Shown: in pieces, positions 1-64,000 of the stretch | How the letters are laid out: every line of letters begins with the position of its first letter | How positions within the stretch are numbered: the first letter of the stretch is position 1 | DNA from: a bacterium | GTDB taxonomy: Bacteria; J088; JAWLBW01 | Assembly: GCA_041690355.1 (NCBI GenBank) | Contig: JAWLHK010000001.1 | Location: 361,376-425,375 of the forward strand | Direction of reading: 5' to 3' | DNA length: 64,000 nt | Position numbers and translations under genes: made by a program | Notes under the pieces: generated by a model | What the model was told of the DNA's origin: nothing | The model's database searches: none | Seen by the model: only the letters and a program-made list of their open reading frames with translations

Positions 1-369
1 GATCGCTATCTGGCCTCGACTCTTGTCTGGGCGCGGAATGTCCCCGACGGGGAACCTTCGAGCGACGCCTGGCGGCTGGAGTCGGCCTGGCGCATGGGCC
101 GCCACGAGCCGTTCGCCCGGGTCGAGTGGGTCGAAAAGGAGGGGCACGATCTCGTTCTGCGTCCCGAAGACGAAGAGCGGCTGTACGACGTGCTGGCGCT
201 CGGACTGGGCTACCTGCACCACCTGCCCGGCCTCGGTCCCGTCGGCTGGGGGATCGGAGCGCGCGGGACTTTACACCGGCTGCCCGAGCGGCTGGCGGAC
301 TACTATGGTTCGCAATACCCCGTCGGGGGGATGGTCTTCGTCAACCTCCGGCCGGCGGCGGAACCCTGA
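1..369 (+). CDS. C-terminal fragment of an unidentified protein; the gene starts upstream of the window
   Basis: Frame 1 is open from nt 1 to the stop at 367-369. No recognisable motif. Confidence 0.35.
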   Translation, partial: DRYLASTLVWARNVPDGEPSSDAWRLESAWRMGRHEPFARVEWVEKEGHDLVLRPEDEERLYDVLALGLGYLHHLPGLGPVGWGIGARGTLHRLPERLADYYGSQYPVGGMVFVNLRPAAEP

Positions 370-408
370 GTCCCGCCGTCACCGGAAAGTCGAACTCTCA
401 GCCGACGA

Positions 409-1203
409 TTACGGGTTGAACGTGACTTCGGTGTACCCGTAGCTCTGCGTGCCGTCCATGACCCGCTCGACCATGAGCGCGTCGGGGAACCGCATGGTCC
501 ACGAGCCGGGGTGGTAGAAGCTCACCCGCATGCGCTTTTCTTCCTGCGCCGCGGCCCGGCTCGAGCACACATCGCCCGAGCACTGCGGCAGGCTCTGCAG
601 CATGCCGCTGATGCCCCATTCGGCATTGCCGTTATAGATGAAATCGGCGAAGACTTCCTCGCTCGTATACGGTTCGGGGCCGATCTGCCCCTGGTGCGAG
701 TAGATCGAGCAGTTGACGGCGCAGGAGTCGACGATGTTCTTTTCCATGGTCGCGTCGTCGCAATCGACGCACGAGCAGGCCTTGACGCAGGCCGTGGTGC
801 ACGAATAGCCCTGCTGCTGGGCGAGGACGTTGCAGGCGTCGACCGAGTAACTCCCGCTGCCGCCGTCGACGACGAGCGGGTCGACCACGTAAACGACGCC
901 ATCGTATTCCATGTAGACGGCCGATGCGGCCGAGCCCTGAATCGTGAAATCAAGACCGGTTTCGGTGTCGCTGATGCGCGTCCACGCGACGTTCGACACG
1001 ACAGGGGCGCCATCGCCCATCGTCGGTTCGGGCATCGGGCCGTTATGAACGCGGCCGTCGGGCAGACTGAACTCCCCGTTGCCGATGCATGCCCCCTGAC
1101 AGATGAATTCATCATCGGGCTCGGGGAGCTCCGGAAAATCGAGCAGGCCGATACAGCCGGACAACAGCGTGACCAGGAGCACGAACGCGAATGTGGCGCG
1201 CAT
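409..1203 (-). CDS. Cysteine-rich secreted lipoprotein, function unknown
   Basis: N-terminal signal peptide with lipobox LLSGC. More than 20 Cys in clusters (CQGACIGNG, CVKACSCVDCDD, CAVNCS), suggesting a disulfide-rich extracytoplasmic domain. Confidence 0.55.
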   Translation of the reverse strand: MRATFAFVLLVTLLSGCIGLLDFPELPEPDDEFICQGACIGNGEFSLPDGRVHNGPMPEPTMGDGAPVVSNVAWTRISDTETGLDFTIQGSAASAVYMEYDGVVYVVDPLVVDGGSGSYSVDACNVLAQQQGYSCTTACVKACSCVDCDDATMEKNIVDSCAVNCSIYSHQGQIGPEPYTSEEVFADFIYNGNAEWGISGMLQSLPQCSGDVCSSRAAAQEEKRMRVSFYHPGSWTMRFPDALMVERVMDGTQSYGYTEVTFNP

Positions 1204-1380
1204 GGGGAATCCTGTAGCAGGAAACGGACGTTGAGGGGTGGCGGACGTAAACAGGTCCGGACGGCATGTCCGGAGCCAGGCGAGCGAATAATAGCACGGA
1301 GCCCCGCCGGGGCGCCAGATCGATCGTGCGGGACGGTATCCCTGCCGGCGGATACCAATCCGGGGTCATCACCGGGGACA

Positions 1381-2940
1381 TCAGGGGGGCGTCAGATAGG
1401 CAATGGCAAGCGAGCGATAGCGATGGGGGATGTCGGTATGGTTGACGCCGACCTCCAACGTTGCGCGCAGGCGCTCGCGGAAGCGGATCTGATCGGCGCC
1501 GAGGAAGTAACGGGCCATCTGCGCACGCCCCCATCCGGCGCGGGTCACGTCCACGAGCGACACGCCTCCCCAGGGCGCGCCGTAGGGCCCGTCCTTGAAG
1601 TAGAAGCCGCCGTTGAACAGATCCTCCGTCCCGGTGCCCCGCCCGCGGATTTCGCCGTCAATCTCCCAGACCTCGTCCCCCTCGAGAAAATTGTGCGGGT
1701 CGGAGATCAGGATGTGCGTATCGGGCGCACTCTCGGCCGCGAGCAGAAACGCGACGAGCCGGCCGCTTCCCCCGATATCCGCCCAGGTGTGCAGCGCCGG
1801 CTCGATGGCATCGTGGACGGCGGTCTGCACGAAAAATCGGCCCGGGGGGATGGCAATCGGCTCGGCCAACGTGTCGATGCGATAGCGGATGTCGGCCGGC
1901 TGGGTGACCGCCAGCGAAATCTCCCCTTCGCGCCCGTGGGGCCAGCCCCACCGCAGAAGGCACGAGATCGACGCCTCGTCCCGGCGCACGACGATACGTC
2001 CGCCGTCCCAGTCGGCCCACTCGAGGCCCGCATTGCATAGATCGCCCACGCGCGCCGCGCTGGCCACGCCGTCGAAGGCAAACGAGAGCACCGCCCGGCG
2101 CAGCGTTTCGGCATCCCCGCGCGCCGCGGTGAGCCGGATCTGAACCGCCGCACCGGGCCCCCGCCGCGCGTAGAGCGTGGCCGCCGTCCCCGCGAGAGCA
2201 TGCTCGGACCCCGCCAGGATCGCGCCGCTGCCCGCTTCGGCCCGAGCGGGCGGCAGATCTCCCTGCACCAGATCGATCTGGTGATAGTAGAGTTTGTGCC
2301 GCGGATGGGCGAGTACGACCCAGGCCTCGCGTTCGAAACGAAAAGGGGTATCGAGAACGAGGGAGCCGGAATAGATGGTTCCGAATTCCGAAAAAGGCGT
2401 ATCGAGGAACGGCTCGGCGATCCCGTCTGCGAAAATCTGGAGCCGCTCGTTCTCCCACTGCACGTTGCGCACCAGGTCGAGCGCGGTCAGCCAGATCCGC
2501 GACACGGTGCCCGGGCCGGCCAGGTGCGCGTAGACGAGCCCGTCGACCGCTTCGGGACAGACCGGCCACCGGCGGACGTGAAAGGCCATCGGATCGGGGC
2601 TCGGCGTGCGGCGGCAATCGGCATCGAAGGCGCCGAAGTCGGCGTTGCCGGCCGGAAAAACGGGGAGCAGGTTGTAAACCCCGGGATCCCAGGACGAAAG
2701 CATGCGCCAGCGGTTTTCGTAGAGACGGGCGGGGCCGAGCAGGTCGTCCCGCTCGGCCAGGGGCGTGGAATCGAAGCGCGCCGACGCAGCGCGCGGCTCC
2801 GCCAGACGGGCGTGATCCGTACAGGCGGCCGACAAACCCAGCGCGGCCAGGGCGAGGGTCTGCAGCATGAAACGGCGTGCAATCACGGCGACATCGTACC
2901 GCATCGGCCGGCTCGTCGAAACCGCACCGTACCGCTTCAT
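1381..2940 (-). CDS. Secreted lipoprotein, possibly DUF2961/GH172-like beta-sandwich hydrolase
   Basis: RR-containing n-region plus LALAALGLSAAC lipobox. Length and a LFNGGFYFKDG-type motif resemble DUF2961. In-frame alternative starts at 2904 and 2868. Confidence 0.45.
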   Translation of the reverse strand: MKRYGAVSTSRPMRYDVAVIARRFMLQTLALAALGLSAACTDHARLAEPRAASARFDSTPLAERDDLLGPARLYENRWRMLSSWDPGVYNLLPVFPAGNADFGAFDADCRRTPSPDPMAFHVRRWPVCPEAVDGLVYAHLAGPGTVSRIWLTALDLVRNVQWENERLQIFADGIAEPFLDTPFSEFGTIYSGSLVLDTPFRFEREAWVVLAHPRHKLYYHQIDLVQGDLPPARAEAGSGAILAGSEHALAGTAATLYARRGPGAAVQIRLTAARGDAETLRRAVLSFAFDGVASAARVGDLCNAGLEWADWDGGRIVVRRDEASISCLLRWGWPHGREGEISLAVTQPADIRYRIDTLAEPIAIPPGRFFVQTAVHDAIEPALHTWADIGGSGRLVAFLLAAESAPDTHILISDPHNFLEGDEVWEIDGEIRGRGTGTEDLFNGGFYFKDGPYGAPWGGVSLVDVTRAGWGRAQMARYFLGADQIRFRERLRATLEVGVNHTDIPHRYRSLAIAYLTPP

Positions 2941-2992
2941 AAAGGGCTCCGGCGCGCTTGCAACCGCCGCCCGCAGTGATTACCGTATAAGC

Positions 2993-3379
2993 ATGGAAGT
3001 GCGGCGCATCCTGGCCATCGACGACGACGAAGACATCCTGACGGTCGTCCAGAAAGTGCTGCGCCGTGCAGGCTGGGAGATACATACGGCCGGCTCGCAC
3101 GAAGAGGCCATGGCCTTGGCGGCCACGGTACGCCCCGAACTCATTCTGCTCGACATGGACATGCCCGGGTGCGACGGCGCCTGCCTGCTCGAGCGGCTGC
3201 GCGGCCTGCCTGAAACGGCGGCGGTTCCCGTCTTTTTTCTTTCGGGGGGATTCGGCGCCGACGATTCGGACACCATCCCCGGCGCCCAGGGCCTGCTACG
3301 CAAACCGTTCGGGCCGACGGAGCTGCCCGCGCAGATCCGTCGCCTTCTCGACGCGCTCGAACCGTCGGCGTCCGCATGA
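2993..3379 (+). CDS. Single-domain response regulator (CheY-like receiver)
   Basis: AIDDDED acidic pocket, LILLDMDMP phospho-Asp, FFLSGG and LRKP. The start was reassigned to an internal ATG; the ORF-track start at 2867 is an unsupported upstream extension. The stop overlaps the next gene start (ATGA). Confidence 0.8.
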   Translation: MEVRRILAIDDDEDILTVVQKVLRRAGWEIHTAGSHEEAMALAATVRPELILLDMDMPGCDGACLLERLRGLPETAAVPVFFLSGGFGADDSDTIPGAQGLLRKPFGPTELPAQIRRLLDALEPSASA

Positions 3380-5400
3380 AAATTCTTCTCGTCGACGACG
3401 ATCAGGCCTTCGTCGATCTCCTGCAGAAAACGCTGATCCACCACGGCCACACGGTAAGCGTCGCCTATCGTATCCGTGACGCGCGAACCCTTCTCGAGCG
3501 TGAGCGGCCGGATCTCGTCGTCGTCGACGGGCTGCTCCCCGACGGTAACGGAATGGCGTGGATCGAGGAGCGGCGGCAGGCCGGCGACACCTCGACCTTT
3601 CTCTTTCTCTCGGCGTTCTTCCGCGATCTGGCCAGCTTCCGCCGATTGACGCGCGACCTCTCGGTTCCGCTGATTCTGCACAAACCGATTTCACCGCTCG
3701 AGTTCATGCGGCAGGCGGCGCACTTTCTCGAGCCGACGGCTTCAGCCCCGGTTCCCCAGGCGCTGCCCGGCACGGCCCTCCTGCTGCCGCCGGCGGAATT
3801 CGACGATACCATCGATGATTTCGCCGCCGAGCTTGCGGGCCTGCGCGCCGAGTATCAGGCGAAGCTTGCCGTGCGGTTCGAAGACCTGGGGACGGCGCTT
3901 GCCGAGGCCGAACGCGACCCTGACCGGCACGAAACCGCCCTTCGCCTCGCCCACCGCCTGCACGGCACGGCCGGCTCGTACGGCTTTCACGAAGTGAGCG
4001 CCGCAGCGGGCACCATCGAAACCGCCCTGCGGGCGACCCCGCCCCGGTTCGCACAGGCGCGCGAGATGCTGCACCGCATGGTGCGACTGGGGGCGCTCAG
4101 CGATCCGCGGTCCGAGGCGGCCATGCCGGGCGCCTGGGTCGCCACCGTGCTCGTGATCGATTCCGATCCGGCCTTCCAGGTTGCCGTCCGCCATCTGGCC
4201 GACCGCGCCCTGGTACGCGTGTTCGGCGCCGCAGATGCCGCTGAGGCCCTCGCGCTGGTCTCCCGCAGCGAGTTCGACGGCATTCTGGTGAATCTGAGCG
4301 CCGCGCTGGAGAACGACGCCGCCCTTCTGGCCACGCTGCGCGGCCTCAAAGAGACGACCGGCGTGCCCATCGCCGTCCTGGCCGACGAAGCCGACGACGG
4401 CATCGAGAACCGCATTGCGGCGCAGCACGCGGGAGCCTCGCTCTTTCTCACGCGCCCGCTCGACTATCCCTCGTTCACGGACGGCGTGCGTTATCTCGCG
4501 GCCCTGCGGCATGCGGCTCGGGCCACCGTGCTGGCCGTCGACGACGACGCAGACTTTCTGCAGCTGCTCGAAAGTATGCTGCGCTCTGCCGGGTACCAGG
4601 CCGCGGTGTCAGCGGAACCGGAGTCGATACTCACGCTGCTAGCCGATCGGCAACCCGACGTCCTTCTGCTCGACGTCGACATGCCGACCATGTCGGGGTT
4701 CGACGTGTGCCGCATGCTGCGCACCCACTCGCGCTGGCGCGAGCTTCCCGTTCTCTTTCTGACCTCGCGCACCGATATGGAGTCGCGCATCGAAGCGTTT
4801 CGCGCGGGGGGCGACGACCTGCTCGTCAAGCCGATTGTGCGCGAGGAACTCGCCGCGCGCCTCGATCTGCGGCTCGAGCGCAATCGCCTGCTGCGTGAGA
4901 AGATGGAGCACGACGGCTTGACCGGCCTCCTGCTGCGCCCCCCATTTCTCACCGCGCTTGCCGCGCGCCTGCACGAGGCGGCGCGCAAGAACGCAAGCCT
5001 CGCGGTGGCCTTGCTCGACGTCGACCATTTCAAAACGGTCAATGATCGATACGGCCACGGGGTCGGCGACCGCGTCCTTGCGCGCCTCGGGGCGTCGATT
5101 GCCGGCCGGTTCCGCGCCGAGGATCTGCGCGCGCGCTGGGGCGGCGAGGAGATCGCGCTGGCTTTTCTCGAACAGTCGGCCGAGATGGCGCACGCGCTGC
5201 TCGAACGGCTGCTCGCCGAGTTTTCGCGTATCGAGTTCCACAGCGATGCGGGAGAATCCTTCCACGTCCAGTTCAGCGCCGGCGTGGCTGCGTTTCCCGC
5301 GGATGGCGACACGGTGGAACTGTTGCTGAAACGCGCCGACGATCGCCTGCTGGCCGCCAAGCGCGCGGGGCGCAACCGCATCAACTCGAGTGACGAGTGA
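3376..5400 (+). CDS. Multidomain response regulator / diguanylate cyclase: REC-HPt-(pseudo)REC-REC-GGDEF
   Basis: REC1 has DDD, VVVDGLLPD and LHKP. An HPt-like helix carries LAHRLHGTAGSYGF. REC2 has the phospho-acceptor replaced (ILVNL) and K replaced by R. REC3 is intact (DDD, LLLDVDMP, FLTSR, LVKP). A C-terminal GGDEF domain has the RWGGEEI active-site variant and an RAED (RxxD) I-site. Confidence 0.8.
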   Translation: MKILLVDDDQAFVDLLQKTLIHHGHTVSVAYRIRDARTLLERERPDLVVVDGLLPDGNGMAWIEERRQAGDTSTFLFLSAFFRDLASFRRLTRDLSVPLILHKPISPLEFMRQAAHFLEPTASAPVPQALPGTALLLPPAEFDDTIDDFAAELAGLRAEYQAKLAVRFEDLGTALAEAERDPDRHETALRLAHRLHGTAGSYGFHEVSAAAGTIETALRATPPRFAQAREMLHRMVRLGALSDPRSEAAMPGAWVATVLVIDSDPAFQVAVRHLADRALVRVFGAADAAEALALVSRSEFDGILVNLSAALENDAALLATLRGLKETTGVPIAVLADEADDGIENRIAAQHAGASLFLTRPLDYPSFTDGVRYLAALRHAARATVLAVDDDADFLQLLESMLRSAGYQAAVSAEPESILTLLADRQPDVLLLDVDMPTMSGFDVCRMLRTHSRWRELPVLFLTSRTDMESRIEAFRAGGDDLLVKPIVREELAARLDLRLERNRLLREKMEHDGLTGLLLRPPFLTALAARLHEAARKNASLAVALLDVDHFKTVNDRYGHGVGDRVLARLGASIAGRFRAEDLRARWGGEEIALAFLEQSAEMAHALLERLLAEFSRIEFHSDAGESFHVQFSAGVAAFPADGDTVELLLKRADDRLLAAKRAGRNRINSSDE

Positions 5401-5450
5401 CTTAGAGTTTTGAGTTCCGAGTTTTGAGTGACGAGTGACGAGTGACGATC
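5388..5450 (+). repeat. Heptanucleotide tandem array A: about 9 in-phase units of GAGTGAC / TTTGAGT type
   Basis: gagtgac gagtgac ttagagt tttgagt tccgagt tttgagt gacgagt gacgagt gacgatc. The first two units encode the last residues and the stop codon of the GGDEF gene. Confidence 0.8.
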
Positions 5451-5522
5451 TGTCCGGAAAGGACCTTGGTGCCAGTCTGGCGCTCAGTGCTTGGCGCTCG
5501 CTCCCCCTGCTCTTGCTTCTTA

Positions 5523-5550
5523 AGAATTAAGAATCAGGAATCAGGAATGC
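5523..5550 (+). repeat. Heptanucleotide tandem array B: 4 units of AAGAATC / AGGAATC type
   Basis: aagaatt aagaatc aggaatc aggaatg, 72 nt downstream of array A. Confidence 0.75.
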
Positions 5551-5617
5551 TCTGATCCCCTCCCCCCTTCCCCGCCTCCGGATCCGATTTTATAGTGGAC
5601 TCTCGAAGAGAGGTCCC

Positions 5618-5896
5618 ATGGCGAGTACAGAACCTACGGCGCCCCAGGTGTCGATGACCCGGCTCATCGTGACGATTGCGGTTTTCGTCGTCATCGGATT
5701 GCCCATGGTCGGCTACCTGTGGGAAACGCTCAACGGCGTGCTCGCGCTGCGGAGCAGCTGGCAACAGGTGGGGATCGCGATTCCCGTCCTGGCCGTCTTT
5801 CTCGTGCTGCTCTTTCTGCTGGCGCGCACGATCGAGCGGTGGAACGACGGAGCGTCTTCACGGGCCGGCCGCGCCGGCGGAGGGAGTCATGGCTGA
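5618..5896 (+). CDS. Small 2-TM membrane protein, function unknown (first gene of the oxidase cluster)
   Basis: Two hydrophobic helices. RBS AGAGAGG upstream. Overlaps the next gene by 7 nt. Confidence 0.45.
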   Translation: MASTEPTAPQVSMTRLIVTIAVFVVIGLPMVGYLWETLNGVLALRSSWQQVGIAIPVLAVFLVLLFLLARTIERWNDGASSRAGRAGGGSHG

Positions 5897-6071
5897 TCAG
5901 GATCCGGAACGCAAAGAGCCGCTGGCCATGGGGAGCGACTGGCCAGAAGACACCGAGTTCGGCCCCGGCGAAGAGCCGGTGGCGACCGGTACCTTCTTTC
6001 TCATGATCGTCTTTCTCATGTTGATCTTCGGCTTCTGGGTGATGATGTACGTGCTTCTGCTGGGGCGCTGA
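5890..6071 (+). CDS. 60-aa single-TM protein, candidate small accessory subunit of the B-family oxidase (subunit IIa-like)
   Basis: Internal ATG of ORF 5676..6071. Acidic N-terminus plus one C-terminal TM helix. Sits immediately upstream of and adjacent to the oxidase subunit II gene. Confidence 0.4.
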
Positions 6072-6072
6072 C

Positions 6073-6540
6073 ATGAAGGTCCATCGCTACGACAAGGCGT
6101 TTCTCATCGTTGGCGGCGTCCTTCTGGTGGGCTGCCTGTTCGCCCTGCTCTACGCCTCCGTGGGCATGGGGATCCACCTGCCCGGACGCCACGCAACCAT
6201 CGACCCCCAGGCCGTGCACACGACGCCCCCCTTCGATAATCCCGGCGTACGCCAGCTTCCCGACGGACGAGTCGAAGCTGTCGTCGTGGGGCAGATCTGG
6301 AGCTTCGTCCCCGCAGAGATTCGCCTCCCCCTCGGCAAGGAAATCGTCTTCACGGTAACTTCCGCCGACGTGATCCACGGGTTCCACATCGACGGCACGC
6401 GCGTCAACATGATGATGATCCCCGGGCAGATCTCGCGGAACACCTACACGTTCCGGCGCCCGGGAGAATACCTGCTCGTCTGCCATGAATACTGCGGCGC
6501 GGCCCACCATACGATGGCCGGAAAGGTGATTGTGGAATGA
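6073..6540 (+). CDS. cbaB: Cytochrome c oxidase subunit II, ba3/B-family (CuA domain, no cytochrome c domain)
   Basis: One N-terminal TM helix. CuA ligand motif HGFHIDG ... CHEYCGAAHHTM. Short, about 155 aa, as in Thermus ba3 subunit II. Confidence 0.8.
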   Translation: MKVHRYDKAFLIVGGVLLVGCLFALLYASVGMGIHLPGRHATIDPQAVHTTPPFDNPGVRQLPDGRVEAVVVGQIWSFVPAEIRLPLGKEIVFTVTSADVIHGFHIDGTRVNMMMIPGQISRNTYTFRRPGEYLLVCHEYCGAAHHTMAGKVIVE

Positions 6541-8207
6541 GCGCGACAACTTCGATTGTCCTCGATCCCCTGGGATTCGACCTTCCCCGCGATCACCGCC
6601 GGGCCATCCGGTGGACGGTCTATGTCGGCTATCTCGCCCTGACGGCCGGGATCTTCCACGGCCTGGCCCAATCGCTCTCCTACGCGAAGATCGACATCCT
6701 CGAGTACTTCCCCTTTCTGCGCAGCTACTACCAGGGGCTGACCGCGCATGGCGTGGCCAACGCGCTGATCTTCACGTTCTCGTTCAGCAACGCCTTTCTG
6801 CCCCTGATGACCGCGCGCGCCCTGAGCGCGAAGTTGAGCGGGTTTCTGCTCTGGCTCTCGCTCGATCTGCTCATCGCGGGGAACATTCTCGTCATCTATG
6901 CCGTGACGACGAACCAGGCCAGCGTTCTCTACACGTCCTATGCGCCTCTCCAGGCCCACTGGACGTACTATATCGGACTGGTCCTTGTGGTCGTCTCGAC
7001 CTGGGTGGCGCTGGTGAACATGCTCGGCGTCTACCGGCGATACCGCAAGGCTCATCCGGACGCGCGCGTTCCGCTGCTCGCGCACATCGCGGTCATCAGC
7101 TACGTCATGTGGTTTCTGGCCTCGCTGCCGATCGCAACCAGTTTCCTCGCGTTTCTCACCCCTTGGACAGTGGGGTTGACCGAGAAGACCGATCCGCTCT
7201 TCATCCGCACACTGTTCTGGTTCACGGGGCACGCCATCGTCTATGCATGGCTGCTTCCGGGCTACGTTTCCTGGTACGCCACTGTGCCGCGCCTGGCAGG
7301 GGGGAAAATCATCAGTGACCCGCTGACGCGCTTCGTGTTCATCCTCTTTCTGCTCTACTCGATTCCGACTGGATTCCACCACCAGTACACCGACCCCGGA
7401 ATCAGCACGACGATGAAGGGGATCCACGCCGTGCTGACCTTCATCGTCTTTTTTCCAAGTCTGGCAACGGCGTTCACGATGATGGCGGCCCTCGAGATGG
7501 GCGGCCGTCGCCACGGCGGCACCGGCCTGTTCGGGTGGATCCGCAAGATCCCGTGGGGCGACCCATCACTTGCGGCACAGGTTCTGGCCATGATCACGTT
7601 CGTGTTCGGCGGCATCACGGGCCTGATCAACGCAAGCTTCACCATGAATCAGGTCATCCACAACACGACCTGGGTCCCCGGGCACTTCCACATGACCGTC
7701 GGGAGCGCGGTCGCCCTGACCCTGATGGGTGTCGCCTATTGGATGATCCCGTATCTGACGGGACGCGCGCTCTTCAGCCGCACCATGGGGCTGGCTTCTT
7801 CATGGATTTATACGATCGGGGTGCTCATCTTCGCGCGTGGCATGATCTCGGCGGGGCTCGCGGGCATGCCGCGGCGGACCTTCATCGCCCAGGCGACGTA
7901 CTACCGGGAAGGCTGGGAGCTTTCAGGGGCGATTACGGCCGTCGGCGGAACGCTCATGTTCATCGGCATCGCCCTGTTCTTCATCGACATGCTGCTGACC
8001 ACCGTGGCGGGAAAGAAAGGGGCCGGCCCACGCGACATCCCGCTTTCGTCGACACTGTTCGCTCCGGCGCGCCACGGATGGGAACGGCACCTCGACCGAC
8101 TTGGCTGGTGGGTCGTGGCGGCCATCGCGCTGATTCTGATCGCCTACGGGCCGTTCTTTCTGACCTACGCGCCGCGCTTCGTTTCGCCAGGCTTTCAGAT
8201 CTGGTAG
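6537..8207 (+). CDS. cbaA: Cytochrome c oxidase subunit I, B-family (ba3-type heme-copper oxidase)
   Basis: Polytopic protein of 556 aa. GHFHMTVGS and other conserved His-containing helices of heme-copper oxidase subunit I. Overlaps the subunit II stop (ATGA). Confidence 0.85.
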   Translation: MSATTSIVLDPLGFDLPRDHRRAIRWTVYVGYLALTAGIFHGLAQSLSYAKIDILEYFPFLRSYYQGLTAHGVANALIFTFSFSNAFLPLMTARALSAKLSGFLLWLSLDLLIAGNILVIYAVTTNQASVLYTSYAPLQAHWTYYIGLVLVVVSTWVALVNMLGVYRRYRKAHPDARVPLLAHIAVISYVMWFLASLPIATSFLAFLTPWTVGLTEKTDPLFIRTLFWFTGHAIVYAWLLPGYVSWYATVPRLAGGKIISDPLTRFVFILFLLYSIPTGFHHQYTDPGISTTMKGIHAVLTFIVFFPSLATAFTMMAALEMGGRRHGGTGLFGWIRKIPWGDPSLAAQVLAMITFVFGGITGLINASFTMNQVIHNTTWVPGHFHMTVGSAVALTLMGVAYWMIPYLTGRALFSRTMGLASSWIYTIGVLIFARGMISAGLAGMPRRTFIAQATYYREGWELSGAITAVGGTLMFIGIALFFIDMLLTTVAGKKGAGPRDIPLSSTLFAPARHGWERHLDRLGWWVVAAIALILIAYGPFFLTYAPRFVSPGFQIW

Positions 8208-8243
8208 CGGCCTGCTTGCGCCGCACCATCAGCGTGCGGCCGC

Positions 8244-9392
8244 TCAGGGAAGAAGTGCCGCCAGCAGCCGCACGACGTTACCGCCCATGATTTTGCGAAC
8301 GTCGTCTTCGGTGAATCCCTCAGCAAGCAGTGCGTCGGTCAACATGGCGAAGTTGGCGGCATCGAACGGCGTGCTGACCATGCCGTCGAAATCGGATCCG
8401 AGCGCCACGTGGTCGACCCCCACGACGTCAACGGTGTGGCGCATGGCGCGCACGACCGCGGCAACGTCTTCTCCGCAGGTGGCGAGCTTGAAGAACGCAA
8501 TGCCGATGACGCCCCCGTTACGCGCGATGGCGCGCAGCTGATCGTCCGACAGATTGCGGTTGTTCTCGCAGGTCCCCTTGACGCCCGTGTGCGAGATGAA
8601 AATCGGGCGCCGGGTAAGCCGGAGCACTTCGTCGAGGACCGGGGCCGAGGCGTGGGCGAGATCGATGATCATCTTCTTCTCGTCCATCCGCTTCACCCAG
8701 GCACGGCCGAGCGGCGTCAGACCACCCTTCTTCTTGCCGTGAGCCGAGCCGCCGATATCGTTGTCGAAGAAGTGCGTGGGGGCGACCATGCGCACGCCGG
8801 CGTCATAGAAGACGTCGAGGTTACTCAGGTTCCCCTCGAGCGCATGCGCCCCCTCGATGCCGAGAAAGCCGGCGATCAGGTCCGGCTCCGCCTTGCGGCG
8901 ATCGAGAAAGGCAGCCAGATCGGCCCGGGTCCGGATGATCACGAACTTTCCGTCCGAAGCGTCTGCGGCAGCCTGCAGCTTGCCCGCCTGATAGAGCGTG
9001 CGGCTCACGAGCGACGACCAGGTCGGCGTGGGCCATCCCTGCGCCATGGCAAGGACGCTGATCAGGTCTCCCTGATCGCCCGTGCTGTCAATGTTGATGT
9101 CGGCCGGCACCTTGCTGACGATCGTGAAGGCCTGGAGGGCATGATTGCCCGCCCGCATGCGCGCCAGGTCGACATGGCCGGCGTCGTTCGGTCCCTCGAT
9201 GGGCCGGTTCCACAACAGCGAGTCGGCGTGCAGGTCGGCGGTGAGGAGCTCACGATGCAGTGCGGCGGCGCGTTCGCTCACGGTTGCCGGCTCCTGGGTC
9301 ACGGCGTTGAACGACCGATCGACACGAGAGGCGGCGAAGCATCCCCCGAGCAGCAGGAGGGCAGCGGGCAGGAGCAAGGAGCGCGGGCGCAT
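8244..9392 (-). CDS. Membrane dipeptidase (peptidase family M19), secreted or lipoprotein
   Basis: DLHADSL and HVALGSDFDG motifs of renal-dipeptidase-family enzymes. Start set at the internal ATG that begins the signal peptide MRPRSLLLPAALLLLGGC. Confidence 0.8.
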   Translation of the reverse strand: MRPRSLLLPAALLLLGGCFAASRVDRSFNAVTQEPATVSERAAALHRELLTADLHADSLLWNRPIEGPNDAGHVDLARMRAGNHALQAFTIVSKVPADINIDSTGDQGDLISVLAMAQGWPTPTWSSLVSRTLYQAGKLQAAADASDGKFVIIRTRADLAAFLDRRKAEPDLIAGFLGIEGAHALEGNLSNLDVFYDAGVRMVAPTHFFDNDIGGSAHGKKKGGLTPLGRAWVKRMDEKKMIIDLAHASAPVLDEVLRLTRRPIFISHTGVKGTCENNRNLSDDQLRAIARNGGVIGIAFFKLATCGEDVAAVVRAMRHTVDVVGVDHVALGSDFDGMVSTPFDAANFAMLTDALLAEGFTEDDVRKIMGGNVVRLLAALLP

Positions 9393-9558
9393 GGGCGGTT
9401 CTCCGGTCAGCGAGTGGAAAAGGACCAGTATACTGTCTCGGCCAGTATACTGTCTCGGAACGCCCGATGGCCAATGAGCCAATTCCAAACGCAAGCCGCA
9501 GAACTCTGAATCCTGACACCCGCCGCTTGGACCCGAAGCCCGCAGACCCGATATCCTG

Positions 9559-11196
9559 TTGGGCATGAAGTCGTTTTCGATTGCCCTGTCGCTGGTTCTT
9601 CTTTTACTCGGGCCCGCCCAGGCGGATCGTCTCTACGTCGGACCTGTCTTTCAGACGGGCAACGCGGCGCAGCCGATTGCCCGGGCCGTGCGCGTCGACG
9701 ACAAGGGGCGCATCGTGTCCGTCCATGAAGAAGTTCCCCCTGCGGCCGGGGCCGAAGTCGTTCGCCTTCCGGGCGCCAGCGCGCTTCCCGGTCTGCACGA
9801 CGCCCACCTGCATCTCGAGGGGCTCGGCATGAAGCTGACGGCCCTCGATCTCACCGGCGTGCGGTCACGGGCCGAGCTGCGGACGCGGGCCGAGGCCTGG
9901 GTGCGTGCCCATCCGGAGAGCACCGTCTACCGCGGCTTCGGCTGGGACCAGAATCTGTTTCCGGACCAGGCCTTCCCCACCTTCGCAGACGTCAACGGAA
10001 TCACCGACCGCCCGCTGTTTCTGATTCGCACCGACGGGCACGCCGCCGTGCTCAACGAGAGCGCGTTCGCACTGACGGACATTCCGCTGCGGGAAACCGG
10101 CGGCGACCCGGCCGGCGTCGGACGCGATCCGGAGGGGAATGCCACCGGACTGTTGCTCGACGAGGCGTTCATCCGCGCGGAATCGCGCATGCCCCAGCCG
10201 ACACTCGAGGAACGCAAGGAGATGATCCGGGCCGCCCTAGCCGCCGCGGCCGACGCCGGACTCACGGCGCTGCACGAGATGGCCATGTTCGGCCCGGCCA
10301 TGGATGCACTGCTGGCGCTGCAGGCAGAAGAGGGACCGCTTCCCGTGCGCGTCTACGTCTACATGGCGGGAACGCATCTGCCGTGGCTCTTCGGCGATTT
10401 CTTCGCGCACCCCTTCGGCGACGCCCGGCGCGGCCGGGTCGAGATCATGGGGATCAAGCTCATGATCGACGGGGCCATGGGGAGCCGGGGCGCGATGCTC
10501 TACGAACCCTATGCCGACGACCCCGGCAACAGCGGGCATCCTGCGTTTTCGCTGACGCTCCAGCGCTGGATCTACACCTTTGCACGCAAGGTCGGCTGGC
10601 AGGTGGCCGTGCACGCCATCGGCGACAAGGCCAACCACGAGGCCATCCGCTGGATTGAGGGGGACGCTGCTGCCAACCCCTACCCCACCCGGATTGAACA
10701 CGCCCAGTTCCTGGCCGCCGAAGACTTCGCGCGGCTCGCCGGAACCGGGGCTGTCGTGTCGATGCAGCCGGTTCACGTCGCCGACGATCTCGGCTGGGCG
10801 GGTGCACGCCTGGGGCCCGAACGCGCGGCCAGGGCCTATGCCTGGCGCAGCCACGCCGCCGCCGGCGCCCTGCTGGCGTGCGGCAGCGATGCCCCGGTCT
10901 CCGACATCCGCCCGACGCTCGGATTTCACACCGCGCTCACCCGTCAGACACCGGAGGGAACGCCCCCGGGCGGCTGGTATGCGGAACAACGGCTGACCTG
11001 GCCAGAAGTCCTGCGCTGCTACACACAGGGAGCTGCCGCGGCGGTGCGGCGCGACGGGGAGCTCGGTTCCCTCGTCCCCGGAAAGCTCTTCGACGTGACG
11101 CTCTTCGACCGCGACTGCCGCGATGACGCTTCCTGCTGGCTCGCCGCGCGTCCCTTGGGCACGGTGCTCGAAGGCGAATTGCGCCTGCCGCGGTGA
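9559..11196 (+). CDS. Secreted metal-dependent amidohydrolase (Amidohydro_3 / YtcJ-like)
   Basis: Signal peptide. LPGLHDAHLHLEGLG metal-binding motif. C-terminal GSDAPV motif. Confidence 0.75.
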   Translation: MGMKSFSIALSLVLLLLGPAQADRLYVGPVFQTGNAAQPIARAVRVDDKGRIVSVHEEVPPAAGAEVVRLPGASALPGLHDAHLHLEGLGMKLTALDLTGVRSRAELRTRAEAWVRAHPESTVYRGFGWDQNLFPDQAFPTFADVNGITDRPLFLIRTDGHAAVLNESAFALTDIPLRETGGDPAGVGRDPEGNATGLLLDEAFIRAESRMPQPTLEERKEMIRAALAAAADAGLTALHEMAMFGPAMDALLALQAEEGPLPVRVYVYMAGTHLPWLFGDFFAHPFGDARRGRVEIMGIKLMIDGAMGSRGAMLYEPYADDPGNSGHPAFSLTLQRWIYTFARKVGWQVAVHAIGDKANHEAIRWIEGDAAANPYPTRIEHAQFLAAEDFARLAGTGAVVSMQPVHVADDLGWAGARLGPERAARAYAWRSHAAAGALLACGSDAPVSDIRPTLGFHTALTRQTPEGTPPGGWYAEQRLTWPEVLRCYTQGAAAAVRRDGELGSLVPGKLFDVTLFDRDCRDDASCWLAARPLGTVLEGELRLPR

Positions 11197-11219
11197 AGCG
11201 CAGATTGGTCTGCGGCCGG

Positions 11220-11441
11220 TCAGGCCAACGCGAACTGGTGTCCGCAGGCGTTGCAGTTCCAGTCGGGGTCGTCACCGTCGATGATGCACCCGCCGAGCAC
11301 GATGCGGTCTTCGCGGGCGTCCGCGAGCGCTTCGTCGGTCGGGTACCCGTAGAGGATCCGTACCACTTCAGTTGATCCGCAGGCGGGGCACGGGGGCGCA
11401 GATTCCTGAATGAGCGTCTGGTCGTCGTCGTGGTCGTGCAT
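11220..11441 (-). CDS. Small zinc-ribbon protein
   Basis: CPACGS...CNACGH four-Cys zinc ribbon. Start set at MHDHDDD; the longer ORF (to 11546) overlaps the repeat arrays. Confidence 0.4.
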   Translation of the reverse strand: MHDHDDDQTLIQESAPPCPACGSTEVVRILYGYPTDEALADAREDRIVLGGCIIDGDDPDWNCNACGHQFALA

Positions 11442-11508
11442 GGAGAACTCCTTCGGGTTCGCACCAGTGACGATACCATGCGAGGGGAGACAAGCGCTGT
11501 CCGACCAG

Positions 11509-11557
11509 GCAGAAGCGCCAAGCACCAAGCGCCGAGCGTCAAGCAAGCAAGGACAAG
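11509..11557. repeat. Heptanucleotide tandem array: about 7 units of NNCAAGC type
   Basis: cagaagc gccaagc accaagc gccgagc gtcaagc aagcaag gacaagc. Confidence 0.6.
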
Positions 11558-11574
11558 CGCCCTGTGTTCTTTCC

Positions 11575-11609
11575 GGTCAATCGTCAATCGTAAATTGTAA
11601 GTCGTCAAT
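11575..11609. repeat. Heptanucleotide tandem array: 5 units of GTCAATC type
   Basis: gtcaatc gtcaatc gtaaatt gtaagtc gtcaatc, 17 nt after the previous array. Confidence 0.65.
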
Positions 11610-11691
11610 CGATCGGAATTCCCTTGCCGCTTTCCAAAGGGGTGCGGTAGATTGGCAGTTTACGCCCCGCTATCCCCATGGAGGTTCTGCG

Positions 11692-12519
11692 ATGAAACTG
11701 CTCCCGCGCTTTGCACTGGCTGCCGCCCTTTCGTTTGCATCCGCACTGCCGGCCTCGGCCCAGGAGGCGAAGGGAGCGACCGAGCTCACCTGGTTCGGTC
11801 ATGCCGCTTTCCAGCTGAAGACCCCCTCGGGAAAGATCGTCCTGATCGACCCCTGGCTTACGAATCCGGCCAACCCGAAGGGGAAAGAACAGCTGGAGCA
11901 ACTTGCGAAGGCCGACCTCATCCTCCTCTCACACGGCCATTCCGACCACGTCGGCGACTCCACCGCCATCGCCCGGAAAACCGGCGCGAAGCTGGTCGCC
12001 ACCTTTGATCTCGGGAATGCCATGGTGGCCTATTCCGGTTTTCCGGCCAAGCAGACCGGCTATGACACGATGGGGAATTTCGGCGGCGAGCTGAGCCTTC
12101 TGGACGGCGAAGTTCTGGTGCGCCTCGTCCCGGCCGTTCATGGGTCGACCATCAAGCTCGAGAACAAGCCCGACGTACATGCGGCAGGGAATCCGGGCGG
12201 GTTCGTCATCCGCGTCAAGAACGGTCCGACGATTTACCACACCGGCGACACCGATGTCTTCGGCGACATGGCCCTCATCGGCGAACGCACGAAGATCGAC
12301 TACCTGCTCGCGCCCATCGGGGGCCATTTCACGATGGACCCGACAGGGGCCGCCCGGGCCGTGAAGCTCATCGGCGCGGCCACGGTCATCCCCATGCACT
12401 TCGGCACCTTTCCCGTACTGAAGGGAACCCCGGCGCAGCTTCAGGAAGCCCTGAAGAAAGAGGCAAGCAAGGCCAGGGTCCGCGAGATGAAGATCGGCGA
12501 AACCATTCCGCTGAAATAG
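11692..12519 (+). CDS. Secreted MBL-fold metal-dependent hydrolase (UPF0173-like)
   Basis: Signal peptide MKLLPRFALAAALSFASALPASA. HGHSDH metal-binding motif. Start reassigned to an internal ATG. Confidence 0.7.
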   Translation: MKLLPRFALAAALSFASALPASAQEAKGATELTWFGHAAFQLKTPSGKIVLIDPWLTNPANPKGKEQLEQLAKADLILLSHGHSDHVGDSTAIARKTGAKLVATFDLGNAMVAYSGFPAKQTGYDTMGNFGGELSLLDGEVLVRLVPAVHGSTIKLENKPDVHAAGNPGGFVIRVKNGPTIYHTGDTDVFGDMALIGERTKIDYLLAPIGGHFTMDPTGAARAVKLIGAATVIPMHFGTFPVLKGTPAQLQEALKKEASKARVREMKIGETIPLK

Positions 12520-12727
12520 GCACACCGCCGTTCAGCGGAACGGATTCACGACGGCGACACCGTCGAAGTCCCGGCCAGTCTGCGGCTCCTCGCCACCAGG
12601 GGCGATGTGATTACGCGCACATTTCCACGCAATGAAATGTGGGAAATGCGCTCTCGTGTACCGCCGATCACAGAAATCATGGTTTCATTCCGGTACCCTG
12701 ACGGGCATAGATTTCCGGAGCGTCACC

Positions 12728-15700
12728 ATGAACCGACTCGCAGCCTTTCTCCTCCTCCTGCCGCTGGCCGCCTGCGGCGATCTCGCACACGAAGGCCCGT
12801 TCGACCCCCTCGCGCCGCTCAAGCTGCAGGCACGCGGCCAGGTCTCGGGGCGCGTCCTGCTCGAGGGCGAACCCGACGCCGGCCAGGTTGAATTCGTGCT
12901 GCAGAGCGAGCACGAAACCTACTCGGCGAGCAGCCGCAGCGACGGCACGCTCAAGCTGACCGGCATCGTACCCGGCTTCTACGAAGCACGCCTCACCACC
13001 CGCTACTTCAAAGAATGGACCGAGCGCATCCAGGTACCACTCGACGGCCGCGTCGACCTGGGCGAGATCACGCTTCCGCTCCGGCGCGCGAGCATCAACG
13101 GCACGGCGACCATCGACCGCGGCGGCGCCAAGGGCTCGAAGGGGGGCGTCATGGTCACGTTCGTCCGTTCGGCCAGCCTGCGCTCCCAGGCCGCGGGCGC
13201 ACCCTTTCAGCTGCTCGATTACTACCCGATGGCCGGCAGCGGACCCACGCTCACGTACTCTGCGCTGTCGGCGCCCGACGGGGCATTCCGCCTCGACGGT
13301 CTTCCGGCGGGCATCTACGACATTACCGCGTCGATCACCGAGGGCGAGAGCTGGCCGGCCGGAACCTTGACGGTCACCGGCGACGAAGCCGAACTCGACA
13401 TCGAGCCCATCGAGGTCAGCCTCGATCAGCTGGCGCCCGAAGCGCCGGCCCTGACGATCGCCGATCGCGACGGTGACGGATTCGGGCTCAACGCCGACCG
13501 GGTCGAACTGACGTGGACGCGCCCCTCGGCCGCCGATCTCGCCGGCTACGAACTCGAACGCTACGTCTACGGGTATGACAACGGCTTTCGCCCCTACATT
13601 GCCTTCGGGGCCGCAACCAACGGCTACGACGACGCGGTGGGCCCCACGACGGGCAGGCCGCACCTGTACCGCATCCGCGCCGTCGACAAGGCGGGCAACG
13701 TCTCCTCCTGGTCCCTCGTCGCCCAGGCCGATCCGTACCGCCCCGTGGAGCGCCTCTACTGGGTATATGGCAATGATGGGCTTCACTACACGATTCCGGT
13801 ACAGCCGGGGACCAGCACGCTCAGCGCCGTGCACTTCTATCGGGATGAGGGCAAGAGCCGCTTTTCGACGGCCCTCGCGAACAACGTGACCGAATGGCTG
13901 CGCTCAACGCCCGAGAAGGAGATCTTCGACGAGACGGTTGCGGTTCGCACCTCGAACCAGAGCAACAGCCTGACCTACGACAGCGAATTCGATCTGCGGC
14001 TCAGCCGCCGTTCCATCATTCACCACGATCCCGGCGGATCGTACCTGGGCTACGGCTGCGGTATCGCGGTCGACCCGTCGGGAACGGCGCACACGCTGTA
14101 TTCCGACGGCCAGGGAAAAGGGCTCTGGCATTCGGAGAACTCCAGCGGCAAGTGGGCCCATACGAACGTCTACCCCACCGACACCCCGTACAACAACGAC
14201 CTGCACTACCGCAACGGCGAACTGTTCGGACTGGTGGGGCTTGACCCCAGCCTCCTCTACGTGAAGCGAACCACGGAAGGGGTCTGGAGTGACGGCGTGC
14301 TTCTGGCCAACGCCACCGTGCGCGGCATGGACAGCGTCATCGACGGCGCGGGGATCATTCACGTGGCGCTCATGGTCCAGAACGGGAGCTATTACGACAT
14401 CCGCTATCTGGCCATCGAGGGCGATACGGTCGTCACCAACGAAGGGGTCGCCAGCGAGGCCGGCAACGGACATCCGCCGGCCATCGCTCTGCAGGCCGAC
14501 GGAACGGTTCACATCGTCTACTACAACGGCGTGAATCAGGATCTGACCTGGGCGAAGCGGGTCTACGGCGGATGGCTTGTCAGTGCGCTGGAGTCGGCGG
14601 GGAACGTCGGCGGGTGGCCCTCGATGACCGCGGGCGCAGACGGCATACTGCATCTTGCCTATGTTCTCATCAGCGATACCGGCGTGGACTACGAGCTGCG
14701 CTACCGGAAATATACCACCGCCTGGAGCGCGCCCGAAACGCTTGAAAACAGCGTCAACGTACGCAACTACACGGCCATCGCCGTGAGTCCCGAGGGCGCC
14801 CTCGCCGTCTTCTACTCCGACCAGCAGGACACCCTTCGCGCCGCGCGCAACAACGGCGGGGGCTGGACAAAAGTGGTCATCGACACGGCGATCAGCCCGT
14901 ACTACGGGCACTGCCTGCGCGCGGTGGCTACCGATCGGCGGACCATCGACGCGGTCTACATGCATCTCGACGAGCGCGACGTGCGCTACGTCTCGCTGGC
15001 GACCGGCGTGCGCGGCCGTCAGATGATCGGCAGCGGTTATGGATATGGCTCCAATCCCGTCATCGCGTCGCCGCGCCCGGGCGAGCTGCACGCGCTCTAC
15101 GGCGATAACAGCGGCGGAGCCCCGCTGGTGCATGCCACCAACCGCTCGGGGCGCTGGGAGACGGCGACGCTCGATACCGGTACCTGGCTCGGACGGCTCG
15201 CCGTCGATGTGGACGGCGGATTGCACGCCGCCTATGCGAACGGCGCCATGCGGTATGCCCGGTTCGACGCCGATACGGGAACGTGGGAGAAGGAGACCGT
15301 GCAGGCCGTCGGGGCATCGCAGCCCGACATCGCGGCGGCTGCGGACGGAACGCCGGCGGTGAGCTATGTGCACGACGGGTTACTCCACGTCGCCGTGCGT
15401 GGCATGGCGGGCTGGACCACCGAGGTGGCGACGACCCGCACCGACGTCGCCCGGACCCGCATCGCCTTCACGACCAACGGCGACCCCGTGGTCGCCCTGA
15501 CCCGCGACCTCGGTTCCTACGACTTCAGCGCAGAAGTCTGGCGTAAAACGAATGGCACGTGGACTCAGCTTCAGCTGGGCGCCGGGCCCTCCACCGCTCT
15601 CGCCACGGCGGTCGCGGCCGACAGCCGGGGGCGCATCCACGTGCTGCTGTACGAGATGGGCGAGCTCGATCTCTGGCACGGCGTCTGGAGTGGAGAAGGC

Positions 15701-16009
15701 TGGCAGTTCACTTTGCTCGACAGCGACGGCGATACCGGGTACCTGGCATTTCTCCGGATCGACGACAGAGACTACGCGCACATCGGCTTTGCCAGCAGCG
15801 GCGGCGATCTGAGCTACGCCTCCAGTGTCGGCGGCTGGCATGTCACGAAACTCATCGACAGCCAGTGGGGGCTCGGGGGCATGGGCTTCGCGATGGATTC
15901 CGCCGGAACCCTGCACGGCGTCGCGACAGAGTACGGGACGCTGAGCGCCTATCCGAATATCGGCGGCGTGCTCAACCCGATCTCCACCGGCCGTCAGAGC
16001 GGCTGGTAG
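12728..16009 (+). CDS. Large (1,093 aa) lipoprotein with carboxypeptidase-regulatory-like and FN3 domains followed by many beta-propeller-type repeats
   Basis: Lipobox LLLPLAAC. FN3-like segment (WTRPSAADLAGYELERY ... YRIRAVDKAGNVSSWS). About 14 repeats of the form DGxxHhaY (IHVALMV, VHIVYY, LHLAYV, LAVFYSD, IDAVYMH, LHALYGD, LHAAYAN, LHVAVRG, IHVLLYE). Confidence 0.6.
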   Translation: MNRLAAFLLLLPLAACGDLAHEGPFDPLAPLKLQARGQVSGRVLLEGEPDAGQVEFVLQSEHETYSASSRSDGTLKLTGIVPGFYEARLTTRYFKEWTERIQVPLDGRVDLGEITLPLRRASINGTATIDRGGAKGSKGGVMVTFVRSASLRSQAAGAPFQLLDYYPMAGSGPTLTYSALSAPDGAFRLDGLPAGIYDITASITEGESWPAGTLTVTGDEAELDIEPIEVSLDQLAPEAPALTIADRDGDGFGLNADRVELTWTRPSAADLAGYELERYVYGYDNGFRPYIAFGAATNGYDDAVGPTTGRPHLYRIRAVDKAGNVSSWSLVAQADPYRPVERLYWVYGNDGLHYTIPVQPGTSTLSAVHFYRDEGKSRFSTALANNVTEWLRSTPEKEIFDETVAVRTSNQSNSLTYDSEFDLRLSRRSIIHHDPGGSYLGYGCGIAVDPSGTAHTLYSDGQGKGLWHSENSSGKWAHTNVYPTDTPYNNDLHYRNGELFGLVGLDPSLLYVKRTTEGVWSDGVLLANATVRGMDSVIDGAGIIHVALMVQNGSYYDIRYLAIEGDTVVTNEGVASEAGNGHPPAIALQADGTVHIVYYNGVNQDLTWAKRVYGGWLVSALESAGNVGGWPSMTAGADGILHLAYVLISDTGVDYELRYRKYTTAWSAPETLENSVNVRNYTAIAVSPEGALAVFYSDQQDTLRAARNNGGGWTKVVIDTAISPYYGHCLRAVATDRRTIDAVYMHLDERDVRYVSLATGVRGRQMIGSGYGYGSNPVIASPRPGELHALYGDNSGGAPLVHATNRSGRWETATLDTGTWLGRLAVDVDGGLHAAYANGAMRYARFDADTGTWEKETVQAVGASQPDIAAAADGTPAVSYVHDGLLHVAVRGMAGWTTEVATTRTDVARTRIAFTTNGDPVVALTRDLGSYDFSAEVWRKTNGTWTQLQLGAGPSTALATAVAADSRGRIHVLLYEMGELDLWHGVWSGEGWQFTLLDSDGDTGYLAFLRIDDRDYAHIGFASSGGDLSYASSVGGWHVTKLIDSQWGLGGMGFAMDSAGTLHGVATEYGTLSAYPNIGGVLNPISTGRQSGW

Positions 16010-16010
16010 C

Positions 16011-16886
16011 TCAGCCGCGCGCCGACCAGGACTCGTCGGGGAGGTCGAAGGCGGCGTTCATGCCGCGGGCGAAGCGGAACTGAAAGGGGTGCGGATCGAT
16101 CTGCAGCGCGCGCAGGCGGTCCGCGATGCCCCCTTCGCCGATCGTGAGAAATTCACGTTCAGGGCGCGCGCTGCGGCTCCACAGGCGCGACATGTACTTG
16201 CGCACGGCGAAGCGCGCCTTGAAGTTCGTCTGCGCCCGCAGAAGTTCGCCATCCTTGCGGCTGTACAGCCAGGCCGCCACGTCGAACTCCGTCGGCTTGC
16301 CCTCGGTGGGGACGCGGAGCGAAAAGTAGCGCCGTCCCTGTTCGTCGCGGATATCGGTCACGCAGTCGCCGTCTTCTTCGCGGACGTCGATCTCCTCGGT
16401 GACCTTGGGGAGCCCCCAGATGCGGTTGCCCCGGATGCGGTTTTCGAGCGACGTCACGGGCATGTGAAAGACGTAGTAGCCGAACCCCGGGTAGCCGCCC
16501 CAGAGCAGCGGAAGCAGCGGAACCGAGAGCGGCGCGTTCATGAGCACCGGAATCGTGAAGGCCACCTCGTTGTACGGCGGCACGTTCATGACGTTCCGAT
16601 ACTCGTAGCAGGAGATGGTGACCACGGCCCGCCCGCCCGGCACCGCCACCGGGCGCATGGCCGGATGCGGCAGCATCGCGCGCGCCGCCTCGTAATCGCA
16701 GAGAAAGATGCCGATGGCGCAGGTCACGTCGGCGTAGAAGGTGGGAAACCGGTAGTCCTTGGCGATCGCCTCGTCGAGCTGCAGGGGGGCCGCCGCGGGG
16801 CGCAGGGCGAAGCGGCGGAAGAAGGGGTCCTGAAAGCGGTCCTCATTGGAGAGCAGCGGGGCTTCATACTGGAGCGTCGGTTTCAT
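16011..16886 (-). CDS. Hypothetical protein, possibly acetoacetate-decarboxylase-like fold
   Basis: 291 aa. Weak pattern similarity to the ADC family (YxxD..ALRxxVPxPL-like segment, GxPKV). No database check. Confidence 0.35.
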   Translation of the reverse strand: MKPTLQYEAPLLSNEDRFQDPFFRRFALRPAAAPLQLDEAIAKDYRFPTFYADVTCAIGIFLCDYEAARAMLPHPAMRPVAVPGGRAVVTISCYEYRNVMNVPPYNEVAFTIPVLMNAPLSVPLLPLLWGGYPGFGYYVFHMPVTSLENRIRGNRIWGLPKVTEEIDVREEDGDCVTDIRDEQGRRYFSLRVPTEGKPTEFDVAAWLYSRKDGELLRAQTNFKARFAVRKYMSRLWSRSARPEREFLTIGEGGIADRLRALQIDPHPFQFRFARGMNAAFDLPDESWSARG

Positions 16887-17076
16887 GGACCACCTTGGAG
16901 AGGGAAGTGGAATTCTCCATGCTACCGAGTTGCGCCGCCGGATTCCACCCTCTACGATCTAGTGGAGCGTTTCGAAAGCGACATTCCCGTTCGCCTCGAG
17001 CTGACGGGCGCGGCAGAGCCGGCGCCGACAGCGAGAGGGGCTCCATTGCCCGTAACCCATTCCTCCGGTACAGACC

Positions 17077-17577
17077 ATGGCGAACCGCAGCGCATCCCCC
17101 ACGGCAAAACGGACCCTGAAAGCGCGCGAGCGGGCCGCCGAGGCCATCCGCACGCTCGAAATCGTGTTCCCCAACCAGACCAACCACTACGGAACGATGT
17201 TCGGCGGCCAGGTCATCGCGCTCGCCGACAAGGCCGCCTACTTCGCGGCCAACAGCTACTGCCGGTGCAACTGCGTGACGGCGAGCATGGAGCGCTTCGA
17301 CTTCCGGCACCCGATCCGTTCGGGCGACACGATCGAAGCCTGGGCCAAGGTCGTCTACACGGGGCGCACGTCGATGATCGTCAAGGTCGAAATCCGGGCC
17401 CAGAAGCCGAACCGGGACGAGGCGGTCCTGTGTACGGAAGGATTCCTCACCATGATCGCACTCGGCGAAGACGGCCGCCCCACGACGGTTCCGCCCCTCA
17501 AGATCCGCACGCGCAAGGAGCAGGACGACTGGGAAGAGGCGCGCAAGATCCGCAAGGCCCACGCCGCCGCACGCTAG
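17077..17577 (+). CDS. Acyl-CoA thioesterase (hotdog fold, YciA-like)
   Basis: NHYGTMFGGQVIALAD motif typical of YciA/acyl-CoA hydrolase hotdog proteins. Confidence 0.75.
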   Translation: MANRSASPTAKRTLKARERAAEAIRTLEIVFPNQTNHYGTMFGGQVIALADKAAYFAANSYCRCNCVTASMERFDFRHPIRSGDTIEAWAKVVYTGRTSMIVKVEIRAQKPNRDEAVLCTEGFLTMIALGEDGRPTTVPPLKIRTRKEQDDWEEARKIRKAHAAAR

Positions 17578-17596
17578 GGCGACGCCGTTCCCGTTT

Positions 17597-17624
17597 CAGG
17601 AATCAAGAATCTGGAATCAGGAAT
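17597..17624 (+). repeat. Heptanucleotide tandem array B copy: 4 units of CAGGAAT type
   Basis: caggaat caagaat ctggaat caggaat, 20 nt after the thioesterase stop, followed by the hairpin at 17633-17652. Confidence 0.7.
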
Positions 17625-17632
17625 GCAACCTT

Positions 17633-17652
17633 CCTGACGCGCCAGCGTCAGG
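17633..17652. terminator. Perfect hairpin between convergent genes (thioesterase / yebC-like), candidate bidirectional terminator
   Basis: CCTGACGC-GCCA-GCGTCAGG, overlapping the yebC-like stop codon. Confidence 0.5.
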
Positions 17653-18385
17653 TAAGGTTGTGAAAGACTTTCTGGACGTCGTCGTCCTGCTCGAGGCGGT
17701 CGACCAGCTTGAGCACTTCCTGCGCGGCTTCGTCCGAGAGCTCCACCGGCGTCGTCGGTATCCACTCTACTTCGGCGCTGACGGGCGTGATCCCCCGATC
17801 TTCGAGGGCCTTCTGCAGTGTGCCGAAATCGGCGAAGGCGCAGCGGATCACCAGGATGTCCTTGCCGTCATCGGTCGTGCTCTCGCCCATCTCTTCGAGC
17901 CCGTGGTCGATCAGCTCGAGCTCGAGCTCGTCCTGGTCGACTCCCTTGGGGTCGATCTTGAAGACCCCCATCTTCTTGAACTGGAACGCCACGCTCCCCG
18001 ACGTTCCCAGATTCCCGTGGCCGCGGTCGAAATGCGAGCGCATGTTCGCCACGGTGCGCGTCGGATTGTCGGTCGCGGTCTCGACCAGGATGGCGACGCC
18101 GTGAGGGCCATAGCCCTCGTACAGAATCTCGCTGTAGTCTTCCTTGTCCTTGCCCATCGCCCGCTTGATCGCGCCTTCAACCCTGTCCTTGGGCATGTTG
18201 ACGCTCTTGGCGTTCTGCAGGCAGCGGCGCAAGGCCGGGTTCGAGGCCGGATCGGGGCCGCCCGCCTTGACGGCGATGACGATCTCCTTGCCGATGCGCG
18301 TGAACTGCTTGGACATCTTGTCCCAGCGGGCGAACATCGTATGCTTGCGCGTCTCAAATATGCGTCCCATAAAAGCCTCTGACAC
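17648..18385 (-). CDS. YebC/PmpR-family transcriptional regulatory protein
   Basis: About 245 aa. N-terminal basic helix ([20 protein letters not shown]) and three-domain YebC-like composition. An alternative start 15 nt downstream. Confidence 0.7.
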
Positions 18386-18443
18386 CGAACAACAGATGAT
18401 CCTACTTTATACCACGCGGGTCGACTCCGACGCCGCGTAACAG

Positions 18444-18467
18444 AAAGGGGGCCGAAGCCCCCTTTGC
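18444..18467 (-). terminator. Hairpin terminator downstream of the acyl-CoA ligase gene
   Basis: GGGGGC-CGAA-GCCCCC stem-loop flanked by an A-tract on one side and TTTG on the other. Confidence 0.6.
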
Positions 18468-18488
18468 GTGCACCCTTGCGGAGGCGCG

Positions 18489-20297
18489 TCAGACCGAGGC
18501 CTTGCTCGTGTACAGCTTTTCGATGACGTCGCCGTACTTCTCGAGCACCGCGCGGCGCTTCACCTTGAGCGTCGGCGTCAACATGCCGTTCTCGGTCGTG
18601 AACTCTTCGTGCAGCAGTGCGAAGTTCTGAATCTTCTCGAAATTCTTGAACCCTTCGCTCAGGCTGCGGATGTCCTGATCGACCGCCTTGCGCACCGCCG
18701 GCTCGTCGGCCAGCTGGGCCAGCGACTTGCCGCCCAGGCCGTTTTTCTCTGCCCAGTCGGGAAGGTTATCGCTGTTCAGCACGATGAGCGCCACGTTGTA
18801 GGGCTTGTTCTGGCCGTGAATGAAGGCCTGGCCGATGAGCGGGCTCAGCTTGAGCTGCTCTTCGAGGGGCGCCGGGGCCACGTACTTGCCGTTTTCGAGC
18901 TTGTACTGCTCCTTCACGCGGCCGGTGATGTGCAGGTAGCCTTCGCTGTCGACGTACCCCAGATCGCCGGTGCGGAAACCGCCGTCGGGGAGCATGACCT
19001 TCTCCGTTTCTTCGGGGCGCTTGTAGTACCCCTGCATGACGCAGTGCCCCTTGATGACGATCTCGCCCTGCCCTTCAGGCGCCGCGTCGACCGGAAGGAT
19101 CGAAATCTGCACCCCCGGGATCGGCGTGCCGACCGTGCCGATGCGCACGGCGTCGGGGCGGTTGAACGTGGCGGCCGGGCTGGTCTCGGTCAGGCCGTAC
19201 CCTTCGCAGACCGTAATCCCCACATGCGAGACGAAGCGCGCGACTTCGGGCGACAGGGCCGCCGCGCCGCTGACGGCGAACTTCAGGTTGCCGCCCAGTG
19301 CCGCGCGGATCTTGGAGAAGACCAGCTTGTCGAGGACGCGGTGCTGCAGGATCGTCAGCGGATTACGGCTCCCCTGCTCGAGTTCGGTCGCGACGGCGAG
19401 CGCGCGGTTGAACAGTTTGAGCTTCAGGCCGCCCGCATCGGCCATCTTCTTGTGCAGGCTGGCGTAGACCTTGTTCCACACGCGCGGAACGCTGTAGAGA
19501 ATCGTCGGCCGGATTTCGGCGAGGTTGGCGAGCAGCGTCGTCGGCGATTCGGCGAGCGAAACGGTTCCGCCGATGCTGAAGAGCAGGTAGAGCTCGGCCA
19601 CCTGGCCGAAGGCGTGGGCCCAGGGGAGAAACGCGAGCGACGTTTCGCCCTGCTCGTCGATGGGAAACACGGCCAGAATGGCATTGATGTTGTCGACGAT
19701 ATTGCCGTGCGACAGCATGACCCCCTTGGGCTGGCCCGTCGTGCCCGAGGTATAGATGAACGTGGCCATGTCGGCGGGCGTCACGGCGGCGATCGGCGCC
19801 GGATTCTGACGCCCCTTGTCGAGCAGGTCGGCGTAGGCGACGGTCCCTTCGGGAACACCGCCTTCGGCCGGATGGAGCACGACGATGTGCTGCACCGACT
19901 CGACGCTCTGCTTGATGGGAAGGCACTTTTCGGCAATCGCCTTACGGGCGGCGAGAATCACCTTGGCGCCGCTGTCGCCGATGATGAATTCCCATTCCTT
20001 GGGAAGCTGCGCCTCGTACATCGGCACGTAGATGGCGCCGAGCGTGAAGGTCGCGAAGGCCATGACCGCCCACTCGGTGCAGTTGTCGGCGATGGCCGCG
20101 ACGCGATCACCCTTCTGCACGCCGAGGGAGGCAAGCCCGCCGCGGGCCGCATCGACCATGCGGCCGAATTCCTCGTACGAAATGTACTGCCAGGTTCCCT
20201 GCTTCTTTTCGCCGAGGAAGCGGCGGGCGGCATGGTCCTTGACGGTTTTCTGGAAGAGGTCGGGAAGGGTGTCAAAGCGACGAACCATGGTTTCCAT
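18489..20297 (-). CDS. Long-chain fatty-acid--CoA ligase (AMP-dependent synthetase)
   Basis: YTSGTTGQPKGVMLSHGNI AMP-binding motif. The start was moved to an internal ATG preceded by GAGGA; the 15 codons upstream lack an RBS. Confidence 0.85.
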   Translation of the reverse strand: METMVRRFDTLPDLFQKTVKDHAARRFLGEKKQGTWQYISYEEFGRMVDAARGGLASLGVQKGDRVAAIADNCTEWAVMAFATFTLGAIYVPMYEAQLPKEWEFIIGDSGAKVILAARKAIAEKCLPIKQSVESVQHIVVLHPAEGGVPEGTVAYADLLDKGRQNPAPIAAVTPADMATFIYTSGTTGQPKGVMLSHGNIVDNINAILAVFPIDEQGETSLAFLPWAHAFGQVAELYLLFSIGGTVSLAESPTTLLANLAEIRPTILYSVPRVWNKVYASLHKKMADAGGLKLKLFNRALAVATELEQGSRNPLTILQHRVLDKLVFSKIRAALGGNLKFAVSGAAALSPEVARFVSHVGITVCEGYGLTETSPAATFNRPDAVRIGTVGTPIPGVQISILPVDAAPEGQGEIVIKGHCVMQGYYKRPEETEKVMLPDGGFRTGDLGYVDSEGYLHITGRVKEQYKLENGKYVAPAPLEEQLKLSPLIGQAFIHGQNKPYNVALIVLNSDNLPDWAEKNGLGGKSLAQLADEPAVRKAVDQDIRSLSEGFKNFEKIQNFALLHEEFTTENGMLTPTLKVKRRAVLEKYGDVIEKLYTSKASV

Positions 20298-20554
20298 GGA
20301 ATTCCTCACATAGGGAAAGTTGGGACGCGGGCCGCGCGGCAAGGCTCACCGAGCCGGCCGACCAGAATCATACGGGGCACCCCGGTGAACCGGGCGCGGC
20401 TCGTGGCGGGGTAAAAACCGTATCATCCTACTGCAACCCGCCTCCAGCGTCAACGCGTAAACGTCCATTTTCGCCGCGGATTTCAGGGCGAGAACCCTCC
20501 CGGGAACCGCCCGCCTCCCGGGCGCGAAGCTCTGCGGCCCCGCCGGCGGCGGCC

Positions 20555-20560
20555 TATAAT
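20555..20560 (+). promoter_or_regulatory. Consensus -10 box (TATAAT) 6 nt upstream of the isoaspartyl peptidase ATG, implying a leaderless or near-leaderless mRNA
   Basis: GGCCTATAATGCCCGTATG. Confidence 0.4.
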
Positions 20561-20566
20561 GCCCGT

Positions 20567-21481
20567 ATGCGGGTTCTCGTCGTCCATGGCGGCGCCGGCG
20601 CGTGGCAGGCCGCCGATGCGGCCGCGGCGCGCGAGGGAGTGCGGCGGGCAGCCGTGGCGGGGCGCGAGCAGCTCGCCGGCGGATCCAGCGCCCTCGAAGC
20701 GGTCGCGGCAGCCGTCTGCGTGCTCGAAGACGACCCGCTGTTCAACGCCGGCACCGGGTCGTGCCTCGACGCGGAGGGGAACATCAGTATGGATGCCTCC
20801 ATCATGCGCGGCCACGACCGCGGCGTCGGCGGCGTGGCCGCCCTCCGGGACGTACGCCATCCCGTCCTGGTCGCCCGGGCCGTGCTCGAGACGACCGAGC
20901 ATGTTCTGCTCGGGGGCGAGGGGGCGCTCCGGTTCGCGCGCGCCCACGGGTTCGACGCGTGGAATCCCGAATCCCCCGCCCGCCGCGCCGCCTGGGAGCG
21001 GAGGCGCGCAGATCCCGCCGGCGGGAGCGGTGACCCTCCGCCGGGGACGGTCGGCGCCGTGGCCCTCGACGACCGGGGCCGCCTGGCCGCCGCGACCTCG
21101 ACCGGCGGCCTCACCAGAAAACTCCCCGGCCGCATCGGCGACAGCCCCATTCCCGGCGCCGGCAACTACGCCACCGACAGAGCGGCGGCCAGCCTGACCG
21201 GACATGGCGAGTACATGCTGCGTCTGCTCAGCGCCGCCGAGTTCTGCCACCGGGTTGCACAGGGGGCCGCGCCGGCCGCGGCCGCCGCAGAAACCCTCGA
21301 CAGTCTGCGGGCCGCGTTCGGACCCGGCGGCGCCGGCACGGGCATCATCGGCGTCGATCGCGCGGGCGGCGTCGGCGTCGCCCATGGCACCCCGGCGATG
21401 CCCCACGCAGTCTGGCGCAGCGGCGAGCCCCTGCGCGCAGCCTTCGCATGCGAGGATCCGGATGCCTGGTCCGAAAGCTGA
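20567..21481 (+). CDS. Isoaspartyl peptidase / L-asparaginase (Ntn hydrolase)
   Basis: GTVGAVALD with the Thr nucleophile. STGG motif. HGGAGA N-terminus. Confidence 0.8.
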   Translation: MRVLVVHGGAGAWQAADAAAAREGVRRAAVAGREQLAGGSSALEAVAAAVCVLEDDPLFNAGTGSCLDAEGNISMDASIMRGHDRGVGGVAALRDVRHPVLVARAVLETTEHVLLGGEGALRFARAHGFDAWNPESPARRAAWERRRADPAGGSGDPPPGTVGAVALDDRGRLAAATSTGGLTRKLPGRIGDSPIPGAGNYATDRAAASLTGHGEYMLRLLSAAEFCHRVAQGAAPAAAAAETLDSLRAAFGPGGAGTGIIGVDRAGGVGVAHGTPAMPHAVWRSGEPLRAAFACEDPDAWSES

Positions 21482-21545
21482 GCGCACCTCCCGGCGATCG
21501 GCGCCAACTCTGCGCCGGAAGAGGCCTTCTGCTACAATTGGACCT

Positions 21546-22862
21546 ATGCGTCGGACCGTGCGGCATTGGGTCGAATCCCTGCAGATCCTCGAGAAAATCG
21601 GGACGAGCGACGGCCTGCGCGCGTTTGTCGATGACGGGGTCGACTGCGGCTTCTCGCGGCAGGAGATTGCCGACCTGTATGCGACCTTCTTCGAAGATCG
21701 CCTCGCCGAAGCGCTGGCGCTCGCCGTCGTGCACGGCGACTATCCGGGCGACAACGAATTCACCCGCCGGCTGCGCGAAGTGCTTCTGCTGCCGCAGCAG
21801 ATGTTCCAGAAAGGCAAAGCGGGCCGCCGCTCCCTCCCCGTCCACAACGAATTTTTCCAGTGCTTCCGCGAGGCAACGGTCGCCGTCGAAGGCTCCTTCC
21901 ACCGCTTCGTCGAGGGCGACTACGATTCGTCGCGCTGGGTCAGCACGCTCATCCGCGAAGCCTACGAGGCCATGCTCCAGGGCAACCTCGCGCGCGCCTA
22001 CGATCGCCTGACCAGCGCGGGCGCCCGGGTGCTCGAAGGCGATTATCTGGCCCATCCCACCGAGTGGATGGAAACCGACCCGCTCTACAGCTGGCTGCTC
22101 GGGCTCGAGCGCATGGCCCACGTCGTGCGCGGGCTCGAAGGCTGGCAGGGGGGGCGGTTCGAGCACTGGCCCGACCGGCGCCGGCAGGTTGCCCGCCGCG
22201 TCGACCCGCTCCCCGAGACCGAGATGACGCCCGCGCGCAAGTCGGTGCTGCGCCTCCTCAACGAAGAAGAGTTCGATCGGGCCGAGTTCACGCGCATGCG
22301 CCGCAACCGGAAGTGGATTGGCCCGGAGCTGCTGCGCCTTCTGCGCATGCCCGATGACGACACGACGACGCTCGTCATCCGCAACGCGGTGCGCAGCCTC
22401 GGGGCCGTCGCCTACGAGCCGGCCGTCGACGATCTGCTCGGCCTGCTGATGCGCTCGGGCCTCAGCGACGACGAAGACGCCGACGGCTACGTCGCCGCGT
22501 GCGAAGAAGCCCTGATGGCCTACGGCCCCGGCTTGAAAGAGAAACTTTTTCATCACCTCGAGCTCGCCTTCGTCGATCGGCAGCGCATTGCGCTCGCCCG
22601 CGTTCTCAGCGCCATCCCCGACGACGACGAGGTCATGACCGTTCTCGAAGAGCTCACGGCCGACATGGGCGACGAGGGCGACCGCGTCTCCATGCTCTCG
22701 ATCATCGCCGACTACCGACACCGCCGCAGCCGGCCGTTTCTCAGATCACAGATGCGTGCCGCTGAGCGGTCGGGCCAGATCGCCCTGTCGCGCTATCTGG
22801 GGGATCTCGTCCGTCCGCGGCGCCGGAACAACGTGCGCACCGCTCCCCGAAACACCCTGTGA
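21546..22862 (+). CDS. Hypothetical protein with C-terminal HEAT/PBS-lyase-like repeats
   Basis: Start at an internal ATG of ORF 21204..22862. C-terminal repeats of the type AVRSLGAVAYEPAVDDLLGLL. Confidence 0.5.
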   Translation: MRRTVRHWVESLQILEKIGTSDGLRAFVDDGVDCGFSRQEIADLYATFFEDRLAEALALAVVHGDYPGDNEFTRRLREVLLLPQQMFQKGKAGRRSLPVHNEFFQCFREATVAVEGSFHRFVEGDYDSSRWVSTLIREAYEAMLQGNLARAYDRLTSAGARVLEGDYLAHPTEWMETDPLYSWLLGLERMAHVVRGLEGWQGGRFEHWPDRRRQVARRVDPLPETEMTPARKSVLRLLNEEEFDRAEFTRMRRNRKWIGPELLRLLRMPDDDTTTLVIRNAVRSLGAVAYEPAVDDLLGLLMRSGLSDDEDADGYVAACEEALMAYGPGLKEKLFHHLELAFVDRQRIALARVLSAIPDDDEVMTVLEELTADMGDEGDRVSMLSIIADYRHRRSRPFLRSQMRAAERSGQIALSRYLGDLVRPRRRNNVRTAPRNTL

Positions 22863-24001
22863 TCGCCACATCCCGCAAGGCCCCTGCGGCGCTCCAGCGC
22901 GCGCGGCAGTTTACCGAAGAAGCGCTGACCGAGGGGGCGTTTCCCGGAGCGCAGGTTCTGGTCGCCCGCGAAGGCGAAGTCCTCTGGCACGAAACGTTCG
23001 GCCACGCCGTGCTCGAGCCCGCCGCGGAGCGGATGAACGAGACGACGCTCATCGACACGGCTTCGCTCACGAAGGCGCTCGTGACGGCCACGGCCGCGGC
23101 CCAGCTCGTCGGCGCGGGCGCGGTGAGCCTCGAGTCGCGGCTCGGCGACATGTATCCGCCCGCGCGGGGGACCGACAAAGAAGGGCTCACGCTGCGCGAC
23201 CTGCTCGCGCATCAGGCCGGGTTTCCGCTCTACGTCCCTTACTGGCGCGAGATCATCGTTCGCTATTCCGACTTCCACGCGCTCCCCTGGACCGCCCTGC
23301 GCCAGGAAATCGTCGGACGGATCCTTCACGAGCCGCTGGCGAGCCGGCCCGGCGAAAAGCAGCAGTACTCCGACTTCGATTTCATTCTGCTTGGCGAAGC
23401 CCTCGCGCACGTCGCCGGGATGCCGCTCGACGCCTGGTTTGCAGAGCAGATCGCGGCCCCCCTGGGCATCGCGGCGCGCTTCGTGCGTCTGCCCGCCGAC
23501 GACGAGCCGCCGGTTCCCGGCCGCTTCGCCGCCACCGAACGCTGCCCGTGGCGGGGCGAAGTGCTCTGCGGCGCGGTACACGACGACCACGCCTACCTCA
23601 TGGGCGGGGTGGGCGGACACGCCGGGCTCTTCGCCTCGGCCGCCGACGTCTACGCCATTACCGAAGCCTGGCGCCGCGCCTGGCACGGCGCCGAGGGAAT
23701 TCTGAAGCCCCAGGCCGCGCGCATGTTCTGGACGAAGCCGGTCGAGGCGCCCGGATTCACCTGGACGCTCGGCTGGGACACGCCGACGCCGGGCGAGAGC
23801 ACGTCGGGAAGCCACTTTTCTGCGCGCTCGGTCGGACACCTGGGCTTCACGGGATCAAGCATCTGGATCGACCTCGAGCGCGACATCACCGTCATTCTGC
23901 TCACGAACCGCATCCATCCGCTGCGCTCGAACCTGGGCATCAAGGCCTTTCGCCCGGCCTTTCACGACCGGGTCATGCAAGGTCTGCTCGACGCCGGCTG
24001 A
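22859..24001 (+). CDS. Serine hydrolase of the beta-lactamase / PBP4-like family
   Basis: ASLTK (SxxK) motif. GTG start overlapping the upstream stop (GTGA). Confidence 0.75.
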   Translation: MIATSRKAPAALQRARQFTEEALTEGAFPGAQVLVAREGEVLWHETFGHAVLEPAAERMNETTLIDTASLTKALVTATAAAQLVGAGAVSLESRLGDMYPPARGTDKEGLTLRDLLAHQAGFPLYVPYWREIIVRYSDFHALPWTALRQEIVGRILHEPLASRPGEKQQYSDFDFILLGEALAHVAGMPLDAWFAEQIAAPLGIAARFVRLPADDEPPVPGRFAATERCPWRGEVLCGAVHDDHAYLMGGVGGHAGLFASAADVYAITEAWRRAWHGAEGILKPQAARMFWTKPVEAPGFTWTLGWDTPTPGESTSGSHFSARSVGHLGFTGSSIWIDLERDITVILLTNRIHPLRSNLGIKAFRPAFHDRVMQGLLDAG

Positions 24002-24051
24002 CGCCTTCGCACGGGGGCGCCGGGCCGAAGGGCGGCGGGCCGACGTTGGGG

Positions 24052-24057
24052 TATAAT
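24052..24057 (+). promoter_or_regulatory. Consensus -10 box (TATAAT) 9 nt upstream of the glycosyltransferase ATG (leaderless candidate)
   Basis: GGGGTATAATGACGCTTCCATG. Confidence 0.4.
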
Positions 24058-24066
24058 GACGCTTCC

Positions 24067-25311
24067 ATGACGAAACGGCGCGTTTTCCTCCTCGCCTACT
24101 ACTTTCCCCCCGTCGGCGGCATCGGCGCCCATCGCGCGACCAAGTTCGCACGTTATCTGCCCGACTACGGCTGGGAGCCGACCGTCTTTCACGCCGGTAA
24201 GGGGAACCTGTACGTGCAGGATCCCTCGCTGCTTGCCGAGGTGCCCCCCGCGGTGCGCCGGATTCCCGTGCGCACCTGGGAAGCCGCGGCCGTGCGGCGC
24301 GCCCTCGATCGGATGCGCCTGCGGTTTCTCTCCTACCGCATTCCACAGACGTTTCCGGTCGACGGCCAGATCGGCTGGGTGCCTGCCCTGGTGCGCGCCG
24401 TGCTCGACGAAGCCGCGCGCAGCGGACCGCCCGACGTGCTCTTCAGCACCTCGGCCCCCTTCTCGGCCACCGTAGCCGGCCTGCGCCTGCAGAAGAAGCT
24501 TGGCGTTCCCTGGGTGGCCGACTTCCGCGATGACTGGACGCGCAATCCGAACATGCCGTTTCTCACCCCCGCGCACAGGGCGCTCGCCCGCAAAGTCGAG
24601 CGCGAGGTGATGCAGCGCGCCGACGCCGTCACCACGGTGACCGACAGCTGGGTGCGCGCCTACCAGGCCGACCGGCCGGCCGCATGCCGTCCGGTCGAGC
24701 TGGTGGGCAACGGGTACGACGAAAACGACTTCTGCGCGGAACCCGAGGCGCGGCCGACGGACCGGTGGACCCTCGCCTTCGTGGGAACGGCCTATCCGCT
24801 CACCGATCCGGCGCCGGTGCTCGAAGCGCTCGCCCAACAGGTGCGCGCGGGAAAGATTCCGGGCGACCGGGTGCGCGTCGTCCACGTCGGCCACGGCGAC
24901 GTGCGCTGGCCGGCCGACGCAGGGTACGAGACCGTCGCCACCGGATTTCAGCCGCACGGCGAGGCGGTGCGCTGGATGCAGAAAGCCCACGCGCTCATCT
25001 TCACGTACCACCGACCTGAGGCGAGCAGCGGGCGCATCTACGAATATCTGCGGGCGGGTCGGCCGATCGTCGGCATGGCCCCCGAAGGCGAAGCGAGCTC
25101 GCTGGTGCACGGCCTCGGCCGGGGCCGGATCTTCGCCCCCGAAGCGCGCGACGGCCTCGGCGCCGAGCTGGTGCGCATGTTCGACCAATGGCAGGGCGGA
25201 AACAGTCCGACCTACGAGCCCGACGATCGCATCCGCGCCCTGTCGCGCCAGGAGCAGACGCGGCGGCTCGCTTCCATCTTCGACGCGCTGGCCGCCCCCG
25301 CCGGCGTCTGA
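24067..25311 (+). CDS. Glycosyltransferase (GT4-like)
   Basis: FLLAYYFPPVGGIGAHR N-terminus typical of GT-B glycosyltransferases. Start is an internal ATG of a longer spurious ORF. TATAAT lies 10 nt upstream. Confidence 0.65.
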   Translation: MTKRRVFLLAYYFPPVGGIGAHRATKFARYLPDYGWEPTVFHAGKGNLYVQDPSLLAEVPPAVRRIPVRTWEAAAVRRALDRMRLRFLSYRIPQTFPVDGQIGWVPALVRAVLDEAARSGPPDVLFSTSAPFSATVAGLRLQKKLGVPWVADFRDDWTRNPNMPFLTPAHRALARKVEREVMQRADAVTTVTDSWVRAYQADRPAACRPVELVGNGYDENDFCAEPEARPTDRWTLAFVGTAYPLTDPAPVLEALAQQVRAGKIPGDRVRVVHVGHGDVRWPADAGYETVATGFQPHGEAVRWMQKAHALIFTYHRPEASSGRIYEYLRAGRPIVGMAPEGEASSLVHGLGRGRIFAPEARDGLGAELVRMFDQWQGGNSPTYEPDDRIRALSRQEQTRRLASIFDALAAPAGV

Positions 25312-25326
25312 TCAACCGGAGAGCGC

Positions 25327-25506
25327 ATGGCAGTGGAATACAAGGTCGCCGAAACGAGCGACGTCAGCGACAGCGGCCTCGAAAAGATTCTCAACCAGCT
25401 GACGGCGCAGGGCTGGGCCCTCGAAGGGATTCATTTCGCCATGCGCGACAACAGCCGCCGCCCGGCCATGGCCTTCGTCATCTTCTCGCGCGAGCGCGCG
25501 GATTGA
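25327..25506 (+). CDS. DUF4177-like small protein (59 aa)
   Basis: Not in the ORF track (<60 aa). MAVEYKVAE ... QGWALEGIHFA pattern typical of DUF4177. The stop codon is the first unit of a heptamer array. Confidence 0.45.
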   Translation: MAVEYKVAETSDVSDSGLEKILNQLTAQGWALEGIHFAMRDNSRRPAMAFVIFSRERAD

Positions 25507-25551
25507 TTCCTGATTCCGATTCCTGATTCCTGATTCCTGATTCTTGAGAGA
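25504..25551 (-). repeat. Heptanucleotide tandem array B copy (reverse orientation): about 7 units of TGATTCC
   Basis: tgattcc tgattcc gattcc tgattcc tgattcc tgattcc tgattct. Starts at the stop codon of the DUF4177-like gene. Read on the minus strand it is (GGAATCA)n. Confidence 0.8.
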
Positions 25552-25575
25552 CAAGGACTTGGACTGCCCGGGGTC

Positions 25576-25617
25576 CGTCACTCGTCACTCGCAACTCGCA
25601 ACTCGTAACTCGCCACT
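25576..25617 (-). repeat. Heptanucleotide tandem array A copy (reverse orientation): 6 units of GTCACTC / GCAACTC
   Basis: gtcactc gtcactc gcaactc gcaactc gtaactc gccactc. Abuts the stop codon of the minus-strand CTP_transf_1-family gene. Confidence 0.8.
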
Positions 25618-25621
25618 CCCC

Positions 25622-26599
25622 CTACAGCAGCAGCGCCCCCACGGCGGCGCAGACGAGTGGAATCGAGAGGTTATCGTCGACGCGGCTGCTGAGCAGTTCG
25701 GTCACGGCCCCCGCCGCGGCAATCCCGGCCGCAATGCCGAGCCCCGCCGCCACACCCAGAGCGGGCTGCGTCAGCAGCAGGAGGGCGCCGACCGAGATCA
25801 GGCCCGTGAAAAAGAAACCGAGCGTGCCCGCCCAGCTCTTGTCGCGGAAGAGTTTGCGCCGGCCCCAGCGCTTGCCGACAAGGGAGGCGATCGGGTCGCT
25901 GAAGCCGAGCACGAGCACGGCCGCCTCGACGGCGACCTTGGGAAAGAACCAGGTAATGATGATGAGCGCCAGCAGATAGAGCGTGGCCGAGTTGGTGCGG
26001 TAGCGCTCTGAAGGGCGGGATATCGAGCCGAAGACCTTGTCGACCAGAAAATCGTTCCAGCGGGTCGAGAAACGCCGCGTCACCTCGAGTACGAAGAAAA
26101 CCGAGAAGATCGTGCCCAGCACCATCAGCGCGCTCTCGCGAGTCAGCACGAAGTGATAGAGCGTGAAGGCAATCACGCCGTTGGACATGTGGAAAAGGTT
26201 CCGCACGTAGTTCGTCGGCTTGAGCTGACGGGAGAGCCCCAGGGCCGCGGCGCGTTCGGCATGGCGCTTCTTGAGCTCAAGCAGCAGCTCTTCGTAGCTC
26301 CGCGCCAGACGCTCCTTGCGTTCCTTCAACGCCTGCACGTTGGGCGATTCGGCGAGCGTGTCGCTGTAGGCGCGCATGCGATCGGCGAGCTCCCGCAGTT
26401 TCTCCAGGCTCGACGCGGGTCCCGCGCCGGCCGTAAAAGCGGCTATCCGGCCGGCCAGGTCATCGCCGACCGCGCGCACGCGTTCACTCCACCGGCGGTC
26501 GGCGGTGCGGGGCTGCTGGATTCCGTCGATGTACTCCCTGACCTGATCGATCAGGGCTTCGATGGCTTCGAATTCGTGGGCGTTCGACGAGGCCGTCAT
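25622..26599 (-). CDS. CTP_transf_1-family membrane protein (CdsA / dolichol-kinase-like) with an N-terminal soluble domain
   Basis: C-terminal GKRWGRRKLFRDKSWAGTLGFFFTGL motif. Start at an ATG preceded by GGGAGAA; the longer G/P/R-rich N-terminal extension was rejected. Confidence 0.6.
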   Translation of the reverse strand: MTASSNAHEFEAIEALIDQVREYIDGIQQPRTADRRWSERVRAVGDDLAGRIAAFTAGAGPASSLEKLRELADRMRAYSDTLAESPNVQALKERKERLARSYEELLLELKKRHAERAAALGLSRQLKPTNYVRNLFHMSNGVIAFTLYHFVLTRESALMVLGTIFSVFFVLEVTRRFSTRWNDFLVDKVFGSISRPSERYRTNSATLYLLALIIITWFFPKVAVEAAVLVLGFSDPIASLVGKRWGRRKLFRDKSWAGTLGFFFTGLISVGALLLLTQPALGVAAGLGIAAGIAAAGAVTELLSSRVDDNLSIPLVCAAVGALLL

Positions 26600-27081
26600 G
26601 TTTTCTCCCTGCAGTGCGGCAGCGCCGGAGGGCGGATCTGAGGCGGATCCTCCCGAGGCGGCGCCCCCGAGAAAGGGTACCACGTTCGGGCCCGTCCGTC
26701 CCAGAAGGGGGCGGCTCTCGCCGGAGCCCCCGATTCCCCGACGGTCGCACCGTGGCGCGCAAGTCCGCGCAAGGCCGACGGCGGGGGCAATGAGGCCCCC
26801 CGAGCCGCGGTTTCCGGGCACCCCGAACCGCCTCCCGGACGGCCCGGCGACCGGCTCCGGCACGCTTCCGGACGTTTGCAAAGGGGGCGCCCGGCGTGGT
26901 ACCATGTAACGATCAACAAATCACGACATTTTTTTCGTAATTAGAACAGGATTTACACTCCCCGACCGGCAGATCGCCATCAACTTTCCCGCCGGGAACG
27001 TATCTCCGGCCTGCCCTCGGCCTCCCCGGCGCCCCTCGGCAGTCCGGGGCTCCGACTGATGAAATCCACTTCGAGCCACAC

Positions 27082-28749
27082 ATGACGATGCCAGCCTATA
27101 CTTTGGACAATCCGCTCGACCCCGCCGCGTCCGACGCCGCGACGGCCGCCCCCCTCGGAGACGACGCCAGCCCCTACGATCGCGCCCTCGAGCTCGGCCG
27201 CGACCTGATCGCCCGCCCCCTGCGGGGCGGCGGCCCCGACCGCGTGATGGTGCAGCATGCGAAGTCGCGCATGACGGTCTGGGAGCGCATCAAGGTGCTG
27301 ACCGACACCGAGCCGAACATCTTCTACCAGAACTGGGGCCCCGGGCTCGACGGCGCCTCCATCGTGACCGGCATCCTGAACATCAAGGGGCGCGACGTGG
27401 CCGTCTACGGCCATGACTTCACGCTGCGCGCCGGATCCATGGACGCGACCAACGGGGCCAAGCTTGCCCGGCTCATCCTCATGGCCGGCGAACGGGGCAT
27501 TCCGCTCATCGGCATGAACGACTCGGCCGGCGCCTTCGTGCCGGCCGGCGTGGGCGGCCTCGACGGCTACTCCGAAGCCTTTACGGCGCTGCGCAAGATC
27601 AGCGGCGTCGTCCCGAGCATCATGTGCATGTTCGGCTTCAACGCCGGCGGCGGCGCCTACCTGCCGCGCCAGGGCTCGTTTCTCGTCCAGTCTGAAAACA
27701 CGTTCTTCGGCCTCACGGGCCCCGGCGTCGTGAAGTCGGTGCTCGGTGAAGACGTCACTGCCGATCAGCTGGGCGGCCCCGGCGTGCACGGCCAGAGCGG
27801 CGTGGCCGACCTGGTCGCCGCCGACGAGCTGGGCACGCTGCGCTCGGCGCTGCGCCTGCTCAGCTACCTGCCCGACAACAATCATTCGCGTCCGCCGTTC
27901 GTGCCCACGACCGACCCGCTCGACCGGTTCACGATGGACGAAGACATCCTGCTGCGCCGCACGTTCAACTCGCCCGCCGGGATGAATGCGCCGATGGACA
28001 TCACGCTCTACCTGCAGCAGCTGTGCGACCATGGCGAATACTTCGAGCTGCAGCCGCAGCGCGCCCGCAACATGATCACCGCCTTCGGGCGCATGGGGGG
28101 GCACGTCGTCGGTTTTCTCGCCAACAACTCGGCCGTGGCCTCGGGGCAGATCGACATCGCCGCCGCCCGCAAGGGCACGCGGTTCGTGCGCTTCTGCAAC
28201 CTCTACAACATCCCCATGGTCTTTCTCGAAGACACCACCGGGTTTCTGCCCGGCAAGGAGCAGGAGCAGATGGGGATCGTGCTCGAGGGCCGGCGCCTGC
28301 TCGACTCGATCATCGACCTGCGCACGCCGCGCATCACGCTCATTCTTCGCAACGCCTTCGGCGGCGCCTATGCGACCTTCAACTCGTACTTCACGGGCGC
28401 CGACGTCGTGCTGACGCTCCCCACGGCGCGCATCGCCGTCATGGGCCCGGCCGGCCGCGAGTACGTCTACAAGAAGGACATTCAGGCCATCGACCGCGCT
28501 TACCGCGAAGCCGTCCAGAAGGGCGGCTCCGAAGAAGAAGCGGCGCGCGTGCGCAACGAAGCGCTGGCCGCGCTGTCGAAGCGCTACGAGAAAGAGCTGC
28601 TCAACCCCAAAGAGGCGCTTTCGCTCGGCTCGGTGTCGAGCGTCGTCATGCCCGGAAACACGCGCCGCGAACTCGGCCGCAACCTTGATTTTCTGCTTCG
28701 CAAGTATCAGCCTGCCCCCATGTCGGGCGTGCAGAGGGAGTTTGAATAA
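27082..28749 (+). CDS. Acyl-CoA carboxylase carboxyltransferase subunit (PccB / AccD5 family)
   Basis: Two crotonase-like carboxyltransferase halves. About 555 aa. Confidence 0.85.
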
Positions 28750-31508
28750 TGCTGGATCGCAATCTCACCCCGATGCGGTTCGACGAGTCGCCGTCCGAGT
28801 GGGCGCGCTCGTTCTCGCTGGCCTCCATCAAGTGCCTCATCGTCTGCCGCGGCCCCGTGCGCAAAGAGGCCATGGACGTGTTCGATCAGGCCGGCATCCG
28901 GGAATACGGCATCCTGCTGTCCGAGAAGGACAGCATCGTCTATCCGCGCGCCCTGGCGCCTGAGCTGCGCGGGTTCCGCTTCCCGAACAACGTGCACCGC
29001 GTGCCCGACTACATGGGCGCCGGGCAGGAAGAGAAGACGGCGCGCATCCGCGAGATCGTCTCCATCGCCGTCGATAACGGCTACACGCACATCTTCGCCG
29101 GTTACGGCTTCATGGCCGAAGACGCCGAGTTCATCGAGGCCATCGAGCAGGCCGGTGTCATCTTCGCCGGTCCGTCCTCGCACGTCGCCCGCGGCGCCGG
29201 CGCCAAGGACGAGGCCAAGAAGCTCGCCCGCCGCCTCGGCAACTCGGTGACCCCCGGGGTCGATAACGTCTCGGCCCTCGCGCTTCTCGCGCGGATCAAG
29301 GACCGCAGCGGCCTTGAGAAGCTGGCGAAGGAAAACAAGCTCGCCTTCTCGTTCGACGACAAGGCGTCGCTCGAAGACAACGCCGAAGCCCTGCTGCAGC
29401 TCGGCTACGCCCGCACGCTCGAGCTCGTCACCATCGAAGAGCTTCAGGCCTGCGCCCGCGAGCACTCGCAGGCCATCTGGAAGGATCACCCGGGCAGCCG
29501 CATCCGCTACAAGTACATCGGCGGCGGCGGCGGCAAGGGGCAGCGCGTCGTCGGCAAGCCCGAAGAGGTGAGCGCGGCCGTCATGGACATCCTGGCCGAA
29601 TCCAAGGTCATCGCCCCGGGTTCGAACCGCAACTTCCTCATCGAGCTCAACATCGAGACCACCCGCCACAATGAGATTCAGCTCATCGGCAACGGCGAAT
29701 GGTGTCTTTCGCTCGGCGGCCGCGACTGCTCGGTGCAGATGCACGAACAGAAGCTGCTCGAAGTGTCGCTGACGAAGGAGCTGCTCGACGCCGAGCTCGC
29801 CTTCGAACAGGGCGCCGCCCGCCGCGAGACGCTGCTCGAGGACCAGCAGACGCTGGCGCGCATGGAGGCCGAGGCCGAGCGCTTCGGCGCCGCCGTGGGG
29901 CTGAACAGCGTCTCGACCTGGGAAGCGATCGTCGAGGGGACGAAGCACTTCTTCATGGAGATGAACACACGCATCCAGGTCGAACACCGGGTGACGGAGC
30001 TGGCCTACCGGCTCAAGTTCACGAACCCCGAGGATGCGAACGACTTCTTCTTCGTCGAAAGCCTCATCGAGGCCATGCTGCTGCTCTCGCTGCACGGCAA
30101 GCGCGTGCCCAGGCCCGAACGGCTCGTGCGCAACGTGGCCGGCTCCGAAGTGCGCATCAACGCCACCAACGCCGCCCTGCAGCCCCACGCCGGCGGCGTC
30201 ATCCGCTCCTGGTCGCAGCCGCTCCCCGGCGAGATCCGCGACGACCAGGGCATCGGCATCCGCAACCCCGACACGGGGTCCTTCGTCTACTACCACCTGG
30301 CCGGCGCCTATGATTCGAACATCGCACTCGTCGTCACCGACGGAGTGAACCGCCGCGACAACCTCGAGCGCCTCGCCGAGATTCTGCGCCGCACGGAGCT
30401 GCGCGGCGAGGACCTGCAGACCAACATGCCGGTGCACTACGGCCTGCTCAACTGGATCCTGGGCAAGGACGCCATGCTGAAGCCGTCGACGCGCTTCATG
30501 TCGGCCTACCTCGCTGCAGTCGGCGCGGTCGCTACGGTCATCCGCGACCTCGACCTCGAGCAGGCCTTCGCCCGCGTCGAGTCAGGCATCAAGGACAAGG
30601 AAGCGCGCGCGGTCTTCGACCGTAAGGAAACACTGATCCTGCGTCCGCTGCAGCGGCTGCTCGCCAACCCACACCTGACCGCCGGCTTCATCGGCCGATA
30701 CGACGGGCGCCTGTGGACGCGCGACGGCGCACAGGTCGCCTTCGCCGTGAATCCCATCGAGTTTCTCGACGCCCTCTACCACTACCTGCACCTCGAGTGG
30801 GCTCCGGGTAAGCCGCCGAGCGAGATGGTCTGGGACCACGACCAGAAGATTCTCACCGACGCCCTCGCCTTCTACGCCGCCCTGCGCGAGCGCACCGGAG
30901 CCGGGAGCTGGAACAAGCTGGAGACGCTGCTCGGCGGCGGCGCCCCCGCCGCGTTCAAGGGGCAGCCCGAAACATGGGAGGCCTGCCAGGCCGCGCATCG
31001 CGGGTTCCAGCTCGGCATGGAGCTGCTGCTCGTGGTGCCACGCATCGGCATGGTCTCGGGCTTTGTCGACGTCGGCATGGACGAGCGTCTGAACCCCGTG
31101 CTTCCCGAACGCTTCCGCGACGGCGAGAGCACGAAGGATCTCATCAAGGCACTCGCCCCCCCGCCGGCAGCCAGCTCCGACGAAATCGTCACCCCGATGG
31201 GCGGCCACTTCTACGCCCGCGAGGCGCCGCACCTGCCGATTCTCATCGACGAGGGGCAGCGCTTCGAGGCCGGCCAGCCCCTGTTCGTCATCGAAGTCAT
31301 GAAGATGTTCAACAAGGTGACCGCCCCGTTCTCGGGCACGGTGGTCAAGAACCTCATGAAGAACGTCGACGGCAAAATCGTCAAGAAGGGCCAGGTCATG
31401 TTCAAGGTCGAGCCCGACGAACTCGTGTCGACCGACGACGGCCACCAGGAGCAGCGCCGCAAGGAGATGACTCTGCGCCTGCTCGGCCTCGACGCCATCA
31501 CGGCCTGA
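28749..31508 (+). CDS. Biotin carboxylase fused to biotin carboxyl carrier domain (long, divergent acyl-CoA carboxylase alpha subunit, 919 aa)
   Basis: ATP-grasp motifs YKYIGGGGGKGQRVV and EMNTRIQVEH. C-terminal biotinyl-Lys motif EVMKMFN. TAATG overlap with the carboxyltransferase gene. Confidence 0.85.
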   Translation: MLDRNLTPMRFDESPSEWARSFSLASIKCLIVCRGPVRKEAMDVFDQAGIREYGILLSEKDSIVYPRALAPELRGFRFPNNVHRVPDYMGAGQEEKTARIREIVSIAVDNGYTHIFAGYGFMAEDAEFIEAIEQAGVIFAGPSSHVARGAGAKDEAKKLARRLGNSVTPGVDNVSALALLARIKDRSGLEKLAKENKLAFSFDDKASLEDNAEALLQLGYARTLELVTIEELQACAREHSQAIWKDHPGSRIRYKYIGGGGGKGQRVVGKPEEVSAAVMDILAESKVIAPGSNRNFLIELNIETTRHNEIQLIGNGEWCLSLGGRDCSVQMHEQKLLEVSLTKELLDAELAFEQGAARRETLLEDQQTLARMEAEAERFGAAVGLNSVSTWEAIVEGTKHFFMEMNTRIQVEHRVTELAYRLKFTNPEDANDFFFVESLIEAMLLLSLHGKRVPRPERLVRNVAGSEVRINATNAALQPHAGGVIRSWSQPLPGEIRDDQGIGIRNPDTGSFVYYHLAGAYDSNIALVVTDGVNRRDNLERLAEILRRTELRGEDLQTNMPVHYGLLNWILGKDAMLKPSTRFMSAYLAAVGAVATVIRDLDLEQAFARVESGIKDKEARAVFDRKETLILRPLQRLLANPHLTAGFIGRYDGRLWTRDGAQVAFAVNPIEFLDALYHYLHLEWAPGKPPSEMVWDHDQKILTDALAFYAALRERTGAGSWNKLETLLGGGAPAAFKGQPETWEACQAAHRGFQLGMELLLVVPRIGMVSGFVDVGMDERLNPVLPERFRDGESTKDLIKALAPPPAASSDEIVTPMGGHFYAREAPHLPILIDEGQRFEAGQPLFVIEVMKMFNKVTAPFSGTVVKNLMKNVDGKIVKKGQVMFKVEPDELVSTDDGHQEQRRKEMTLRLLGLDAITA

Positions 31509-31528
31509 GCTCCGCCCCCGGCCTTTGC

Positions 31529-31567
31529 ACCCCCGCGCTGCCCCGTGCAGCGGCGGGGGTTTTTTCT
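31529..31567 (+). terminator. Rho-independent terminator of the acyl-CoA carboxylase operon
   Basis: GC-rich hairpin CCCCGCGCTG-CCCCGTG-CAGCGGCGGGG followed by TTTTTTCTT, 20 nt after the stop. Confidence 0.75.
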
Positions 31568-31616
31568 TGGGCGCAATCGCCTTCGATGCGTGCCGTCTCT
31601 GGGGTATCGTGTAAGG

Positions 31617-32810
31617 ATGCGCTGCTCAACATCCCTTCGCCTGGTTCCGCTCCTGCTCGCTTTCACGTTCTCCGCCTGCGCCGCGTTCGGCGGCGCCGCG
31701 TCGGGAGAGCGTCTTGCCCGCATGGAGGCGTCGCCCCAGTACCGCGAAGGGAAGTTCGGGAACCGGTTGCCGATGGCCGAAGACGACTGGACGTTCGGCA
31801 AGATCCTCGCCATGCTGGGCGAGTGGTTGAACAACGACGCCCAGACGGTTCCCGAAGAGCCGATGCCCGTCGAGACGCTGACGGCTGCCGACTTCGCGAG
31901 TCCGGCCACCGATCTTGCCGTGCGCTGGTTCGGACACTCGACCATCCTTATCGAAATAGAAGGCAAGCGGATTCTGACCGACCCCATCTGGTCTGACCGC
32001 GCCTCGCCGGTTTCCTTTGCGGGCCCGCACCGCTTCACCCCGCCCCTCATCGACCTGGCGGCGCTGCTTCCGATTGACGCCGTGGTGATCAGCCACGACC
32101 ACTATGACCACCTCGATTACGAAACGATTGTCGCGCTGAAAGACGCCGTGCACTTCTTCGTTCCACTCGGGATCGGCGCGCATCTCGAGGCCTGGGGGGT
32201 CGCGCCGGAACGCATCCGCGAACTCGACTGGTGGGAGTCGGCCGAGCTGGAGGGCATCCGCTTCGTCTGCACGCCGTCACGCCACTTCTCGGGGCGCAGC
32301 CTGACCGACCGCAACCGCACCCTGTGGGCCTCGTGGAGCATTCTGGGGGCGGCGCGGCGCGTCTACTTCGGCGGCGATTCGGGGCTCTTTCCCGAGCTGA
32401 CGGAGATCGGGGAGCGATTCGGCCCCTTCGACGTCACGATGCTCGACTCGGGCGCTTACAACGGACGCTGGCCCGACGTGCACATGGGGCCCGAACAGGC
32501 GCTCATCGCCCATCGCGCCCTGCGGGGCAAGGTTCTGCTGCCGATCCACTGGGGCCTGTTCCAACTGGCGCTGCACAGCTGGGTCGAACCCGCCGAGCGC
32601 ATGCGCGTTCTGGCGAGCCGGTGGGGCAATCGGATCGCGCAGCCGAAGCCCGGGCAGCTCCTCGTTCCCGACGGCCCGCTCCCCACGGCGCGATGGTGGC
32701 CCGACGACGTGCCCTGGCAGACCGCCGACGAGGCGCCCATCGTTTCTTCGCACCTCGACCCCCTGTGGGTCGCCCGCTACGCGCAGCCCGTCACGTTGAG
32801 CCGGCGCTGA
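31617..32810 (+). CDS. MBL-fold lipoprotein (NAPE-PLD-like Zn-dependent hydrolase)
   Basis: Lipobox LLLAFTFSAC. ISHDHYDHLD metal motif. Start reassigned; RBS AAGGA. Confidence 0.7.
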   Translation: MRCSTSLRLVPLLLAFTFSACAAFGGAASGERLARMEASPQYREGKFGNRLPMAEDDWTFGKILAMLGEWLNNDAQTVPEEPMPVETLTAADFASPATDLAVRWFGHSTILIEIEGKRILTDPIWSDRASPVSFAGPHRFTPPLIDLAALLPIDAVVISHDHYDHLDYETIVALKDAVHFFVPLGIGAHLEAWGVAPERIRELDWWESAELEGIRFVCTPSRHFSGRSLTDRNRTLWASWSILGAARRVYFGGDSGLFPELTEIGERFGPFDVTMLDSGAYNGRWPDVHMGPEQALIAHRALRGKVLLPIHWGLFQLALHSWVEPAERMRVLASRWGNRIAQPKPGQLLVPDGPLPTARWWPDDVPWQTADEAPIVSSHLDPLWVARYAQPVTLSRR

Positions 32811-32816
32811 ACGCCG

Positions 32817-33356
32817 CTATTCGAGGCCGAACGTCCAACCCGGGTGATCGAAGAGTTCCCCGTAGCGCTCGAGCGCCTCGGCCAGCTGCATGAGACCGCC
32901 GCGACGTTCCTCTTCATCGTCCGACTGGAGCTGCGCGGCGCCGCCGATCAGGCGGATGAGGACGGCATCATGCAGCACCCGATCGGCTTCGGGCGACAGC
33001 TTGCACTCTGCGATCAGCCGCCGGTTCTCGGCCGCCACCGCCGCCCCCGTCTTGACGTAGCCGTCGGGGCTCATCGTGCCAGCGTCGACGGCGCGAACCG
33101 CTTCGAGAACCTGCCCCTTGATGGCGGTCATCCCCTCGCGCAGGGGGGCGTCGGTCTCCCACTTGCGGCCGTCGTTCAGACCGATATTGGCGTCACCGTC
33201 GGTCTCGTGAGCGGCATGAGGATCGTGCGCTGCGGGCGCGGCATGGTCGGCGTGGGAGGCATGCGGGTCATGGGCGGCATGCCCCGCGGAATCGTGGGCA
33301 CAGCCGGCAGCCGCGAAGCCGGCGGCAAGCAGACAAAGCAAAGCGAATCGGCGCAA
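32817..33356 (-). CDS. Histidine-rich lipoprotein, candidate periplasmic metal-binding protein
   Basis: Lipobox AAAGC followed by HDSAGHAAHDPHASHADHAAPAAHDPHAAHE (12 His in 30 aa). Confidence 0.5.
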   Translation of the reverse strand: MRRFALLCLLAAGFAAAGCAHDSAGHAAHDPHASHADHAAPAAHDPHAAHETDGDANIGLNDGRKWETDAPLREGMTAIKGQVLEAVRAVDAGTMSPDGYVKTGAAVAAENRRLIAECKLSPEADRVLHDAVLIRLIGGAAQLQSDDEEERRGGLMQLAEALERYGELFDHPGWTFGLE

Positions 33357-33435
33357 GGGTTACCTTCTCTCCGGCGGACGCAGAAATTTCCGCCTCCCGT
33401 ATTGTACCCCCCGCAGGCGCCGGTGCGCCGCTGCC

Positions 33436-36400
33436 TCAGCCGGGAACCTTGGGGATGGTGAACCAGAAGGTCGTTTTCCCGTCACCGCTCTCAGCCCCGA
33501 CGAGGCCGCCGTGCGCCTCCACGATGCCCTTGACGATATAGAGCCCCAGGCCCGTCCCCTCGATCCCCTTGCGTATCGATACCCGGGAGCGATGGTAGCG
33601 CTCGAAGAGCTGCTCGCGCGCTCCCCGGTCGAGCTCTCCGTCGTTGACGACGCTGACGCGTACCTGCGCGGTTTCCGATCGAACGTCTATTGCGACGGCG
33701 CCGTCCCGGACGCCGTACTTGACCGCGTTCGAAAGCAGATTGGAAAGGACCTGCTCCATGCGCATCTTGTCGGCAAACGCGAGCGCTGGTTGCTCCCCGC
33801 TGGTCACGCGGATCGTGATGCCCAGCGCGGCAAATCTGTCGGCCGCCTCGCACGCAACCTCTCGCAGATCGACCATCAATCGGCGCAACGAAAGCTGGTG
33901 CGCCTCGATCTTCGACGCATCCACCATGTCGCCGATAATCCGGTTCATCAGCGCCGCGCTGGCATGCATGTGGTCGAGTTCACGCATGACTTCAGGGTCT
34001 GCGCCGGTGCACCGGTGGCGCAGCATTTCGACACGCGCCAGGACGGTGGTCAGCGGCTGACGCAGATCATGGGCGATAACCCCCGTCCACCGTTCGCGCG
34101 TCTGCTCGAGCGCGCGCTTTTCTGAGATGTCCTCGAAGATCATGACGGCGCCGATGATGTTCTGGTCGTCGTCCAGGATCGGCGCCGCACTCTTGTAAAC
34201 GTACAGTTCGCTGCCGTCCGGGCGCCGGACGAGGTACTCGGCCATGCGCACGACGTTACCGCGCAGGACACGGGGCACGACCCGTTCTTCTTCGGAGAGA
34301 GGCGAACCGTCGATGTGAAAGAGCAGGTCCTCGAACTGCGCCGCCCCCCCCTCCGAGCGCAGGCGTACGCCGAACAATTCGCAGGTTCGGCGATTGAACA
34401 TGAAGCTGCCGTCGCGCTTCACCAGTATGATGCCGTTGGGCGAGTGGTTGATCAGCGCCTCGAACCAGCGCTTTTCTTCGTCGAGCGATTGCAGCAGCGA
34501 TTCGCGCTCCGCCTCCTTCCGGTGCTGCTCGGTCACGTCCTGGGTCGTGCCGACGAGGCGTTCGGGCCGCCCGGGAGGGCCGACGATGCTCGCCTTCTCC
34601 TGAATGAAGCGTTCCCGCCCGTCGGGCAGTTGAATCCGGTGCGTGACTTCATAGGCCTCCTGGCGGCTCAGGGCCTCGCGCACCCGCTCTTCGACCCGCG
34701 GCCGGTCGTCAGGGTTGACCATGGAAAGGAACATGGGATAGGTAATCTTCGGACGCTCTTCTCCGAAACCGAACAGGCGGTATGCTTCGTCAGACCACTG
34801 CACTTCGTTGGTACGCAGGTCCCAGTACCAGCTGCCGATCAGGCCGACCTCCTGCGCCTCGCGCAAGCGTTCCTCGTTCAGGCGCAGGCGCCGTTCGGTC
34901 TCGATCCGGTCGGTGATGTCGGTCCAGTACCCTGCCAGCCCGATGATCGCCCCCTTGTCGTCGAAGCGGGGCTCATGGACGGCGTCGAAAATGAGGTTGC
35001 GCTCTCCGGTGCTGATTTCCAGCTCGCAACGCGAAGGTTGGCGCGTCTCGATCACCCGGCGCTTCTCGATGACGATGCGCGCCGCCTGGTCGGGACGGAA
35101 CAGGTCGAGATCAGTCCTGCCGACTGCAGAGTCGTCGAAGGGCGGCCGGATGCGGGCGAACCACGTATAGAACAACCGGGTGTCCTGATAGAAGATGGTG
35201 CCGGGCGCATGAGCAGCGACGAAGGCCAGACGACGTTCGCTTTCGGCCAGCGCCTGCTCGGATCGTTCGCGCTCGGTGATATCGCGTGAAATCCCTTCTA
35301 CGGCGACGATGCGCTCATCATGAACGACGGGCGTGAACCCGATTTCGTGGCAGACGCCCGAGCCGTCCCTATGGCTCAGGTAGGCCCGGACGGGAGAGCG
35401 CGACTCCCGCTCTCCATTGAGCATGGCGCGGACCATGGCCCGGGTTTCGGGGGACATGAGGCGAAAGACGAGTTCCGGATCGGCGTCGAACTCCTCGGGG
35501 GCGTATCCCAGCAGTTTCCGGGTTGCACCCGACAGGTAGTCGAACCGGTTCGTCTGCAGGCTCCAGCGGAACACGATGTCGCGGGCGTTCTCGGCCATCA
35601 GCCGGAAGCGCTCTTCGCTTTCGGCGAGCGCCTCCTCACGCCGCCTGGCCTCGCTCATGTCGACGATCTGGGCAATGTAGTAACGGGCATACCCGTTCTC
35701 GTCCCGGACGGCCGATCCACTCAGGATGGCGTGGATGACCGCGCCGTTCTTGTGCACGTAGCGCTTCGAAAGCCGGTAGTTCGGGATTTCGCCCGTGCGG
35801 AGCCTCTCGGCCAGCTCGAGGTCGACGTTCAGGTCGTCGGGGTGGGTGACGTCCTGAAAGCGTATCCGCCCGAGCTCTTCGGGCGTGTAGCCCAGCATCT
35901 CGCACAGGGCCCGGTTGGCCCGCTCGAAGGTGCCATCAAGGCCGACGATGGCCATGCCGACAGGGGCCGTCTCGATGATCTCGTCGACCTTGCGCGTGCT
36001 CTCGTCCAGCTGGGCACGTGCCTGCGCGCTCGAGATGCCGCTGGCGAAAACCTCACCGATCGCCACGAAGGTCTCGCATTCCTCATCGCTCACCACCCGC
36101 TCTTCGGGAAAACCCAGGGTCAGCGTTCCGACGCAGCTGCTGTGGACGATGAGCGGAACCGCAATGACCGTGTGGGACCCGCTGGCGGCCATGACGCGGG
36201 CCGCGAGCGTGAGTTCGGAATCGAGAGGCCGCCGCAGATCCGCGACCTGAATCTCCTTCCGGTTGGCCGCGCGCGCCGCAAGGAGCGGTGAATCCAGCGA
36301 AAGCTCGCAGACCTGCTCGACGAGCTGCGGCGGGATACCGTCGGAGGCGATCAGCCCCAGGCGGCGCCGGTCGGGGTCGAGAAGGTGCACGTGCGCCATG

Positions 36401-36657
36401 CTCGCGCCGGCCTGACGGAACTGGTCGACGATGGCCCGCGCGATCCGCTCGACGCTCCCCTCGCGCACGACGACGGCGCCGATGCGGGCAAGCGCGGCAA
36501 AGCTGTGCGCCTGCGGAAATCCGTCTACCCTGCGCGCCTCGCCGCGCGGCCGGCGCTCAGGATCTCGGGATGGCTGCTCGCTCATGAAACTCGCATCAAC
36601 CTCGCCGCGGGGCGGCTCTCCGGGCGTCAGGGATGAATAGGGGCATTTCAGCTCCAT
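33436..36657 (-). CDS. Multi-sensor histidine kinase (GAF plus about 5 PAS plus HisKA plus HATPase), no receiver
   Basis: H-box GVIAHDLRQPLT. G-boxes GTGLGLYIVKGIVEAHGG. Repeated PAS modules. Confidence 0.8.
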   Translation of the reverse strand: MELKCPYSSLTPGEPPRGEVDASFMSEQPSRDPERRPRGEARRVDGFPQAHSFAALARIGAVVVREGSVERIARAIVDQFRQAGASMAHVHLLDPDRRRLGLIASDGIPPQLVEQVCELSLDSPLLAARAANRKEIQVADLRRPLDSELTLAARVMAASGSHTVIAVPLIVHSSCVGTLTLGFPEERVVSDEECETFVAIGEVFASGISSAQARAQLDESTRKVDEIIETAPVGMAIVGLDGTFERANRALCEMLGYTPEELGRIRFQDVTHPDDLNVDLELAERLRTGEIPNYRLSKRYVHKNGAVIHAILSGSAVRDENGYARYYIAQIVDMSEARRREEALAESEERFRLMAENARDIVFRWSLQTNRFDYLSGATRKLLGYAPEEFDADPELVFRLMSPETRAMVRAMLNGERESRSPVRAYLSHRDGSGVCHEIGFTPVVHDERIVAVEGISRDITERERSEQALAESERRLAFVAAHAPGTIFYQDTRLFYTWFARIRPPFDDSAVGRTDLDLFRPDQAARIVIEKRRVIETRQPSRCELEISTGERNLIFDAVHEPRFDDKGAIIGLAGYWTDITDRIETERRLRLNEERLREAQEVGLIGSWYWDLRTNEVQWSDEAYRLFGFGEERPKITYPMFLSMVNPDDRPRVEERVREALSRQEAYEVTHRIQLPDGRERFIQEKASIVGPPGRPERLVGTTQDVTEQHRKEAERESLLQSLDEEKRWFEALINHSPNGIILVKRDGSFMFNRRTCELFGVRLRSEGGAAQFEDLLFHIDGSPLSEEERVVPRVLRGNVVRMAEYLVRRPDGSELYVYKSAAPILDDDQNIIGAVMIFEDISEKRALEQTRERWTGVIAHDLRQPLTTVLARVEMLRHRCTGADPEVMRELDHMHASAALMNRIIGDMVDASKIEAHQLSLRRLMVDLREVACEAADRFAALGITIRVTSGEQPALAFADKMRMEQVLSNLLSNAVKYGVRDGAVAIDVRSETAQVRVSVVNDGELDRGAREQLFERYHRSRVSIRKGIEGTGLGLYIVKGIVEAHGGLVGAESGDGKTTFWFTIPKVPG

Positions 36658-36785
36658 TATCGACGGTTCCTCGGGCCCGTCGTGATAGAACTCCCTGGAA
36701 CTCCCTTCGCCCGCCCCCCTGCCGGGCCTGGTGCGATCGCCCGCCCCTTGAAGGGTATCGCTCCGGGCTGTAGAGTATAGGTTTC

Positions 36786-37190
36786 ATGGAGCGGAATGTG
36801 GAAGTCGTCACGCACAGAAACCTGATTCTGGTTTTTCACAAAGGGACCGGCAACCTCGAGCAGGGGCGCCGCATCACCGACGCCATGCGCGAAGCCGTGG
36901 CCACGCTGCGCCGTTCGCACCTGCGCATCGCGATCTACCACGACGTTTCGGAGCTTGCCGCCGCCGACAACGATTACGTCTCGGCCTTCGCCGGCCTGGC
37001 CAAGGAACTGGGCAAAGACGGCTTCGTCTTCGTGGCGACCATCCCCAAGGCCTGGGTGCGAGTTCTCGCCAAGACCGCCTCGTACCTCGGGGGGATCGAG
37101 ACCCACTTCTTCAAGACGCCTGCCGAATCGATCCAGTATCTGGAGGGCGCCGGATTCGAGTTTCCTGCAAGCGCCCACCGCGTCGCCTGA
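36786..37190 (+). CDS. Hypothetical protein (possible STAS-like fold), divergent from the sensor kinase gene
   Basis: 134 aa, no strong motif. Confidence 0.35.
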   Translation: MERNVEVVTHRNLILVFHKGTGNLEQGRRITDAMREAVATLRRSHLRIAIYHDVSELAAADNDYVSAFAGLAKELGKDGFVFVATIPKAWVRVLAKTASYLGGIETHFFKTPAESIQYLEGAGFEFPASAHRVA

Positions 37191-37354
37191 CCGTGGCGCC
37201 CAGCCCCGCACCGGTTCCCTAACCGATTTTTCGTCCAGACGTAACCCCTCGGACGGCGCCGGCGCCGCAGCGCCTCGGATTACCGTCGGCATGGAGTACG
37301 CTCGTATCGAGGAGCGGATCCATGCGCACTTTTCCGCTCCCGGAAAGGTGTACC

Positions 37355-38041
37355 ATGCGACTTCTGCTTCTGGCCCTGCTTCTCTTCTCGGCATCTGCCT
37401 GCGGTGACGACGACTCACCGGGCCAACCCACCGAAGAAACCCGGGTTCCCCCTCCCGACGATACCGACGATACCGACGATGACGATCGGGACGACGACGG
37501 AGACGACACGAATGGTGACCGTGACGACGATGACCGGGACGACGACTCTGACGACGGCAGAACATCGGGGTGCGACGTCGAAAACCGTACCATCGACGAC
37601 AACGTTTTCCTGGGCGGCGAGCAGGACTGCACCTATCGTAACGTGCGCATCACCGGAAATCTCCGGATTGACGACGGCGCCGGGTTCACGGGAACGAACC
37701 TCCGGCTCGACGGGAACCTCGAGGCCGAAGACTTCGGCGAGCTCACGCTGTCCGAATCGCTGATTCGAGGAAACGTCGAGGCCGAGCGCGGAGGAAGCGT
37801 CTCGATACTCGACTCGGAGATCGACGGAAACGTGCACCTGGAGTCGAACCGGGGGGCGATTGCCATCCTGCGCAACCGGATTGACGGCAATGTCGAGCTC
37901 GAAGACAACACGGGAGGCCCGTTCGAGATTTCCGAGAACCTGATCCGGGGAAACGTGGAATGCGAGCGCAACGACCCGGCCCCGTTCGGGAGCGGAAACC
38001 AGGTCGACGGTAATCTCGAGGATCAGTGCGCCGGCCTCTAG
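37355..38041 (+). CDS. Acidic lipoprotein with about 20-aa GN(V/L)E repeats (beta-helix-like)
   Basis: Lipobox LLFSASAC. Asp-rich linker (DDTDDTDDDDRDDDGDD...). At least 8 repeats of the form IxGNVExE. Confidence 0.5.
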   Translation: MRLLLLALLLFSASACGDDDSPGQPTEETRVPPPDDTDDTDDDDRDDDGDDTNGDRDDDDRDDDSDDGRTSGCDVENRTIDDNVFLGGEQDCTYRNVRITGNLRIDDGAGFTGTNLRLDGNLEAEDFGELTLSESLIRGNVEAERGGSVSILDSEIDGNVHLESNRGAIAILRNRIDGNVELEDNTGGPFEISENLIRGNVECERNDPAPFGSGNQVDGNLEDQCAGL

Positions 38042-38077
38042 CAGGAGCAGGGTATTGAAATTTGCCCGCGCCGGCGA

Positions 38078-38839
38078 TCAGTTCTTCAGGCGGTATCCGG
38101 TCTTGAAGATCCAGACGATGACGACGAGACAGGCGGCCATGAAGACCACGGTCATGGCCGTGCTGACCACGACGTTCACGTCGGCGATGCCGTAGAAACT
38201 CCAGCGAAATGCGCTGATCAGGTAGACGACCGGGTTGAAGAGCGCGATCTGGCGCCACACGCCGGGGAGCATGTCGATGGAGTAGAAGCTCCCGCCCAGA
38301 AAGGTCAGCGGGGTCACGACCAGCGCCGGGATGACCTGCAGCTTTTCGAAGCCGTCGGCCCAGATGCCGATGATGAAACCGAAAAGGCTGAAGGTGACCG
38401 ACGTCAACAGGAGAAAGATCACCATCCAGACCGGATGGGCGATTTCGAAAGGGACGAAAACGCGCGCCGTCAAGAGAATGATGACCCCGAGGATGACCGA
38501 TTTCGTGGCGGCGGCGCCGACGTAGCCGATCAGGATCTCGACCGTCGAAACCGGCGCCGAGAGCATCTCGTAGATCGTTCCCAGCCACTTGGGCAGGTAG
38601 ATGCCGAACGATGCGTTCGAAATGCTTTCGGTCAGCAGGGCCAGCATGATGAGGCCCGGCACGATGAACGCCCCGTAGGTGACGCCGTCGACCTCGCCCA
38701 TGCGCCTGCCGATGGCCGCCCCGAAGACGACGAAATAGAGCGAGGTCGAGATGACCGGCGTGGCGATGCTCTGCATGAGCGTGCGCCAGGTGCGGGCGAG
38801 CTCGAAGAGGTAGATCGCGCGAATGGCGTAGACGTTCAT
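38078..38839 (-). CDS. ABC-2 family transporter permease
   Basis: Six TM helices, about 253 aa. ATGA overlap with the ATPase gene. Confidence 0.8.
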
Positions 38840-39762
38840 GAACGGGACCTCACCAGGTCGACGAAAATTTCTTCGAGCGAGCTCTCGCGCGTCTGCAGAT
38901 CCTTGAAGTCGATGCCGTGCCCGGTGAGCCGCTTGAGCAGATCGGCGATGCCGGTCTGCTCGCTCTGGGCATCGAACGTGAAGAGGAGCGCCGAGCCCTC
39001 GGCCTGCAGCTCGAGCGGGTAGTCGCCGAGCTCGGGGGGGATGGCAGAGAGCGGATTCTGGAGATGAATGGTGAGCCGCTTCTTACCGAGTTTCCGCATC
39101 AGCGTCGCCTTCTCCTCGACCAGAATCATCTGGCCCTTGTGAATGACCCCGATGCGATCGGCCATCTCTTCGGCCTCTTCGATGTAGTGCGTCGTGAGAA
39201 TGATCGTCACCCCGCTGTCGCGCAGGCGGCGCACCATCGCCCACATGTCGCGGCGCAGCTCGACGTCGACCCCGGCCGTCGGCTCGTCGAGAAAGAGAAT
39301 GCGCGGTTCATGCGACAGCGCCTTCGCAATCATGACGCGGCGCTTCATGCCTCCCGAGAGGGTCATGATGCGCGCGTCTTTCTTGTCCCAGAGCGACAGA
39401 TCCCTGAGAACGCGCTCGAGATACGCGGGATCGGGCGGGCGGCCGAACAGGCCGCGGCTGAACTTCACGGTGGCCCAGACGCTTTCGAACGAATCGGTCG
39501 CGAGCTCCTGGGGGACCAGGCCGATCTTCATGCGGGCCGGCCTGAAGTCGGTGATGATATCGTGTCCGTCGGCCAGAATCCGACCGCCGCTCGGATTGAC
39601 GATCCCGCAGATAATGCTGATCAGCGTCGTCTTGCCGGCCCCGTTCGGGCCTAGCAGGGCGAAGATTTCACCGCGCCGGATTTCGAGGTTGACGTCACGG
39701 AGCGCGGTGAAGCCCGAAGCATAGGTCTTCGAAACCTGTTGAACGGAGACGACCGAATCCAC
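38836..39762 (-). CDS. ABC transporter ATP-binding protein
   Basis: Walker [10 protein letters not shown]. Signature LSGGMKRR. Walker [13 protein letters not shown]. Confidence 0.9.
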
Positions 39763-40331
39763 TAGGCGCCCTTCACCTGCGGCTGGCGCACTTCATAATC
39801 CTGCACGAACGGCGGCGCATGTTCCGGATCGCGCAGCGCCTCGGCAAGCCAGGGAACGCTGGCCACGTCACGTTCGCGAATCGAGACTCTGTCGACACGG
39901 TCGAGCGTGCCGAACACGAAATCCCAGATCGGCGTCGTCACGCCGTGGTTTCGATTCGGCCGCGAAAAATGGTGATACAGGTGATGTTTCGTCGCCCAGC
40001 GGCCGTACGCCGTGCGCGGCCCACGAACGTGAATCGACTGGTGCAGGTACTCGTAGGTCGTCCAGCCGATGGATATCGAGACGAGGAAGCCGCCCGCAAA
40101 CCAGCCGTCGACGAGAAACCCGGCGACTCCCCCGAGAATGGCGAGCACGGGCACGGCGCCCCGAATCTTCAGCGGCACAGGTGAAAAATAGAGAATGTCC
40201 TTGTGGTGCCTGAGGTGCTCTGAGGAAATCAACGTCCTTCCCTTGGGCAGGTGGCCCAGCGGGTAGTGGATGATGTACTCCATCAGGGTCCACCCCAGCA
40301 CGCCGCTCACGAACCCGAGAATCGCATTCAT
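39762..40331 (-). CDS. Fatty acid hydroxylase / sterol desaturase superfamily membrane protein
   Basis: His boxes HLRHH and HHLYHH. One-nucleotide overlap with the ABC ATPase gene. Confidence 0.75.
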
Positions 40332-40450
40332 ATCGGCCGTCTCCTTTGCGGAAGCACCGGGACGTCCGGCGCAGAAGATCAGCTTACCCGGAATGCGCGC
40401 CGGTTGAAAAGCGGATCGGCGCCACGGCGGCTTTCAAAGGGCGGGCCCGG

Positions 40451-42202
40451 CTACAGAAGCGCAAGGCCGGCAAGGAGCGCGAAAAAGAAAAGCAGCGAAC
40501 CCACCAGATACGCGCTCTGCGGCCGTGAACGATCGGGGCTGTAGGCTTCGCGCCGGGTGATGGGCCGACCGGCGGCCAGGGAAAGAAGCCAGGGGGCCGG
40601 GTGGCGGGCCCGCTCCGAGAGCGCGCGCGCCAGTGAAAGCACGAGGTGCTCGGTTCCCTGAAAAAGACGGCCGGGGCCTTCGAGAAAGACCGCGCGAAGC
40701 AAGCGGGCCGACCGCCGGTAAACCCAGTCGACATCGAGCACGACGCCGACACTCGGCACCGACAGGGCGCGCAGCGCAAAAAAGGCGACGAAGGTCATGC
40801 CGAGCAGCTGCACCGACTCCACCAGATGCGCGACCGTATACGGCTCGTAGGCGGCGTCGAAGGGAAGATAGCGGTAAAGCAGATCGGGATAGACGCCGAA
40901 AAGCAGGCACAGCGCAGCGAGCAGCCCCATCGCCGCCGTCATGTTCGCCGGCAGCCGGGCGACCTGCACCCCGCCGGTCAGATTTTCGCGGAACCAGGTG
41001 ATGAAGGGGACTTTGAGGCCGATGGAAAGAAAGGTGCCGACGGCGGCCAGCTGCAGCAGCCACATGACCGGATAGCGTTGATCATACAGTGCGCCGCTGA
41101 CGACCATCGACTTGCTGATGAAGCCGTTGAAGAACGGCACGCCGGAGATCGATACCGCGCCGACCAGGTAGAGCCAGAACACGGCGGGCATGCGGCGCAT
41201 GGCCCCCGCCAGGTCGGTGAGCCGCGTCGTGCCCGTAGCCTGCAGCACGGCGCCCCCCGCCATGAAGAGCAGCGCCTTGTAGAGAATGTGGCTGAAGGCG
41301 TGCGCCACCGCCCCGTTCAGCGCGAGCTGCGTGCCGATGCCGATACCGGTCACCATGTAGCCGACCTGGCTGATGATGTGGTAGCTGAAGATGCCGCGCA
41401 GGTCATTCTGCAGAAAAGCGTAGACGACGCCGAAGAGGGTCATGGCCACGCCCAGGACGACGAGAATCTCCCAGCCGGGAAACACCCGGGCCAGCGCATA
41501 GACGGCGGTCTTGGTCGTGAAGGCGCTCAGAAACGCCGCACCGGTCACCGTGGCCTTCGGGTAGCTGTCGGGGAGCCACGCGTGCAGCGGCAGCATGGCC
41601 GCGTTCAGGCCGACCCCGGCGAGCAGAATCCAGTTGCCGATGCCTCCGTCGTCGGCGAGCGGCGCCACGGCGAGGCTTCCGGTCGCGCCGACGTGAAGGG
41701 CGATGCCGCCGAGCAGGAGCGCGCCGCCGACGATGTGGAACACGATGTAGCGCAGGCCCGCGCTATCGGAGGCCTTCGTTCCGCGGGCCCAGATGAGCAC
41801 GGTCGACGCGACGGCCATCAGTTCCCAGAAGAAATAGAAGGTAATCCAGTCGCCCGCGAAGGTCACTCCGAGCGAACCGCCCGCATAGGCGAGCGCCGCC
41901 GACTGCTGCCGGCGGTCGTCGATGTGCAGCGCGTAGATCCCCCCGGCGAAAGCGATGAAGGCGAAGATGACGCCGAAGATGCGGCTCAGGGCGTCGGCGC
42001 GCACCGGTTCGAGGGTATAGTGCAGCCACGCAAACGAAGCGTGCACGCCGTCGGGCAGGGTCCACAGCAGCGCCAGCGCGCCGAGGGGGAACAGGAGAAA
42101 CGCCTTTGCACGCACGGCCTTCGGGAGCAGCGGCACGATGACGGCGCCGAGCAGCATGAGCACGCCCGGCGGCAGGCTGTGCAGAGTCCACTCAACGTTC
42201 AT
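40451..42202 (-). CDS. Antiporter-like membrane subunit (complex I NuoL/M/N / MrpA-D family) lacking the MrpB-like C-terminal domain
   Basis: About 14 TM helices. Conserved proton-pumping-subunit motifs (WLPDS, TGAAFLSAFTTK). Confidence 0.75.
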   Translation of the reverse strand: MNVEWTLHSLPPGVLMLLGAVIVPLLPKAVRAKAFLLFPLGALALLWTLPDGVHASFAWLHYTLEPVRADALSRIFGVIFAFIAFAGGIYALHIDDRRQQSAALAYAGGSLGVTFAGDWITFYFFWELMAVASTVLIWARGTKASDSAGLRYIVFHIVGGALLLGGIALHVGATGSLAVAPLADDGGIGNWILLAGVGLNAAMLPLHAWLPDSYPKATVTGAAFLSAFTTKTAVYALARVFPGWEILVVLGVAMTLFGVVYAFLQNDLRGIFSYHIISQVGYMVTGIGIGTQLALNGAVAHAFSHILYKALLFMAGGAVLQATGTTRLTDLAGAMRRMPAVFWLYLVGAVSISGVPFFNGFISKSMVVSGALYDQRYPVMWLLQLAAVGTFLSIGLKVPFITWFRENLTGGVQVARLPANMTAAMGLLAALCLLFGVYPDLLYRYLPFDAAYEPYTVAHLVESVQLLGMTFVAFFALRALSVPSVGVVLDVDWVYRRSARLLRAVFLEGPGRLFQGTEHLVLSLARALSERARHPAPWLLSLAAGRPITRREAYSPDRSRPQSAYLVGSLLFFFALLAGLALL

Positions 42203-42416
42203 CCCAGTACTCCTCGGGACGCTGCAGCAGGGCGGCGACCACTTTCTTGCCGATGACGATGACCAGCGCGCAGCCGGCGAAGCCGAACAGGCCGACGGCC
42301 AGCGGAATCGTCTCCCACCAGTAGGGTTCGTGTCCCCCCTCGGCGGGATGATAGTACTGCCCCGCGACCGAGAGGGCCATCAGGATGCCGAATGCGATCC
42401 AGCCGGTGCGGCTCAC
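42192..42416 (-). CDS. Small 2-TM membrane protein inside the Mrp-like cluster
   Basis: GTG start with a GGAGGG RBS; GTGA overlap with the upstream gene stop. Corresponds to the C-terminal part of spurious ORF 42192..43814. Confidence 0.4.
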   Translation of the reverse strand: MSRTGWIAFGILMALSVAGQYYHPAEGGHEPYWWETIPLAVGLFGFAGCALVIVIGKKVVAALLQRPEEYWDER

Positions 42417-43906
42417 AGAATTCCCTCCACCACCATGCGCGCGAAGGCGTAGAAACGCGGACCGAGGTCGGGCGCGATACCGAAGATCACGGCCAGCAGC
42501 GCCGTGCCCACCAGGGGCGCGACCATGAGCACCGAGGCTTCGCCATGTTCGGCATAGCGCCCCTCGACATCGGCGCGGAAAAAGGCCCGGTGGATAATCG
42601 GAAAGAAATAGGCCACGTTGAGCACGCCGCTCAAGAGAAGCACGACGAGCGGAATCCACAGACCCGCCTCGAGGCTCCCCGCGCCGAGCAGCCACTTGCT
42701 GGCGAACCCATAGATGGGCGGAATGCCCGCCAGCCCCATGGCGCCGATGGAAAAGGCGCCCATCGTCCACGGCATGGCTTTGCCGATGCCGTCGAGTTCG
42801 CTGATATTCTCGCGGTGCACGTTCACGTAAATCGCGCCGGCGCAGAAGAAGAGCGTGATCTTCATGACGGCGTGGCTCGCGATGTGCATGAGCCCGCCGA
42901 CCATGCCGGTCGTCGACAGCAGCGCCGCGCCGAGCACGATGTACGATAGGTGGCCGACGGTCGAATAGGCGAGCCGGCGCTTGAGGTTGTCCTGGCGCAT
43001 GGCGAGCAGCGACGAGACAAGAATCGTCGTGCCGGCCAGTACGAGCAGCAGCGTGTTGAGCCCGAAGCGCGTCATCACCTCGGGGCCGAAAACGAAGCCC
43101 ACGACGCGGTAAACGCCGAAAACCCCCGACTTGACGACGGCCACGGCGTGCAGCAGCGCGCTCACGGGCGTGGGCGCGACCATGGCCGACGGGAGCCAGC
43201 TGTGCAGCGGCATGATGCCCGCCTTGACCCCCACGCCACCGAGAAAGAGCAGAAAGAGTGCCAGCGCGGTGCCGCCATCGAGCGCGGCGGCGCCGAGAAT
43301 GCCCCCCGGCACGAAGTCGAGCGTGCCGACGAGGTTCCACGTCCACACCGTCGCGACGATGAGCAGGTTGCCGGCGGTCAGCGTATAGACGAGATACTTG
43401 CGCCCGCCCCGCTTGGCCTCTTCGGTCTCCTTGTGGATGACGAGTGGATAGGTCGCGATCGTCAGGACTTCGAAGAACACGAGAAAGGTGAGCAGGTTCG
43501 CCGAGAAGGCGATCCCGAGGGTCGCCGACAACGACAGCGCGAAGCTCGCGAAGAAGCGCGTCTGCCGCTTCTCGTGGTTCCCGCGCATGTAGCCGATGGC
43601 GTAGAAGGTCGTGAAAATCCACAGGCCCGAAGCGATGACGGCGAAGAAGATGCCCAGCGGGTCGGCACGCAGCGCGAAGACGACGCCGGGGGCGAGTTCG
43701 AAGAGGCTCGTTTCGGCGATCTTCCCGGCAAGGGCGTCGGGTATCAGGCTCAGGACGAGAGCGAACTTCGCGAAGGCCGCGAGCAGCGACCAGCCTTCGC
43801 GCAGGTTGCGCCACCGGTCGCTCAGCACGATGAGCGGCACGGCCGCGAGCGAGACCAGGATGGCCCAGAGGGGCACGAGCGAAGCGTACGTCACCGGGGC
43901 GTCCAT
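42413..43906 (-). CDS. Na+/H+ antiporter subunit D-like (MrpD / NuoN family)
   Basis: Polytopic protein of 497 aa. Conserved antiporter-subunit helices. Confidence 0.8.
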   Translation of the reverse strand: MDAPVTYASLVPLWAILVSLAAVPLIVLSDRWRNLREGWSLLAAFAKFALVLSLIPDALAGKIAETSLFELAPGVVFALRADPLGIFFAVIASGLWIFTTFYAIGYMRGNHEKRQTRFFASFALSLSATLGIAFSANLLTFLVFFEVLTIATYPLVIHKETEEAKRGGRKYLVYTLTAGNLLIVATVWTWNLVGTLDFVPGGILGAAALDGGTALALFLLFLGGVGVKAGIMPLHSWLPSAMVAPTPVSALLHAVAVVKSGVFGVYRVVGFVFGPEVMTRFGLNTLLLVLAGTTILVSSLLAMRQDNLKRRLAYSTVGHLSYIVLGAALLSTTGMVGGLMHIASHAVMKITLFFCAGAIYVNVHRENISELDGIGKAMPWTMGAFSIGAMGLAGIPPIYGFASKWLLGAGSLEAGLWIPLVVLLLSGVLNVAYFFPIIHRAFFRADVEGRYAEHGEASVLMVAPLVGTALLAVIFGIAPDLGPRFYAFARMVVEGIL

Positions 43907-43907
43907 C

Positions 43908-45404
43908 TCAGCCGAGCCCCCCGGGCAGCATGGGGCGGATAAACGTTTCGACGATCCACGCGTTGGCCAGGCCGAGCGCGAGCAGGCCGAAGGCGAGCAG
44001 GAGCGTCGGCACGATCATGGCGGCGCCGACCGGCGCGGTGAGCTCGGGCTGCAGTTCGACCTTGCGTTTGGCCTTGCCCGCCGCCAGGTAGACGCGCTCG
44101 AGAACGCGCCAGAAATAGACGGCATTCAGCAGGCTGCTCACGACGATGACTGCCAGCAGAATCCCCTGCCCTTTTTCGAGAATTCCGAGGGCCAGGTACC
44201 ACTTGCTGAAGAATCCCGCCGTGGGGGGAATGCCGACCATCGACAGCGCGGCGACGGTGAAGGCCGCCATCGTCCACGGCATGCGGTGGCGGATGTCGTC
44301 GTCGAGCGCGTCGATCTGCGAGTGTCCGAGCCGGGTGCGCAGATTGGCGGCCACGAGAAAGAGGGCCCCCTTCATGACCGCGTGATTGAGAATGTGCAGC
44401 ACGGCGCCGACGAAGCCGAGCGGATTCGCGAGCCCGATGCCGAGACCGATGTAACCGACCTGCGCGACGGAACTATAGGCGAGCATGCGTTTCAGCTCGC
44501 CCTGTGCGATGGCCATGACCGAGCCGACGATGATCGCCACGGCCGAAAGCCAGAGCACGACCCCGGTGACCGGCACAGCCTGCGTCACGTACGAGAGAGG
44601 GAATACGTAGAAGAGGAAACGCAGAAGTCCGTAGGCCGCCACCTTCGTGCCGACCGAGGCAAGCAGCGCCGACGTCGTCGAGGGGGCGAATGTATAGGCG
44701 TCGGGCAGCCAGCCGTGCATGGGAAACAGGGCCATCTTGAGCGCCAGACCGGCGGCGATGAGGGCGAGCCCGACCACGATGATCGGCGTCGCCCCGACGA
44801 CCGGGATGGCGGCAGCCAGATCGCCCATGTTCAGCGTCCCGGTCGCCATGTAGAGAAAGCCGACGCCGAGCAGATAGAACGATGCGCCGAGCGTGCCGAG
44901 AAGCAGATAGCGGAACGCGGCCACGGGGCCCGGCCGGTCGCCGACACCGATGAGCGCGTAGCCGGCAAGCGAGGAGATTTCGAGAAAGACGTAGAAGTTG
45001 AAGGCGTCGCCCGTCACGACGATGCCGCTCAGCCCGAAAAGAAGCAGCAGCGCCATCGCGTAGAAGGGACTCTCCCTGCCCGGGAGTTCGCGCCGCACCG
45101 GAGAACCGCCGTGCACGAGCACGAAGAAACCCGCCGCGCAGATGATGACGGATAGAAAGGCGGCGAGCGGATCGAGCACGTACTCGATGCCGATTGAAGG
45201 GGCCCACCCGCCGAGACGATAGCGCACCGTGCCCTCGGTGGCCACGTGCACGAGCGCGATCACCGACACCGCACTCGCGGCGGCCGACGCCGCGAGCGCT
45301 GCGGCACGGCTCCACGCGGCGCGCCGCCGGCCGACCAGCGGCGCGAGCAGCGCTCCGAAAAGAAAGAGGAGCGGAATGAGGACGGGCGCGTGCCGGACCA
45401 TCAT
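43908..45404 (-). CDS. Na+/H+ antiporter subunit D-like (MrpD / NuoM family), second copy
   Basis: Polytopic protein of 498 aa. Same family as the two neighbouring genes. Confidence 0.8.
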   Translation of the reverse strand: MMVRHAPVLIPLLFLFGALLAPLVGRRRAAWSRAAALAASAAASAVSVIALVHVATEGTVRYRLGGWAPSIGIEYVLDPLAAFLSVIICAAGFFVLVHGGSPVRRELPGRESPFYAMALLLLFGLSGIVVTGDAFNFYVFLEISSLAGYALIGVGDRPGPVAAFRYLLLGTLGASFYLLGVGFLYMATGTLNMGDLAAAIPVVGATPIIVVGLALIAAGLALKMALFPMHGWLPDAYTFAPSTTSALLASVGTKVAAYGLLRFLFYVFPLSYVTQAVPVTGVVLWLSAVAIIVGSVMAIAQGELKRMLAYSSVAQVGYIGLGIGLANPLGFVGAVLHILNHAVMKGALFLVAANLRTRLGHSQIDALDDDIRHRMPWTMAAFTVAALSMVGIPPTAGFFSKWYLALGILEKGQGILLAVIVVSSLLNAVYFWRVLERVYLAAGKAKRKVELQPELTAPVGAAMIVPTLLLAFGLLALGLANAWIVETFIRPMLPGGLG

Positions 45405-45769
45405 GGCATGCGCTCCAGAATCTGGTCTTCCTCGATGGACCCGTAGCGCCTGAAGATCGTGATGAGCAGCGCGAAGGCGACCCCCATCGTGGCCACGCCC
45501 ACGACGATGGCCGTCAGCATGAGCGTATGGGGGAGCGGGTTGATGTACTGATCGGGAGCCGCTCCGTAGGCCGAATCGAGAATGGGGATCGTGGCCGTCT
45601 GCGACTTGTTCGCGCTGGCCACGAAGAAGAGGATGATCGTCGACTGAAAGATGCTGAGGCCGATCAGCTTCTTGACGAGATTCGCCTTGAACAGCATGCC
45701 GTACATGCCGACGAGCATGAGCAGGACGATGAAGAAATAGGCGTAATGCCCGCGCACGAACTCAAGCAT
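45401..45769 (-). CDS. Mrp antiporter subunit C (NuoK homologue)
   Basis: Three TM helices, 122 aa. ATGA overlap. Confidence 0.8.
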   Translation of the reverse strand: MLEFVRGHYAYFFIVLLMLVGMYGMLFKANLVKKLIGLSIFQSTIILFFVASANKSQTATIPILDSAYGAAPDQYINPLPHTLMLTAIVVGVATMGVAFALLITIFRRYGSIEEDQILERMP

Positions 45770-46202
45770 GATCGTCGGGCTCCGTCAGGTCGTCGTAAAG
45801 GGAGACCAGCGTGGCCGCCACGGCGATGGCGACGCCGATTTCGACGGCCAGAATGCCCATGGACCGCAGCGCCGGCCCCTCGAGCAGCGGCACCGGAATG
45901 CGCGCGTAATCCAGATAGAAGCCTCCGCCGGCGAGCGCGGCCAGGCCGACGAGCGCGTAGATCAGCGTGCCCGCCGAGCTGAGCGGCGTGCCCCAGCGGC
46001 GCGGAAACTGCAGGGCGCCCAGCTCGGAGCCGAGACCGAGGCGCACGAGGATGACCGAGGCGGCGAACATGGCGCCACCCTGAAAGCCGCCCCCCGGGCT
46101 GTAGTGGCCGTGCGCGACCACGTACAGGGCGTATACCTGGATGACCGGCGCGAGCCAGCGCGCCCCCATGGAGAGAATCGGACTGCCGGGCGCGCGCCTC
46201 AC
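45762..46202 (-). CDS. Mrp antiporter subunit B (MnhB domain)
   Basis: HGHYSPGGGFQGG motif. By my indexing of the raw text the start is a GTG about 2 nt from the ORF-track coordinate. Confidence 0.75.
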   Translation of the reverse strand: MRRAPGSPILSMGARWLAPVIQVYALYVVAHGHYSPGGGFQGGAMFAASVILVRLGLGSELGALQFPRRWGTPLSSAGTLIYALVGLAALAGGGFYLDYARIPVPLLEGPALRSMGILAVEIGVAIAVAATLVSLYDDLTEPDDHA

Positions 46203-46495
46203 GACTGCCTCCGGCGCAGAATAAGGTAGCAGGCCATGCCCGCCGTGAAGACGACCGACGTCTCGCCCAGCGTGTCGTAGCCGCGGTAATCGGCCAGGAT
46301 GACGGTCACGATGTTGGGCGTCTCGGCGTCGGCATACGCCTGTTCGACGTAGTACGATCCGGCCACCGGCGACCCGGCGGGGGTCTGCGCGCGCTGGGCG
46401 GGGGCGTTCACGTCAAAGCGGGGCGGCAGCGCCGCGACCGCGTACAGCATGAGCGCGCCGAAGCCGAGCAGGAGAATGGCAGAGAGAGCTTTCAA
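46199..46495 (-). CDS. Small membrane subunit (MrpB N-terminal-like / Mbh-type small subunit)
   Basis: TTG start. One TM helix plus a periplasmic segment. Lies inside the cluster with 4-nt overlaps. Confidence 0.5.
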   Translation of the reverse strand: MKALSAILLLGFGALMLYAVAALPPRFDVNAPAQRAQTPAGSPVAGSYYVEQAYADAETPNIVTVILADYRGYDTLGETSVVFTAGMACYLILRRRQS

Positions 46496-46734
46496 TCGTT
46501 GGTTTTCCGTGTCGTCTGAAAGATGTCTACGATGAAGAGCACCGACGTCACGCCGGCGCCGACGACCGCCTCGGTGAATCCGACGTCGACGGCCCCCATG
46601 GTCACGAAGAGCACGGCGCTGAAGAAGCTGAACACCCCGGTAGCCACCGAGGCCGCCAGCAGATCGGTTTCGCGCAGGCTGATGACGGCGGCGGCGAGCA
46701 GGAAGATGAACAATGCGACTTCGATCTCGATCAT
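46492..46734 (-). CDS. DUF4040 / MbhD-like small membrane subunit
   Basis: 80 aa, two TM helices, within the split-Mrp cluster. Confidence 0.55.
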   Translation of the reverse strand: MIEIEVALFIFLLAAAVISLRETDLLAASVATGVFSFFSAVLFVTMGAVDVGFTEAVVGAGVTSVLFIVDIFQTTRKTND

Positions 46735-47084
46735 GCGCCCTTCTCCTTTTCAGCCCCGCCTGAACGGCCGCTGTCGACGAACCACGGACGCAGGCCGTAG
46801 TCCCAGGCGCTCTTGGCCAGTGCGTGGGTGCCGATGGGGTTGGCCATGCCGATGAAGAGCATGGTCAGCAGAATCTTGACCGTATTCAGGCTGAAACCCT
46901 GGTAGATGGCCATGCCGAGCAGCACGAGCATGATGCCGAGCATATCGCTCTTGGCAATGGCGTGCGCGCGGGAGTAGAAATCGGGAAAGCGGATCAGCCC
47001 GATGCTGGCGACGAGCAGAAAGAAGATGCCGGAGAGCACGGCGGCGACGGCCAGACCGTTCTGAATCCACTCGAGCGCGCTCAT
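46731..47084 (-). CDS. Mrp antiporter subunit G
   Basis: RAHAIAKSDMLG motif (RxHAxxK...TLG) typical of MnhG/PhaG. Confidence 0.75.
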   Translation of the reverse strand: MSALEWIQNGLAVAAVLSGIFFLLVASIGLIRFPDFYSRAHAIAKSDMLGIMLVLLGMAIYQGFSLNTVKILLTMLFIGMANPIGTHALAKSAWDYGLRPWFVDSGRSGGAEKEKGA

Positions 47085-47347
47085 GAGGGCTCACCTGGTT
47101 CGAAGTACTTGGCGATGGCGACCACGCCGATGAAGCCGAGAATGGCGTAGGCGAGCGTGATATCGGCGAACATGTCGAAACGTCCGTAGGCGTGGCCGAT
47201 GAGGGCCACGATCACGAGCGTCTTCGTGCTCAACGCCGAAGCCGCGAGCAGCCGGTCGAAAACGGTGGGGCCGCGCCGTACCCGGTAGAACGGAAGCAGC
47301 ATGACGAGCACGATGGCCGCGGCGGCGAAGGAGAAGAACGATTCCAT
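47081..47347 (-). CDS. Mrp antiporter subunit F
   Basis: 88 aa, three TM helices, between the G and E subunits. Confidence 0.65.
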   Translation of the reverse strand: MESFFSFAAAAIVLVMLLPFYRVRRGPTVFDRLLAASALSTKTLVIVALIGHAYGRFDMFADITLAYAILGFIGVVAIAKYFEPGEPS

Positions 47348-47928
47348 CAGAGGTCCTTCACCGAGCGGATGATGCGGACGTCCTCGATCAGGGCGCCTTC
47401 ACGCGTACCCTCGAACAGCTCGCCGATCTTGGCCGACATGGAGCCGTCGATGAGGCTGGCGTAGGCTTCGGGGTTCAACCCGTGAACGAGAAATTCGTCT
47501 TCGCGGATGGCGATGGTCAGCGTGCCCGGCATGATCGTGATCGATTGCGCGAGCACGAGATCGGCCCCTACGCTGGGCAGGCGGCTGTTAAAGCGCAGCA
47601 GCACCGGCTCAATCGGCACGCGGGAGGGAAACATCACGGCGCGGGCGACGGCGAGGCTCGCCTTGACGATCTCCCACGAAAGCCAGGGAAAGTAGAGGAT
47701 GGCCTTGACGAGACGCACCCGCGTCCATTCGGGCTTGGTGCGCGTGCCGTAATCGAGCTGATAGAGGCCGTGGTTCAGCACGAGTACGAGCGCCACCGAC
47801 ACGATGCCGAGCGTGATGTGAAAGGTATCGTAGTGTCCGCTCAACAGGAGCCAGAGCGCCATGAGAAACAGGGCGCGGACGACGATCCGGCTTGCGCCGA
47901 CCTTTTCGAGTGTTGCTTCTCTGGCCAT
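47347..47928 (-). CDS. Mrp antiporter subunit E
   Basis: Two N-terminal TM helices plus a soluble domain. Start reassigned to MAREATLEK. Confidence 0.65.
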   Translation of the reverse strand: MAREATLEKVGASRIVVRALFLMALWLLLSGHYDTFHITLGIVSVALVLVLNHGLYQLDYGTRTKPEWTRVRLVKAILYFPWLSWEIVKASLAVARAVMFPSRVPIEPVLLRFNSRLPSVGADLVLAQSITIMPGTLTIAIREDEFLVHGLNPEAYASLIDGSMSAKIGELFEGTREGALIEDVRIIRSVKDL

Positions 47929-48061
47929 GGGCGAACGCGGCGGGCACTCCGTGTATGAAGGACCACGGGTAAGAACCGTACGGAAGATACAGTCTACCAG
48001 CCGCGCGCCGCCAGGTTCCAAAAAATCGGCGCAGGCGTGCGATTCGTTTTCCGCCTCGGCG

Positions 48062-49498
48062 TCAACGCAGAGGTCGGTACCGCAGATAGACAGGCGAGGG
48101 CGAGAACTGCATGGCCGGCTCGAGGGCCAGGGCGCCGCCGGTCATGTCGACGGCCGACTTGAGCGCGAATCCCTCGATCTGCGGCGGCGCGAATCGCAGG
48201 CCCTGCCCGAGTCCGGCGTGCCAGGCGGCCACGGTCAGATCGGCACCGCGACGCGCGGCCACGAAGCGCAGACCCAGCGGTCGCGCCTCAGAATCGACGG
48301 CGTCAGTGATATCGGCGAAGGCGTCTGCCGTACCCAGCTCGGCGAGCATGGCCGCCAGCGCGTACCAGCCGATCTTGGGCTGCGGCGGGTTGGCGCCGTC
48401 GCGAAGGTAATCAAAGGGGAGCGCCGGATCGCCGGGCCGCACCAGTCCGAACCAGGCCTCGGTCGGAACCAGCACGTTGGCGGTCGATTCGTAATCCCAG
48501 AAGGTGTACCAGTCGTACTCCTTGACCCCGGCGGCAAAGCTGAGCAGCGCCCCGCGAACGAGGTAGCGGGCCTGCGACCGATCGTCGACCAGGAGGCCGG
48601 TCGGCCAGCCGTTTTCGGTGATCCAGAGTTCGTGGCCGCGCAGGCCCAGGCGGTCCATCGTTTCGCGCATCGTGCGGATCATGGCGACGATGTCTTCGTC
48701 CCAGCTCCCTTCCATCTCCGGCGGGTCGCCCGGCGGGTAGGGCTTGTAGGGGTGAAACGAGACCGCGTCATACAGTTCCGGAAGGTCGGGGTGCGCGGCA
48801 ACGACGGCCTCGAGAAACCGGGGCGCGCCGGGCACGACGGCGTAGTCGTGATAGAACAGGCCGCCGAGCGCCAGCTTCGCCTCCGGGTTCCCCTCGCGAA
48901 CCGCTTCGGCTCCGATGCGGGCGAGCGTGCCGAACGCGACCGGGTCGCCGCCGATATCGGACATCCAGAAGCGGTAGCCGCCGTTGGGCTCGTTCCAGAA
49001 CTCCCAGCGCGAGATCAGCGTCCGGTAGCGCTCAGCCACGGCGCGCGCGTACGGGCGCAGGGCCTCGGGATCGTCGGGCGGGTAATGATGATCGTGCCGG
49101 GCCGCCCCCTCGGCGCTGTAGAGCGGATTGCCGTAGGCGATGACGCCGAGCATCGACTGGCCCGCCGCGGCAGCTTCCTGAAGAGATTCCTCGTCGGGGA
49201 ACTCGAAGACGCCCGGAGTACGTTCGGTCTCGACCCAGAGTACTTCGTGGCGATAGTGACTCAAGCCGATCCCGGCCGCCGCTTCGATCTGCCAGCGCCG
49301 CTGCGCGTCCCATTTGGGACTGCCGCGCCGCAGGGGAGCCGCAAGGCCGAATGCATCACGCATCGGGCGCCCGAGCTCGACCCAGACGGGCGCGACGGGC
49401 GGGGGGCCATTCGCGGCGGGCGGCGGAACCTCTTCGCGAGCGCAGGCCGACAATACGATCGCGATCGCCGGTATCCAGAAAGCATACGCGCGGCGCAT
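48062..49498 (-). CDS. Glycoside hydrolase clan GH-A (GH5-like) lipoprotein
   Basis: Lipobox IVLSAC. Acid/base motif WEFWNEPN. Nucleophile motif ITENGW. Confidence 0.6.
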   Translation of the reverse strand: MRRAYAFWIPAIAIVLSACAREEVPPPAANGPPPVAPVWVELGRPMRDAFGLAAPLRRGSPKWDAQRRWQIEAAAGIGLSHYRHEVLWVETERTPGVFEFPDEESLQEAAAAGQSMLGVIAYGNPLYSAEGAARHDHHYPPDDPEALRPYARAVAERYRTLISRWEFWNEPNGGYRFWMSDIGGDPVAFGTLARIGAEAVREGNPEAKLALGGLFYHDYAVVPGAPRFLEAVVAAHPDLPELYDAVSFHPYKPYPPGDPPEMEGSWDEDIVAMIRTMRETMDRLGLRGHELWITENGWPTGLLVDDRSQARYLVRGALLSFAAGVKEYDWYTFWDYESTANVLVPTEAWFGLVRPGDPALPFDYLRDGANPPQPKIGWYALAAMLAELGTADAFADITDAVDSEARPLGLRFVAARRGADLTVAAWHAGLGQGLRFAPPQIEGFALKSAVDMTGGALALEPAMQFSPSPVYLRYRPLR

Positions 49499-49671
49499 GA
49501 CGAAAACCTCCGGGGTGCAGGCGGCAAGATACCACCTGCGCCCCTGCCTGTGCCACCCCGCAAGGTTGATCGGCGTCACAGACATCGGCCGCTTTGATTG
49601 GTAATCTGAGTGGGAAGCGGCTGAGGGGCCGCCTTGACATCCCTCTTCGCTCTGCTAGATTGATCTGCTTG

Positions 49672-49974
49672 ATGTCTACGCCGCTTTCCCGCTACGCCGC
49701 CCTGTTGCGTTCTCTACCCGATAAGCCGGTGCCGAACCCGCGCCAGCCCGTGCTCGTGTCGCTGTCTGAGCAGCTGGGCGCGCCCACGGGCCTCAGCGTG
49801 AATGTGAGCGCGCTGCTCGAGTGGGCCGGCTCGGAGGGCAAGCTCACGGCGAGCACGCTCTGGAAGCTGAAGGAAACCTTCACCGGCTGGGACAAGGATC
49901 GGCCGACGCGGCACCAGATCGCAGATTTTCTCGACTGGCTCGGCGATTCACTGGCCGATCCGGCCCTGCAGTAA
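49672..49974 (+). CDS. Hypothetical protein (101 aa)
   Basis: ORF only, internal ATG start. No motif. Confidence 0.3.
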   Translation: MSTPLSRYAALLRSLPDKPVPNPRQPVLVSLSEQLGAPTGLSVNVSALLEWAGSEGKLTASTLWKLKETFTGWDKDRPTRHQIADFLDWLGDSLADPALQ

Positions 49975-50096
49975 GCCGCGCCGCTTCGGACAGCCGCCTC
50001 TCCCCTTACCCGTAAAAAAAGAAAGACCCGCGTTGCCGCGGGTCTTCGTGTAATCTGTCGGGCCGATTACCGTCTACCGGTAACCGCGTGGCGCAA

Positions 50097-51284
50097 TCAA
50101 TCGCGGCGGTACATGGTCACGACGGCGGCGCCGCCGAGACCCAGGTTGTGCTGCAGCCCAACCTTGGCCCCTTCGACCTGCCGCTTGTCGGCCGCGCCGC
50201 GCAGCTGCCAGTTCAGTTCTGCGCACTGCGCCAGACCGGTGGCGCCCAGCGGGTGCCCCTTCGAGAGCAGGCCGCCCGACGGATTGACCACCGCGACTTT
50301 GCCGCCGTACGTGAAGGCGTCTTCGTCGATGTACTTGCCGGCTTCGCCCACCGGGCAGAGGCCGAGGCCTTCGTAGGTGATCAGTTCGTTGGCCGAGAAG
50401 CAGTCGTGCAGCTCGACGACGTCGACGTCTTCAGGTCCGAGGCCGGCCTGCTTGTAGACGCTGGCGGCGGCTTCCTTGGTCATGTCGAAGCCGATGCACT
50501 TGATCATGCTGCTTTCTTCGAAGCTCGAGCCGTAGTCGGTCGTCATGGCCATGCCGGCGATGTAGACCGGGTTGTTGTGGCCGTGCTTCTTCGCGAACTC
50601 CTCGGAGCACACGATGGCGGCGCCGGCGCCGCAGGTCGGCGGGCAGCACTGATAGCGCGTGAGGGGATCGAAGACCATCGGCGCGGCCAGAATCTCTTCG
50701 AGCGACATTTCCTGGCGGAAAAGCGAGTACGGGTTGTGCACCGAGTGCTTGCGGTTCTTCACGGCGATCTTGGCGAGCTGCTCGCGGGTCGTGCCGTACT
50801 TCTCCATGTGTTCGCGGCCGCCGCCGCCGAAGAACTGCGCCGCCGGGGGAGCCATCGGCTCGTACCCCTGCTTGTTCAGCATGACTTCGACGTGCTTGTC
50901 CATCGGGTTCAGGCGATCGGTGAACTTGGAGCCGAGGGCGCCCTTCTCCATCTTCTCGAAACCGAGCGCCAGCACGCACTCGGCCAGGCCGCCCTCGACG
51001 AGCTGCTTCGCGAGAAACAGGGCGGTCGAGCCGGTGGAGCAGTTGTTGTTGACGTTGTAGACCGGAATGCCGGTCAGGCCCATCTCATAGACGGCGCGCT
51101 GGCCGCAGGTGCTGTCGCCGTAGACATATCCGACGGCGGCCTGCTGCACTTCCTTGTAATCGATACCGGCGTCCTTCAGGGCCATCGCCGTGGCCTCGCG
51201 CGCCATTTCGTTGTACTCCGGGCTCGTGCCCGGCTTCGTGAAGGGCGTCATGCCGACGCCGATAACACAGACTTTCCGGCTCAT
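50097..51284 (-). CDS. SCP2-type thiolase / lipid-transfer-protein-like acetyl-CoA C-acyltransferase
   Basis: Thiolase Cys regions (NVNNNCSTG and [10 protein letters not shown]). GAGGAG RBS before the reassigned ATG. Confidence 0.8.
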
Positions 51285-51383
51285 CGTTGCTCCTCGAGGG
51301 GGAAAAGGAGGCGGGCGGATGACACCCACCATGGGCGTACCTACCGGCCAGTAGATTCATCATAGCGGAAGCTCAGGGCGCGG

Positions 51384-51397
51384 TCAATGAGCATTGA
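51384..51397. promoter_or_regulatory. Palindrome TCAATGAGCATTGA in the AT-rich divergent promoter region between the thiolase and membrane-protein genes
   Basis: 6-bp inverted arms inside the only markedly AT-rich stretch (about 51380-51455) of this 70% GC window. Confidence 0.3.
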
Positions 51398-51534
51398 TTC
51401 ATTATTCAACGCCGGTCATTTCCGCTTTATATTCAGCTATTTAGGAAACCACGGACGGTTCCCCACCCCCGCGGGGGTCGCCGGGCAGGCGCCCGAACTC
51501 CTGCGCGCGACGAACTCTCCCTCACAATGAGGAT

Positions 51535-51948
51535 ATGGCAAAGCAACGAACGCGGACGGAATCCGGAGTGTGGGTGACCGAGCACGACGTACGCTTCTAT
51601 TCCAGCCGATCGGAGCTGGGCGGATACCGCATCATGACGGTGGCGGCCGCCGGATTCGCGGTCGTCTTTCTGGTCCTCGGGTTTCTCGGTATCGGAGAGG
51701 TCATCGCGGGACAATGGTTCATTCTTGCGCTCCTGGCGGGGGGCGTGCTCTTTGCGCTCTTCCCGGCGGCGTGGAGCCGTCATCTGCAGGCGCAGCGTCC
51801 TGGCGACGACGTGCACGCGCCGCTCAACCCGAGCCGCGCCGAGCACTTCTGGTACGAGCGCGGCGTGAGCGACGAGACCCACAGCCGCGACAACCTGCCG
51901 CCCGAAGCCGACACGCACCAGGACGTCTCCGAAAAGCGCACCGAGTAG
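51535..51948 (+). CDS. Hypothetical 2-TM membrane protein
   Basis: RBS GAGGA. Two hydrophobic helices. Confidence 0.45.
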   Translation: MAKQRTRTESGVWVTEHDVRFYSSRSELGGYRIMTVAAAGFAVVFLVLGFLGIGEVIAGQWFILALLAGGVLFALFPAAWSRHLQAQRPGDDVHAPLNPSRAEHFWYERGVSDETHSRDNLPPEADTHQDVSEKRTE

Positions 51949-52036
51949 GCGCTCGCGGCGCGGCCGCTTTGAATTCCGGACCGCACAATTTGTATGATAT
52001 GGGGCACTCTTCGCCGCCTCCGGCACCGAGGTCCCC

Positions 52037-54688
52037 ATGGTTCGCCTGCTCGCCGTCCTTCTGCTCACCGCGCCGGTTCTCGCCGCCAGCGCCGGCTGCT
52101 CCAACGTGCGCACCGAACACCCGCCCCTCGATCGCCTGCATGCCGACGTCGAGGTCTTCACCGACGAGCACGGAATTCCCCACATCTACGCCGCCAACCT
52201 GCATGACGCCATGTACATGCAGGGCTACGTGACCGCGCGCGACCGCCTCTTCCAGATGGAATGGATGCGCCGCGCCGCGGCGGGCCGCCTCAGCGAAATC
52301 CTGGGCAAGGGAGAGCGCGAGACCGATATCTTCGTACGCGCGTGGAATCTGATTGGCCGGGCCGAAGCCTGGGCGGCCGAGGCCGAGCAGGTCGATCCGG
52401 CCGCCTGGGAAGCCATTCTGGCCTATACCGAAGGGGTGAATCAGTTCATCGCCGACGCCGAGACGGGGGCCCGCGGCGCAAAGCTCTCGCCCATGTGGGG
52501 CGCGCTGGGCATCCGCCCCGAACCGGTGCGCCCCGCAGAGATTCTCGCCGTCGATCGCCTCATCACCTTTCAGGCCGCGCCCGGCACGCTCATCGAGCTG
52601 ATGCTCGAGCTGCTGCGCCAGCTGCTCGGGCAGACCTTCGAAGATCTGGTTTCGGTGAACCCGCCGGCGCACGTGTCCATCGTGCCCGGCTTCATCGACA
52701 ACCTCGACCGCACCTACCGCCCCGCAACGGCCGTCCGCGACTTCACGGCTCCGGCGCCGACCCTCGAATTCCGGTCCGAGGCGCTGCGCAGGCTGGGCGA
52801 GCTCATCCCCCGCATGCAGTCGTTGAATGGGAAGATGATCGGCGGCAGTAACGCCTGGACGGTGAATCGCGACCGCACCGCGTCGGGGGCCCCTCTTCTC
52901 GCCAACGACACGCACCAGGGTCTCGGAAATCCGCCCGTCTATTATCAGGTGCACGTCAACGCCGGCGCGGCCTACCACGCCACCGGACTGAACTTTCCCG
53001 GCGGACCCGGCGTGCAGATCGGCCACAACGAAGACGTTGCCTGGGGGGCCACGACCAACCGGGCCGACGATGCCGACCTGTTTCTCGAAGTCGTCACCGA
53101 TCTCGATGGACAGAAAGCGGTCCGGTTCAACGGCGAGAAGGTGCCCCTCGTCGAGCGCGTCGAGGTGTGGAAGTGGCGCGAACCCGACGGCACCTCGGGC
53201 GAAGAGACCATCACCTACCAGGAAGTTCCCCACCACGGCCCCGTGTTTCCACTGGAGCCGCTGCTCGGCGACAGCCTCAGCGGCATCGGCAACGCCATCC
53301 TGGTCTCCATGCGCTGGACCGGGCTCGAAGGCGGCTTCAAAGGGTCGGGCATCCGCGCATTCTTCCGCCTGAGCCGGTCGACCGACGCCAACAGCGCCGA
53401 AGAGAGCTTCACCGATTACACGGGCGGCGCCTTCAACATCCACTACGCCACCCGCGACGGCGACACCGGATACCACGCGCGCAAGATGCTCCCCATCCGC
53501 GGGTGCAGTAACCGCCCCTACCTCATGCTGCCCGGCGACGGCTCCTGCGAGTGGGTCGGCACCGTTCCGCTCGACGCGATCCCGCATGCGCGCAACCCCG
53601 AACGGGGCTTCATCGTTTCGGCGAACAACGACTCGGGCGGGGGCACCCTCGTCGGCTCGCCCGAAGACAAGAACGTGTACATCGGCGCCATCTATGACGT
53701 CGGGTTCCGGGCGCAGCGCATCGACGACGAGCTCACCCGCCTCGTCGCCCGCGGCGGCGTGAACCCCGAAGACATGATGACCCTTCAGGCCGACACCCAT
53801 TCTCTCGTCGCGGCGCGCCTGATCCCCTACTTCAAGGCGGCCCTCGCCGAAGCCCCCGGCCGCTTTACAGGCGAGACCCTCGCGGCCGCGCAGGCTATGG
53901 CCGGGTGGAACTTTACGACCGCGGGTGACTCCACTGTCGCGCACCTGTTTCACGCCTGGCTCGGCCGCGTTCTGCAGGCTACGTTCGGCGACGAGCTCTC
54001 GGCCAAGACCGACTTCAGCCTGGTGGCCCTCGACGAAATCGACGGCTCGAAGGCGCAGATCTTCGTGCGCCCGCTGCTCAAGTTCCTCGACGACACGCAA
54101 GACACCATCCACGTCATCGAAGCGGGCCAGGCTGAATTTCCCTCGGCGAGCGGCCACAACTACTTTGACGACATCAATACCGCGCCGCTCGAATCCCGTG
54201 ATCAGATTCTGCTCGACGCCTTCGCTTGGGCGTTCGCGCAGACGAACCAGGCGGCCGCGAACATGGGCTACGCGGCCTCGTGGCGCGAAAGACGCTGGGA
54301 TCAGTTTCACGTCGTGCGCCTCGACAATCCGGCCGATTTCGCCGTGCCCGCGATGATTCTCGGACCCTACGGGATCGACGGAGGGCTCTGGACGGTCGAC
54401 GTCGCCGACTTCACGCTGCTGCGCGGCGGCGCGGTTCCCGATCGCTACTTCGTGGGCAACACGCCCAGCAACCGAACCATCCACCATGTGCGCCCCGACG
54501 GGTTCGAGATGTGGCATGGCATCCCCGGCGGCCAGTCCGAACATCCGGAGAGCCCGTACTTCGGCGGCTGGGCCGAAAACTTCTACAAGAACCTTTACCA
54601 CAAGATGCCGTTCACGAAGGCAGAGGTCGAGGCGCTGGGCGTGAAGCCCGAGGTGTTCAAGGCCGGATTCGGGAACATTGCCGAATGA
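52037..54688 (+). CDS. Penicillin amidase / acyl-homoserine-lactone acylase family Ntn hydrolase, lipoprotein
   Basis: Lipobox AASAGC. GIPHIYA and DRLFQME motifs. Ser nucleophile in GGSNAWTV. 883 aa. Confidence 0.85.
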   Translation: MVRLLAVLLLTAPVLAASAGCSNVRTEHPPLDRLHADVEVFTDEHGIPHIYAANLHDAMYMQGYVTARDRLFQMEWMRRAAAGRLSEILGKGERETDIFVRAWNLIGRAEAWAAEAEQVDPAAWEAILAYTEGVNQFIADAETGARGAKLSPMWGALGIRPEPVRPAEILAVDRLITFQAAPGTLIELMLELLRQLLGQTFEDLVSVNPPAHVSIVPGFIDNLDRTYRPATAVRDFTAPAPTLEFRSEALRRLGELIPRMQSLNGKMIGGSNAWTVNRDRTASGAPLLANDTHQGLGNPPVYYQVHVNAGAAYHATGLNFPGGPGVQIGHNEDVAWGATTNRADDADLFLEVVTDLDGQKAVRFNGEKVPLVERVEVWKWREPDGTSGEETITYQEVPHHGPVFPLEPLLGDSLSGIGNAILVSMRWTGLEGGFKGSGIRAFFRLSRSTDANSAEESFTDYTGGAFNIHYATRDGDTGYHARKMLPIRGCSNRPYLMLPGDGSCEWVGTVPLDAIPHARNPERGFIVSANNDSGGGTLVGSPEDKNVYIGAIYDVGFRAQRIDDELTRLVARGGVNPEDMMTLQADTHSLVAARLIPYFKAALAEAPGRFTGETLAAAQAMAGWNFTTAGDSTVAHLFHAWLGRVLQATFGDELSAKTDFSLVALDEIDGSKAQIFVRPLLKFLDDTQDTIHVIEAGQAEFPSASGHNYFDDINTAPLESRDQILLDAFAWAFAQTNQAAANMGYAASWRERRWDQFHVVRLDNPADFAVPAMILGPYGIDGGLWTVDVADFTLLRGGAVPDRYFVGNTPSNRTIHHVRPDGFEMWHGIPGGQSEHPESPYFGGWAENFYKNLYHKMPFTKAEVEALGVKPEVFKAGFGNIAE

Positions 54689-54695
54689 GGGATAC

Positions 54696-54730
54696 GAGTG
54701 ACGAGTTACGAGTGACGAGTGACAAGTGGC
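54696..54730 (+). repeat. Heptanucleotide tandem array A copy: 5 units of CGAGTGA type
   Basis: cgagtga cgagtta cgagtga cgagtga caagtgg, starting 8 nt after the acylase stop codon. Confidence 0.7.
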
Positions 54731-54827
54731 CAATCTCCGGGCCGGTCGGTGCCTGGGGCCTTTGCGGAATGCGATGATTCGGAACAGACCGCATGTTCAG
54801 GGCGGAATTCTCAAGTAGAATGGTGTT

Positions 54828-55868
54828 ATGCGCAAGGCGATGATCTTCATTGACGGGACGTGGCTGTACTGCAATACACCGCGCCTGGCCGCCGCCTCGG
54901 GACATCCCGACTTCCATCTGGATTTCGGCAAGCTCCCCTGCGTGCTCGCCGATGAAGTTCGAAAGCAGCTCGGAGATGAAGAACTCGACGTCGTACGCAC
55001 CTGTCTGTTCGGCAGCTATGCCACGAACTGCGACCCCCGCGATGACGATGCCCGCCAGCGGCGCCTCGACTTCTTCGCCCGCCTGCGCGAAGACTATCAC
55101 TACGAGCTCGAAATCTTTCCGATCAACTTTCTGGGACGCCGCCTGAAGCGGTCTGAACGCGATCCCGAAGACCCCTTCGAGCCCCGCGAGAAGTGCGTCG
55201 ACATTTCGCTCGCCACGAGCATGCTCACGTATGCCGCGCTGCCGAACGCTTATGACATCGCCATCGCCGTGATCGGAGACGCTGATTTCAAGCCTGTGCT
55301 GCAGAGCGTGCGCAAGCTGGGCAAGCGCGTGGCCATTGCGAGTATTCACGGCAGCTGCAGCCCCGAGTTCGCCGATCCGCGCGACGAGTCGCGACTCAAG
55401 GACTTTCACATCATCTGGCTCGACCAGCTGCTCGACCGGCTGGCGTTGCGCTTCGATCCGCATGAGCTGGAGTGCGAATCGCCGATGCACAAGGGCGATC
55501 GCCGGGTGATGACTACATTTCATCCGCGGCGCGGGCAGCAGTTCTTCTGCGAGCCGTGCCGCGAAGCCTATGCGCGTTCGAGGGAGTGCGGCCGGGAGCT
55601 CCCCTGCCCCGAGGCCGAGTCGCCCTGCGTCGGCACGCCGCTCGAGGGTACGATCGTGAAGAAGGTCGCCGACCGCGGCTTCGGGTTCATCCATGCGACC
55701 GACGGCCGCGACTACTTCTTCCACCTTGCCGATCTCTGCGGATCGCTTCCGTTCGAGACCGTTGAAGAGGGCCTGGCGGTGCGCTTCGAGGTCAAGCGCG
55801 AACCAGCGAAAGAACGGGGCGGCACGGCCATGAACATCCGCCGCCTCGAGGCCGCGACCGCGCAGTAG
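54828..55868 (+). CDS. NYN-domain (PIN-like) protein with Cys-rich zinc-finger-like segment and C-terminal cold-shock domain
   Basis: N-terminal MIFIDGTWLY (NYN DGxN-type motif). CxxC-containing segment FFCEPCREAYARSRECGRELPCPEAESPC. CSD motif TIVKKVADRGFGFIHATDGRDYFFH. Confidence 0.7.
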   Translation: MRKAMIFIDGTWLYCNTPRLAAASGHPDFHLDFGKLPCVLADEVRKQLGDEELDVVRTCLFGSYATNCDPRDDDARQRRLDFFARLREDYHYELEIFPINFLGRRLKRSERDPEDPFEPREKCVDISLATSMLTYAALPNAYDIAIAVIGDADFKPVLQSVRKLGKRVAIASIHGSCSPEFADPRDESRLKDFHIIWLDQLLDRLALRFDPHELECESPMHKGDRRVMTTFHPRRGQQFFCEPCREAYARSRECGRELPCPEAESPCVGTPLEGTIVKKVADRGFGFIHATDGRDYFFHLADLCGSLPFETVEEGLAVRFEVKREPAKERGGTAMNIRRLEAATAQ

Positions 55869-55880
55869 GCGCGCCTCTAA

Positions 55881-57332
55881 TTAGAGAAGCAGGAGCAGCG
55901 CAGCGCCGGCAACGAGTATGCCCGCAACGCCGGCCGCCCCGCGCACGAGATTCCCCAGCGTCCACGCACCGCGCAGCTTCATGGGAAGGGGCGCGAAGGC
56001 GGAAGGTTCGACCGTTCGGTTCTTCAGAAAGGCGGCGACGACCCGCCCCGTTACTTCGCGATGTTTCCAGAAATCCCCGACGTGGCCGTACCCGGGAACC
56101 TCCAGGACTCGGACGGAGGCGAACTTCGCCTCGAGCTGCTCGCGGGCTACAAACGCCGGGGTCGACAGATCGAGTTCGCCGGCGAGAACCAGGGTTTCTG
56201 CGCTGATGGCAAGGGGCGCGCTGAGCGAATACGCCCGGGGGATGCGCTCCGCGACGGGGAGGGTGAAAAAGAGCTCGCTCAGCGGCGATCCCAGGCCCCC
56301 GCCGGCCTTTTTCAGTTCAGCGTCGTAGTCGATGTCGGGATTGGCATCCGCCGAGATCCCCTTCACGAGATAGTCTCCCCACTCCATGAGCCCTGGGACT
56401 GCGAACCCGTAGGCAAAGGAGATGGTGGCGAGGCCCGTATAGTCGCCATCCTCCCATGCATCGAGGTACGCGTCGAGAATCCAGTCGGCCGTGGAACGAT
56501 GGAAAAGGAGGACGAACGTCATGATGCGCAGCCGGTCACGATCCACGCGCATGCCGAAAGCGCGCGGCGGCGCGTTGGCGAGAACTTCTTCGACGACTTG
56601 CTCGAAGGGTTTTCCGGCGAGCTCCGGCACCGCAGAGGCAAGGTAGCGGTCATAACGCTCGAGGACACGCGACGTATTCTCCGGGGTCCAGTAGAAGTTG
56701 CCGGGCGGATTTGCGCCGACAAGCACGACGCGGCTCACCTGATTAGGATAGGCGGTCGCATAGAGCAGGGCCACGCGGGTGCCGTAACTGTTCGCCAACA
56801 GGTGGATACGCTCGTAGCCAAGAATTTTTCGGAAGGACTCGACATCGCGGACGACCTCATCGATTGTGTAGTCATCCAGCGCCATGCCGGTCTGCGCGAG
56901 TCGGTCGAGGCACGCCGCGAACGCATCGGAGATCGCATTGCGCGACGCTTCTGAGAGTGGCGCCCCGGTTCCGATCGCACCCCGTACCTCATGGCAATCG
57001 AACCGGACCGGACCGTCGATTCCTCTGTACCCCAGCTGCACGAAGGCGAATTCGCGCAACAGCTCAGGGGAAGGTTCAAACTTGAGGTTGCTGATTCCAG
57101 GGCCGCCCTCGAAATAGAAGACCGCCTCGGCCGCCTGGGGATTCGTGACTCGGAAGGGGAGCTCGAGGCGTCTCGCGTCTTCGGCACGGCGATCTTCGGC
57201 CACGCTGAAGTTTCCTTCGATGGCTTGCACCTTCAGTCCGTGGGCGGGTTCGCGCGTAACGGTGCGGGTATCGCGCAGCGCCGGGTGCTCGAGCGCGAAT
57301 ATCACGGCTGGGGCAAGGGCCAGGCTCAGCAT
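55881..57332 (-). CDS. Alpha/beta hydrolase (proline-iminopeptidase-like) with C-terminal TM anchor
   Basis: GxSxG-type LLANSYGTRV. C-terminal hydrophobic helix. Overlaps the TetR gene by 7 nt. Confidence 0.65.
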   Translation of the reverse strand: MLSLALAPAVIFALEHPALRDTRTVTREPAHGLKVQAIEGNFSVAEDRRAEDARRLELPFRVTNPQAAEAVFYFEGGPGISNLKFEPSPELLREFAFVQLGYRGIDGPVRFDCHEVRGAIGTGAPLSEASRNAISDAFAACLDRLAQTGMALDDYTIDEVVRDVESFRKILGYERIHLLANSYGTRVALLYATAYPNQVSRVVLVGANPPGNFYWTPENTSRVLERYDRYLASAVPELAGKPFEQVVEEVLANAPPRAFGMRVDRDRLRIMTFVLLFHRSTADWILDAYLDAWEDGDYTGLATISFAYGFAVPGLMEWGDYLVKGISADANPDIDYDAELKKAGGGLGSPLSELFFTLPVAERIPRAYSLSAPLAISAETLVLAGELDLSTPAFVAREQLEAKFASVRVLEVPGYGHVGDFWKHREVTGRVVAAFLKNRTVEPSAFAPLPMKLRGAWTLGNLVRGAAGVAGILVAGAALLLLL

Positions 57333-57886
57333 CGGGCCTCTCCATACGAGGAAACCAGTTCCGCAAGATTCCGGCGCAGGTTTTTTTCGACCGCCGGTCT
57401 GAAGTCGACCAGGTGCGTCCCCGCCAGGACAGCGGCACCGTGCGCCATACTCCAGATGCCGAACGCCAGGGCATCAGCCGATGCGTCGTCGCCGGCGACC
57501 GGGACAGTGAGGTGCATCAGTAATGCGTACGGCGAACGGGCATCGACGGGCTGCTCCGGAGATCGAGTACTCCGGAATTCGTGAAAAAGGAGTGAGAATT
57601 CCCCGTTCCGTTCGCGGGCGAAGCGGAAGTAGGCCATGCCGGCGTCGACCAGTTGCGAAGCCGGGCTCCCATTGCGGCTTCGCAACTGGATGTACTGAAA
57701 GAGCTCGATCCAGATGTAGACCCGAACTTCGGCCAGCAGGGCCCCCTTGTCGGCGAAGTGCTCGTAGATGGAGGCAGCTTTGATCCCGACGCGTTCGGCG
57801 AGCCTGCGCATCGAAAGTCCGCTCGTGCCCTCTTCTTCCAGAAGGCGAACCGCCTCCGATACGATTCTGTCCTTCGTATCCGACAT
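57326..57886 (-). CDS. TetR-family transcriptional regulator
   Basis: N-terminal HTH (GLSMRRLAERVGIKAASIYEHF). Confidence 0.8.
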   Translation of the reverse strand: MSDTKDRIVSEAVRLLEEEGTSGLSMRRLAERVGIKAASIYEHFADKGALLAEVRVYIWIELFQYIQLRSRNGSPASQLVDAGMAYFRFARERNGEFSLLFHEFRSTRSPEQPVDARSPYALLMHLTVPVAGDDASADALAFGIWSMAHGAAVLAGTHLVDFRPAVEKNLRRNLAELVSSYGEARC

Positions 57887-57894
57887 GTCACGAT

Positions 57895-57909
57895 CCTAAC
57901 ACTGTTAGG
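57895..57909. promoter_or_regulatory. Perfect palindrome 9 nt upstream of the TetR start codon, candidate TetR operator
   Basis: CCTAACA-C-TGTTAGG (7-bp arms). Confidence 0.45.
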
Positions 57910-57920
57910 GACACGAAGTC

Positions 57921-57947
57921 AAAAACCCGCCGCACTGCTTGCGGCGA
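57921..57947 (-). terminator. Rho-independent terminator after the DHp-like membrane protein gene
   Basis: On the minus strand: CGCCGCA-AGCAG-TGCGGCG followed by GGTTTTT. Confidence 0.65.
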
Positions 57948-58011
57948 ATCGAGCCATGGGGTTCCGGCATACGTTGATCGGCAATGCGGGGCTCCAACGG
58001 AAAGCTATCCG

Positions 58012-58932
58012 CTAAGGCCGCAAGCGATCTTCTTTGGCTGCAGACTTCTTCTCTTCGGATTCCGGGGATTCCGGCTCGAGCGATGTAAGCCACCGGTCGA
58101 GTTCCCCTTCCTCGAGCTCATCGCCCGTCCACCTGATCGCTTTCTCATAGCGCACGAACTCGTTATTCAACGCGGCGAGGCGATCGACGGCCCGCTGCAT
58201 GCGCTCGGCGGCCGCCGGCGGCAGGTCGTTGCGCGCCTCGAGCAGCGCGATACCGGATCTGAGCGTCTGCAACGGCGTATTGAACTGATCGCGAACGCGC
58301 AGGAAAAGGTGCGCCATGCGGCTGACGAATGCCGCGCGCAACTCCAATGCCAGCATGCGGCGTTCGAGCACGTCATGTTGCCAGCGAAACGCCAGCAACC
58401 CGAGCGCCACCACGATGAACATCATGGTGAACATCGGCTCGTCTACGACCGAAACGTTGGCGCGCACGGCAAGATCCAACTTCGACCACAAGAGCAGCGC
58501 CTCGACGGCAAACGCCGCGATAAGCAGAACGTGAAGCCAATAGGGGCCGGGTACAACGATGCCCAGGCCGATAACCATCAGCTTGATGCCCTGAAATGGG
58601 ATCCAATCCAAGCCGGAGGAGGCCAATACCGTGTGGCGCAACCAAATCGTCAGGTACACCGGAGCCACACCCAATGCTACGATTACGGCGCGAACCGCCG
58701 GTCTCGCGAGCAGGTCACCCCGGCTGTAATAGATGAAAACGCCGAGCGCCAGGCACCATACGACGTGCGCTGCGGGCAACACAACCAGGTGGGCAAAGCC
58801 CATCAACAGGTTCGACGTGGCGAAAAGCGTCTGGGTAGCCACCAGCATGATGAGGCCCAGATAGAGGAGGCGACGGTAATGAGCCGGATTGCGCGTGAGA
58901 ACGGCCTCGGGTATCGGGGGTATGCGGTTCAC
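58012..58932 (-). CDS. Polytopic membrane protein with degenerate HisKA/DHp-like domain (no ATPase domain; the conserved His appears replaced)
   Basis: About 6 TM helices, then RMAHLFLRVRDQFNTPLQTLRSGIALLE, which resembles a HisKA helix but has Asp in place of the phospho-His. No HATPase_c domain. Confidence 0.5.
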   Translation of the reverse strand: MNRIPPIPEAVLTRNPAHYRRLLYLGLIMLVATQTLFATSNLLMGFAHLVVLPAAHVVWCLALGVFIYYSRGDLLARPAVRAVIVALGVAPVYLTIWLRHTVLASSGLDWIPFQGIKLMVIGLGIVVPGPYWLHVLLIAAFAVEALLLWSKLDLAVRANVSVVDEPMFTMMFIVVALGLLAFRWQHDVLERRMLALELRAAFVSRMAHLFLRVRDQFNTPLQTLRSGIALLEARNDLPPAAAERMQRAVDRLAALNNEFVRYEKAIRWTGDELEEGELDRWLTSLEPESPESEEKKSAAKEDRLRP

Positions 58933-59285
58933 CGCAAGAGCTCCATGAGCGTGTCGATGTCAACGGGTTTCTCGAGTACCGGAACACCGCATCTCGCCGC
59001 ATCCTTGACGAGCGGGTGCGAGATTCCGTGGCCAGTCAGGATGACGACCTTCCCTTGGTAGTGATGGTCCATCAGCCACCGGTAGGCATCGGTGCCGCTG
59101 GGTTGCCCCGGACCGAGGTTCATGTCGAGCACGGCGAGATTCGTGTTGAGAACGGAATTCTCCTCCCCCTTCATGGCTTCAACCGAAGGGGCAGTGACAC
59201 AGCTCCTGACACCCGAGATCTCATACACCGCGCACAACATTTCTCGCGTGTCCCGATCGTTATCGAGAATGAATACGCTGGCCAT
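58929..59285 (-). CDS. Single-domain response regulator receiver
   Basis: ILDND, LAVLDMNL (phospho-Asp), VVILTGH, LEKP. Start reassigned to an internal ATG. Confidence 0.7.
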   Translation of the reverse strand: MASVFILDNDRDTREMLCAVYEISGVRSCVTAPSVEAMKGEENSVLNTNLAVLDMNLGPGQPSGTDAYRWLMDHHYQGKVVILTGHGISHPLVKDAARCGVPVLEKPVDIDTLMELLR

Positions 59286-59521
59286 GATGATGTACTGTTG
59301 ATTATCAGGAGATTCGCCAGGTCGTACAAGTTCAGGCGAGAACCCCCACGAGACGCTTATCCCCAGCGTGAATACCGGGAAAGCGCCATGCAGCCGGCCG
59401 GCGTATTCGAAGTGCCCGGGAAGCATGACGACCAGGTCCGGGCCGGCACCACAAGAGCGGCGATATGACATGGCCCCGGAGCATTGCCCGAGCCGGGTGC
59501 CCGGCTCAGACCGGGAACAGC

Positions 59522-60457
59522 TCAGAGGCGGAACAGGGCATCGAGGAACAGGTCCTGCTCGTCGATCCACTGACGCTCGAGGCTGAATCCGGCCGTTTCG
59601 ACCAGCGCCGTGAGGCCGTCGGGCGTGTACTTGTGGGAACTCTCGGTCCAGATCGTTTCGCCGGCGTCAAAGCGCACCGACCATGCGAGTTCGCCGAAGG
59701 TCACCGTCTGCGCGCATCGGCTTACGAGATGCATCTCCACGCGGCCGGCCGCCCCATTCCACACGGCGCGGTGATCCCAGGCATCGAGATTGAAATCGGC
59801 CGCCAGCTCGGCGTTCAGGCGCACGAGAAGATTGCGATTGAAGGCCGCGGTCACTCCGAGCGGATCGTCGTAGGCGCGCACGAGCCGATCGGCCGGCTTC
59901 ACCAGATCGGCCCCGATCAACAGGCGATCACCGCGCCGCAGACGCAGGCGGAGTTCCGCCAGAAAAGCCTTCGCGGCAGCGGCATCGAAGTTGCCCAGGT
60001 TGGATCCGAGAAAGAGCACGGTCACCGGCCGGGCGCCCGCCCTGCGCGCGACGAGTTCGTCCAGGCCGGCTTCGAAGCGGCCCTCGAAGGGGATCGGTAC
60101 GGCCCCGGCGATCTCCTGGATGCGCGCCGCGGCGACCTCGAGGGCGCCGGCCGAGATGTCGACGAGACCGACGTCGACCGTCCCGTGCCGGTCGGTCAGC
60201 GCGCGGGCGAGCAGGGCCGACTTCTCTCCGTTGCCAGGGCCCAGCTCGATCAGCAGCGTCTCGGCCGGAAGGGCAGCGGCCATGGCGTCGGCGTGGGCGG
60301 CAAGCAGGCGCCCCTCGGCGCGCGTAATCGTGTACCAGGGGAGCGCGCAGATGGCGTCGAAGATGCGCGACCCGAGCGCATCGTAGAACCAGACCGGATC
60401 CATGCGGCGCGGGCGCGGGGACAGCCCGTCGCGAACGGCCCGTCCCAGTGCGCTCAC
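59522..60457 (-). CDS. egtD: L-histidine N-alpha-methyltransferase EgtD (ergothioneine biosynthesis)
   Basis: WFYDALGS ... LPWYTITRAE signature of EgtD/Methyltransf_33. GTG start 13 nt after the egtB stop, chosen so that the conserved N-terminal helix is included. An alternative ATG at 60403. Confidence 0.8.
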   Translation of the reverse strand: MSALGRAVRDGLSPRPRRMDPVWFYDALGSRIFDAICALPWYTITRAEGRLLAAHADAMAAALPAETLLIELGPGNGEKSALLARALTDRHGTVDVGLVDISAGALEVAAARIQEIAGAVPIPFEGRFEAGLDELVARRAGARPVTVLFLGSNLGNFDAAAAKAFLAELRLRLRRGDRLLIGADLVKPADRLVRAYDDPLGVTAAFNRNLLVRLNAELAADFNLDAWDHRAVWNGAAGRVEMHLVSRCAQTVTFGELAWSVRFDAGETIWTESSHKYTPDGLTALVETAGFSLERQWIDEQDLFLDALFRL

Positions 60458-60470
60458 GCTTTCGTTCCGA

Positions 60471-61733
60471 TCAGGCGGATTCGTTGAGGTCGCCGGCGCA
60501 GCGGAAGGTGGTGTAGGCATAGGAGTAGGCGTCGCGGTACCAGTTGCGGAAGCTCGGGCGCAGCAGCGGCCGGGCCGTGACCGGCGAGCCGCCTTTGACG
60601 ACGTGATGGGTTCCGTCGAAGAAATCGGCGCTGTAGCCGGGATAGTACGGGCGCGGCCGGAAACCGGGGAGCCCCGCGAAGACCGATGCCGTCCACTCCC
60701 AGCCGTTGCCCACCGGCTCGACAATACCCTCGGCGGTCACGGGTGCGTCGTCGCGGCCGACCGGCGCGCTCTCGAGCACAATGTAATCGACGGCGCCCGC
60801 CTCCGGCGGTCCGGAATGGAACGCGGCCGCGTGAAATTCCGCTTCGGTCGGCAGGCGCAGCCCGCGCCAGCGCGCATAGGCCTCGGCCTCGTGAAAACTG
60901 ACGTAGACGGGCATGCCGAGCGGCAGCGGGCGCAGACCGAAGAGGCCGCGCAGCAGCCAGCCGTCATCCCCCGATTCTCCCCGGGGAATCCAGAAGGGGG
61001 GGTGGCGGCCGGGACGTTCTTCGAGGGCGGCCCAGCCGGCGTCGCTCCACCAGCGGTGATCCGCGTATCCGCCCGCGTCGAGAAAGGCGAGAAAGTCGCC
61101 GTTGGTCACCTTGTGCGCCTCGAGACGAAAGGGGGGCACGTCGACCGTGCAGGCGGGAAACTCGTTGTCCCAGCCGAAGGCGGCGGAGTCCGGGCAGCCG
61201 AGAGTGACGCGTCTGCCGGGAACGTCGCACAGCTTGCGCGCGGGAGACGGCGCGTCTTCGGGAGGGGCGTACCGGGCGGGGGGGCGCTTGTAGCGGGGGT
61301 CGAGCCGGTGCAGGAGGTAGATCAGCGTCTCCTGATGCATCTCCTCATGCTCCACACAGGTGAGAAGAATCTCGGGACGTTCACCCGACCGCACGGCATC
61401 GAGCATGAGCCCGTCGACCACGGCGACATAATCGCCCACCCAGGCGCGCTCGGGCCAGGCGTCGATGCGCAGGGCGCCCGCCTGCGTGGTGGATTCGGGA
61501 TCGATACCCCGGGCGAACAGATCGCTCAAGGCGGGCTCGGGGCGCCGGGGGAGCAGTCCGGCGGCGTGCAGCAGGTTCGCGTTGAACGCCGCGAGGTGAC
61601 CCTCATAGAAACGAAGCGGATGCCGGAGCGGTATCGGCCGGGCATCCCAGGCCTCGGAGAACTCGGGCGCAATCCAGGTGAAAATGTCCCGGGTGCGGCG
61701 GCGCATGGCAATGAAGCGTTCGACCAGATCCAT
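60471..61733 (-). CDS. egtB: Ergothioneine biosynthesis sulfoxide synthase EgtB (DinB_2 plus FGE-sulfatase domains)
   Basis: HEEMHQETL metal-binding DinB_2 motif. GNGWEWT FGE-domain motif. ATG with a GGGAGAA RBS. Confidence 0.8.
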   Translation of the reverse strand: MDLVERFIAMRRRTRDIFTWIAPEFSEAWDARPIPLRHPLRFYEGHLAAFNANLLHAAGLLPRRPEPALSDLFARGIDPESTTQAGALRIDAWPERAWVGDYVAVVDGLMLDAVRSGERPEILLTCVEHEEMHQETLIYLLHRLDPRYKRPPARYAPPEDAPSPARKLCDVPGRRVTLGCPDSAAFGWDNEFPACTVDVPPFRLEAHKVTNGDFLAFLDAGGYADHRWWSDAGWAALEERPGRHPPFWIPRGESGDDGWLLRGLFGLRPLPLGMPVYVSFHEAEAYARWRGLRLPTEAEFHAAAFHSGPPEAGAVDYIVLESAPVGRDDAPVTAEGIVEPVGNGWEWTASVFAGLPGFRPRPYYPGYSADFFDGTHHVVKGGSPVTARPLLRPSFRNWYRDAYSYAYTTFRCAGDLNESA

Positions 61734-62026
61734 GGTTCTCCCTGCAGACGGCTCTGCAAGCGTCAACTATATAGCGTCCCGGCCGTGCGGGTCAACCTGG
61801 ATGGGCATTCATGGGGACGGACCCGGGAAGATTCCGTTCGCCCCTGCCGCCGGACGCCGCTCGACGGCTGAGGGGAGGCCGGCCCGCGTGTTGCAATCTG
61901 GAACAGGTTTCGCGACGTACCCCAGCGCATACCCTCGATTCCGCCACGGGATCCGTTGAAAATGGAGGCTGGCACGCGCCTTGCTCGACCCCGAGGGAAA
62001 GGGAGCTCGATTTCTGGGTGCAAATG

Positions 62027-62053
62027 TTAGCACTCTCGCACCGCGAGTGCTAA
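62027..62053. promoter_or_regulatory. CIRCE element (HrcA operator) overlapping the rpoH promoter
   Basis: TTAGCACTC-TCGCACCGC-GAGTGCTAA is a perfect match to the CIRCE consensus TTAGCACTC-N9-GAGTGCTAA. The left arm doubles as a -35-like TTAGCA, and the right arm runs into a -10-like TAAAAT (62050-62055), 40 nt upstream of the rpoH ATG. Confidence 0.8.
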
Positions 62054-62095
62054 AATGATTCGAAAGGGAATTGTTTCTCCCAAGGAGTAGCAACC

Positions 62096-62941
62096 ATGTC
62101 CGCAACGTTAGCCCTGACCCATGAATTGGGCGCCTACCTCGCCGAGGTCGAGAAGTACCCGCTTCTGACGCCGGAAAAGGAGCGCGAGCTGGCGATCCGG
62201 TTCTACGACCACGGCGACCTCGAGGCGGCCCACGCGCTCGTGACGAGCAACCTGCGCTTCGTCATCAAGATCGCCCACGAATACCGCAGCTACGGCATGC
62301 GTCTGCCCGACCTGATTCAGGAGGGTAACCTCGGCCTGATGATGGCCGTGAAGAAGTTCAACCCGTACCGCGGCTACCGGCTGATTACCTACGGCGTCTG
62401 GTGGATTCGCGCCTACATCCAGAAGTACATCCTGCAGTCGTGGAGCCTGGTCAAAATCGGCACGACCCAGGCCCAGCGCAAACTGTTCTTCAAGCTGAAC
62501 CAGGCCAAGAACGCCCTGCGCAAGGGGACCGACGCCGATGCCACCGCCGACGTGCTGGCCGAGACGCTGAACGTGCGCGATCGCGACGTGCTCGAGATGG
62601 AGCTGCGCATGAGCGGCCGCGATTTCTCGCTCGACAACCAGCTCGGCGACGACGGCGACGCCACCTATCTGGATCGCCTCGAGGCCGAAGCCCCCGACAG
62701 CGAGCAGCTGCTCATCGACGCCGAAGAAGAAGAGATTCGCGAAGAAGGGGTGCAGAACGCCCTGGCGCGCCTGAACGAACGTGAAGCCTTCATCGTCGAG
62801 AAGCGGATTCTCGCCGAAAAGCCCGCCACCCTGCAGGAAGTCGGCGACGAGCTCCACATTTCCCGCGAACGCGTCCGCCAGATCGAGGCCGGCGCCCTCA
62901 AGAAACTCAAAGGTGATCTGTGTCCGGTGGTCTTGAACTGA
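62096..62941 (+). CDS. rpoH: RNA polymerase sigma-32 factor RpoH
   Basis: RpoH box QRKLFFKLNQAK. Sigma-70 regions 2 and 4. AAGGAG RBS. Confidence 0.85.
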   Translation: MSATLALTHELGAYLAEVEKYPLLTPEKERELAIRFYDHGDLEAAHALVTSNLRFVIKIAHEYRSYGMRLPDLIQEGNLGLMMAVKKFNPYRGYRLITYGVWWIRAYIQKYILQSWSLVKIGTTQAQRKLFFKLNQAKNALRKGTDADATADVLAETLNVRDRDVLEMELRMSGRDFSLDNQLGDDGDATYLDRLEAEAPDSEQLLIDAEEEEIREEGVQNALARLNEREAFIVEKRILAEKPATLQEVGDELHISRERVRQIEAGALKKLKGDLCPVVLN

Positions 62942-63909
62942 TCGAGGCCGAAGTCCGCGAAAAGGCGCTGCTCGTCAATCGCATTACCGAAGAAGTCGAC
63001 CGCGTGCTCGTCGGGCAGCGCGAGCTGCTCGAGGGGCTGCTCATCGGCCTGCTGACGCGCGGGCATGTGCTGGTCGAGGGGATTCCCGGCCTGGCCAAGA
63101 CGCTGGCCGTGAAGTCGCTGGCGGCGACCATTCACGCCTCCTTCTCGCGCATCCAGTTTACGCCCGATCTGCTCCCTGCCGATCTGGTGGGCACGCAGAT
63201 TTTCGATCCGAAGACCCAGAGCTTCCAGCCGCAGAAGGGCCCGCTCTTTGCGAACCTGGTGCTCGCCGACGAGATCAACCGTGCTCCCGCCAAAGTGCAG
63301 AGCGCCCTGCTCGAGGCGATGCAGGAGCGGCAGGTCACGCTCGGCAAGCAGACCTACGTGCTCGACGAGCCGTTTCTGGTGCTCGCCACGCAGAACCCCA
63401 TCGAGCAGGAGGGTACCTACCCGCTGCCCGAAGCCCAGGTGGATCGGTTCGAGCTCAAGGTCGTCGTGAACTACCCGACGGTGCGCGACGAACGGCTGAT
63501 TCTCGACCGCATGGCCGGCCTCGACGCGCCGAAGACCTCGCCGGTCGCGACCACCCAGGACGTGCTCGCGCTGCAGCAGGTCGTCGACCGCATCTACATC
63601 GATCCGCGCGTCAAGGACTACATCGTACACCTGGTGCACGCCACCCGGTTCCCGCGCGAGTTCGGCCTCGCCGCGCTCGACGGCATGCTCGCCTACGGAG
63701 CCAGCCCGCGCGCGTCCATCGCGCTCGTGAAGGCCTCGCGGGCCCACGCCTTTCTGCGCGGCCGCGGCTTCGTCACCCCCGACGACGTCAAGGCCGTGGG
63801 GCCGGCGGTACTGCGCCATCGAATCCTGCTATCCTATGAAGCCGAAGCCGAGGGGGTCAACGCCGACGAGATCCTCGGCCGCATTCTCCAGAGCGTCGAA
63901 GTTCCCTGA
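62920..63909 (+). CDS. MoxR-family AAA+ ATPase
   Basis: Walker A GIPGLAKT. AAA_3-type architecture, 329 aa. Confidence 0.85.
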   Translation: MSGGLELIEAEVREKALLVNRITEEVDRVLVGQRELLEGLLIGLLTRGHVLVEGIPGLAKTLAVKSLAATIHASFSRIQFTPDLLPADLVGTQIFDPKTQSFQPQKGPLFANLVLADEINRAPAKVQSALLEAMQERQVTLGKQTYVLDEPFLVLATQNPIEQEGTYPLPEAQVDRFELKVVVNYPTVRDERLILDRMAGLDAPKTSPVATTQDVLALQQVVDRIYIDPRVKDYIVHLVHATRFPREFGLAALDGMLAYGASPRASIALVKASRAHAFLRGRGFVTPDDVKAVGPAVLRHRILLSYEAEAEGVNADEILGRILQSVEVP

Positions 63910-63944
63910 CGAACCCGGCGCCGCCGGAGGGGACCCGCGTGACC

Positions 63945-64000
63945 ATGCAGGCCAGCGACATCATCCGAAAGGTCCGGCGCATCGACATCATCACCTCGCG
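63945..64000 (+). CDS. DUF58-family protein (partial, 5' end only), partner of the MoxR ATPase
   Basis: N-terminal IRKVRRIDIITS resembles the DUF58 RRLEIxTRR motif. Truncated by the window end. Confidence 0.45.
   Translation, partial: MQASDIIRKVRRIDIITS

Follow-up and report, generated by a model that had tools for sequence, protein, structure and literature searches.

A Stand-Alone Receiver and a REC-Hpt-REC-REC-GGDEF Protein Assigned to the MXAN7362-Type Family: Predicted Components of a Phosphorelay to c-di-GMP

Organization of the Two-Gene Locus

The window analyzed here, a 64-kb stretch of a bacterial contig of 438 kb, carries two overlapping genes, named A and B, whose features are listed in table 1. 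Gene A begins with the ATG at 2993, a start that fits the N-termini of related single-domain receivers, and ends with the stop codon 3377–3379. It shares with gene B the overlap sequence GCATGAAA. The sequence confirms the stand-alone receiver and its ATGA overlap with gene B as placed by the preliminary description. This overlap suggests that the two genes are translationally coupled, and overlapping or abutting junctions of the same kind were found in the related loci L001, L004, and L075. Both reading frames are intact and show a high GC3 (0.79–0.80).

The receiver encoded by gene A retains, by sequence reading, an intact active-site set consisting of D10/D11, the phospho-acceptor D54, S84, and K104. 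Its best matches are single-domain receivers adjoining either B homologs or stand-alone Hpt genes. The latter, of the same type as the Hpt domain of gene B, were identified with neighboring A-like receivers in L046, L056, L058, L059, L063, and L072. An unusual degeneration of gene A was considered and rejected: the gene is 30–39% identical to its relatives, which is about their distance from each other.

A divergent DUF2961 gene lies directly upstream of gene A. We searched for the remnant of a deleted kinase upstream of gene A and found none; the gap to the DUF2961 gene is only about 50–90 bp. A search around the A–B operon gave no sigma-70-like promoter match. Neither Rfam families, including c-di-GMP riboswitches, nor tRNA genes were detected in the 64-kb window. 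The YebC marker does not discriminate taxonomically, being 77–80% identical to proteins assigned to Bacteroidota, Deltaproteobacteria, and Binatia.

Table 1. Positions in the window of genes A and B, of their domains and motifs, and of the orphan histidine kinase
Feature	Residues	Positions	Strand	Basis
Gene A, stand-alone receiver	128 aa	2993..3379	+	Pfam Response_reg, 66.5 bits
ATGA start/stop overlap of genes A and B		3376..3379	+	Direct sequence reading
Gene B, REC1-Hpt-REC2(pseudo)-REC3-GGDEF	674 aa	3376..5400	+	Pfam; MXAN7362 homology; AlphaFold2
REC1, intact receiver	1–120	3376..3735	+	D8/D9, D51, S79, K103 present
Hpt four-helix bundle	146–242	3811..4101	+	Pfam, AlphaFold2, profile search
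REC2, pseudo-receiver	255–381	4138..4518	+	Receiver fold in model; phmmer match
REC3, intact receiver	383–500	4522..4875	+	Best Pfam receiver stretch (385–496)
GGDEF domain	511–668	4906..5379	+	Pfam GGDEF, 126 bits; TIGR00254, 132 bits
I-site RAED	580–583	5113–5124	+	Five residues before GG motif
Active-site motif GGEEI	589–593	5140–5154	+	Sequence reading
Orphan GAF-PAS-HisKA-HATPase_c histidine kinase		33436..36657 (open frame 33436–36783)	−	Pfam

Domain Architecture of the Gene B Product

The Pfam Response_reg profile matches the gene B product over three stretches (162.6 bits), and the AlphaFold2 model has a mean pLDDT of 90.2. As its pTM is only 0.57, the model does not predict the relative arrangement of the domains. 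The Pfam search and the model agree on the order REC-HPt-pseudoREC-REC-GGDEF given in the preliminary description. Residue conservation is reported below as counts in an alignment of 44 full-length homologs of gene B.

REC1 is modeled as a (beta-alpha)5 fold, and its key residues are conserved in most homologs (D51 in 40, S79 in 38, and K103 in 39 of the 44). Its beta4 motif reads F-L-S-A-F-F, where the homologs keep F-x-S-A-F-W (F77-x-S79-A80-F81-W82), and its beta5 strand carries V or I in place of the aromatic Y or F. The so-called FATGUY intermediary receivers are defined by a beta4 F-x-[S/T]-G-Y-type motif, the lack of a beta5 aromatic residue, and profile similarity to the CckA receiver, MrrA, or SdrG (Bruderlin et al. 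2023, PMC9981736). REC1 resembles them at the motif level only: in a whole-domain search of solved structures PhoP and RssB came first, SdrG, Sma0114, and the CckA receiver were not top matches, and there was no FATGUY protein among the 60 matches listed. From its sequence, REC1 looks like an intermediary receiver. The receiver encoded by gene A was also considered as a FATGUY receiver, and this was rejected because its family has F-M-T-A-K, an ordinary motif.

The Hpt domain is recognized by Pfam (PF01627) over residues 157–235, with 38.2 bits for a gathering cut-off of 24.6. The model comprises four helices (146–180, 182–201, 205–219, and 225–242), and the domain modeled in isolation is likewise a four-helix bundle (pLDDT 94.7) with H193 in the second helix. 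This phospho-acceptor histidine (codon 3952–3954) is kept in 41 of the 44 homologs, within a motif, AHRLHGTAGSYGF, that spans residues 192–204 and is conserved among them. The best sequence and profile match is CheA P1 (1tqg, E = 3.9e-10 with the Hpt-segment profile), and HPt domains from Shewanella and BarA are matched as well. With Foldseek, the top natural matches are also HPt domains, but they are weak (E ≥ 0.04, none ≤ 0.001). The HPt helix proposed in the preliminary description is thus upheld by both the profile searches and the conservation of its histidine. Sequence and model together confirm residues 146–242 as an Hpt domain, whose phosphotransfer activity is predicted.

REC2 has a modeled (beta-alpha)5 fold (residues 256–381) and a phmmer match to a receiver (i-E 8e-6). 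Its active-site positions read D262-S263-N306-A336-R360 instead of the canonical D-D-D-T/S-K, so that four of the five residues are lost. N306 occupies the phospho-acceptor site within ILVNL (residues 303–307), the motif from which the middle receiver had been described as lacking its phospho-Asp. Among the 44 homologs, this site is an Asp in 26, a His in 7, and an Asn in 6. As 26 homologs retain the Asp, the degeneration is lineage-specific. It is also widespread in kinase-linked relatives, as exemplified by the His at the phospho-site in Myxococcus. We judge from the alignment that the phospho-site of the middle receiver was lost independently in several lineages.

REC3 carries D389–391, D433 (codon 4672–4674), T463, and K485, the last three being conserved in 40, 37, and 41 of the 44 homologs, respectively. 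The family keeps a T/Y switch pair in this receiver, with Y at position 482 in 36 homologs; L at this position is found only in gene B here. A long continuous alpha5-linker helix (residues 489–511) joins REC3 to the GGDEF domain in the AlphaFold2 model. On the basis of the T/Y pair, of this helix, and of the alignment with PleD, DgcR, and WspR described below, REC3 looks like the terminal receiver.

The GGDEF domain contains the conserved residues D548, D550, N556, D565, R587, K662, and R666. Among these, D548, N556, D565, K662, and R666 are near-invariant across the homologs, as are R580 and D583 of the RxxD I-site, which the preliminary description had correctly recognized. We take D548/D550, N556, D565, K662, and R666 to be equivalent to PleD D327, N335, D344, K442, and R446, as read from a motif alignment. 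The description of the enzyme as a "GGEEF-type" cyclase holds for the presence of a GGDEF domain and of an intact GGEE, but the motif reads GGEEI. Only the last, non-catalytic position deviates. It is F in 37, L in 5, and I in 2 of the 44 homologs, and GGEEL, a similar motif, is found in the closest relatives. The two substitutions F593I in this motif and Y482L at the REC3 switch could weaken the output.

A Member of the MXAN7362-Type Family

The gene B product is 43% identical over 99% coverage to Myxococcus xanthus MXAN7362 (ABF91599.1), a protein of 673 aa with the same five-domain order. MXAN7362 was tabulated as REC-Hpt-REC-REC-GGDEF in 2012 (Petters et al., Table S4, PMC3509222). Both proteins possess the Hpt histidine, the equivalents of D51 and D433, an RxxD I-site, and GGEE, and both operons include an A-type receiver gene. 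They differ in the phospho-site of REC2, which is H in MXAN7362 and N in gene B, and in the GGDEF motif (GGEEF and GGEEI, respectively). In M. xanthus the overlapping genes are ordered REC / hybrid kinase / B, so that a hybrid DAHL-PAS kinase gene lies between the receiver gene and MXAN7362, whereas no kinase gene is present at the gene B locus.

An exhaustive profile search with the N-terminal module retrieved more than 150 clusters at 50% identity, and this profile matches residues 2–377 of gene B at E = 4e-143. The family members belong mostly to the Myxococcota, as do the named relatives of gene B, with others in further phyla. Given this abundance and the 2012 table, the architecture had been called "unusual" with some overstatement. 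Gene B shares with the family its domain order, homology over the full length, D51, H193, and D433, and a neighboring A-type receiver. By these sequence features it is a new member of the MXAN7362-type family, already known and previously tabulated.

The only experimental data on this family are negative. Deletion of MXAN7362 caused no defect in growth, gliding, or T4P-dependent motility, and this mutant is absent from those named as developmentally defective (PMC4686200, PMC4877007). A literature search for the REC-Hpt combination with GGDEF gave a single paper, which deals with a different topic.

An A-type receiver gene adjoins most related B loci, with about 25 loci carrying equivalents of gene A. 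The B homolog of L026 carries an A-like receiver fused at its C-terminus. Judging from these gene arrangements, the A-type receiver and the gene B type of Hpt belong together as a conserved module, which can be split over two genes and is in one case a fusion. Several relatives also have terminal-oxidase or oxidoreductase genes as neighbors. A histidine kinase gene adjoins the B homolog in about 20 related loci. These kinases are of the HisKA type, with their own phospho-histidine. About 12 of the 19 checked are hybrid, with C-terminal receivers, and would need an Hpt; six are non-hybrid. The term "kinase-less" used in the preliminary description is therefore accurate for this locus but not for the family. 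Conversely, about one-third of the related loci also lack a neighboring kinase, and the family is not strictly dependent on a dedicated neighbor kinase.

The Missing Kinase

Pfam, motif, and phmmer scans of the ORFs of the window revealed no HisKA or HATPase_c domain in the A–B operon or within 28 kb. The three closest relatives with genomic context (L003, L004, and L075) are organized as kinase-REC-B, the L075 kinase being a contig-edge fragment that ends in the HATPase_c G2 box; L076 has the order REC-kinase-B. As the three closest relatives have a kinase, its absence in the clade of gene B looks like a derived state.

The sole other two-component gene in the 64-kb window encodes a GAF-PAS histidine kinase, with a start codon at 36657 or 36585. 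It is located about 28 kb from the operon, has no receiver domain, and has no adjacent response regulator gene. Its core is 36.7% identical to that of the B-adjacent kinase of L003, but the score of 138 bits does not discriminate it from unrelated kinases, which reach 124 bits. Nor do the B-adjacent kinases resemble one another more than they resemble unrelated kinases. The GAF-PAS kinase is only a candidate for the input kinase of A and B, through a putative link.

Comparison with Characterized Systems

The best match of gene B among solved structures is PleD of Caulobacter crescentus (E = 1.4e-49). In both, a phosphorylatable receiver and a pseudo-receiver precede a GGDEF domain that carries an RxxD I-site. 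The two receivers stand in the opposite order, since in gene B the pseudo-receiver REC2 comes before the active REC3, and PleD has neither an Hpt domain nor a third receiver. Gene B scores below the cut-off of the NCBIfam PleD model (NF007135; 252 vs. 474 bits). PleD is activated by phosphorylation-driven dimerization (PMC12632262), and the output of gene B is likely, by analogy, to follow the same logic. The REC3-linker-GGDEF part also aligns over its full length with Leptospira DgcR (6zxm, E = 5e-39) and Pseudomonas WspR (3bre, E = 1e-32), and the continuous alpha5-linker helix of these proteins is present in the gene B model. However, DgcR and WspR consist of two domains and receive their phosphoryl group straight from a kinase or CheA, and gene B falls below the NCBIfam DgcR cut-off (186 vs. 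500 bits).

Parts of the N-terminal module have counterparts in known relays. In the CbbSR/CbbRR1/CbbRR2 system of Rhodopseudomonas palustris, CbbRR1 is a "PR" protein combining a phosphotransfer domain and a receiver without a kinase (PMC3018481). Compared by description, gene B likewise has a phosphotransfer domain and a receiver in a kinase-less protein. In the Caulobacter CckA-ChpT-CtrA/CpdR system, the Hpt-type protein takes its input from a hybrid kinase and supplies two receivers, of which one is single-domain (PMC9981736). Both relays have their parts on separate proteins and a transcriptional or proteolytic output, whereas gene B unites receiver, Hpt, adaptor, terminal receiver, and enzyme in one polypeptide. 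A homologous Hpt-REC-REC core exists in REC-Trans_reg_C-Hpt-REC-REC(-GGDEF) proteins of cyanobacteria and other organisms, such as P0106 from Allocoleopsis and P0082. Proteins of this type are 30–34% identical to gene B over 53–74% of its length. They differ by an N-terminal receiver that belongs to a complete OmpR-type regulator with its DNA-binding domain, and by the optional presence of GGDEF.

A Predicted Phosphorelay Leading to c-di-GMP Synthesis

We think it probable, with reservations, that A and B are the components farther from the kinase in a multistep His-Asp-His-Asp phosphorelay that leads to the production of c-di-GMP. Its first step would be the phosphorylation of a receiver by a histidine kinase whose gene lies at another place in the genome. 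The likeliest entry point would be the Hpt-fused receiver REC1, and the receiver of a hybrid kinase would be the alternative. The phosphoryl group would pass from this receiver to H193 of the Hpt domain and then to D433 of REC3. Phosphorylated REC3 would adopt, as in PleD, WspR, and DgcR, a dimer geometry that allows two GGDEF domains to make c-di-GMP, and the RAED I-site would mediate feedback inhibition by the product. REC2, whose phospho-acceptor is dead here, would probably have the role of structural or dimerization adaptor that the second receiver has in PleD. Receiver A would probably exchange phosphoryl groups with the same Hpt domain, as a second branch or as a phosphate sink. The phosphorelay proposed in the preliminary description is backed by the neighboring kinases (about 12 of 19 hybrid) and the A-type receivers of the related loci. 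What we computed are the identities of the domains, the conservation of the phospho-sites and of the gene neighborhood, and the integrity of the catalytic residues. From them we infer the direction of the flow, which receivers feed the Hpt domain and which drain it, the identity of the kinase, and the "branched" topology.

A different reading, which we hold tentatively and as the lesser possibility, makes the pair a kinase-agnostic integrator, which in this lineage would have become independent of a dedicated kinase. Receiver A and REC1 would gather phosphoryl groups from one or several orphan kinases, the single Hpt domain would pool them and pass them within the polypeptide to REC3, and the dead REC2 would act as a PleD-like adaptor that turns phosphorylation of REC3 into dimerization of the cyclase. 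This reading names the GAF-PAS kinase at 33.4–36.7 kb as one possible source.

The flow might also run backwards, a kinase activating REC3 directly while the Hpt domain, REC1, and receiver A drain the phosphoryl group from REC3 and thereby sharpen or end the response. In its favor, transfer through an Hpt can run in both directions (PMC12632262), a sink would suit a single-domain receiver that neighbors an Hpt, and the six non-hybrid B-adjacent kinases of the relatives could phosphorylate a receiver directly. We nevertheless find this unlikely, as most B-adjacent kinases are hybrid and such kinases normally route via an Hpt, not straight to the terminal regulator (PMC3509222), and as REC1 is conserved as well as REC3 and directly fused to the Hpt domain. 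It is extremely unlikely that the relay is instead a split CheA-like system, in which the catalytic domain of a separate kinase would phosphorylate the Hpt domain from ATP without a receiver, the group then passing to REC1, REC3, and A. By sequence and by profile, CheA P1 indeed matches the Hpt domain best, but the H-x-x-[KH]-G-x-A-G signature is common to HPt domains generally, neither the window nor the related loci examined contain a CheA-type P3-P5 protein, and the B-adjacent kinases have a phospho-histidine of their own.

Other alternatives concern the output and the integrity of the locus. An inactive GGDEF domain could function as a c-di-GMP receptor through its I-site or as a protein-interaction module, in which case the relay would sense c-di-GMP. 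SgmT of M. xanthus offers a precedent, its GGDEF domain serving as a receptor (PMC3509222); the I-site of gene B is intact, and its motif is GGEEI and not GGEEF. This is very unlikely given that GGEE and all of D548, D550, N556, D565, R587, K662, and R666 are conserved and that the single deviation is non-catalytic and resembles the GGEEL of the closest relatives. Even less probable is a decaying remnant, silent since the loss of its kinase and drifting toward pseudogenes. The kinase of the three closest relatives is missing, REC2 lacks four of five active-site residues, Y482L is unique to gene B here, and F593I is rare. Against this, the degeneration of REC2 is common in kinase-linked relatives also, and the distance of gene A from its relatives does not exceed the distances among them. 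Both frames are intact with their high GC3, the ATGA coupling is preserved, and the phospho-acceptors of A and of REC1, Hpt, and REC3 in B are all kept, as are the catalytic residues.

To our knowledge, an intramolecular Asp-His-Asp relay is so far without biochemical demonstration in any diguanylate cyclase, and we know of no member of the MXAN7362-type family with a known signal, kinase, or phenotype. For the window, the result is mainly a correct annotation, not a discovery. If the integrator reading is true, B would be a self-contained intramolecular Asp-His-Asp relay. The MXAN7362-type family packs nearly a whole phosphorelay plus its enzymatic output into one protein, and it is widespread.

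Domain Organization of the Gene Pair

Domains, active sites, and gene neighborhoods were established by computation. The stop codon of gene A and the start codon of gene B overlap in the sequence ATGA. According to Pfam, gene A encodes a single receiver (66.5 bits), and gene B three receiver stretches (REC1–REC3), an Hpt domain (residues 157–235; 38.2 bits vs. a curated cut-off of 24.6), and a GGDEF domain (residues 511–668). Gene B also matches the generic GGDEF domain model of NCBIfam, and scores below the cut-offs of the PleD (252 vs. 474 bits) and DgcR (186 vs. 500 bits) models. The preliminary description had read the pair essentially correctly, including the replaced phospho-Asp of the second receiver and the RxxD I-site; the motif it gave as GGEEF is GGEEI, misread by one residue.

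Conservation was counted in an alignment of gene B with 43 full-length homologues. As REC2 lacks four of five receiver active-site residues, it is a true pseudo-receiver here. This loss is lineage specific, the Myxococcus group having a His at the phospho-site. The cyclase-domain residues D548, D550, N556, D565, R587, K662, and R666 are conserved.

Active-site residues of genes A and B and their conservation among the 44 aligned sequences
Domain	Residues in the window	Conservation
Gene A receiver	D10/D11, D54, S84, K104 (all present)	outside these counts
REC1	D8/D9, D51, S79, K103	D51 40/44, S79 38/44, K103 39/44
Hpt	H193 in AHRLHGTAGSYGF	H193 41/44
REC2	D262, S263, N306, A336, R360	phospho-site column: D 26, H 7, N 6 of 44
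REC3	D389–391, D433, T463, K485	D433 40/44, T463 37/44, K485 41/44
I-site RAED	R580, D583	R 43/44, D 44/44
GGDEF motif GGEEI	589–593	last position: F 37, L 5, I 2 of 44

The Hpt assignment, with its His conserved in homologues, is independently supported by structure prediction and profile comparison. The two outcomes that the preliminary description had named as refuting, an unrecognized Hpt segment and a variable His, were thus both decided in its favor. AlphaFold2 modeled the whole gene B protein from the alignment with a mean pLDDT of 90.2, placing helices 146–180, 182–201, 205–219, and 225–242 of the Hpt region between disordered linkers; the segment alone reached a pLDDT of 94.7 and a pTM of 0.84. 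Its profile matches the CheA P1 domain (1tqg, E = 3.9e-10), as well as the HPt domains of Shewanella (3myf) and BarA. The best natural Foldseek matches are HPt domains (3myf, RcsD/YojN, plant AHP1, CheA P1, and ArcB), with weak E-values (≥0.04), as expected with a short helical bundle.

Surroundings in the Window

Among the tandem heptamer arrays in intergenic DNA, GAGTGAC and TCAGGAA (the latter also readable as GAATCAG or GGAATCA) are the two main families. GAGTGAC arrays start at or just past the stop codon of a gene and share its strand; the array at the end of gene B takes in its final codons (agt gac gag tga). With up to two mismatches, GAGTGACGAGTGAC occurs 11 times versus 0.49 expected. 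A ba3-type cytochrome oxidase operon begins some 490 bp past the end of gene B, in the same orientation. Relatives of gene B are found beside a cbb3 oxidase/FixG cluster (locus L003) or followed by a small ORF and a GMC oxidoreductase gene (L004 and L076). Such proximity to respiratory and redox genes could point to redox state or oxygen as an input. The best database matches of the YebC/PmpR marker are just 77–80% identical, and the named ones span Chitinophagaceae, Deltaproteobacteria, and Binatia. As the genome also gave no match in the species-representative collection, the source organism lacks a close named relative among the data searched.

Coordinates of features in the window and in related loci (L numbers)
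Feature	Position	Strand	Remark
Gene A	2993–3379	+	128 aa
Gene B	3376–5400	+	674 aa
Codon of L482	4819–4821		REC3
Heptamer arrays	5387–5448, 5520–5548, 11513–11611, 17596–17624, 25504–25547, 25577–25618, 54694–54730		intergenic
ba3-type oxidase operon	5890–8207	+
Putative subunit IIa	ends 6071	+	short ORF, by appearance
COX2	6073–6540	+	sole operon part confirmed by Pfam
Putative oxidase subunit I	6537–8207	+	556-aa ORF, our reading
YebC/PmpR	17648–18370	−
Orphan GAF/multi-PAS/HisKA/HATPase_c kinase	33436–36657	−	without receiver domain or neighboring response regulator
cbb3 oxidase/FixG cluster near a gene B relative	L003 1–3328
Small ORF and GMC oxidoreductase gene near a gene B relative	L004 4470–6575; L076 8066–9966
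A-type receiver and Hpt, two-gene modules	L058 700–1400; L059 2633–3483; L072 3435–4189; L063 5728–8650; L046; L056
REC-Hpt-REC-REC-GGDEF-REC	L026 7851–10295		814 aa
Gene B homologue as two ORFs	L018 1724–3724; L031 2–2026

A Known Family

A homology search retrieved 291 proteins at E ≤ 1e-10, and most of the 120 matches listed share the Pfam set of gene B. ABF91599.1 of Myxococcus xanthus DK1622 (MXAN7362) is 43% identical over 99% coverage; Archangium, Hyalangium, Pyxidicoccus, and many MAGs are also among the matches listed. When a profile of the REC1-Hpt-REC2 module was searched exhaustively against 1.84 billion cluster representatives, at least 150 matched, all those listed at E ≤ 4e-86, most being 650–720 aa long and covering the full module. 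MXAN7362 had been tabulated with the architecture REC-Hpt-REC-REC-GGDEF, an RRED I-site, and a GGEEF A-site (Petters et al. 2012, PMC3509222, Table S4), exactly the motifs of ABF91599.1. The domain order given in the preliminary description thus stands, but not the rarity ascribed to it: gene B is a member of a common, already catalogued, and functionally uncharacterized family.

Skotnicka et al. (2015, PMC4686200) deleted MXAN7362 in frame. By their account, growth, gliding, and T4P-dependent motility were unimpaired in 21 of 24 mutants in c-di-GMP genes; sgmT is one of the affected genes. A 2016 developmental study named only dmxB, pmxA, sgmT, and tmoK as defective (PMC4877007). Our literature search found no further papers mentioning MXAN7362. 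The other two affected genes of the 2015 set are reportedly dmxA and tmoK, in which case MXAN7362 would fall among the 21 without defect.

Several relatives vary in organization. P0106 from the cyanobacterium Allocoleopsis is REC-Trans_reg_C-Hpt-REC-REC, and P0082 has the same order plus GGDEF; in both, a complete OmpR-type regulator stands in the position of the first receiver. L026 carries an A-like receiver fused at the C-terminus of the gene B homologue. The apparently split homologues of L018 and L031 reflect either real fission or an assembly frameshift.

Histidine Kinases at Related Loci

We annotated neighborhoods from M. xanthus, five metagenome contigs, and 70 loci from species-representative genomes by ORF calling and phmmer/hmmsearch scans. 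A histidine kinase adjoins the gene B homologue in about 20 loci, in the orders REC-kinase-B (M. xanthus, L015, L016, L021, L025, L076), kinase-REC-B (L003, L004, L075), B-REC followed by a convergent kinase (L007, L009, L010, L012, L013, L014, L019, L023), kinase-B-REC (L017, L030), and REC-B-kinase (L033). At L075, the fragment at the contig edge ends in an HATPase_c C-terminus. About 12 of 19 adjacent kinases carry C-terminal receivers; they are therefore hybrid kinases, which depend on an Hpt.

Among relatives with context, the three closest (51%, 49%, and 42% identical) all show kinase-REC-B. In the window, the gene immediately upstream of gene A is a divergent DUF2961 gene. The dedicated kinase was thus probably lost or moved in this lineage. 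Among the annotated loci, an adjacent kinase is also absent from L005, L008, L011, L022, L024, L029, L032, and L050. "Kinase-less", as the pair had been described, is therefore accurate for this locus but not as a family trait; it is a recurrent local variant. Apart from genes A and B, the 64-kb window has a single two-component gene, that of the orphan GAF-PAS kinase. This kinase is the one candidate input kinase within the window; its likeness to family-linked kinases is not discriminating.

A Putative Multistep Phosphorelay

In most loci, an A-type receiver adjoins the gene B homologue on either side, and the two genes often overlap at their start and stop codons. The best BLAST matches of gene A are receivers neighboring gene B homologues (36–44% identity), and include receivers beside small stand-alone Hpt genes in six loci (L046, L056, L058, L059, L063, and L072). 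The latter Hpts are of the same type as that of gene B, and the L063 module sits after a hybrid kinase. This double association speaks for a direct partnership between the A-type receiver and this Hpt type. Together with the conserved His and Asp sites and the frequent hybrid kinases, it points to a multistep phosphorelay including genes A and B.

Throughout the family, REC3 has retained the canonical T/Y switch residues. At its beta5 switch position, 482, three residues before K485, Tyr occurs in 36 of 44 homologues and Leu in the window sequence alone within the alignment. In the model, a single continuous helix (489–511) leads from REC3 into GGDEF, as in DgcR, WspR, and PleD. REC3 is therefore likely the terminal, output-controlling receiver. 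REC1, fused to the Hpt, has no aromatic residue in beta5, and its conserved beta4 motif F-x-S-A-F-W recalls the "FATGUY" motif described for intermediary receivers (PMC9981736). However, whole-domain comparison does not place REC1 with these proteins, so that the likeness is only a lead.

We propose the following route, in which the sequence of transfer steps, the part played by receiver A, and the kinase involved are inferred. A kinase would phosphorylate REC1 or, if hybrid, its own receiver; the phosphoryl group would pass to H193 and on to D433, whose phosphorylation would activate the cyclase. Receiver A may serve this Hpt as a second acceptor or donor, REC2 may be a PleD-like adaptor, and the RAED I-site a means of product inhibition.

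The kinase might instead phosphorylate REC3 directly, giving a reverse or sink topology, or the P1-like Hpt might be phosphorylated directly, as in CheA. The GGDEF domain might be catalytically inactive and serve as a c-di-GMP receptor, and the pair, at a locus that probably lost its kinase, might be a decaying remnant. All four fit the conservation pattern less well than the relay through H193 to D433. For the family, the two-gene modules suggest that the A-type receiver and Hpt formed an older module, later fused into B-type proteins.

Follow-up and report, generated by a model that had tools for sequence, protein, structure and literature searches.

The window, a 64-kb stretch of DNA from a bacterium with a G+C content of 66%, has no tRNA or tmRNA genes and carries between seven and nine tandem arrays with a period of 7 nucleotides, whereas ∼0.5 would be expected by chance. 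All of them fall within 5 of its 28 intergenic regions, and they are confined to the intergenic DNA that makes up ∼7% of the window, with coding overlap limited to the first array units, which touch the last codons or stop of a gene. A self-match scan recovered 7 period-7 arrays versus 0.49 expected (100 dinucleotide shuffles, maximum of 4), one array of period 5, and none of period 4, 8, 10, or 11. Tandem Repeats Finder (TRF) output includes the A and B arrays at 5.4, 17.6, 25.5, and 54.7 kb. Four units recur: A, GAGTGAC; B, CAGGAAT/GAATCAG; C, GGCGCTT; and D, GATTGAC, which differs from A by one base. Based on Pfam, the flanking genes encode a GGDEF response regulator, a 4HBT thioesterase, a CTP_transf_1 protein (weak match), and a penicillin amidase; the best named homologues of one conserved enzyme in the window come from Polyangiales/Sandaracinus. 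The arrays and adjoining features are listed below.

3376-5400, plus strand: GGDEF response-regulator gene (Pfam); stop TGA at 5398-5400, inside A-array unit 2
5388-5448, plus strand: A array, GAGTGAC x2, TTA, GAGTTTT, GAGTTCC, GAGTTTT, GAGTGAC x3 (sequence, TRF)
5478-5498, G-rich strand plus: tentative short C array, TGGCGCT CAGTGCT TGGCGCT (direct reading)
5520-5548, plus strand: B array, TTAAGAA x2, TCAGGAA x2 (sequence, TRF)
11513-11561, minus strand: C array, AAGCGCC-like on the plus strand and GGCGCTT on the G-rich minus strand (sequence, TRF)
11576-11611, minus strand: D array, GTCAATC on the plus strand and GATTGAC on the minus strand (sequence, TRF)
17596-17624, plus strand: B array, TCAGGAA TCAAGAA TCTGGAA TCAGGAA (sequence, TRF)
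17633-17652, no strand assigned: predicted 8-bp G+C-rich hairpin, CCTGACGC GCCA GCGTCAGG (sequence, fold prediction)
25327-25506, plus strand: convergent DUF4177-like gene of 59 amino acids (Pfam); its stop TGA (25504-25506) is the first TGA of the B array
25504-25547, minus strand: B array, TGATTCC on the plus strand and CAGGAAT on the minus strand, with one 6-nt unit (sequence, TRF)
25577-25618, minus strand: A array, GAGTGGC GAGTTAC GAGTTGC x2 GAGTGAC x2, read on the plus strand as ACTCGCA/ACTCGTC units (sequence, TRF)
54689-54728, plus strand: A array, GGGATAC GAGTGAC GAGTTAC GAGTGAC x2 AAGTGGC (sequence, TRF)

Units are dispersed through the window, with A at 5.4, 25.6, and 54.7 kb, B at 5.5, 17.6, and 25.5 kb, and C at 11.5 kb and probably also at 5.48 kb. 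All three A arrays are in the sense orientation and start between −13 and +3 nt from a stop codon: at −13 nt at 5.4 kb, where the last residues of the GGDEF protein (SSDE) are encoded by repeat units; at +3 nt at 25.6 kb, past the TAG (25622-25624) of the minus-strand gene at 25622-26905; and at 0 nt at 54.7 kb, immediately after the penicillin amidase stop (54686-54688). The next gene beyond these A arrays is 70 to 200 nt away. At all three B loci, the strand reading CAGGAAU is the sense strand of an upstream gene. The B array at 5520-5548 is ∼70 nt upstream of the next plus-strand gene (ATG at 5618), and the one at 17.6 kb begins 18 nt past the thioesterase stop (17575-17577) and is separated from the convergent YebC gene by the hairpin, which overlaps the YebC stop (17648-17650).

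An earlier note, made from the sequence alone, had described these arrays as an extragenic family of recurring units oriented by the neighboring gene, and on each of these points it agrees with what we found in the window. Its inverted pair at 25.5 kb and its single arrays at 17.6 kb (B) and 54.7 kb (A) are likewise present. The first A array was said to come after the GGDEF stop but in fact contains it. Placement in 3′ regions holds for four loci but not for a fifth, overlooked one: at 11.5 kb, the C and D arrays sit between divergent genes (11220-11441, minus strand; 11692-12519, plus strand), so this is no 3′ region. Also overlooked was the DUF4177-like gene at 25.5 kb, whose stop lies inside the B array. 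The spacing, described as strictly 7 bp, is interrupted at 5.4 kb by an inserted TTA (3 nt) and at 25.5 kb by a unit of only 6 nt (TCGGAA). Finally, within the supposedly nonrepetitive spacer at 5.4 kb, TGGCGCT occurs twice at an offset of 14 nt and belongs to a unit family shared with the 11.5-kb array; this C array is a weak call because it is absent from TRF output.

Placement and polarity in public sequences

We fetched ∼300 loci, representing more than 15 phyla as well as viral contigs and metagenomes, and called their genes with our own codon-usage caller rather than relying on curated annotation. Across these loci, the 5′ end of the G-rich, C-poor strand adjoins a coding boundary. Most commonly that boundary is the stop of a same-strand gene, so that the G-rich strand has the sense of the mRNA; less commonly it is the start codon of an opposite-strand gene. 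Among A-seeded genome loci, which span more than 15 phyla, 57 arrays have a co-oriented upstream gene, and 41 of them start no more than 10 nt from that gene's stop (median distance, 2 nt), compared with only 2 of 48 in the antisense orientation. The upstream genes concerned are long and high scoring, and their stop is often the array's own TGA.

The same polarity was observed when arrays were counted by which end of the G-rich strand met a stop. Genome loci gave 87 arrays with the 5′ end at a stop versus 6 with the 3′ end, non-A units gave 31 versus 2 in genome loci and 75 versus 13 in viral loci, and B units in metagenomes gave 30 versus 12. The skew persists for units without stop triplets (19 versus 7) and for those with a stop triplet on the C-rich strand only (8 versus 2), with abutment of a stop being more common if the G-rich strand carries a stop triplet (65 of 146 arrays versus 19 of 95). 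Where non-A arrays adjoin a stop, G exceeds C on the sense strand in 30 of 33 (P = 2.5e-7). B arrays occur on more than 120 unrelated metagenome contigs, mostly next to stops and with the polarity of the other units. Runs of three units in viral contigs were found for GCAGTGA (36 loci), GAGTGAC (15), GGATGAC (5), and GAGGTAC (1). The orientation rule is real and general, and for G-rich heptamers it has already been published (Rehm et al. 2015). One exception lies in the window itself, where it is the 3′ end of the G-rich strand of the 25.5-kb B array that overlaps the DUF4177 stop.

Several simple causes of this polarity can be set aside. Array orientation switches back and forth over 50 kb according to the neighboring gene, and a replication-strand cause is therefore rejected. 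A transcription-strand cause is unlikely, because the G-rich strand is the nontemplate strand at stops and the template strand at starts. Cyanobacteria are not known to have Rho; since Nostoc shows the same polarity, avoidance of C-rich 3′ untranslated regions (UTRs) through Rho would not be a general explanation. Readings of the A unit as an elemental pause or a Shine-Dalgarno-like sequence, considered by eye, did not extend to other units.

Within A arrays, the AGT core is less variable than other positions. Directional growth of the arrays was rejected, as their gene-distal half is only marginally more degenerate (1.07 versus 0.94 mismatches per unit; P = 0.05). The 60 nt downstream of arrays are predicted to be slightly more structured than shuffled sequences (mean z, −0.59; 20% below −1.5), which is no more than suggestive of a terminator after the array.

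Pairing, relatives, and copy number

The earlier note had proposed a conserved composite of an A array, a spacer, and a B array. Alignment of the four loci matched the arrays only, and the spacers (71 versus 39 nt) could not be aligned, so we rejected a composite mobile element. Among the fetched loci, none of 119 A-seeded loci had B units nearby and none of 120 B-seeded loci had A units nearby. The A-then-B pairing is thus peculiar to this genome. Pairs are otherwise frequent: 107 of 153 neighboring array pairs in the fetched loci are convergent, and 77 of those 107 share a unit and form inverted repeats. The window pairs have the same orientation and different units and therefore are not inverted repeats.

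A search of related genomes, as the note had advised, found no period-7 arrays in the nearest relatives (87 kb across five loci, including two near-duplicate places), which we sampled through best homologues of the amidase (57 to 62% identity) and a carboxyltransferase (84 to 85%). The syntenic junction between the amidase and NYN-CSD genes of these relatives has no array, from which we conclude that the neighboring genes do not need one. Elsewhere, two Alcanivorax-group genomes share an orthologous (GAGTGAC)n array with 94.5% identical flanks, which counts 10 units in the first genome and 4 in the second, supporting the note's suggestion of hypermutable simple-sequence repeats (SSRs). Two Nitrospirae genomes keep the same array though their flanks are only 74% identical. 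Arrays come and go between lineages; this Nitrospirae retention and the conserved AGT core hint at some constraint on them.

Explanations for the arrays

We think it probable (∼0.6) that the window arrays are intergenic heptanucleotide SSRs of the kind known as short tandemly repeated repetitive sequences (STRR) or long SSRs, prone to slippage and filtered by the positions and orientations in which they are tolerated. Survival of slippage-prone repeats according to placement and orientation is the most likely explanation overall, with the selective filter itself being a conjecture. Slipped-strand mispairing would create and lengthen arrays, and those that survive would be the ones in an untranslated, gene-adjacent stretch and in a tolerated orientation. 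In units such as GAGTGAC and CTGATTC, the TGA repeated with a 7-nt period would place a stop in all three frames. If the intervening DNA were then deleted, the array's TGA could replace the gene's own stop, which would account for the many arrays that start at or within a stop codon. The A-then-B pairs would represent two independent array families occupying one untranslated gap rather than a composite. Effects on expression would be secondary, for example, as an unstructured 3′ UTR spacer before a terminator.

Slippage alone does not account for the recurrence of units. The same units appear at independent loci (A and B each three times within 64 kb) and in many phyla, with very uneven unit frequencies, and 186 GGGAATC arrays are reported in Xanthomonas (Rehm et al. 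2015, PMC4692102). Such recurrence goes beyond local slippage, and the model therefore misses some sequence-specific factor.

Alternatively, arrays may be functional cis-elements, offering single-stranded RNA (or DNA) to copies of a protein that each cover ∼7 nt and line up along it. Such a protein might be of the cold-shock-domain, S1, or KH type and would control mRNA stability, termination, or reinitiation at coding boundaries, and the dominant unit of a genome would then mirror the specificity of its own binder. We regard this as unlikely. In its favor, unrelated loci share units of uneven frequency, cores are partly conserved (AGT in A arrays and GGGANTN in Xanthomonas), and folding predictions leave array RNA mostly unstructured. 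In addition, the majority of Xanthomonas arrays are transcribed (PMC4692102), deletion of heptamer repeats alters reporter output in Nostoc recO/recF constructs, and MacGregor suggested S1, Csp, or CsrA as binders of TAACTGA arrays (PMC4679880). Weighing against such platforms, the heptamer families have no known binder, copy number varies freely, array-bearing genes have unrelated functions, and the nearest relatives lack arrays at syntenic junctions.

Distinctly unlikely, in our judgment, is a related proposal in which the arrays are functional boundary elements, independent of G-quadruplexes and read where coding regions end or begin by conserved machinery, either the ribosome or a nucleic acid-binding protein with a 7-nt footprint, so that polarity would be no by-product of tolerance. 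If correct, it would account for the recurrence of a few units (xAGTGAx and xxxCTGA) and of one placement across more than 15 phyla and phage-like contigs.

That the arrays are DNA-level elements is likewise distinctly unlikely. Here, a sequence-specific activity, enzymatic or recombinational, would copy the favored unit of a genome to new sites, or the arrays would be double-stranded DNA binding sites, with pairs acting as inverted repeats. Dominant units are indeed genome specific, gain and loss between lineages are abrupt, and the convergent, often unit-sharing pairs of the fetched loci have counterparts in Xanthomonas (PMC4692102); the sporadic phyletic distribution has been taken as horizontal transfer for TAACTGA (PMC4679880). 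Yet the loci share nothing outside the arrays, we found no transposase-like or other candidate gene adjoining the window arrays, and the window pairs are not inverted repeats.

Known CsrA sponges are dedicated small RNAs (sRNAs) that display GGA in a series of hairpin loops along their length. The earlier note's idea that B arrays are 3′ UTR sponges for CsrA/RsmA, binding through AGGAA/GGA motifs, is highly improbable: it draws on the GGA of B units, on CAGGAAU being sense to an upstream gene at the three window loci, and on CsrA being among the listed candidate binders of TAACTGA arrays (PMC4679880), but unit sequences differ widely among genomes under unchanged placement and polarity, the window GGA motifs recur every 7 nt in a stretch predicted to be open rather than in loops, A, C, and D arrays without GGA show the same placement and polarity, and the B arrays of the metagenome contigs share the polarity of other units. 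In minimum-free-energy folds, B arrays stay largely open or form weak pairs over long range. There was no Rfam match in the whole window at the gathering score or, including CsrB/Rsm families, in the two composite loci at an E value of ≤1, and tblastn with Escherichia coli CsrA gave no match in the 64-kb window, which is weak evidence. The likeness to CsrB/RsmY/RsmZ sponges is thus limited to repeated GGA motifs on one RNA strand, in B arrays only; the window arrays have no hairpin-loop display, separate sRNA gene, or Rfam match.

Comparison with known repeats

REP/BIME sequences are likewise short and extragenic, clustering downstream of genes and in the gaps between convergent ones. REP units are imperfect, hairpin-forming palindromes of ∼35 bp, whereas the window arrays are 7-nt direct repeats without self-complementarity. 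Nor do the window arrays resemble phase-variation contingency loci: they lie past stop codons, where a change in unit number leaves the upstream frame intact, with the divergent pair at 11.5 kb being the only possible exception.

The closest likeness is to heptanucleotide repeats, and the class that the earlier note suggested might be new has been described several times (STRR, long SSRs, GGGAATC, TAACTGA, and MTYCTGA). The kind was first described in 1990 and includes cyanobacterial STRR, which are tandem and intergenic. Among long SSRs (Mrazek et al. 2007), heptamers are the commonest, and an origin by polymerase slippage has been proposed. Like STRR and long SSRs, the window arrays have tandem heptanucleotide units in intergenic DNA, of a kind occurring sporadically in some large genomes. 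The window has at least three head-to-tail 7-nt copies per array, noncoding sites, and dispersed units; the units themselves are different, and the host is not a cyanobacterium.

TAACTGA heptamers occur in Beggiatoaceae, Cyanobacteria, and Bacteroidetes (MacGregor 2015, PMC4679880), and MTYCTGA "class 3 sites" occur in Geobacter metallireducens (PMC2700814). On its other strand, the window B unit reads TTCCTGA, one base off MTYCTGA. Units of the form xxxCTGA, the window B unit included, have stops in all three frames of one strand, so that arrays may overlap the end of an open reading frame (ORF), as MacGregor also noted (PMC4679880). Beggiatoa TAACTGA arrays are mostly just upstream of starts, whereas the B arrays of the window and metagenomes are mostly at stops.

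The heptamer arrays of Xanthomonas (GGGAATC) and Nostoc PCC 7120 (GGGGAYT) are ∼90% intergenic, number hundreds of loci with one unit, and have neighboring genes of no particular functional class; an ORF lies 28 nt from the G-rich 5′ side and the next ORF 160 nt away, array pairs are frequent, and length differs between species (Rehm et al. 2015, PMC4692102). The window arrays share this polarity, with the G-rich 5′ end near an ORF and the 3′ end far from the next. They differ in that their pairs have the same orientation and different units, whereas those of Rehm et al. are convergent with the same unit, and in that the window units GAGTGAC, CAGGAAT, GATTGAC, and GGCGCTT have no run of three G's and, judged from these sequences, should be unable to form G-quadruplexes. 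Because GAGTGAC and CAGGAAT lack G-tracts, polarity would be independent of such structures.

The window arrays belong, without distinction, to a class of repeats first described in 1990; annotation as a new element, an sRNA sponge, or a composite "A-B" unit would be wrong. The sharper question is why particular 7-mers, G-rich strand first, accumulate at stop codons. Our modest addition is that the polarity, known from two genera whose heptamers can form G-quadruplexes, extends to nonquadruplex units in many phyla, viral contigs, and metagenomes, and this removes the quadruplex explanation.

Heptanucleotide arrays in the window

Tandem repeats with a 7-nt period are strongly overrepresented in the window, with 7 arrays observed against 0.49 expected when the same self-match criterion was applied to dinucleotide shuffles. 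Arrays at periods 4, 8, 10, and 11 were absent and one was found at period 5; periods 6, 9, and 12, all multiples of three like codon-periodic repeats, were slightly in excess. Based on a codon-usage gene map, all of the arrays fall within 5 of 28 intergenic regions (each ≥40 bp, ∼7% of the window in total). Evidence from the organism's own genome covers these 64 kb. We refer to arrays of GAGTGAC-like units as A and to those of CAGGAAT/GAATCAG-like units (TGATTCC/TTCCTGA on the other strand) as B.

3376-5400, plus strand: GGDEF response-regulator gene (Response_reg, Hpt, and GGDEF domains)
5388-5448, plus strand: A array downstream of this gene (GAGTGAC x2, TTA, GAGTTTT, GAGTTCC, GAGTTTT, GAGTGAC x3)
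5520-5548, plus strand: B array (TTAAGAA x2, TCAGGAA x2), separated from the 5.4-kb A array by a 71-nt gap
11513-11561: AAGCGCC-like units, 11.5-kb locus
11576-11611: GTCAATC units, 11.5-kb locus
17596-17624: single B array, 3' of a thioesterase gene
25504-25547: B array of TGATTCC units; the 25.5-kb locus is inverted relative to the 5.4-kb locus
25577-25618: A array, reverse complement of GAGTGGC GAGTTAC GAGTTGC x2 GAGTGAC x2
54689-54728: single A array, 3' of a penicillin amidase gene

Direct reading at 5.4, 17.6, 25.5, and 54.7 kb confirmed the array sequences given in an earlier note, and Tandem Repeats Finder picks up all arrays described there. Other details required revision. The first A array, said to lie immediately after the GGDEF stop, contains that stop in its second unit (TGA, 5398-5400), and the last four residues of the protein, SSDE, are encoded by repeat units. 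The supposedly strict 7-bp spacing is broken by the TTA insertion at 5.4 kb and by a 6-nt unit at 25.5 kb, and the 5.4-kb spacer, taken to be nonrepetitive, holds two copies of TGGCGCT, 14 nt apart, which is the 11.5-kb unit on the opposite strand. At 25.5 kb, the TGATTCC array supplies, with its first TGA, the stop of a convergent 59-codon DUF4177-like gene (25327-25506). Placement in 3' regions holds for the loci that follow stop codons but not for the previously missed 11.5-kb locus, which separates a zinc-ribbon ORF on the minus strand from a metallo-beta-lactamase-fold gene on the plus strand and thus occupies no 3' region. Within each region, the G-rich strand (G > C) of all arrays is on the same DNA strand.

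Between the 5.5-kb B array and the next gene (5556-5617) is a 25-nt polypyrimidine tract, TCCCCTCCCCCCTTCCCCGCCTCC. An 8-bp hairpin 3' of this tract (GGACTCTC GAAG AGAGGTCC, 5597-5616) ends one base short of the ATG at 5618 and could occlude translation start there. Another 8-bp hairpin, G+C rich and located between convergent genes (17633-17652), overlaps the YebC stop codon and resembles a shared terminator with the T run missing on both sides. A perfect 17-bp tandem duplication (CCAGTATACTGTCTCGG x2, 9425-9458) occupies intergenic DNA flanked by divergent genes at 8244-9392 (minus) and 9559-11196 (plus). Repeats of 9, 12, and 15 bp occupy 37455-37545 (CCGACGATA x2.9, perfect, then GACGATCGGGAC and TGACCGGGACGACGA), where the gene calls conflict (36657-37565 on the minus strand by codon usage versus 37355-38041 on the plus strand in a mechanical ORF list).

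Orientation relative to stop codons

The fixed orientation of arrays relative to the neighboring gene was borne out and proved general across loci fetched from public genomes, viral contigs, and metagenomes. Among the matches listed, which are phylogenetically nonindependent samples, the G-rich strand abutted a stop codon with its 5' rather than its 3' end in 87 versus 6 cases at genome loci. For non-A units, the corresponding counts among the matches listed were 31 versus 2 (genomes) and 75 versus 13 (viral loci), and for B units in metagenomes they were 30 versus 12. Genes at the fetched loci were called with our own caller, which has little effect on this comparison because it is internal to each array.

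At loci seeded with (GAGTGAC)3 in genomes, arrays with a co-oriented upstream gene began ≤10 nt from its stop in 41/57 cases (median, 2 nt), compared to 2/48 antisense arrays, among the matches listed. The genes ending at these arrays are long and high scoring; the stop is often the array's own TGA, and elsewhere the array comes directly after a native TAG or TAA. Abutment was more common when the G-rich strand carried a stop triplet (65/146 versus 19/95). The polarity was also kept by units free of stop triplets on both strands (19 versus 7) or with one on the C-rich strand only (8 versus 2). A second, smaller class shows identical DNA geometry at the start codon of an opposite-strand gene, with the C-rich strand just 5' of the ATG; part of this class could stem from start-codon choice in gene calling. 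Replication direction was rejected as a cause of orientation, which alternates within the window and tracks the adjacent gene.

Pairing, turnover, and relatives

The A-spacer-B arrangement, previously regarded as one element, is not a unit: between loci, the arrays align and the spacers do not. Scanning one genome per species with (GAGTGAC)3 yielded at least 119 loci in Acidobacteriota, Chloroflexota, Verrucomicrobiota, Bacteroidota, Planctomycetota, Nitrospirota, Myxococcota, Actinomycetota, Pseudomonadota, candidate phyla, and others. Many of these A arrays share their intergenic region with heptamer arrays of other units, and the B unit occurred at none of the 119 loci among the matches listed. 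Conversely, (CAGGAAT)3 yielded at least 120 metagenome loci, with no A-like array at the 120 among the matches listed. Across all fetched loci (L001-L258), 107/153 neighboring array pairs are convergent; 77 of these 107 share the same unit and thus form long intergenic inverted repeats with the potential to fold into hairpins. Pairs in the window belong to a rarer type, with the same orientation and different units, and none of them is convergent with a shared unit.

Alcanivorax sp. DG881 and an Alloalcanivorax genome share an orthologous (GAGTGAC)n array that differs in length, with 10 and 4 units, respectively (L006, 2490-2559; L092, minus strand, 475-502). In both, it sits 10 nt past the same gene's stop, with flanks 94.5% identical overall and identical immediately around the array. 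Two Nitrospirae genomes whose flanks are just 74% identical share a (GTGACGA)n array that matches in both length and position (L077, ∼4563-4583; L098, ∼1994-2014; both minus strand), and this array is more conserved than the surrounding noncoding DNA.

No period-7 arrays were detected in 87 kb of the nearest available relatives (five loci, two near-duplicate places), compared to the 7 in 64 kb here. These relatives share 57 to 62% identity with the window in the amidase and 84 to 85% in a conserved carboxyltransferase. They preserve the order amidase, NYN-CSD, sigma factor, MoxR, and the post-amidase junction has no array. The arrays are thus a recent trait of the window's lineage and dispensable for the flanking genes; as the amidase/NYN-CSD order is kept in an array-less relative, this neighborhood is not linked to the array. 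The gene following the 54.7-kb A array (54828-55868; counterpart in L121, 7174-8205) encodes an unusual fusion of NYN nuclease and cold-shock domains.

Origin of the arrays and comparison with known repeats

We consider it probable (roughly 0.6) that the arrays are slippage-prone repeats filtered by selection. Slipped-strand mispairing would generate arrays and alter their length, and survival would be limited to untranslated DNA beside a gene, in a tolerated orientation. Because 7 is not divisible by 3, an array whose unit includes a stop triplet carries stops in every reading frame, and it could take over the gene's stop once the intervening DNA was deleted. This explanation fits the copy-number change, lineage-specific presence, unshared flanks, and stop-dependent excess of abutment.

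Its weak point is unit recurrence. The 64-kb window has three A and three B arrays, and the same units recur in many phyla. Three-unit arrays in viral contigs (L122-L178, among the matches listed) comprised 36 loci for GCAGTGA, 15 for GAGTGAC, 5 for GGATGAC, and 1 for GAGGTAC, a 36-fold spread among heptamers of identical base composition. On the G-rich strand of non-seed units, TCA, CAG, GTT, and AGT are enriched and ATA, CAT, and TGT depleted, and within A arrays the AGT core shows some conservation. The slippage model lacks a sequence-specific factor, which might be a bias in mutation, a protein that binds the units, or a process that spreads them. Among rival explanations, we regard a functional platform for a protein with a 7-nt footprint as unlikely, and an element that spreads or is bound at the DNA level is more doubtful still. 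The proposal that B arrays act as a CsrA sponge is highly improbable, given that other array types are placed alike without GGA, that B arrays are predicted to be open with GGA not in loops, and that there was no Rfam match. The G-rich-sense rule would be consistent with avoidance of Rho loading on C-rich transcripts, but this reason cannot be general, because Nostoc has the same polarity and cyanobacteria are not known to have Rho.

Heptamer arrays are known from several systems. Intergenic tandem heptanucleotides of cyanobacteria have been described as STRR, and Mrazek et al. 2007 reportedly found that heptamers outnumber other long simple-sequence repeats in many genomes, proposing polymerase slippage as the cause. 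TAACTGA arrays have forward-strand stops in all frames, making overlap with ORF ends possible (MacGregor 2015, PMC4679880). The Geobacter metallireducens genome paper (PMC2700814) includes the heptamer families GGGACCG and MTYCTGA, the latter having a single mismatch to TTCCTGA, a reading of the window's B unit. The GGGAATC and GGGGAYT arrays of Xanthomonas and Nostoc are ∼90% intergenic, lie 28 nt from the 5'-side ORF and 160 nt from the next, frequently form convergent pairs, are mostly transcribed, and vary in length among species, with no function identified (Rehm et al. 2015, PMC4692102). That placement, near the 5' ORF and far from the next, is the polarity measured at our fetched loci; thus, the array class, which the earlier note had suggested might be new, and its placement rule were already known. 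What is new here is that the polarity extends across many phyla and to units lacking G-tracts, which rules out quadruplex formation as the cause of the placement rule.

Follow-up and report, generated by a model that had tools for sequence, protein, structure and literature searches.

Modular heptanucleotide arrays in a convergent intergenic gap of a GC-rich uncultured bacterium

Two convergent genes near 25.5 kb of the window (the whole 64-kb stretch of DNA that we analysed) are separated by arrays of two different 7-nt units, and we read this locus as a set of modular heptanucleotide simple-sequence arrays, of a kind already known to be widespread, in preference to one discrete element. The arrays belong with the heptanucleotide long simple-sequence repeats (SSRs) described in the literature, and add a clear-cut instance in an uncultured lineage of high GC content. 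We consider it probable, though well short of certain, that they were generated by slippage and are tolerated past gene 3' ends, with no function specific to the locus.

Heptamer arrays in the 25.5-kb gap and across the window

Direct reading and TRF both recover the arrays at 25.5 kb, and TRF assigns them a period of 7, with 6.4 copies in the first array and 4.6 in the second. Read on the minus strand, the locus is (GAGTNNN)6, a spacer and (GGAATCA)6; we refer to these unit families as A and B, respectively (Table 1). On the plus strand, the B array reads TGATTCC, TGATTCC, GATTCC, TGATTCC, TGATTCC and TGATTCT, and the A array consists of GTCACTC twice, GCAACTC twice, GTAACTC and GCCACTC. The initial annotation had thus described the sequence accurately but for small corrections: the TGATTCC array is present with about six units rather than seven, and the spacer is 26-32 nt long, depending on whether TGAGAG is included, rather than 24 nt. 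Its six GTCACTC-like units are all there, as is the start of the B array at the TGA of the plus-strand DUF4177-like gene, whose stop codon supplies the first three bases of the first TGATTCC unit. At the other end, the A array begins 3 nt past the TAG stop of the minus-strand ORF that ends at 25622, so that the dolichol-kinase-like gene is the gene directly upstream of it. With a stop codon inside the first unit on one side and an ORF end 3 nt away on the other, the 115-bp convergent gap is filled, as had also been annotated.

Table 1. Repeat arrays and adjoining features, in window coordinates
Feature	Position	Strand	Description
Array, family A (GAGTNNN)	5388-5448	+	GAGTGAC/GAGTTTT/GAGTTCC; 3-nt phase shift
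Units of family C (GGCGCTT) in 5.4-kb spacer	5479-5499	+	GGCGCTC AGTGCTT GGCGCTC; match the 11.5-kb array
Array, family B (GGAATCA)	5520-5548	+	TTAAGAA x2, then GAATCAG x2.6; about 70 nt upstream of next plus-strand gene
Array, family C (GGCGCTT)	11513-11560	-	AAGCGCC on plus, GGCGCTT on minus; divergent intergenic region
Array, family D (GATTGAC)	11576-11611	-	GTCAATC on plus, GATTGAC on minus; unit differs from GAGTGAC by one base
Array, family B, alone	17596-17624	+	GAATCAA, GAATCTG, GAATCAG; convergent gap, 20 nt past thioesterase gene stop
Near-perfect strong hairpin	17626-17660		15-bp stem CAACCTTCCTGACGC gcca GCGTCAGGTAAGGTTG; adjoins the 17.6-kb B array
DUF4177-like gene	25327-25506	+	59 aa; weak, full-length DUF4177 match; stop codon in first repeat unit
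Array, family B	25504-25544	-	About 6 units, GGAATCA on minus = TGATTCC on plus; one unit one base short
Spacer between B and A arrays	25545-25576		Weak 5-bp hairpin (GGACT...GGTCC) only
Array, family A	25577-25618	-	6 GAGTNNN units; NNN = GGC, TAC, TGC, TGC, GAC, GAC
Dolichol-kinase/CTP-transferase-like membrane protein gene	25622-26599	-	325 aa from internal ATG; ORF reaches 26905
Array, family A, alone	54691-54730	+	GAGTGAC, GAGTTAC, GAGTGAC x2, AAGTGGC; begins 7 nt past TGA stop

These arrays are not isolated. In a sliding self-match scan of the window, period 7 was the sole enriched tandem period, with 8 arrays as compared to 0-1 for each other period between 4 and 12. Five consecutive GAGTNNN units were matched 4 times and four consecutive GAATNNN units 3 times, where shuffles led us to expect 0.00 in either case; the repeats thus exceed chance. 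The 8 arrays belong to four unit families at five loci, all of them between ORFs, whether these are co-directional, convergent or divergent, and their GC content is 33-53%, as compared to 65.7% for the window. Units combine a constant 4-nt core with a variable 3-nt part, and within the arrays identical variants follow one another in runs; there is also one deletion of 1 nt and one phase shift of 3 nt. A further period-7 match, at 9359-9386, is weak and lies within a signal-peptide coding region, and was rejected as an array.

The arrays lie very close to the genes before them. At four of the five loci the array starts 0-20 nt from a stop codon, as compared to a published mean of 28 nt to the upstream ORF for the repeats of Xanthomonas, and the A array at 5.4 kb reaches into a response-regulator/GGDEF gene, covering its TGA stop and the 4 codons before it. 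Reading the units themselves shows that GAGTGAC and TGATTCC both contain TGA and that all three frames are closed within 21 nt; arrays therefore begin at stop codons, and an adjoining gene necessarily terminates within the first units or where they start. In the 5.4-kb gene the GGDEF domain is complete, ending 6 residues ahead of the stop, and the DUF4177 match of the 59-aa protein, although its 19.9 bits fall under the cut-off of 25, spans profile positions 2-64 of 65. Thus, the arrays abut protein domains without truncating them. For annotation, stop codons within heptamer arrays may be evolutionarily recent.

Three other repeated sequences in the window deserve mention. A GGAATGC motif ends the B arrays at 5.4 kb (5524-5550) and 17.6 kb (17600-17627), and occurs again at 54765-54772, some 35 nt past the A array that stands alone at 54.7 kb; the GGAAT and GATTC fragments there could be the remains of a B array. 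At 9425-9458 a 17-bp sequence is directly repeated without mismatch (two copies of CCAGTATACTGTCTCGG, with the palindrome CAGTATACTG within each copy); it lies between two divergent genes, one on the minus strand with its start near 9393 and one on the plus strand near 9559, and looks like an operator. Tandem repeats of 9, 12 and 15 nt at 37455-37545, within the plus-strand gene at 37322-38041, code for a low-complexity linker rich in aspartate (DDTDDTDDDDRDDDGDD) in a putative lipoprotein; these are coding and unrelated to the heptamers.

A probable slippage origin and the published heptanucleotide repeats

According to the accounts of Mrázek (2007) given in PMC4679880 and PMC4692102, heptanucleotides are the most abundant class of long SSRs in most prokaryotic genomes, and their excess has been put down, as a proposal, to slippage linked to how much DNA the polymerase holds. 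On these accounts, the arrays described here share with that class the 7-nt tandems, the period excess, the non-coding position, the sporadic phylogenetic distribution and the proposed slippage origin, and there is no essential difference beyond their occurrence in an uncultured GC-rich bacterium. Like long SSRs and the short tandemly repeated repetitive (STRR) sequences, they have at least about four head-to-tail copies and an excess of period 7, and form families dispersed in non-coding DNA.

We infer that slipped-strand replication of 7-nt units would start and lengthen such arrays, and that renewed amplification of variant units would yield sub-blocks and adjacent arrays. Such arrays would persist only in unconstrained DNA, chiefly just past gene 3' ends, and their spread would continue up to a conserved coding sequence. 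Any effect that they have would then be incidental, arising from the presence of AT-richer, unstructured DNA between convergent genes.

To extend the analysis beyond the window, we scanned metagenomes with five consecutive GAGTNNN units, which returned at least 120 contigs with a GC content of 33-72%. In 656 kb of contigs among the matches listed, there were 313 arrays with a period of 7, as compared to 6-44 for each other period. A second array lay within 150 nt of 39 of the 124 seeded arrays (~31%) among the matches listed, and the neighbours of seeded arrays in the same set comprised 17 inverted arrays, 18 with a different unit and 7 with the same unit. Adjacent units in this wider set, among the matches listed, resembled each other far more closely than permuted units did (z = -20.9), which is what local duplication would produce. 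In the window alone the similarity is not significant (P=0.19), the window being too small for this test.

Closely similar repeats have been published for Xanthomonas, in which Rehm et al. (2015, PMC4692102) described ~185 (GGGANTN)n arrays per genome, 89-93% of them intergenic, at a mean distance of 28 nt from the upstream ORF but 160 nt from the downstream ORF. Those arrays often come in convergent pairs and vary between species, no function was found for them, and they show no preferred orientation with respect to genes (30-35% in each direction; PMC4692102). The B unit, in the register AGGAATC, is one base from Xanthomonas GGGAATC. Like the Xanthomonas repeats and the GGGGA(C/T)T repeats of Nostoc, the arrays in the window are intergenic, vary around a conserved core and lie close to the 3' end of the ORF before them; in both cases two arrays are often close by, and position and sequence, which turn over between relatives there, may do so here too. 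They differ in that the two arrays here have different heptamers on one strand, instead of being inverted copies. They differ also from the GGGANTN units, which have a G3 tract and G-quadruplex potential in arrays of at least 4 units: GGAATCA and GAGTNNN have at most two consecutive G, and so have no G-quadruplex potential, which argues against G-quadruplex formation as a general rationale for such arrays.

Two further groups of intergenic heptamers resemble the arrays described here in part. In Geobacter metallireducens, class 3 sites consist of five tandem MTYCTGA units paired on opposite strands, and were proposed to be sites for a global regulator or for IHF/HU (Aklujkar et al. 2009, PMC2700814). 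The B unit on its other strand, TTCCTGA, matches MTYCTGA at 6 of 7 positions, and both sets are arrays of about five units in intergenic DNA, but at our locus the B array is paired with another heptamer on its own strand. Marine Beggiatoaceae have abundant intergenic TAACTGA direct repeats (MacGregor 2015, PMC4679880). These are likewise heptamer direct repeats with TGA in the unit; unlike the arrays in the window, they form a single family of 2-6 copies located just upstream of start codons.

The STRR sequences of cyanobacteria, said to have been described by Mazel and colleagues in 1990, reportedly comprise several tandem heptanucleotide families dispersed in intergenic DNA. The window resembles them in carrying several heptanucleotide families in the intergenic DNA of one genome, with no assigned function. 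It differs in unit sequence and in phylum, and STRRs are often stem-loops whereas the 25.5-kb locus is not. REP units are palindromic, ~35 nt long and mobilised by RAYT transposases. REP/BIME and REPIN sequences share with the window arrays the character of short dispersed repeats in 3' intergenic regions; the units described here are instead 7-nt direct tandems that lack palindromy and fold into no stem-loop.

Position and sequence could be followed, to a limited extent, in relatives of the neighbouring genes. The carboxyltransferase near the locus is 85% identical to that of a Sandaracinus MAG and 70-76% identical to those of other Myxococcota, a weak pointer, from one protein, to Myxococcota as the probable source. 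None of the 80 loci fetched with the carboxyltransferase carried homologues of the DUF4177, dolichol-kinase-like or glycosyltransferase genes. Those 80 loci contained few heptamer arrays, mostly in Geobacteraceae, where the units were TCAGAAT and TCAGGAG, plus GTGAGGC paired with its complement. We also examined five distinct homologues of the dolichol-kinase-like protein (55-70% amino acid identity), in contigs where the gene neighbours differ and synteny is not kept. Period-7 arrays were absent from three of the five homologue loci and lay elsewhere than in the 3' flank at one; the fifth, in contig L082, has 3'-flank arrays of an unrelated unit. Directly after the homologue stop in L082 there are TCGGACG-like units, a hairpin and a second array, unlike the units of the window. 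This metagenome contig (70% GC, with a 65%-identical homologue) has arrays at 6591-6750, 8573-8600 and 11628-11672, with TCGGACG, CCGCCGA-like and GGTTGTC units in three intergenic gaps.

Possible roles in protein binding and at transcript ends

We considered whether the arrays might instead have a function. Each family has a constant 4-nt core at a strict 7-nt spacing, which would suit a multimeric platform on which a putative sequence-specific protein binds DNA or RNA, each 7-nt unit taking up one protomer, in the manner of the heptad operators of omega repressor (pSM19035) or of the global-regulator or IHF/HU sites proposed for Geobacter. In a variant of this idea, CsrA, S1 or Csp would bind GGA-containing RNA repeats, and GGAATCA does offer a GGA every 7 nt. 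Similar proposals have been made for Geobacter MTYCTGA (PMC2700814) and for Beggiatoaceae TAACTGA (PMC4679880), and near-identical units occur in distant phyla: AGGAATC here, GGGAATC in Xanthomonas, and TCAGGAG and TCAGAAT in Geobacter. We nevertheless regard a binding platform as rather unlikely. With at least four families in 64 kb, and dozens across metagenomes, many binding proteins would be needed; moreover, the unit sequence is not conserved at the five homologues of the flanking gene examined, the genes beside the arrays are unrelated to one another, and the published heptamer-binding proposals remain proposals.

A second possible function concerns the ends of transcripts. The A and B arrays are not complementary, and a hairpin between them was rejected: the predicted fold of the minus-strand RNA at 25.5 kb is no better than those of shuffled sequences (z +0.76), and that of the plus-strand RNA is worse than 200 of 200 shuffles (z +2.33). 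There was no match to Rfam at the gathering threshold in the whole window, and no site resembling an intrinsic terminator (a GC-rich hairpin followed by a T run) within 25507-25621, where the best local hairpin reaches only -16 to -19 kcal/mol. Three other convergent gaps, at 17.6 kb, 50.0 kb and 11.2 kb, contain strong hairpins (z ~-3.5). Since the 25.5-kb gap is without a hairpin terminator while these three gaps have one, the arrays at 25.5 kb may be doing something there. Their plus-strand RNA is C-rich and unstructured, with a GC skew of -0.54 in the A part and -0.21 for the element as a whole.

Judging from sequence composition, C-rich, G-poor RNA of this kind could load Rho, and the locus could then act as a strand-specific transcription stop or antisense insulator, ending the DUF4177 transcript before it enters the dolichol-kinase-like gene in antisense. 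The lack of structure, the skew and the lack of an intrinsic-terminator-like site in a gap whose three counterparts have hairpins all fit such a role, which we still consider unlikely. It would work in one direction only, as the minus-strand RNA is G-rich, and the sense strand is the G-rich strand at 5.4 kb and 54.7 kb. Furthermore, any non-palindromic tandem repeat is unstructured by construction, and the lack of orientation preference of the Xanthomonas arrays (PMC4692102) points the same way. A broader version would make heptad arrays functional 3'-end modules, whose unstructured and strand-asymmetric RNA or DNA would recruit a factor that multimerises, Rho or a heptad-reading protein, and so terminate or insulate transcription between tightly packed convergent genes that lack hairpins, with the GAGT-then-GAAT order as a conserved polarity. 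We think this decidedly improbable; if true, the excess of heptanucleotides in bacteria, for long without explanation, would have a function. The real interest of the locus is limited to this one point, a convergent gene pair with no other visible terminator.

The strong hairpins elsewhere in the window have features of their own. The one at 17.6 kb sits between convergent thioesterase and YebC-like genes, overlaps the YebC stop and has no T run; its arms carry the B unit in either orientation, as TTCCTGA and as TCAGGTA, and the hairpin probably acts as a bidirectional terminator. The GC-rich hairpin AAGACCCGCG ttgc CGCGGGTCTT in the convergent gap at ~49990-50030 (z ~-3.4, minus strand) looks like a typical bidirectional terminator, unlike the array-filled gap at 25.5 kb.

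Relationship between the A and B arrays

The initial annotation regarded the 25.5-kb locus as an inverted copy of a single A/B element also found at 5.4 kb, and proposed an alignment of the two as a check. An alignment of all five loci placed only the repeats in register, and revealed no boundaries, flanks, terminal inverted repeats or target-site duplications in common. The A-B spacers are 26-32 nt long at 25.5 kb and ~70 nt long at 5.4 kb, and their similarity is no better than that of shuffled sequences (p=0.7). In shuffle tests of all spacers, the sole significant match was the third heptamer family, GGCGCTY, present at 5.4 kb and 11.5 kb. Array combinations differ by locus (A+C+B, A+B, D+C, A, B); with A alone at 54.7 kb, B alone at 17.6 kb and unrelated spacers, the five loci represent modular combinations of arrays. 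The discrete A/B element, and with it the "inverted copy", was therefore rejected, since the loci share nothing but repeats and the third heptamer family.

The gene-relative order and strand are indeed the same at 5.4 kb, where GAGTNNN units (5388-5448) precede GAATNNN units (5520-5548), as originally noted. However, such agreement at two loci has a chance probability of ~1/4, and neighbouring arrays with different units follow no strand rule across the 120 metagenome contigs listed; the shared polarity thus does not carry the argument for function or directional insertion that had been built on it. Across the window and the fetched sequences, a GAGT array followed downstream by a GAAT array on the same strand occurs in four cases (two in the window, and one each in contigs L124 and L197), and there is one further, mixed case of GAGT and GAAT in L031. 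This recurrence hints at a non-random arrangement. GAGT and GAAT are one transition apart, and hence the order fits budding from mutated units of an older array. Among 38 pairs of neighbouring arrays with different units in the metagenome contigs listed, there was no concordance of strand skew. Under slippage, the A-then-B order at the two window loci would reflect related units budding adjacently on one strand, and not a conserved composite.

The same observations bear on the idea of a MITE-like non-autonomous mobile element, made up of an A array, spacer and B array and inserted directionally downstream of genes. Such an element would account for the common order and strand at the two window loci and for the same-strand GAGT-then-GAAT arrays in the two metagenome contigs, but its spacers are unrelated and of unequal length, it has none of the terminal features or common boundaries of an insertion, A and B arrays each occur alone, a third family lies inside the 5.4-kb spacer, and no GAGT/GAAT composite was found in viral contigs. 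Directional insertion is largely refuted on these grounds, and we regard a mobile element as very improbable; in annotation, heptamer arrays should be labelled neither mobile elements nor RNAs. Least credible of all is a phase-variation (contingency) locus, in which repeat number would switch expression of a neighbouring gene as heptanucleotide repeats control the HMW adhesins of Haemophilus influenzae in the accounts of PMC8262952 and PMC12721329, given that the arrays are imperfect, lie 3' of both genes and outside any promoter or ORF, and adjoin housekeeping-type genes, and that Rehm et al. held phase variation to be unlikely for the same class (PMC4692102).

The density that neighbouring arrays can reach is seen in contig L124, where at least 6 different heptamer arrays, with units that include GAAGTAA, GATTCGT, CATTTGC and CTACTCC, lie end to end at 2026-2411 and 2687-2974; these clusters are an extreme case of arrays budding side by side.

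Follow-up and report, generated by a model that had tools for sequence, protein, structure and literature searches.

A CIRCE element overlapping the putative rpoH promoter in a small group of metagenomic bacterial sequences

The 64-kb stretch of bacterial DNA analysed here (the window) carries an rpoH gene at positions 62096 to 62941 of the + strand, which encodes a sigma-32 factor of 281 amino acids. The gene was taken to be rpoH in the original prediction, and this assignment holds: its open reading frame reaches 340.8 bits against the NCBIfam equivalog TIGR02392 (rpoH_proteo), above the cutoff of 323.1. RpoH proteins contain a characteristic box between regions 2.4 and 3.1 with the motif Q(R/K)(K/R)LFFNL(R/K). 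The translation includes this box as QRKLFFKL (QRKLFFKLNQAK), and residues K129, L130, and F131 are invariant in the RpoH alignment (A1). About 7,900 homologs are found at E<=1e-30, and the named ones carry an RpoH annotation. The Shine-Dalgarno sequence AAGGAG (62082 to 62087, + strand) is located 8 nt before the ATG, and orthologs have (A/G)AGGAG in the same place.

The end of rpoH overlaps by 22 nt (62920 to 62941) the GTG start of a gene for a MoxR-type AAA+ ATPase (62920 to 63909, + strand), which was recognised by the Pfam families bpMoxR, AAA_3, and AAA_5. The identical overlap is called in six of the seven clade loci described below, and in the orthologous loci moxR heads a moxR-DUF58-x-batA-batB(VWA)-TPR cluster. 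Linkage of rpoH to moxR, as assessed by tblastn among the matches listed, is found at all seven clade loci and is absent from the other 82 loci fetched. The moxR gene is probably co-transcribed with rpoH.

Genes divergent from rpoH occupy 59522 to 61766 on the - strand. They comprise an egtD-like histidine methyltransferase gene, which scores 288 bits on TIGR03438, just below the cutoff of 290.9, and beside it a gene for an EgtB/OvoA/SenA-like sulfoxide synthase, which falls under all three cutoffs. The two represent a thiol-histidine (ergothioneine-type) biosynthesis pair, which is syntenic in L001, L002, and L085. Also present in the window, at 40451 to 48141 (- strand), is an Mrp-type Na+/H+ antiporter cluster that encodes three MrpD/NuoL-like subunits plus subunits C, G, and E. 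Comparison of about 40 high-GC3 open reading frames of the 64-kb window with NCBIfam gave no match to hrcA, groESL, or dnaK, and the window reading frames scanned included no recognisable NtrC-type AAA+ activator.

The CIRCE element is the 27-mer TTAGCACTCTCGCACCGCGAGTGCTAA at positions 62027 to 62053 (no strand assigned). It consists of a left arm, TTAGCACTC (62027 to 62035), a 9-nt spacer, and a right arm, GAGTGCTAA (62045 to 62053). In a motif scan of the window, all 18 specified positions fit the consensus TTAGCACTC-N9-GAGTGCTAA, so the exact match that had been claimed is indeed present. It is the sole CIRCE-like match in the 64 kb, even with three mismatches permitted, and 100 dinucleotide-preserving shuffles yield a mean of 0.01 chance matches. 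Counted from the rpoH ATG, the element covers positions -69 to -43, with 42 nt between its end and the gene, and so belongs to the rpoH promoter or 5' leader. To our knowledge, HrcA is the only protein known to bind this sequence. The element is real and almost certainly functional, and it is predicted to be bound by HrcA.

Orthologous rpoH genes are found at six further distinct loci (L001, L002, L083, L085, L086, and L087; L083 and L084 do not differ in the upstream region compared). With the window, these seven loci represent a small group of metagenomic sequences whose RpoH proteins are 69 to 76% identical. CIRCE occurs at all seven, 63 to 82 nt before the ATG, and is perfect in six and has one mismatch in L001. 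The DNA around CIRCE is unalignable among the seven loci. When the sequences are anchored on CIRCE, the left arm has a mean pairwise identity (n=7) of 0.97 and the right arm one of 1.00. The values fall to 0.40 in the spacer, 0.30 over the 30 nt upstream, and 0.29 over positions +4 to +30. The length of the spacer is 9 nt in every ortholog, and the three bases 3' of CIRCE are AAT at 7/7 loci (identity 1.00). No compensatory or covarying stem changes occur across the seven orthologs, which implies that the identity of the bases is constrained, and not their pairing alone. Such conservation of the arms is the pattern expected of a site for a sequence-specific DNA-binding protein.

Because a perfect 9-bp stem can give a stable hairpin, the inverted repeat might instead be a terminator or attenuator, an RNA thermometer, or the site of some other palindrome-binding regulator. 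However, no run of T residues follows the stem, the region contains no terminator-like site, and the upstream egtB-like and egtD-like genes, being divergent, cannot be terminated here. A search of Rfam with the rpoH leader revealed no family at E<=1. Moreover, the stem shows no covariation, and its conserved bases equal the pan-bacterial HrcA consensus. We therefore consider such another purpose extremely improbable, and an HrcA operator is the reading adopted here.

CIRCE also contains sequences that resemble a sigma-70-type promoter. A promoter scan places a -35-like TTAGCA (62027 to 62032, + strand; 4/6 to TTGACA) in the left arm, and an extended -10 element, TGcTAAAAT (62048 to 62056, + strand), combines the final six bases of the right arm with the adjacent AAT, and has its TG at 62048 to 62049. 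The TTAGCA and TAAAAT (62051 to 62056) hexamers are separated by 18 nt, and the combination scores 9/12 with the TG. The -35 is weak and the spacer suboptimal; the -10 matches at five of six positions and, with its TG, qualifies as an extended -10. This CIRCE-embedded site is the only sigma-70-like one that a consensus promoter scan finds on the + strand across 61700 to 62200. No other conserved -35 exists upstream of CIRCE in the seven orthologs, where the only conserved element is a distal motif, and inspection by eye of the sequence upstream of the window's CIRCE revealed no sigma-32-type or sigma-E-type promoter. Also, the interval from the right arm's TAA to the ATG at 62096 holds no in-frame start.

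The original prediction that CIRCE spans a -35-like hexamer and runs into a -10-like TAAAAT is supported by comparison, in that TAAAAT is invariant in the clade and, as described below, TAAnAT recurs at distant loci. The AAT is invariant although the CIRCE consensus does not extend to it, which argues that the TAAAAT hexamer is used as a -10. On the basis of these sequence features, CIRCE probably doubles as an extended -10 sigma-70-type promoter of rpoH.

The distribution of CIRCE at rpoH was surveyed in 79 named genomes, starting from 80 rpoH loci that are an essentially arbitrary sample among the matches listed in a search of a genome collection with the RpoH alignment. The 300 nt upstream of each rpoH were scanned, and CIRCE was counted at up to two mismatches; two Geobacteraceae loci were fetched separately and added. 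Among the matches listed, CIRCE is found at rpoH in 16/16 loci of Betaproteobacteria, 13/30 of Gammaproteobacteria (plus two with three mismatches), and 3/6 of unclassified Proteobacteria/Pseudomonadota. Both of the separately fetched Geobacterales loci have it. Also among the matches listed, it is found in none of ten loci from other 'delta' lineages, six from Myxococcota, three from Bdellovibrionota, five from Alphaproteobacteria, two from Nitrospirota, and one from Dadabacteria. The gammaproteobacterial positives in this sample of the matches listed include Dyella, Arenimonas, Alcanivorax, Woeseiaceae, and Steroidobacteraceae, and the negatives are enterics, Pseudomonas, Vibrio, and Acinetobacter. 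CIRCE-negative loci among the matches listed have best matches with five to nine mismatches, which equals the background distribution, so that presence and absence are clear-cut. The arrangement recurs in other phyla, and Permina and Gelfand reportedly described CIRCE at rpoH in beta-proteobacteria in 2003. In one surveyed locus (L044), a perfect CIRCE at rpoH (5823 to 5849) is accompanied 2 kb away by a second perfect one before groES-groEL (8024 to 8050), which is also followed by AAT. A single genome, unrelated to that of the window, thus has the operator at both targets.

These data also bear on whether the palindrome could be a relic or a chance match that no regulator recognises, in a genome that has no hrcA and in which all control of rpoH is post-transcriptional, as in E. 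coli. HrcA and CIRCE have been lost in some lineages, for example in D. psychrophila (PMC545781). However, the low chance expectation noted above, the near-perfect arms across seven lineages whose neighbouring bases are only about 30% identical, and the lack of intermediates between CIRCE-bearing and CIRCE-less loci among the matches listed all speak against this possibility, since a relic would decay. We consider it highly improbable.

The Betaproteobacteria and many non-enteric Gammaproteobacteria resemble the window clade in that a consensus CIRCE is located 60 to 180 nt before rpoH, and its right arm supplies an extended -10, even though their RpoH proteins are only 40 to 48% identical to that of the window. 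Among the matches listed, the three bases 3' of CIRCE conform to nAT at 27 of 34 beta- and gammaproteobacterial rpoH loci (background 0.05), which yields TGcTAAnAT. The design in which the right arm is joined to nAT is thus recurrent, and not unique to the clade.

The E. coli rpoH promoter P3 is of the sigma-E type, GAACTT-N16-TCnnA. A similar sequence, GAAC[TC] (often GGAACTT), is found at a fixed 16 to 17 nt from the terminal TC of the left arm at 24 of the 34 beta- and gammaproteobacterial loci among the matches listed, for example in L019 (5835 to 5870), L037, L053, and L026, compared with a background of 0.04. This motif looks like a sigma-E-type promoter, GAACTT-N16/17-TC, that overlaps the HrcA operator in these bacteria. 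In contrast, GAAC[TC] is absent at all seven loci of the window clade, which have a sigma-54-type motif instead.

The sigma-54-type -24/-12 motif of the window, TGGCACGCGCCTTGCT, is located at 61970 to 61985 (+ strand), 42 nt upstream of CIRCE, and matches TGGCACG-N4-TTGCW at 12/12 positions. It is the sole match in the window at one mismatch or fewer, where 0.51 are expected. Six of the seven orthologs have a motif of equal GG-N10-GC spacing upstream of rpoH. It scores 11/12 in L087 (at about -127 relative to the ATG) and L002 (-178), 10/12 in L086 (-107), and 9/12 in L001 (-143) and L085 (-227); the background of matches of at least 9/12 is 0.07 per 250 nt. On both strands of 210 kb of clade sequence, only three matches of at least 11/12 exist, and all are at rpoH. 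The predicted sigma-54 start lies near 61996, which would place CIRCE at about +32 to +58 of the transcript. The original prediction overlooked this motif, and the CIRCE-embedded promoter is probably not the sole promoter of rpoH.

It is conceivable that the HrcA site is real but lies off the working promoter. The sigma-54 start near 61996 would then be dominant, HrcA would act as a roadblock, or the CIRCE hairpin in the leader would tune mRNA stability, or both, and the likeness to -35 and -10 hexamers would be a by-product. The conservation of the sigma-54-type motif is consistent with this possibility, as is the fact that the right arm inherently holds TGnTAA, so that part of the -10 likeness comes free. 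CIRCE is also downstream of a separate promoter in Geobacter and Geotalea, and rpoH is known to be served by sigma-54 elsewhere: E. coli rpoH has such a promoter (P6; Janaszak 2007, as cited in PMC2939334), and the RpoN regulon table of PMC4987338 lists rpoH of Salmonella. The E. coli promoter is similarly a -24/-12 promoter upstream of rpoH beside other promoters, but E. coli lacks HrcA and CIRCE, whereas the window combines the sigma-54-type motif with a CIRCE downstream. On the other hand, the invariance of AAT outside CIRCE in the clade, together with nAT at most of the distant loci among the matches listed, is hard to explain if the -10 is not used. Moreover, L083 lacks the sigma-54-type motif and yet keeps CIRCE with its AAT, and the fold of the leader is unremarkable apart from the CIRCE hairpin (z = -1.6). 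A dominant sigma-54 promoter with a displaced HrcA site is therefore unlikely in our judgement. Occlusion of a promoter by HrcA and a roadblock downstream of another promoter are compatible, and not mutually exclusive.

RpoH of G. sulfurreducens was the subject of an experimental study by Ueki and Lovley in 2007 that is cited in PMC2725144 and reportedly appeared in Microbiology 153:838. In this organism a perfect CIRCE has been listed at position -51 of rpoH (Rodionov et al. 2004, PMC545781, Table 8). As in the window, a perfect TTAGCACTC-N9-GAGTGCTAA stands roughly 50 to 70 nt before the rpoH start in Geobacter, and a hierarchy with HrcA over sigma-32 is implied in both. The two differ in detail. 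In the Geotalea (L088) and Geobacter (L089) loci, CIRCE is directly downstream of a separate sigma-70-type promoter (TTGAAA-17-TATATT in L089), whereas in the window clade the -35-like and -10 hexamers lie inside CIRCE itself. Also, neither a sigma-54 motif nor linkage to moxR is seen at the Geobacter loci. The original proposal that sigma-32 is wired beneath HrcA is therefore supported by comparison, but its implied novelty is mistaken, because the arrangement is published for G. sulfurreducens (PMC545781) and is widespread. Several papers in the literature that names both HrcA and rpoH make no mention of CIRCE at rpoH. The window locus is one more case of a known and widespread arrangement, and in this respect is ordinary. 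What is specific to this uncultured clade is that the hexamers are built into CIRCE, that a sigma-54-type motif is conserved, and that rpoH has a 22-nt overlap with a moxR-DUF58-batA/B operon.

The logic of HrcA binding and GroE titration that we apply here, like the transcription starts and the co-transcription that we propose, follows from what is established for HrcA and CIRCE in B. subtilis and other species. Classical targets, such as groESL and hrcA-grpE-dnaK-dnaJ in B. subtilis, have the same operator, and the repressor and the titration by GroE would by analogy be the same. The classical target is a chaperone operon, but the target here is the gene for a sigma factor, which leads to a two-tier cascade. 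In the absence of stress, GroEL/ES would maintain HrcA in its active state, and an HrcA dimer on the two arms would keep RNA polymerase off the promoter. The operator would be released once GroE is titrated by unfolded proteins or HrcA is directly inactivated by heat, and rpoH would then be transcribed together with the overlapping moxR-bat genes. Synthesis of sigma-32 would in this way be set below HrcA. For transcription from the sigma-54-type promoter, the HrcA-bound operator would lie in the path as a possible roadblock, and the leader of such transcripts would include the CIRCE hairpin. We regard it as quite likely that the element is a functional HrcA operator placed as the sigma-70-type promoter of rpoH, with occlusion by HrcA and derepression under stress as outlined.

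A more elaborate arrangement can be proposed tentatively, although it is rather less probable than not. HrcA would gate a composite operon, rpoH-moxR-DUF58-batA-batB, from a promoter made up entirely of its own operator, and the sigma-54 promoter would feed the same operator from upstream, so that protein-folding status, read through HrcA, and a second signal, read through a sigma-54 activator, are joined within one 90-bp region that sets sigma-32 and MoxR/Bat together. We know of no description of such three-regulator wiring or of a coupling between rpoH and moxR.

Repression through HrcA/CIRCE and activation through sigma-32 thus appear wired in series in one more lineage. Among the matches listed, Betaproteobacteria are wired in this way as a rule and Gammaproteobacteria commonly, and the wiring is no oddity. 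For annotation, the lesson is that CIRCE is to be expected ahead of rpoH, and the right arm followed by nAT represents a recurrent way to build an HrcA-gated extended -10 promoter. The sigma-54-type motif and the overlapping moxR-bat genes offer modest leads on the evolution of stress-regulatory networks, and open no long-standing question. Further work might be worthwhile only on the sigma-54 input and the coupling of rpoH to moxR-bat.

The taxonomic signal of the window differs from gene to gene. The nearest named relatives of its RpoH are found in Geobacteraceae, at 58% identity. Two other genes, at 17648 to 18385 and 50097 to 51332 (both - strand), encode YebC and a thiolase/lipid-transfer protein. 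YebC, which is too conserved for placement, is 76 to 77% identical to homologs from Chitinophagaceae, Binatia, and 'Deltaproteobacteria', and the thiolase/lipid-transfer protein is 82 to 88% identical to those of one clade, followed by Dadabacteria and Moraxellaceae at 74 to 76%. The contigs of L001 and L085 retain the gene order from the thiolase gene to rpoH, a distance of about 12 kb; L085 belongs to assembly GCA_041687475.1.

Variant CIRCE elements are found at rpoH in Lysobacteraceae and Nevskiales (L073, 5894 to 5920, and L020, 5888 to 5914). Both arms are changed symmetrically, to TTAGCAGTC-N9-GACTGCTAA, which suggests a lineage-specific shift in the half-site preference of HrcA.
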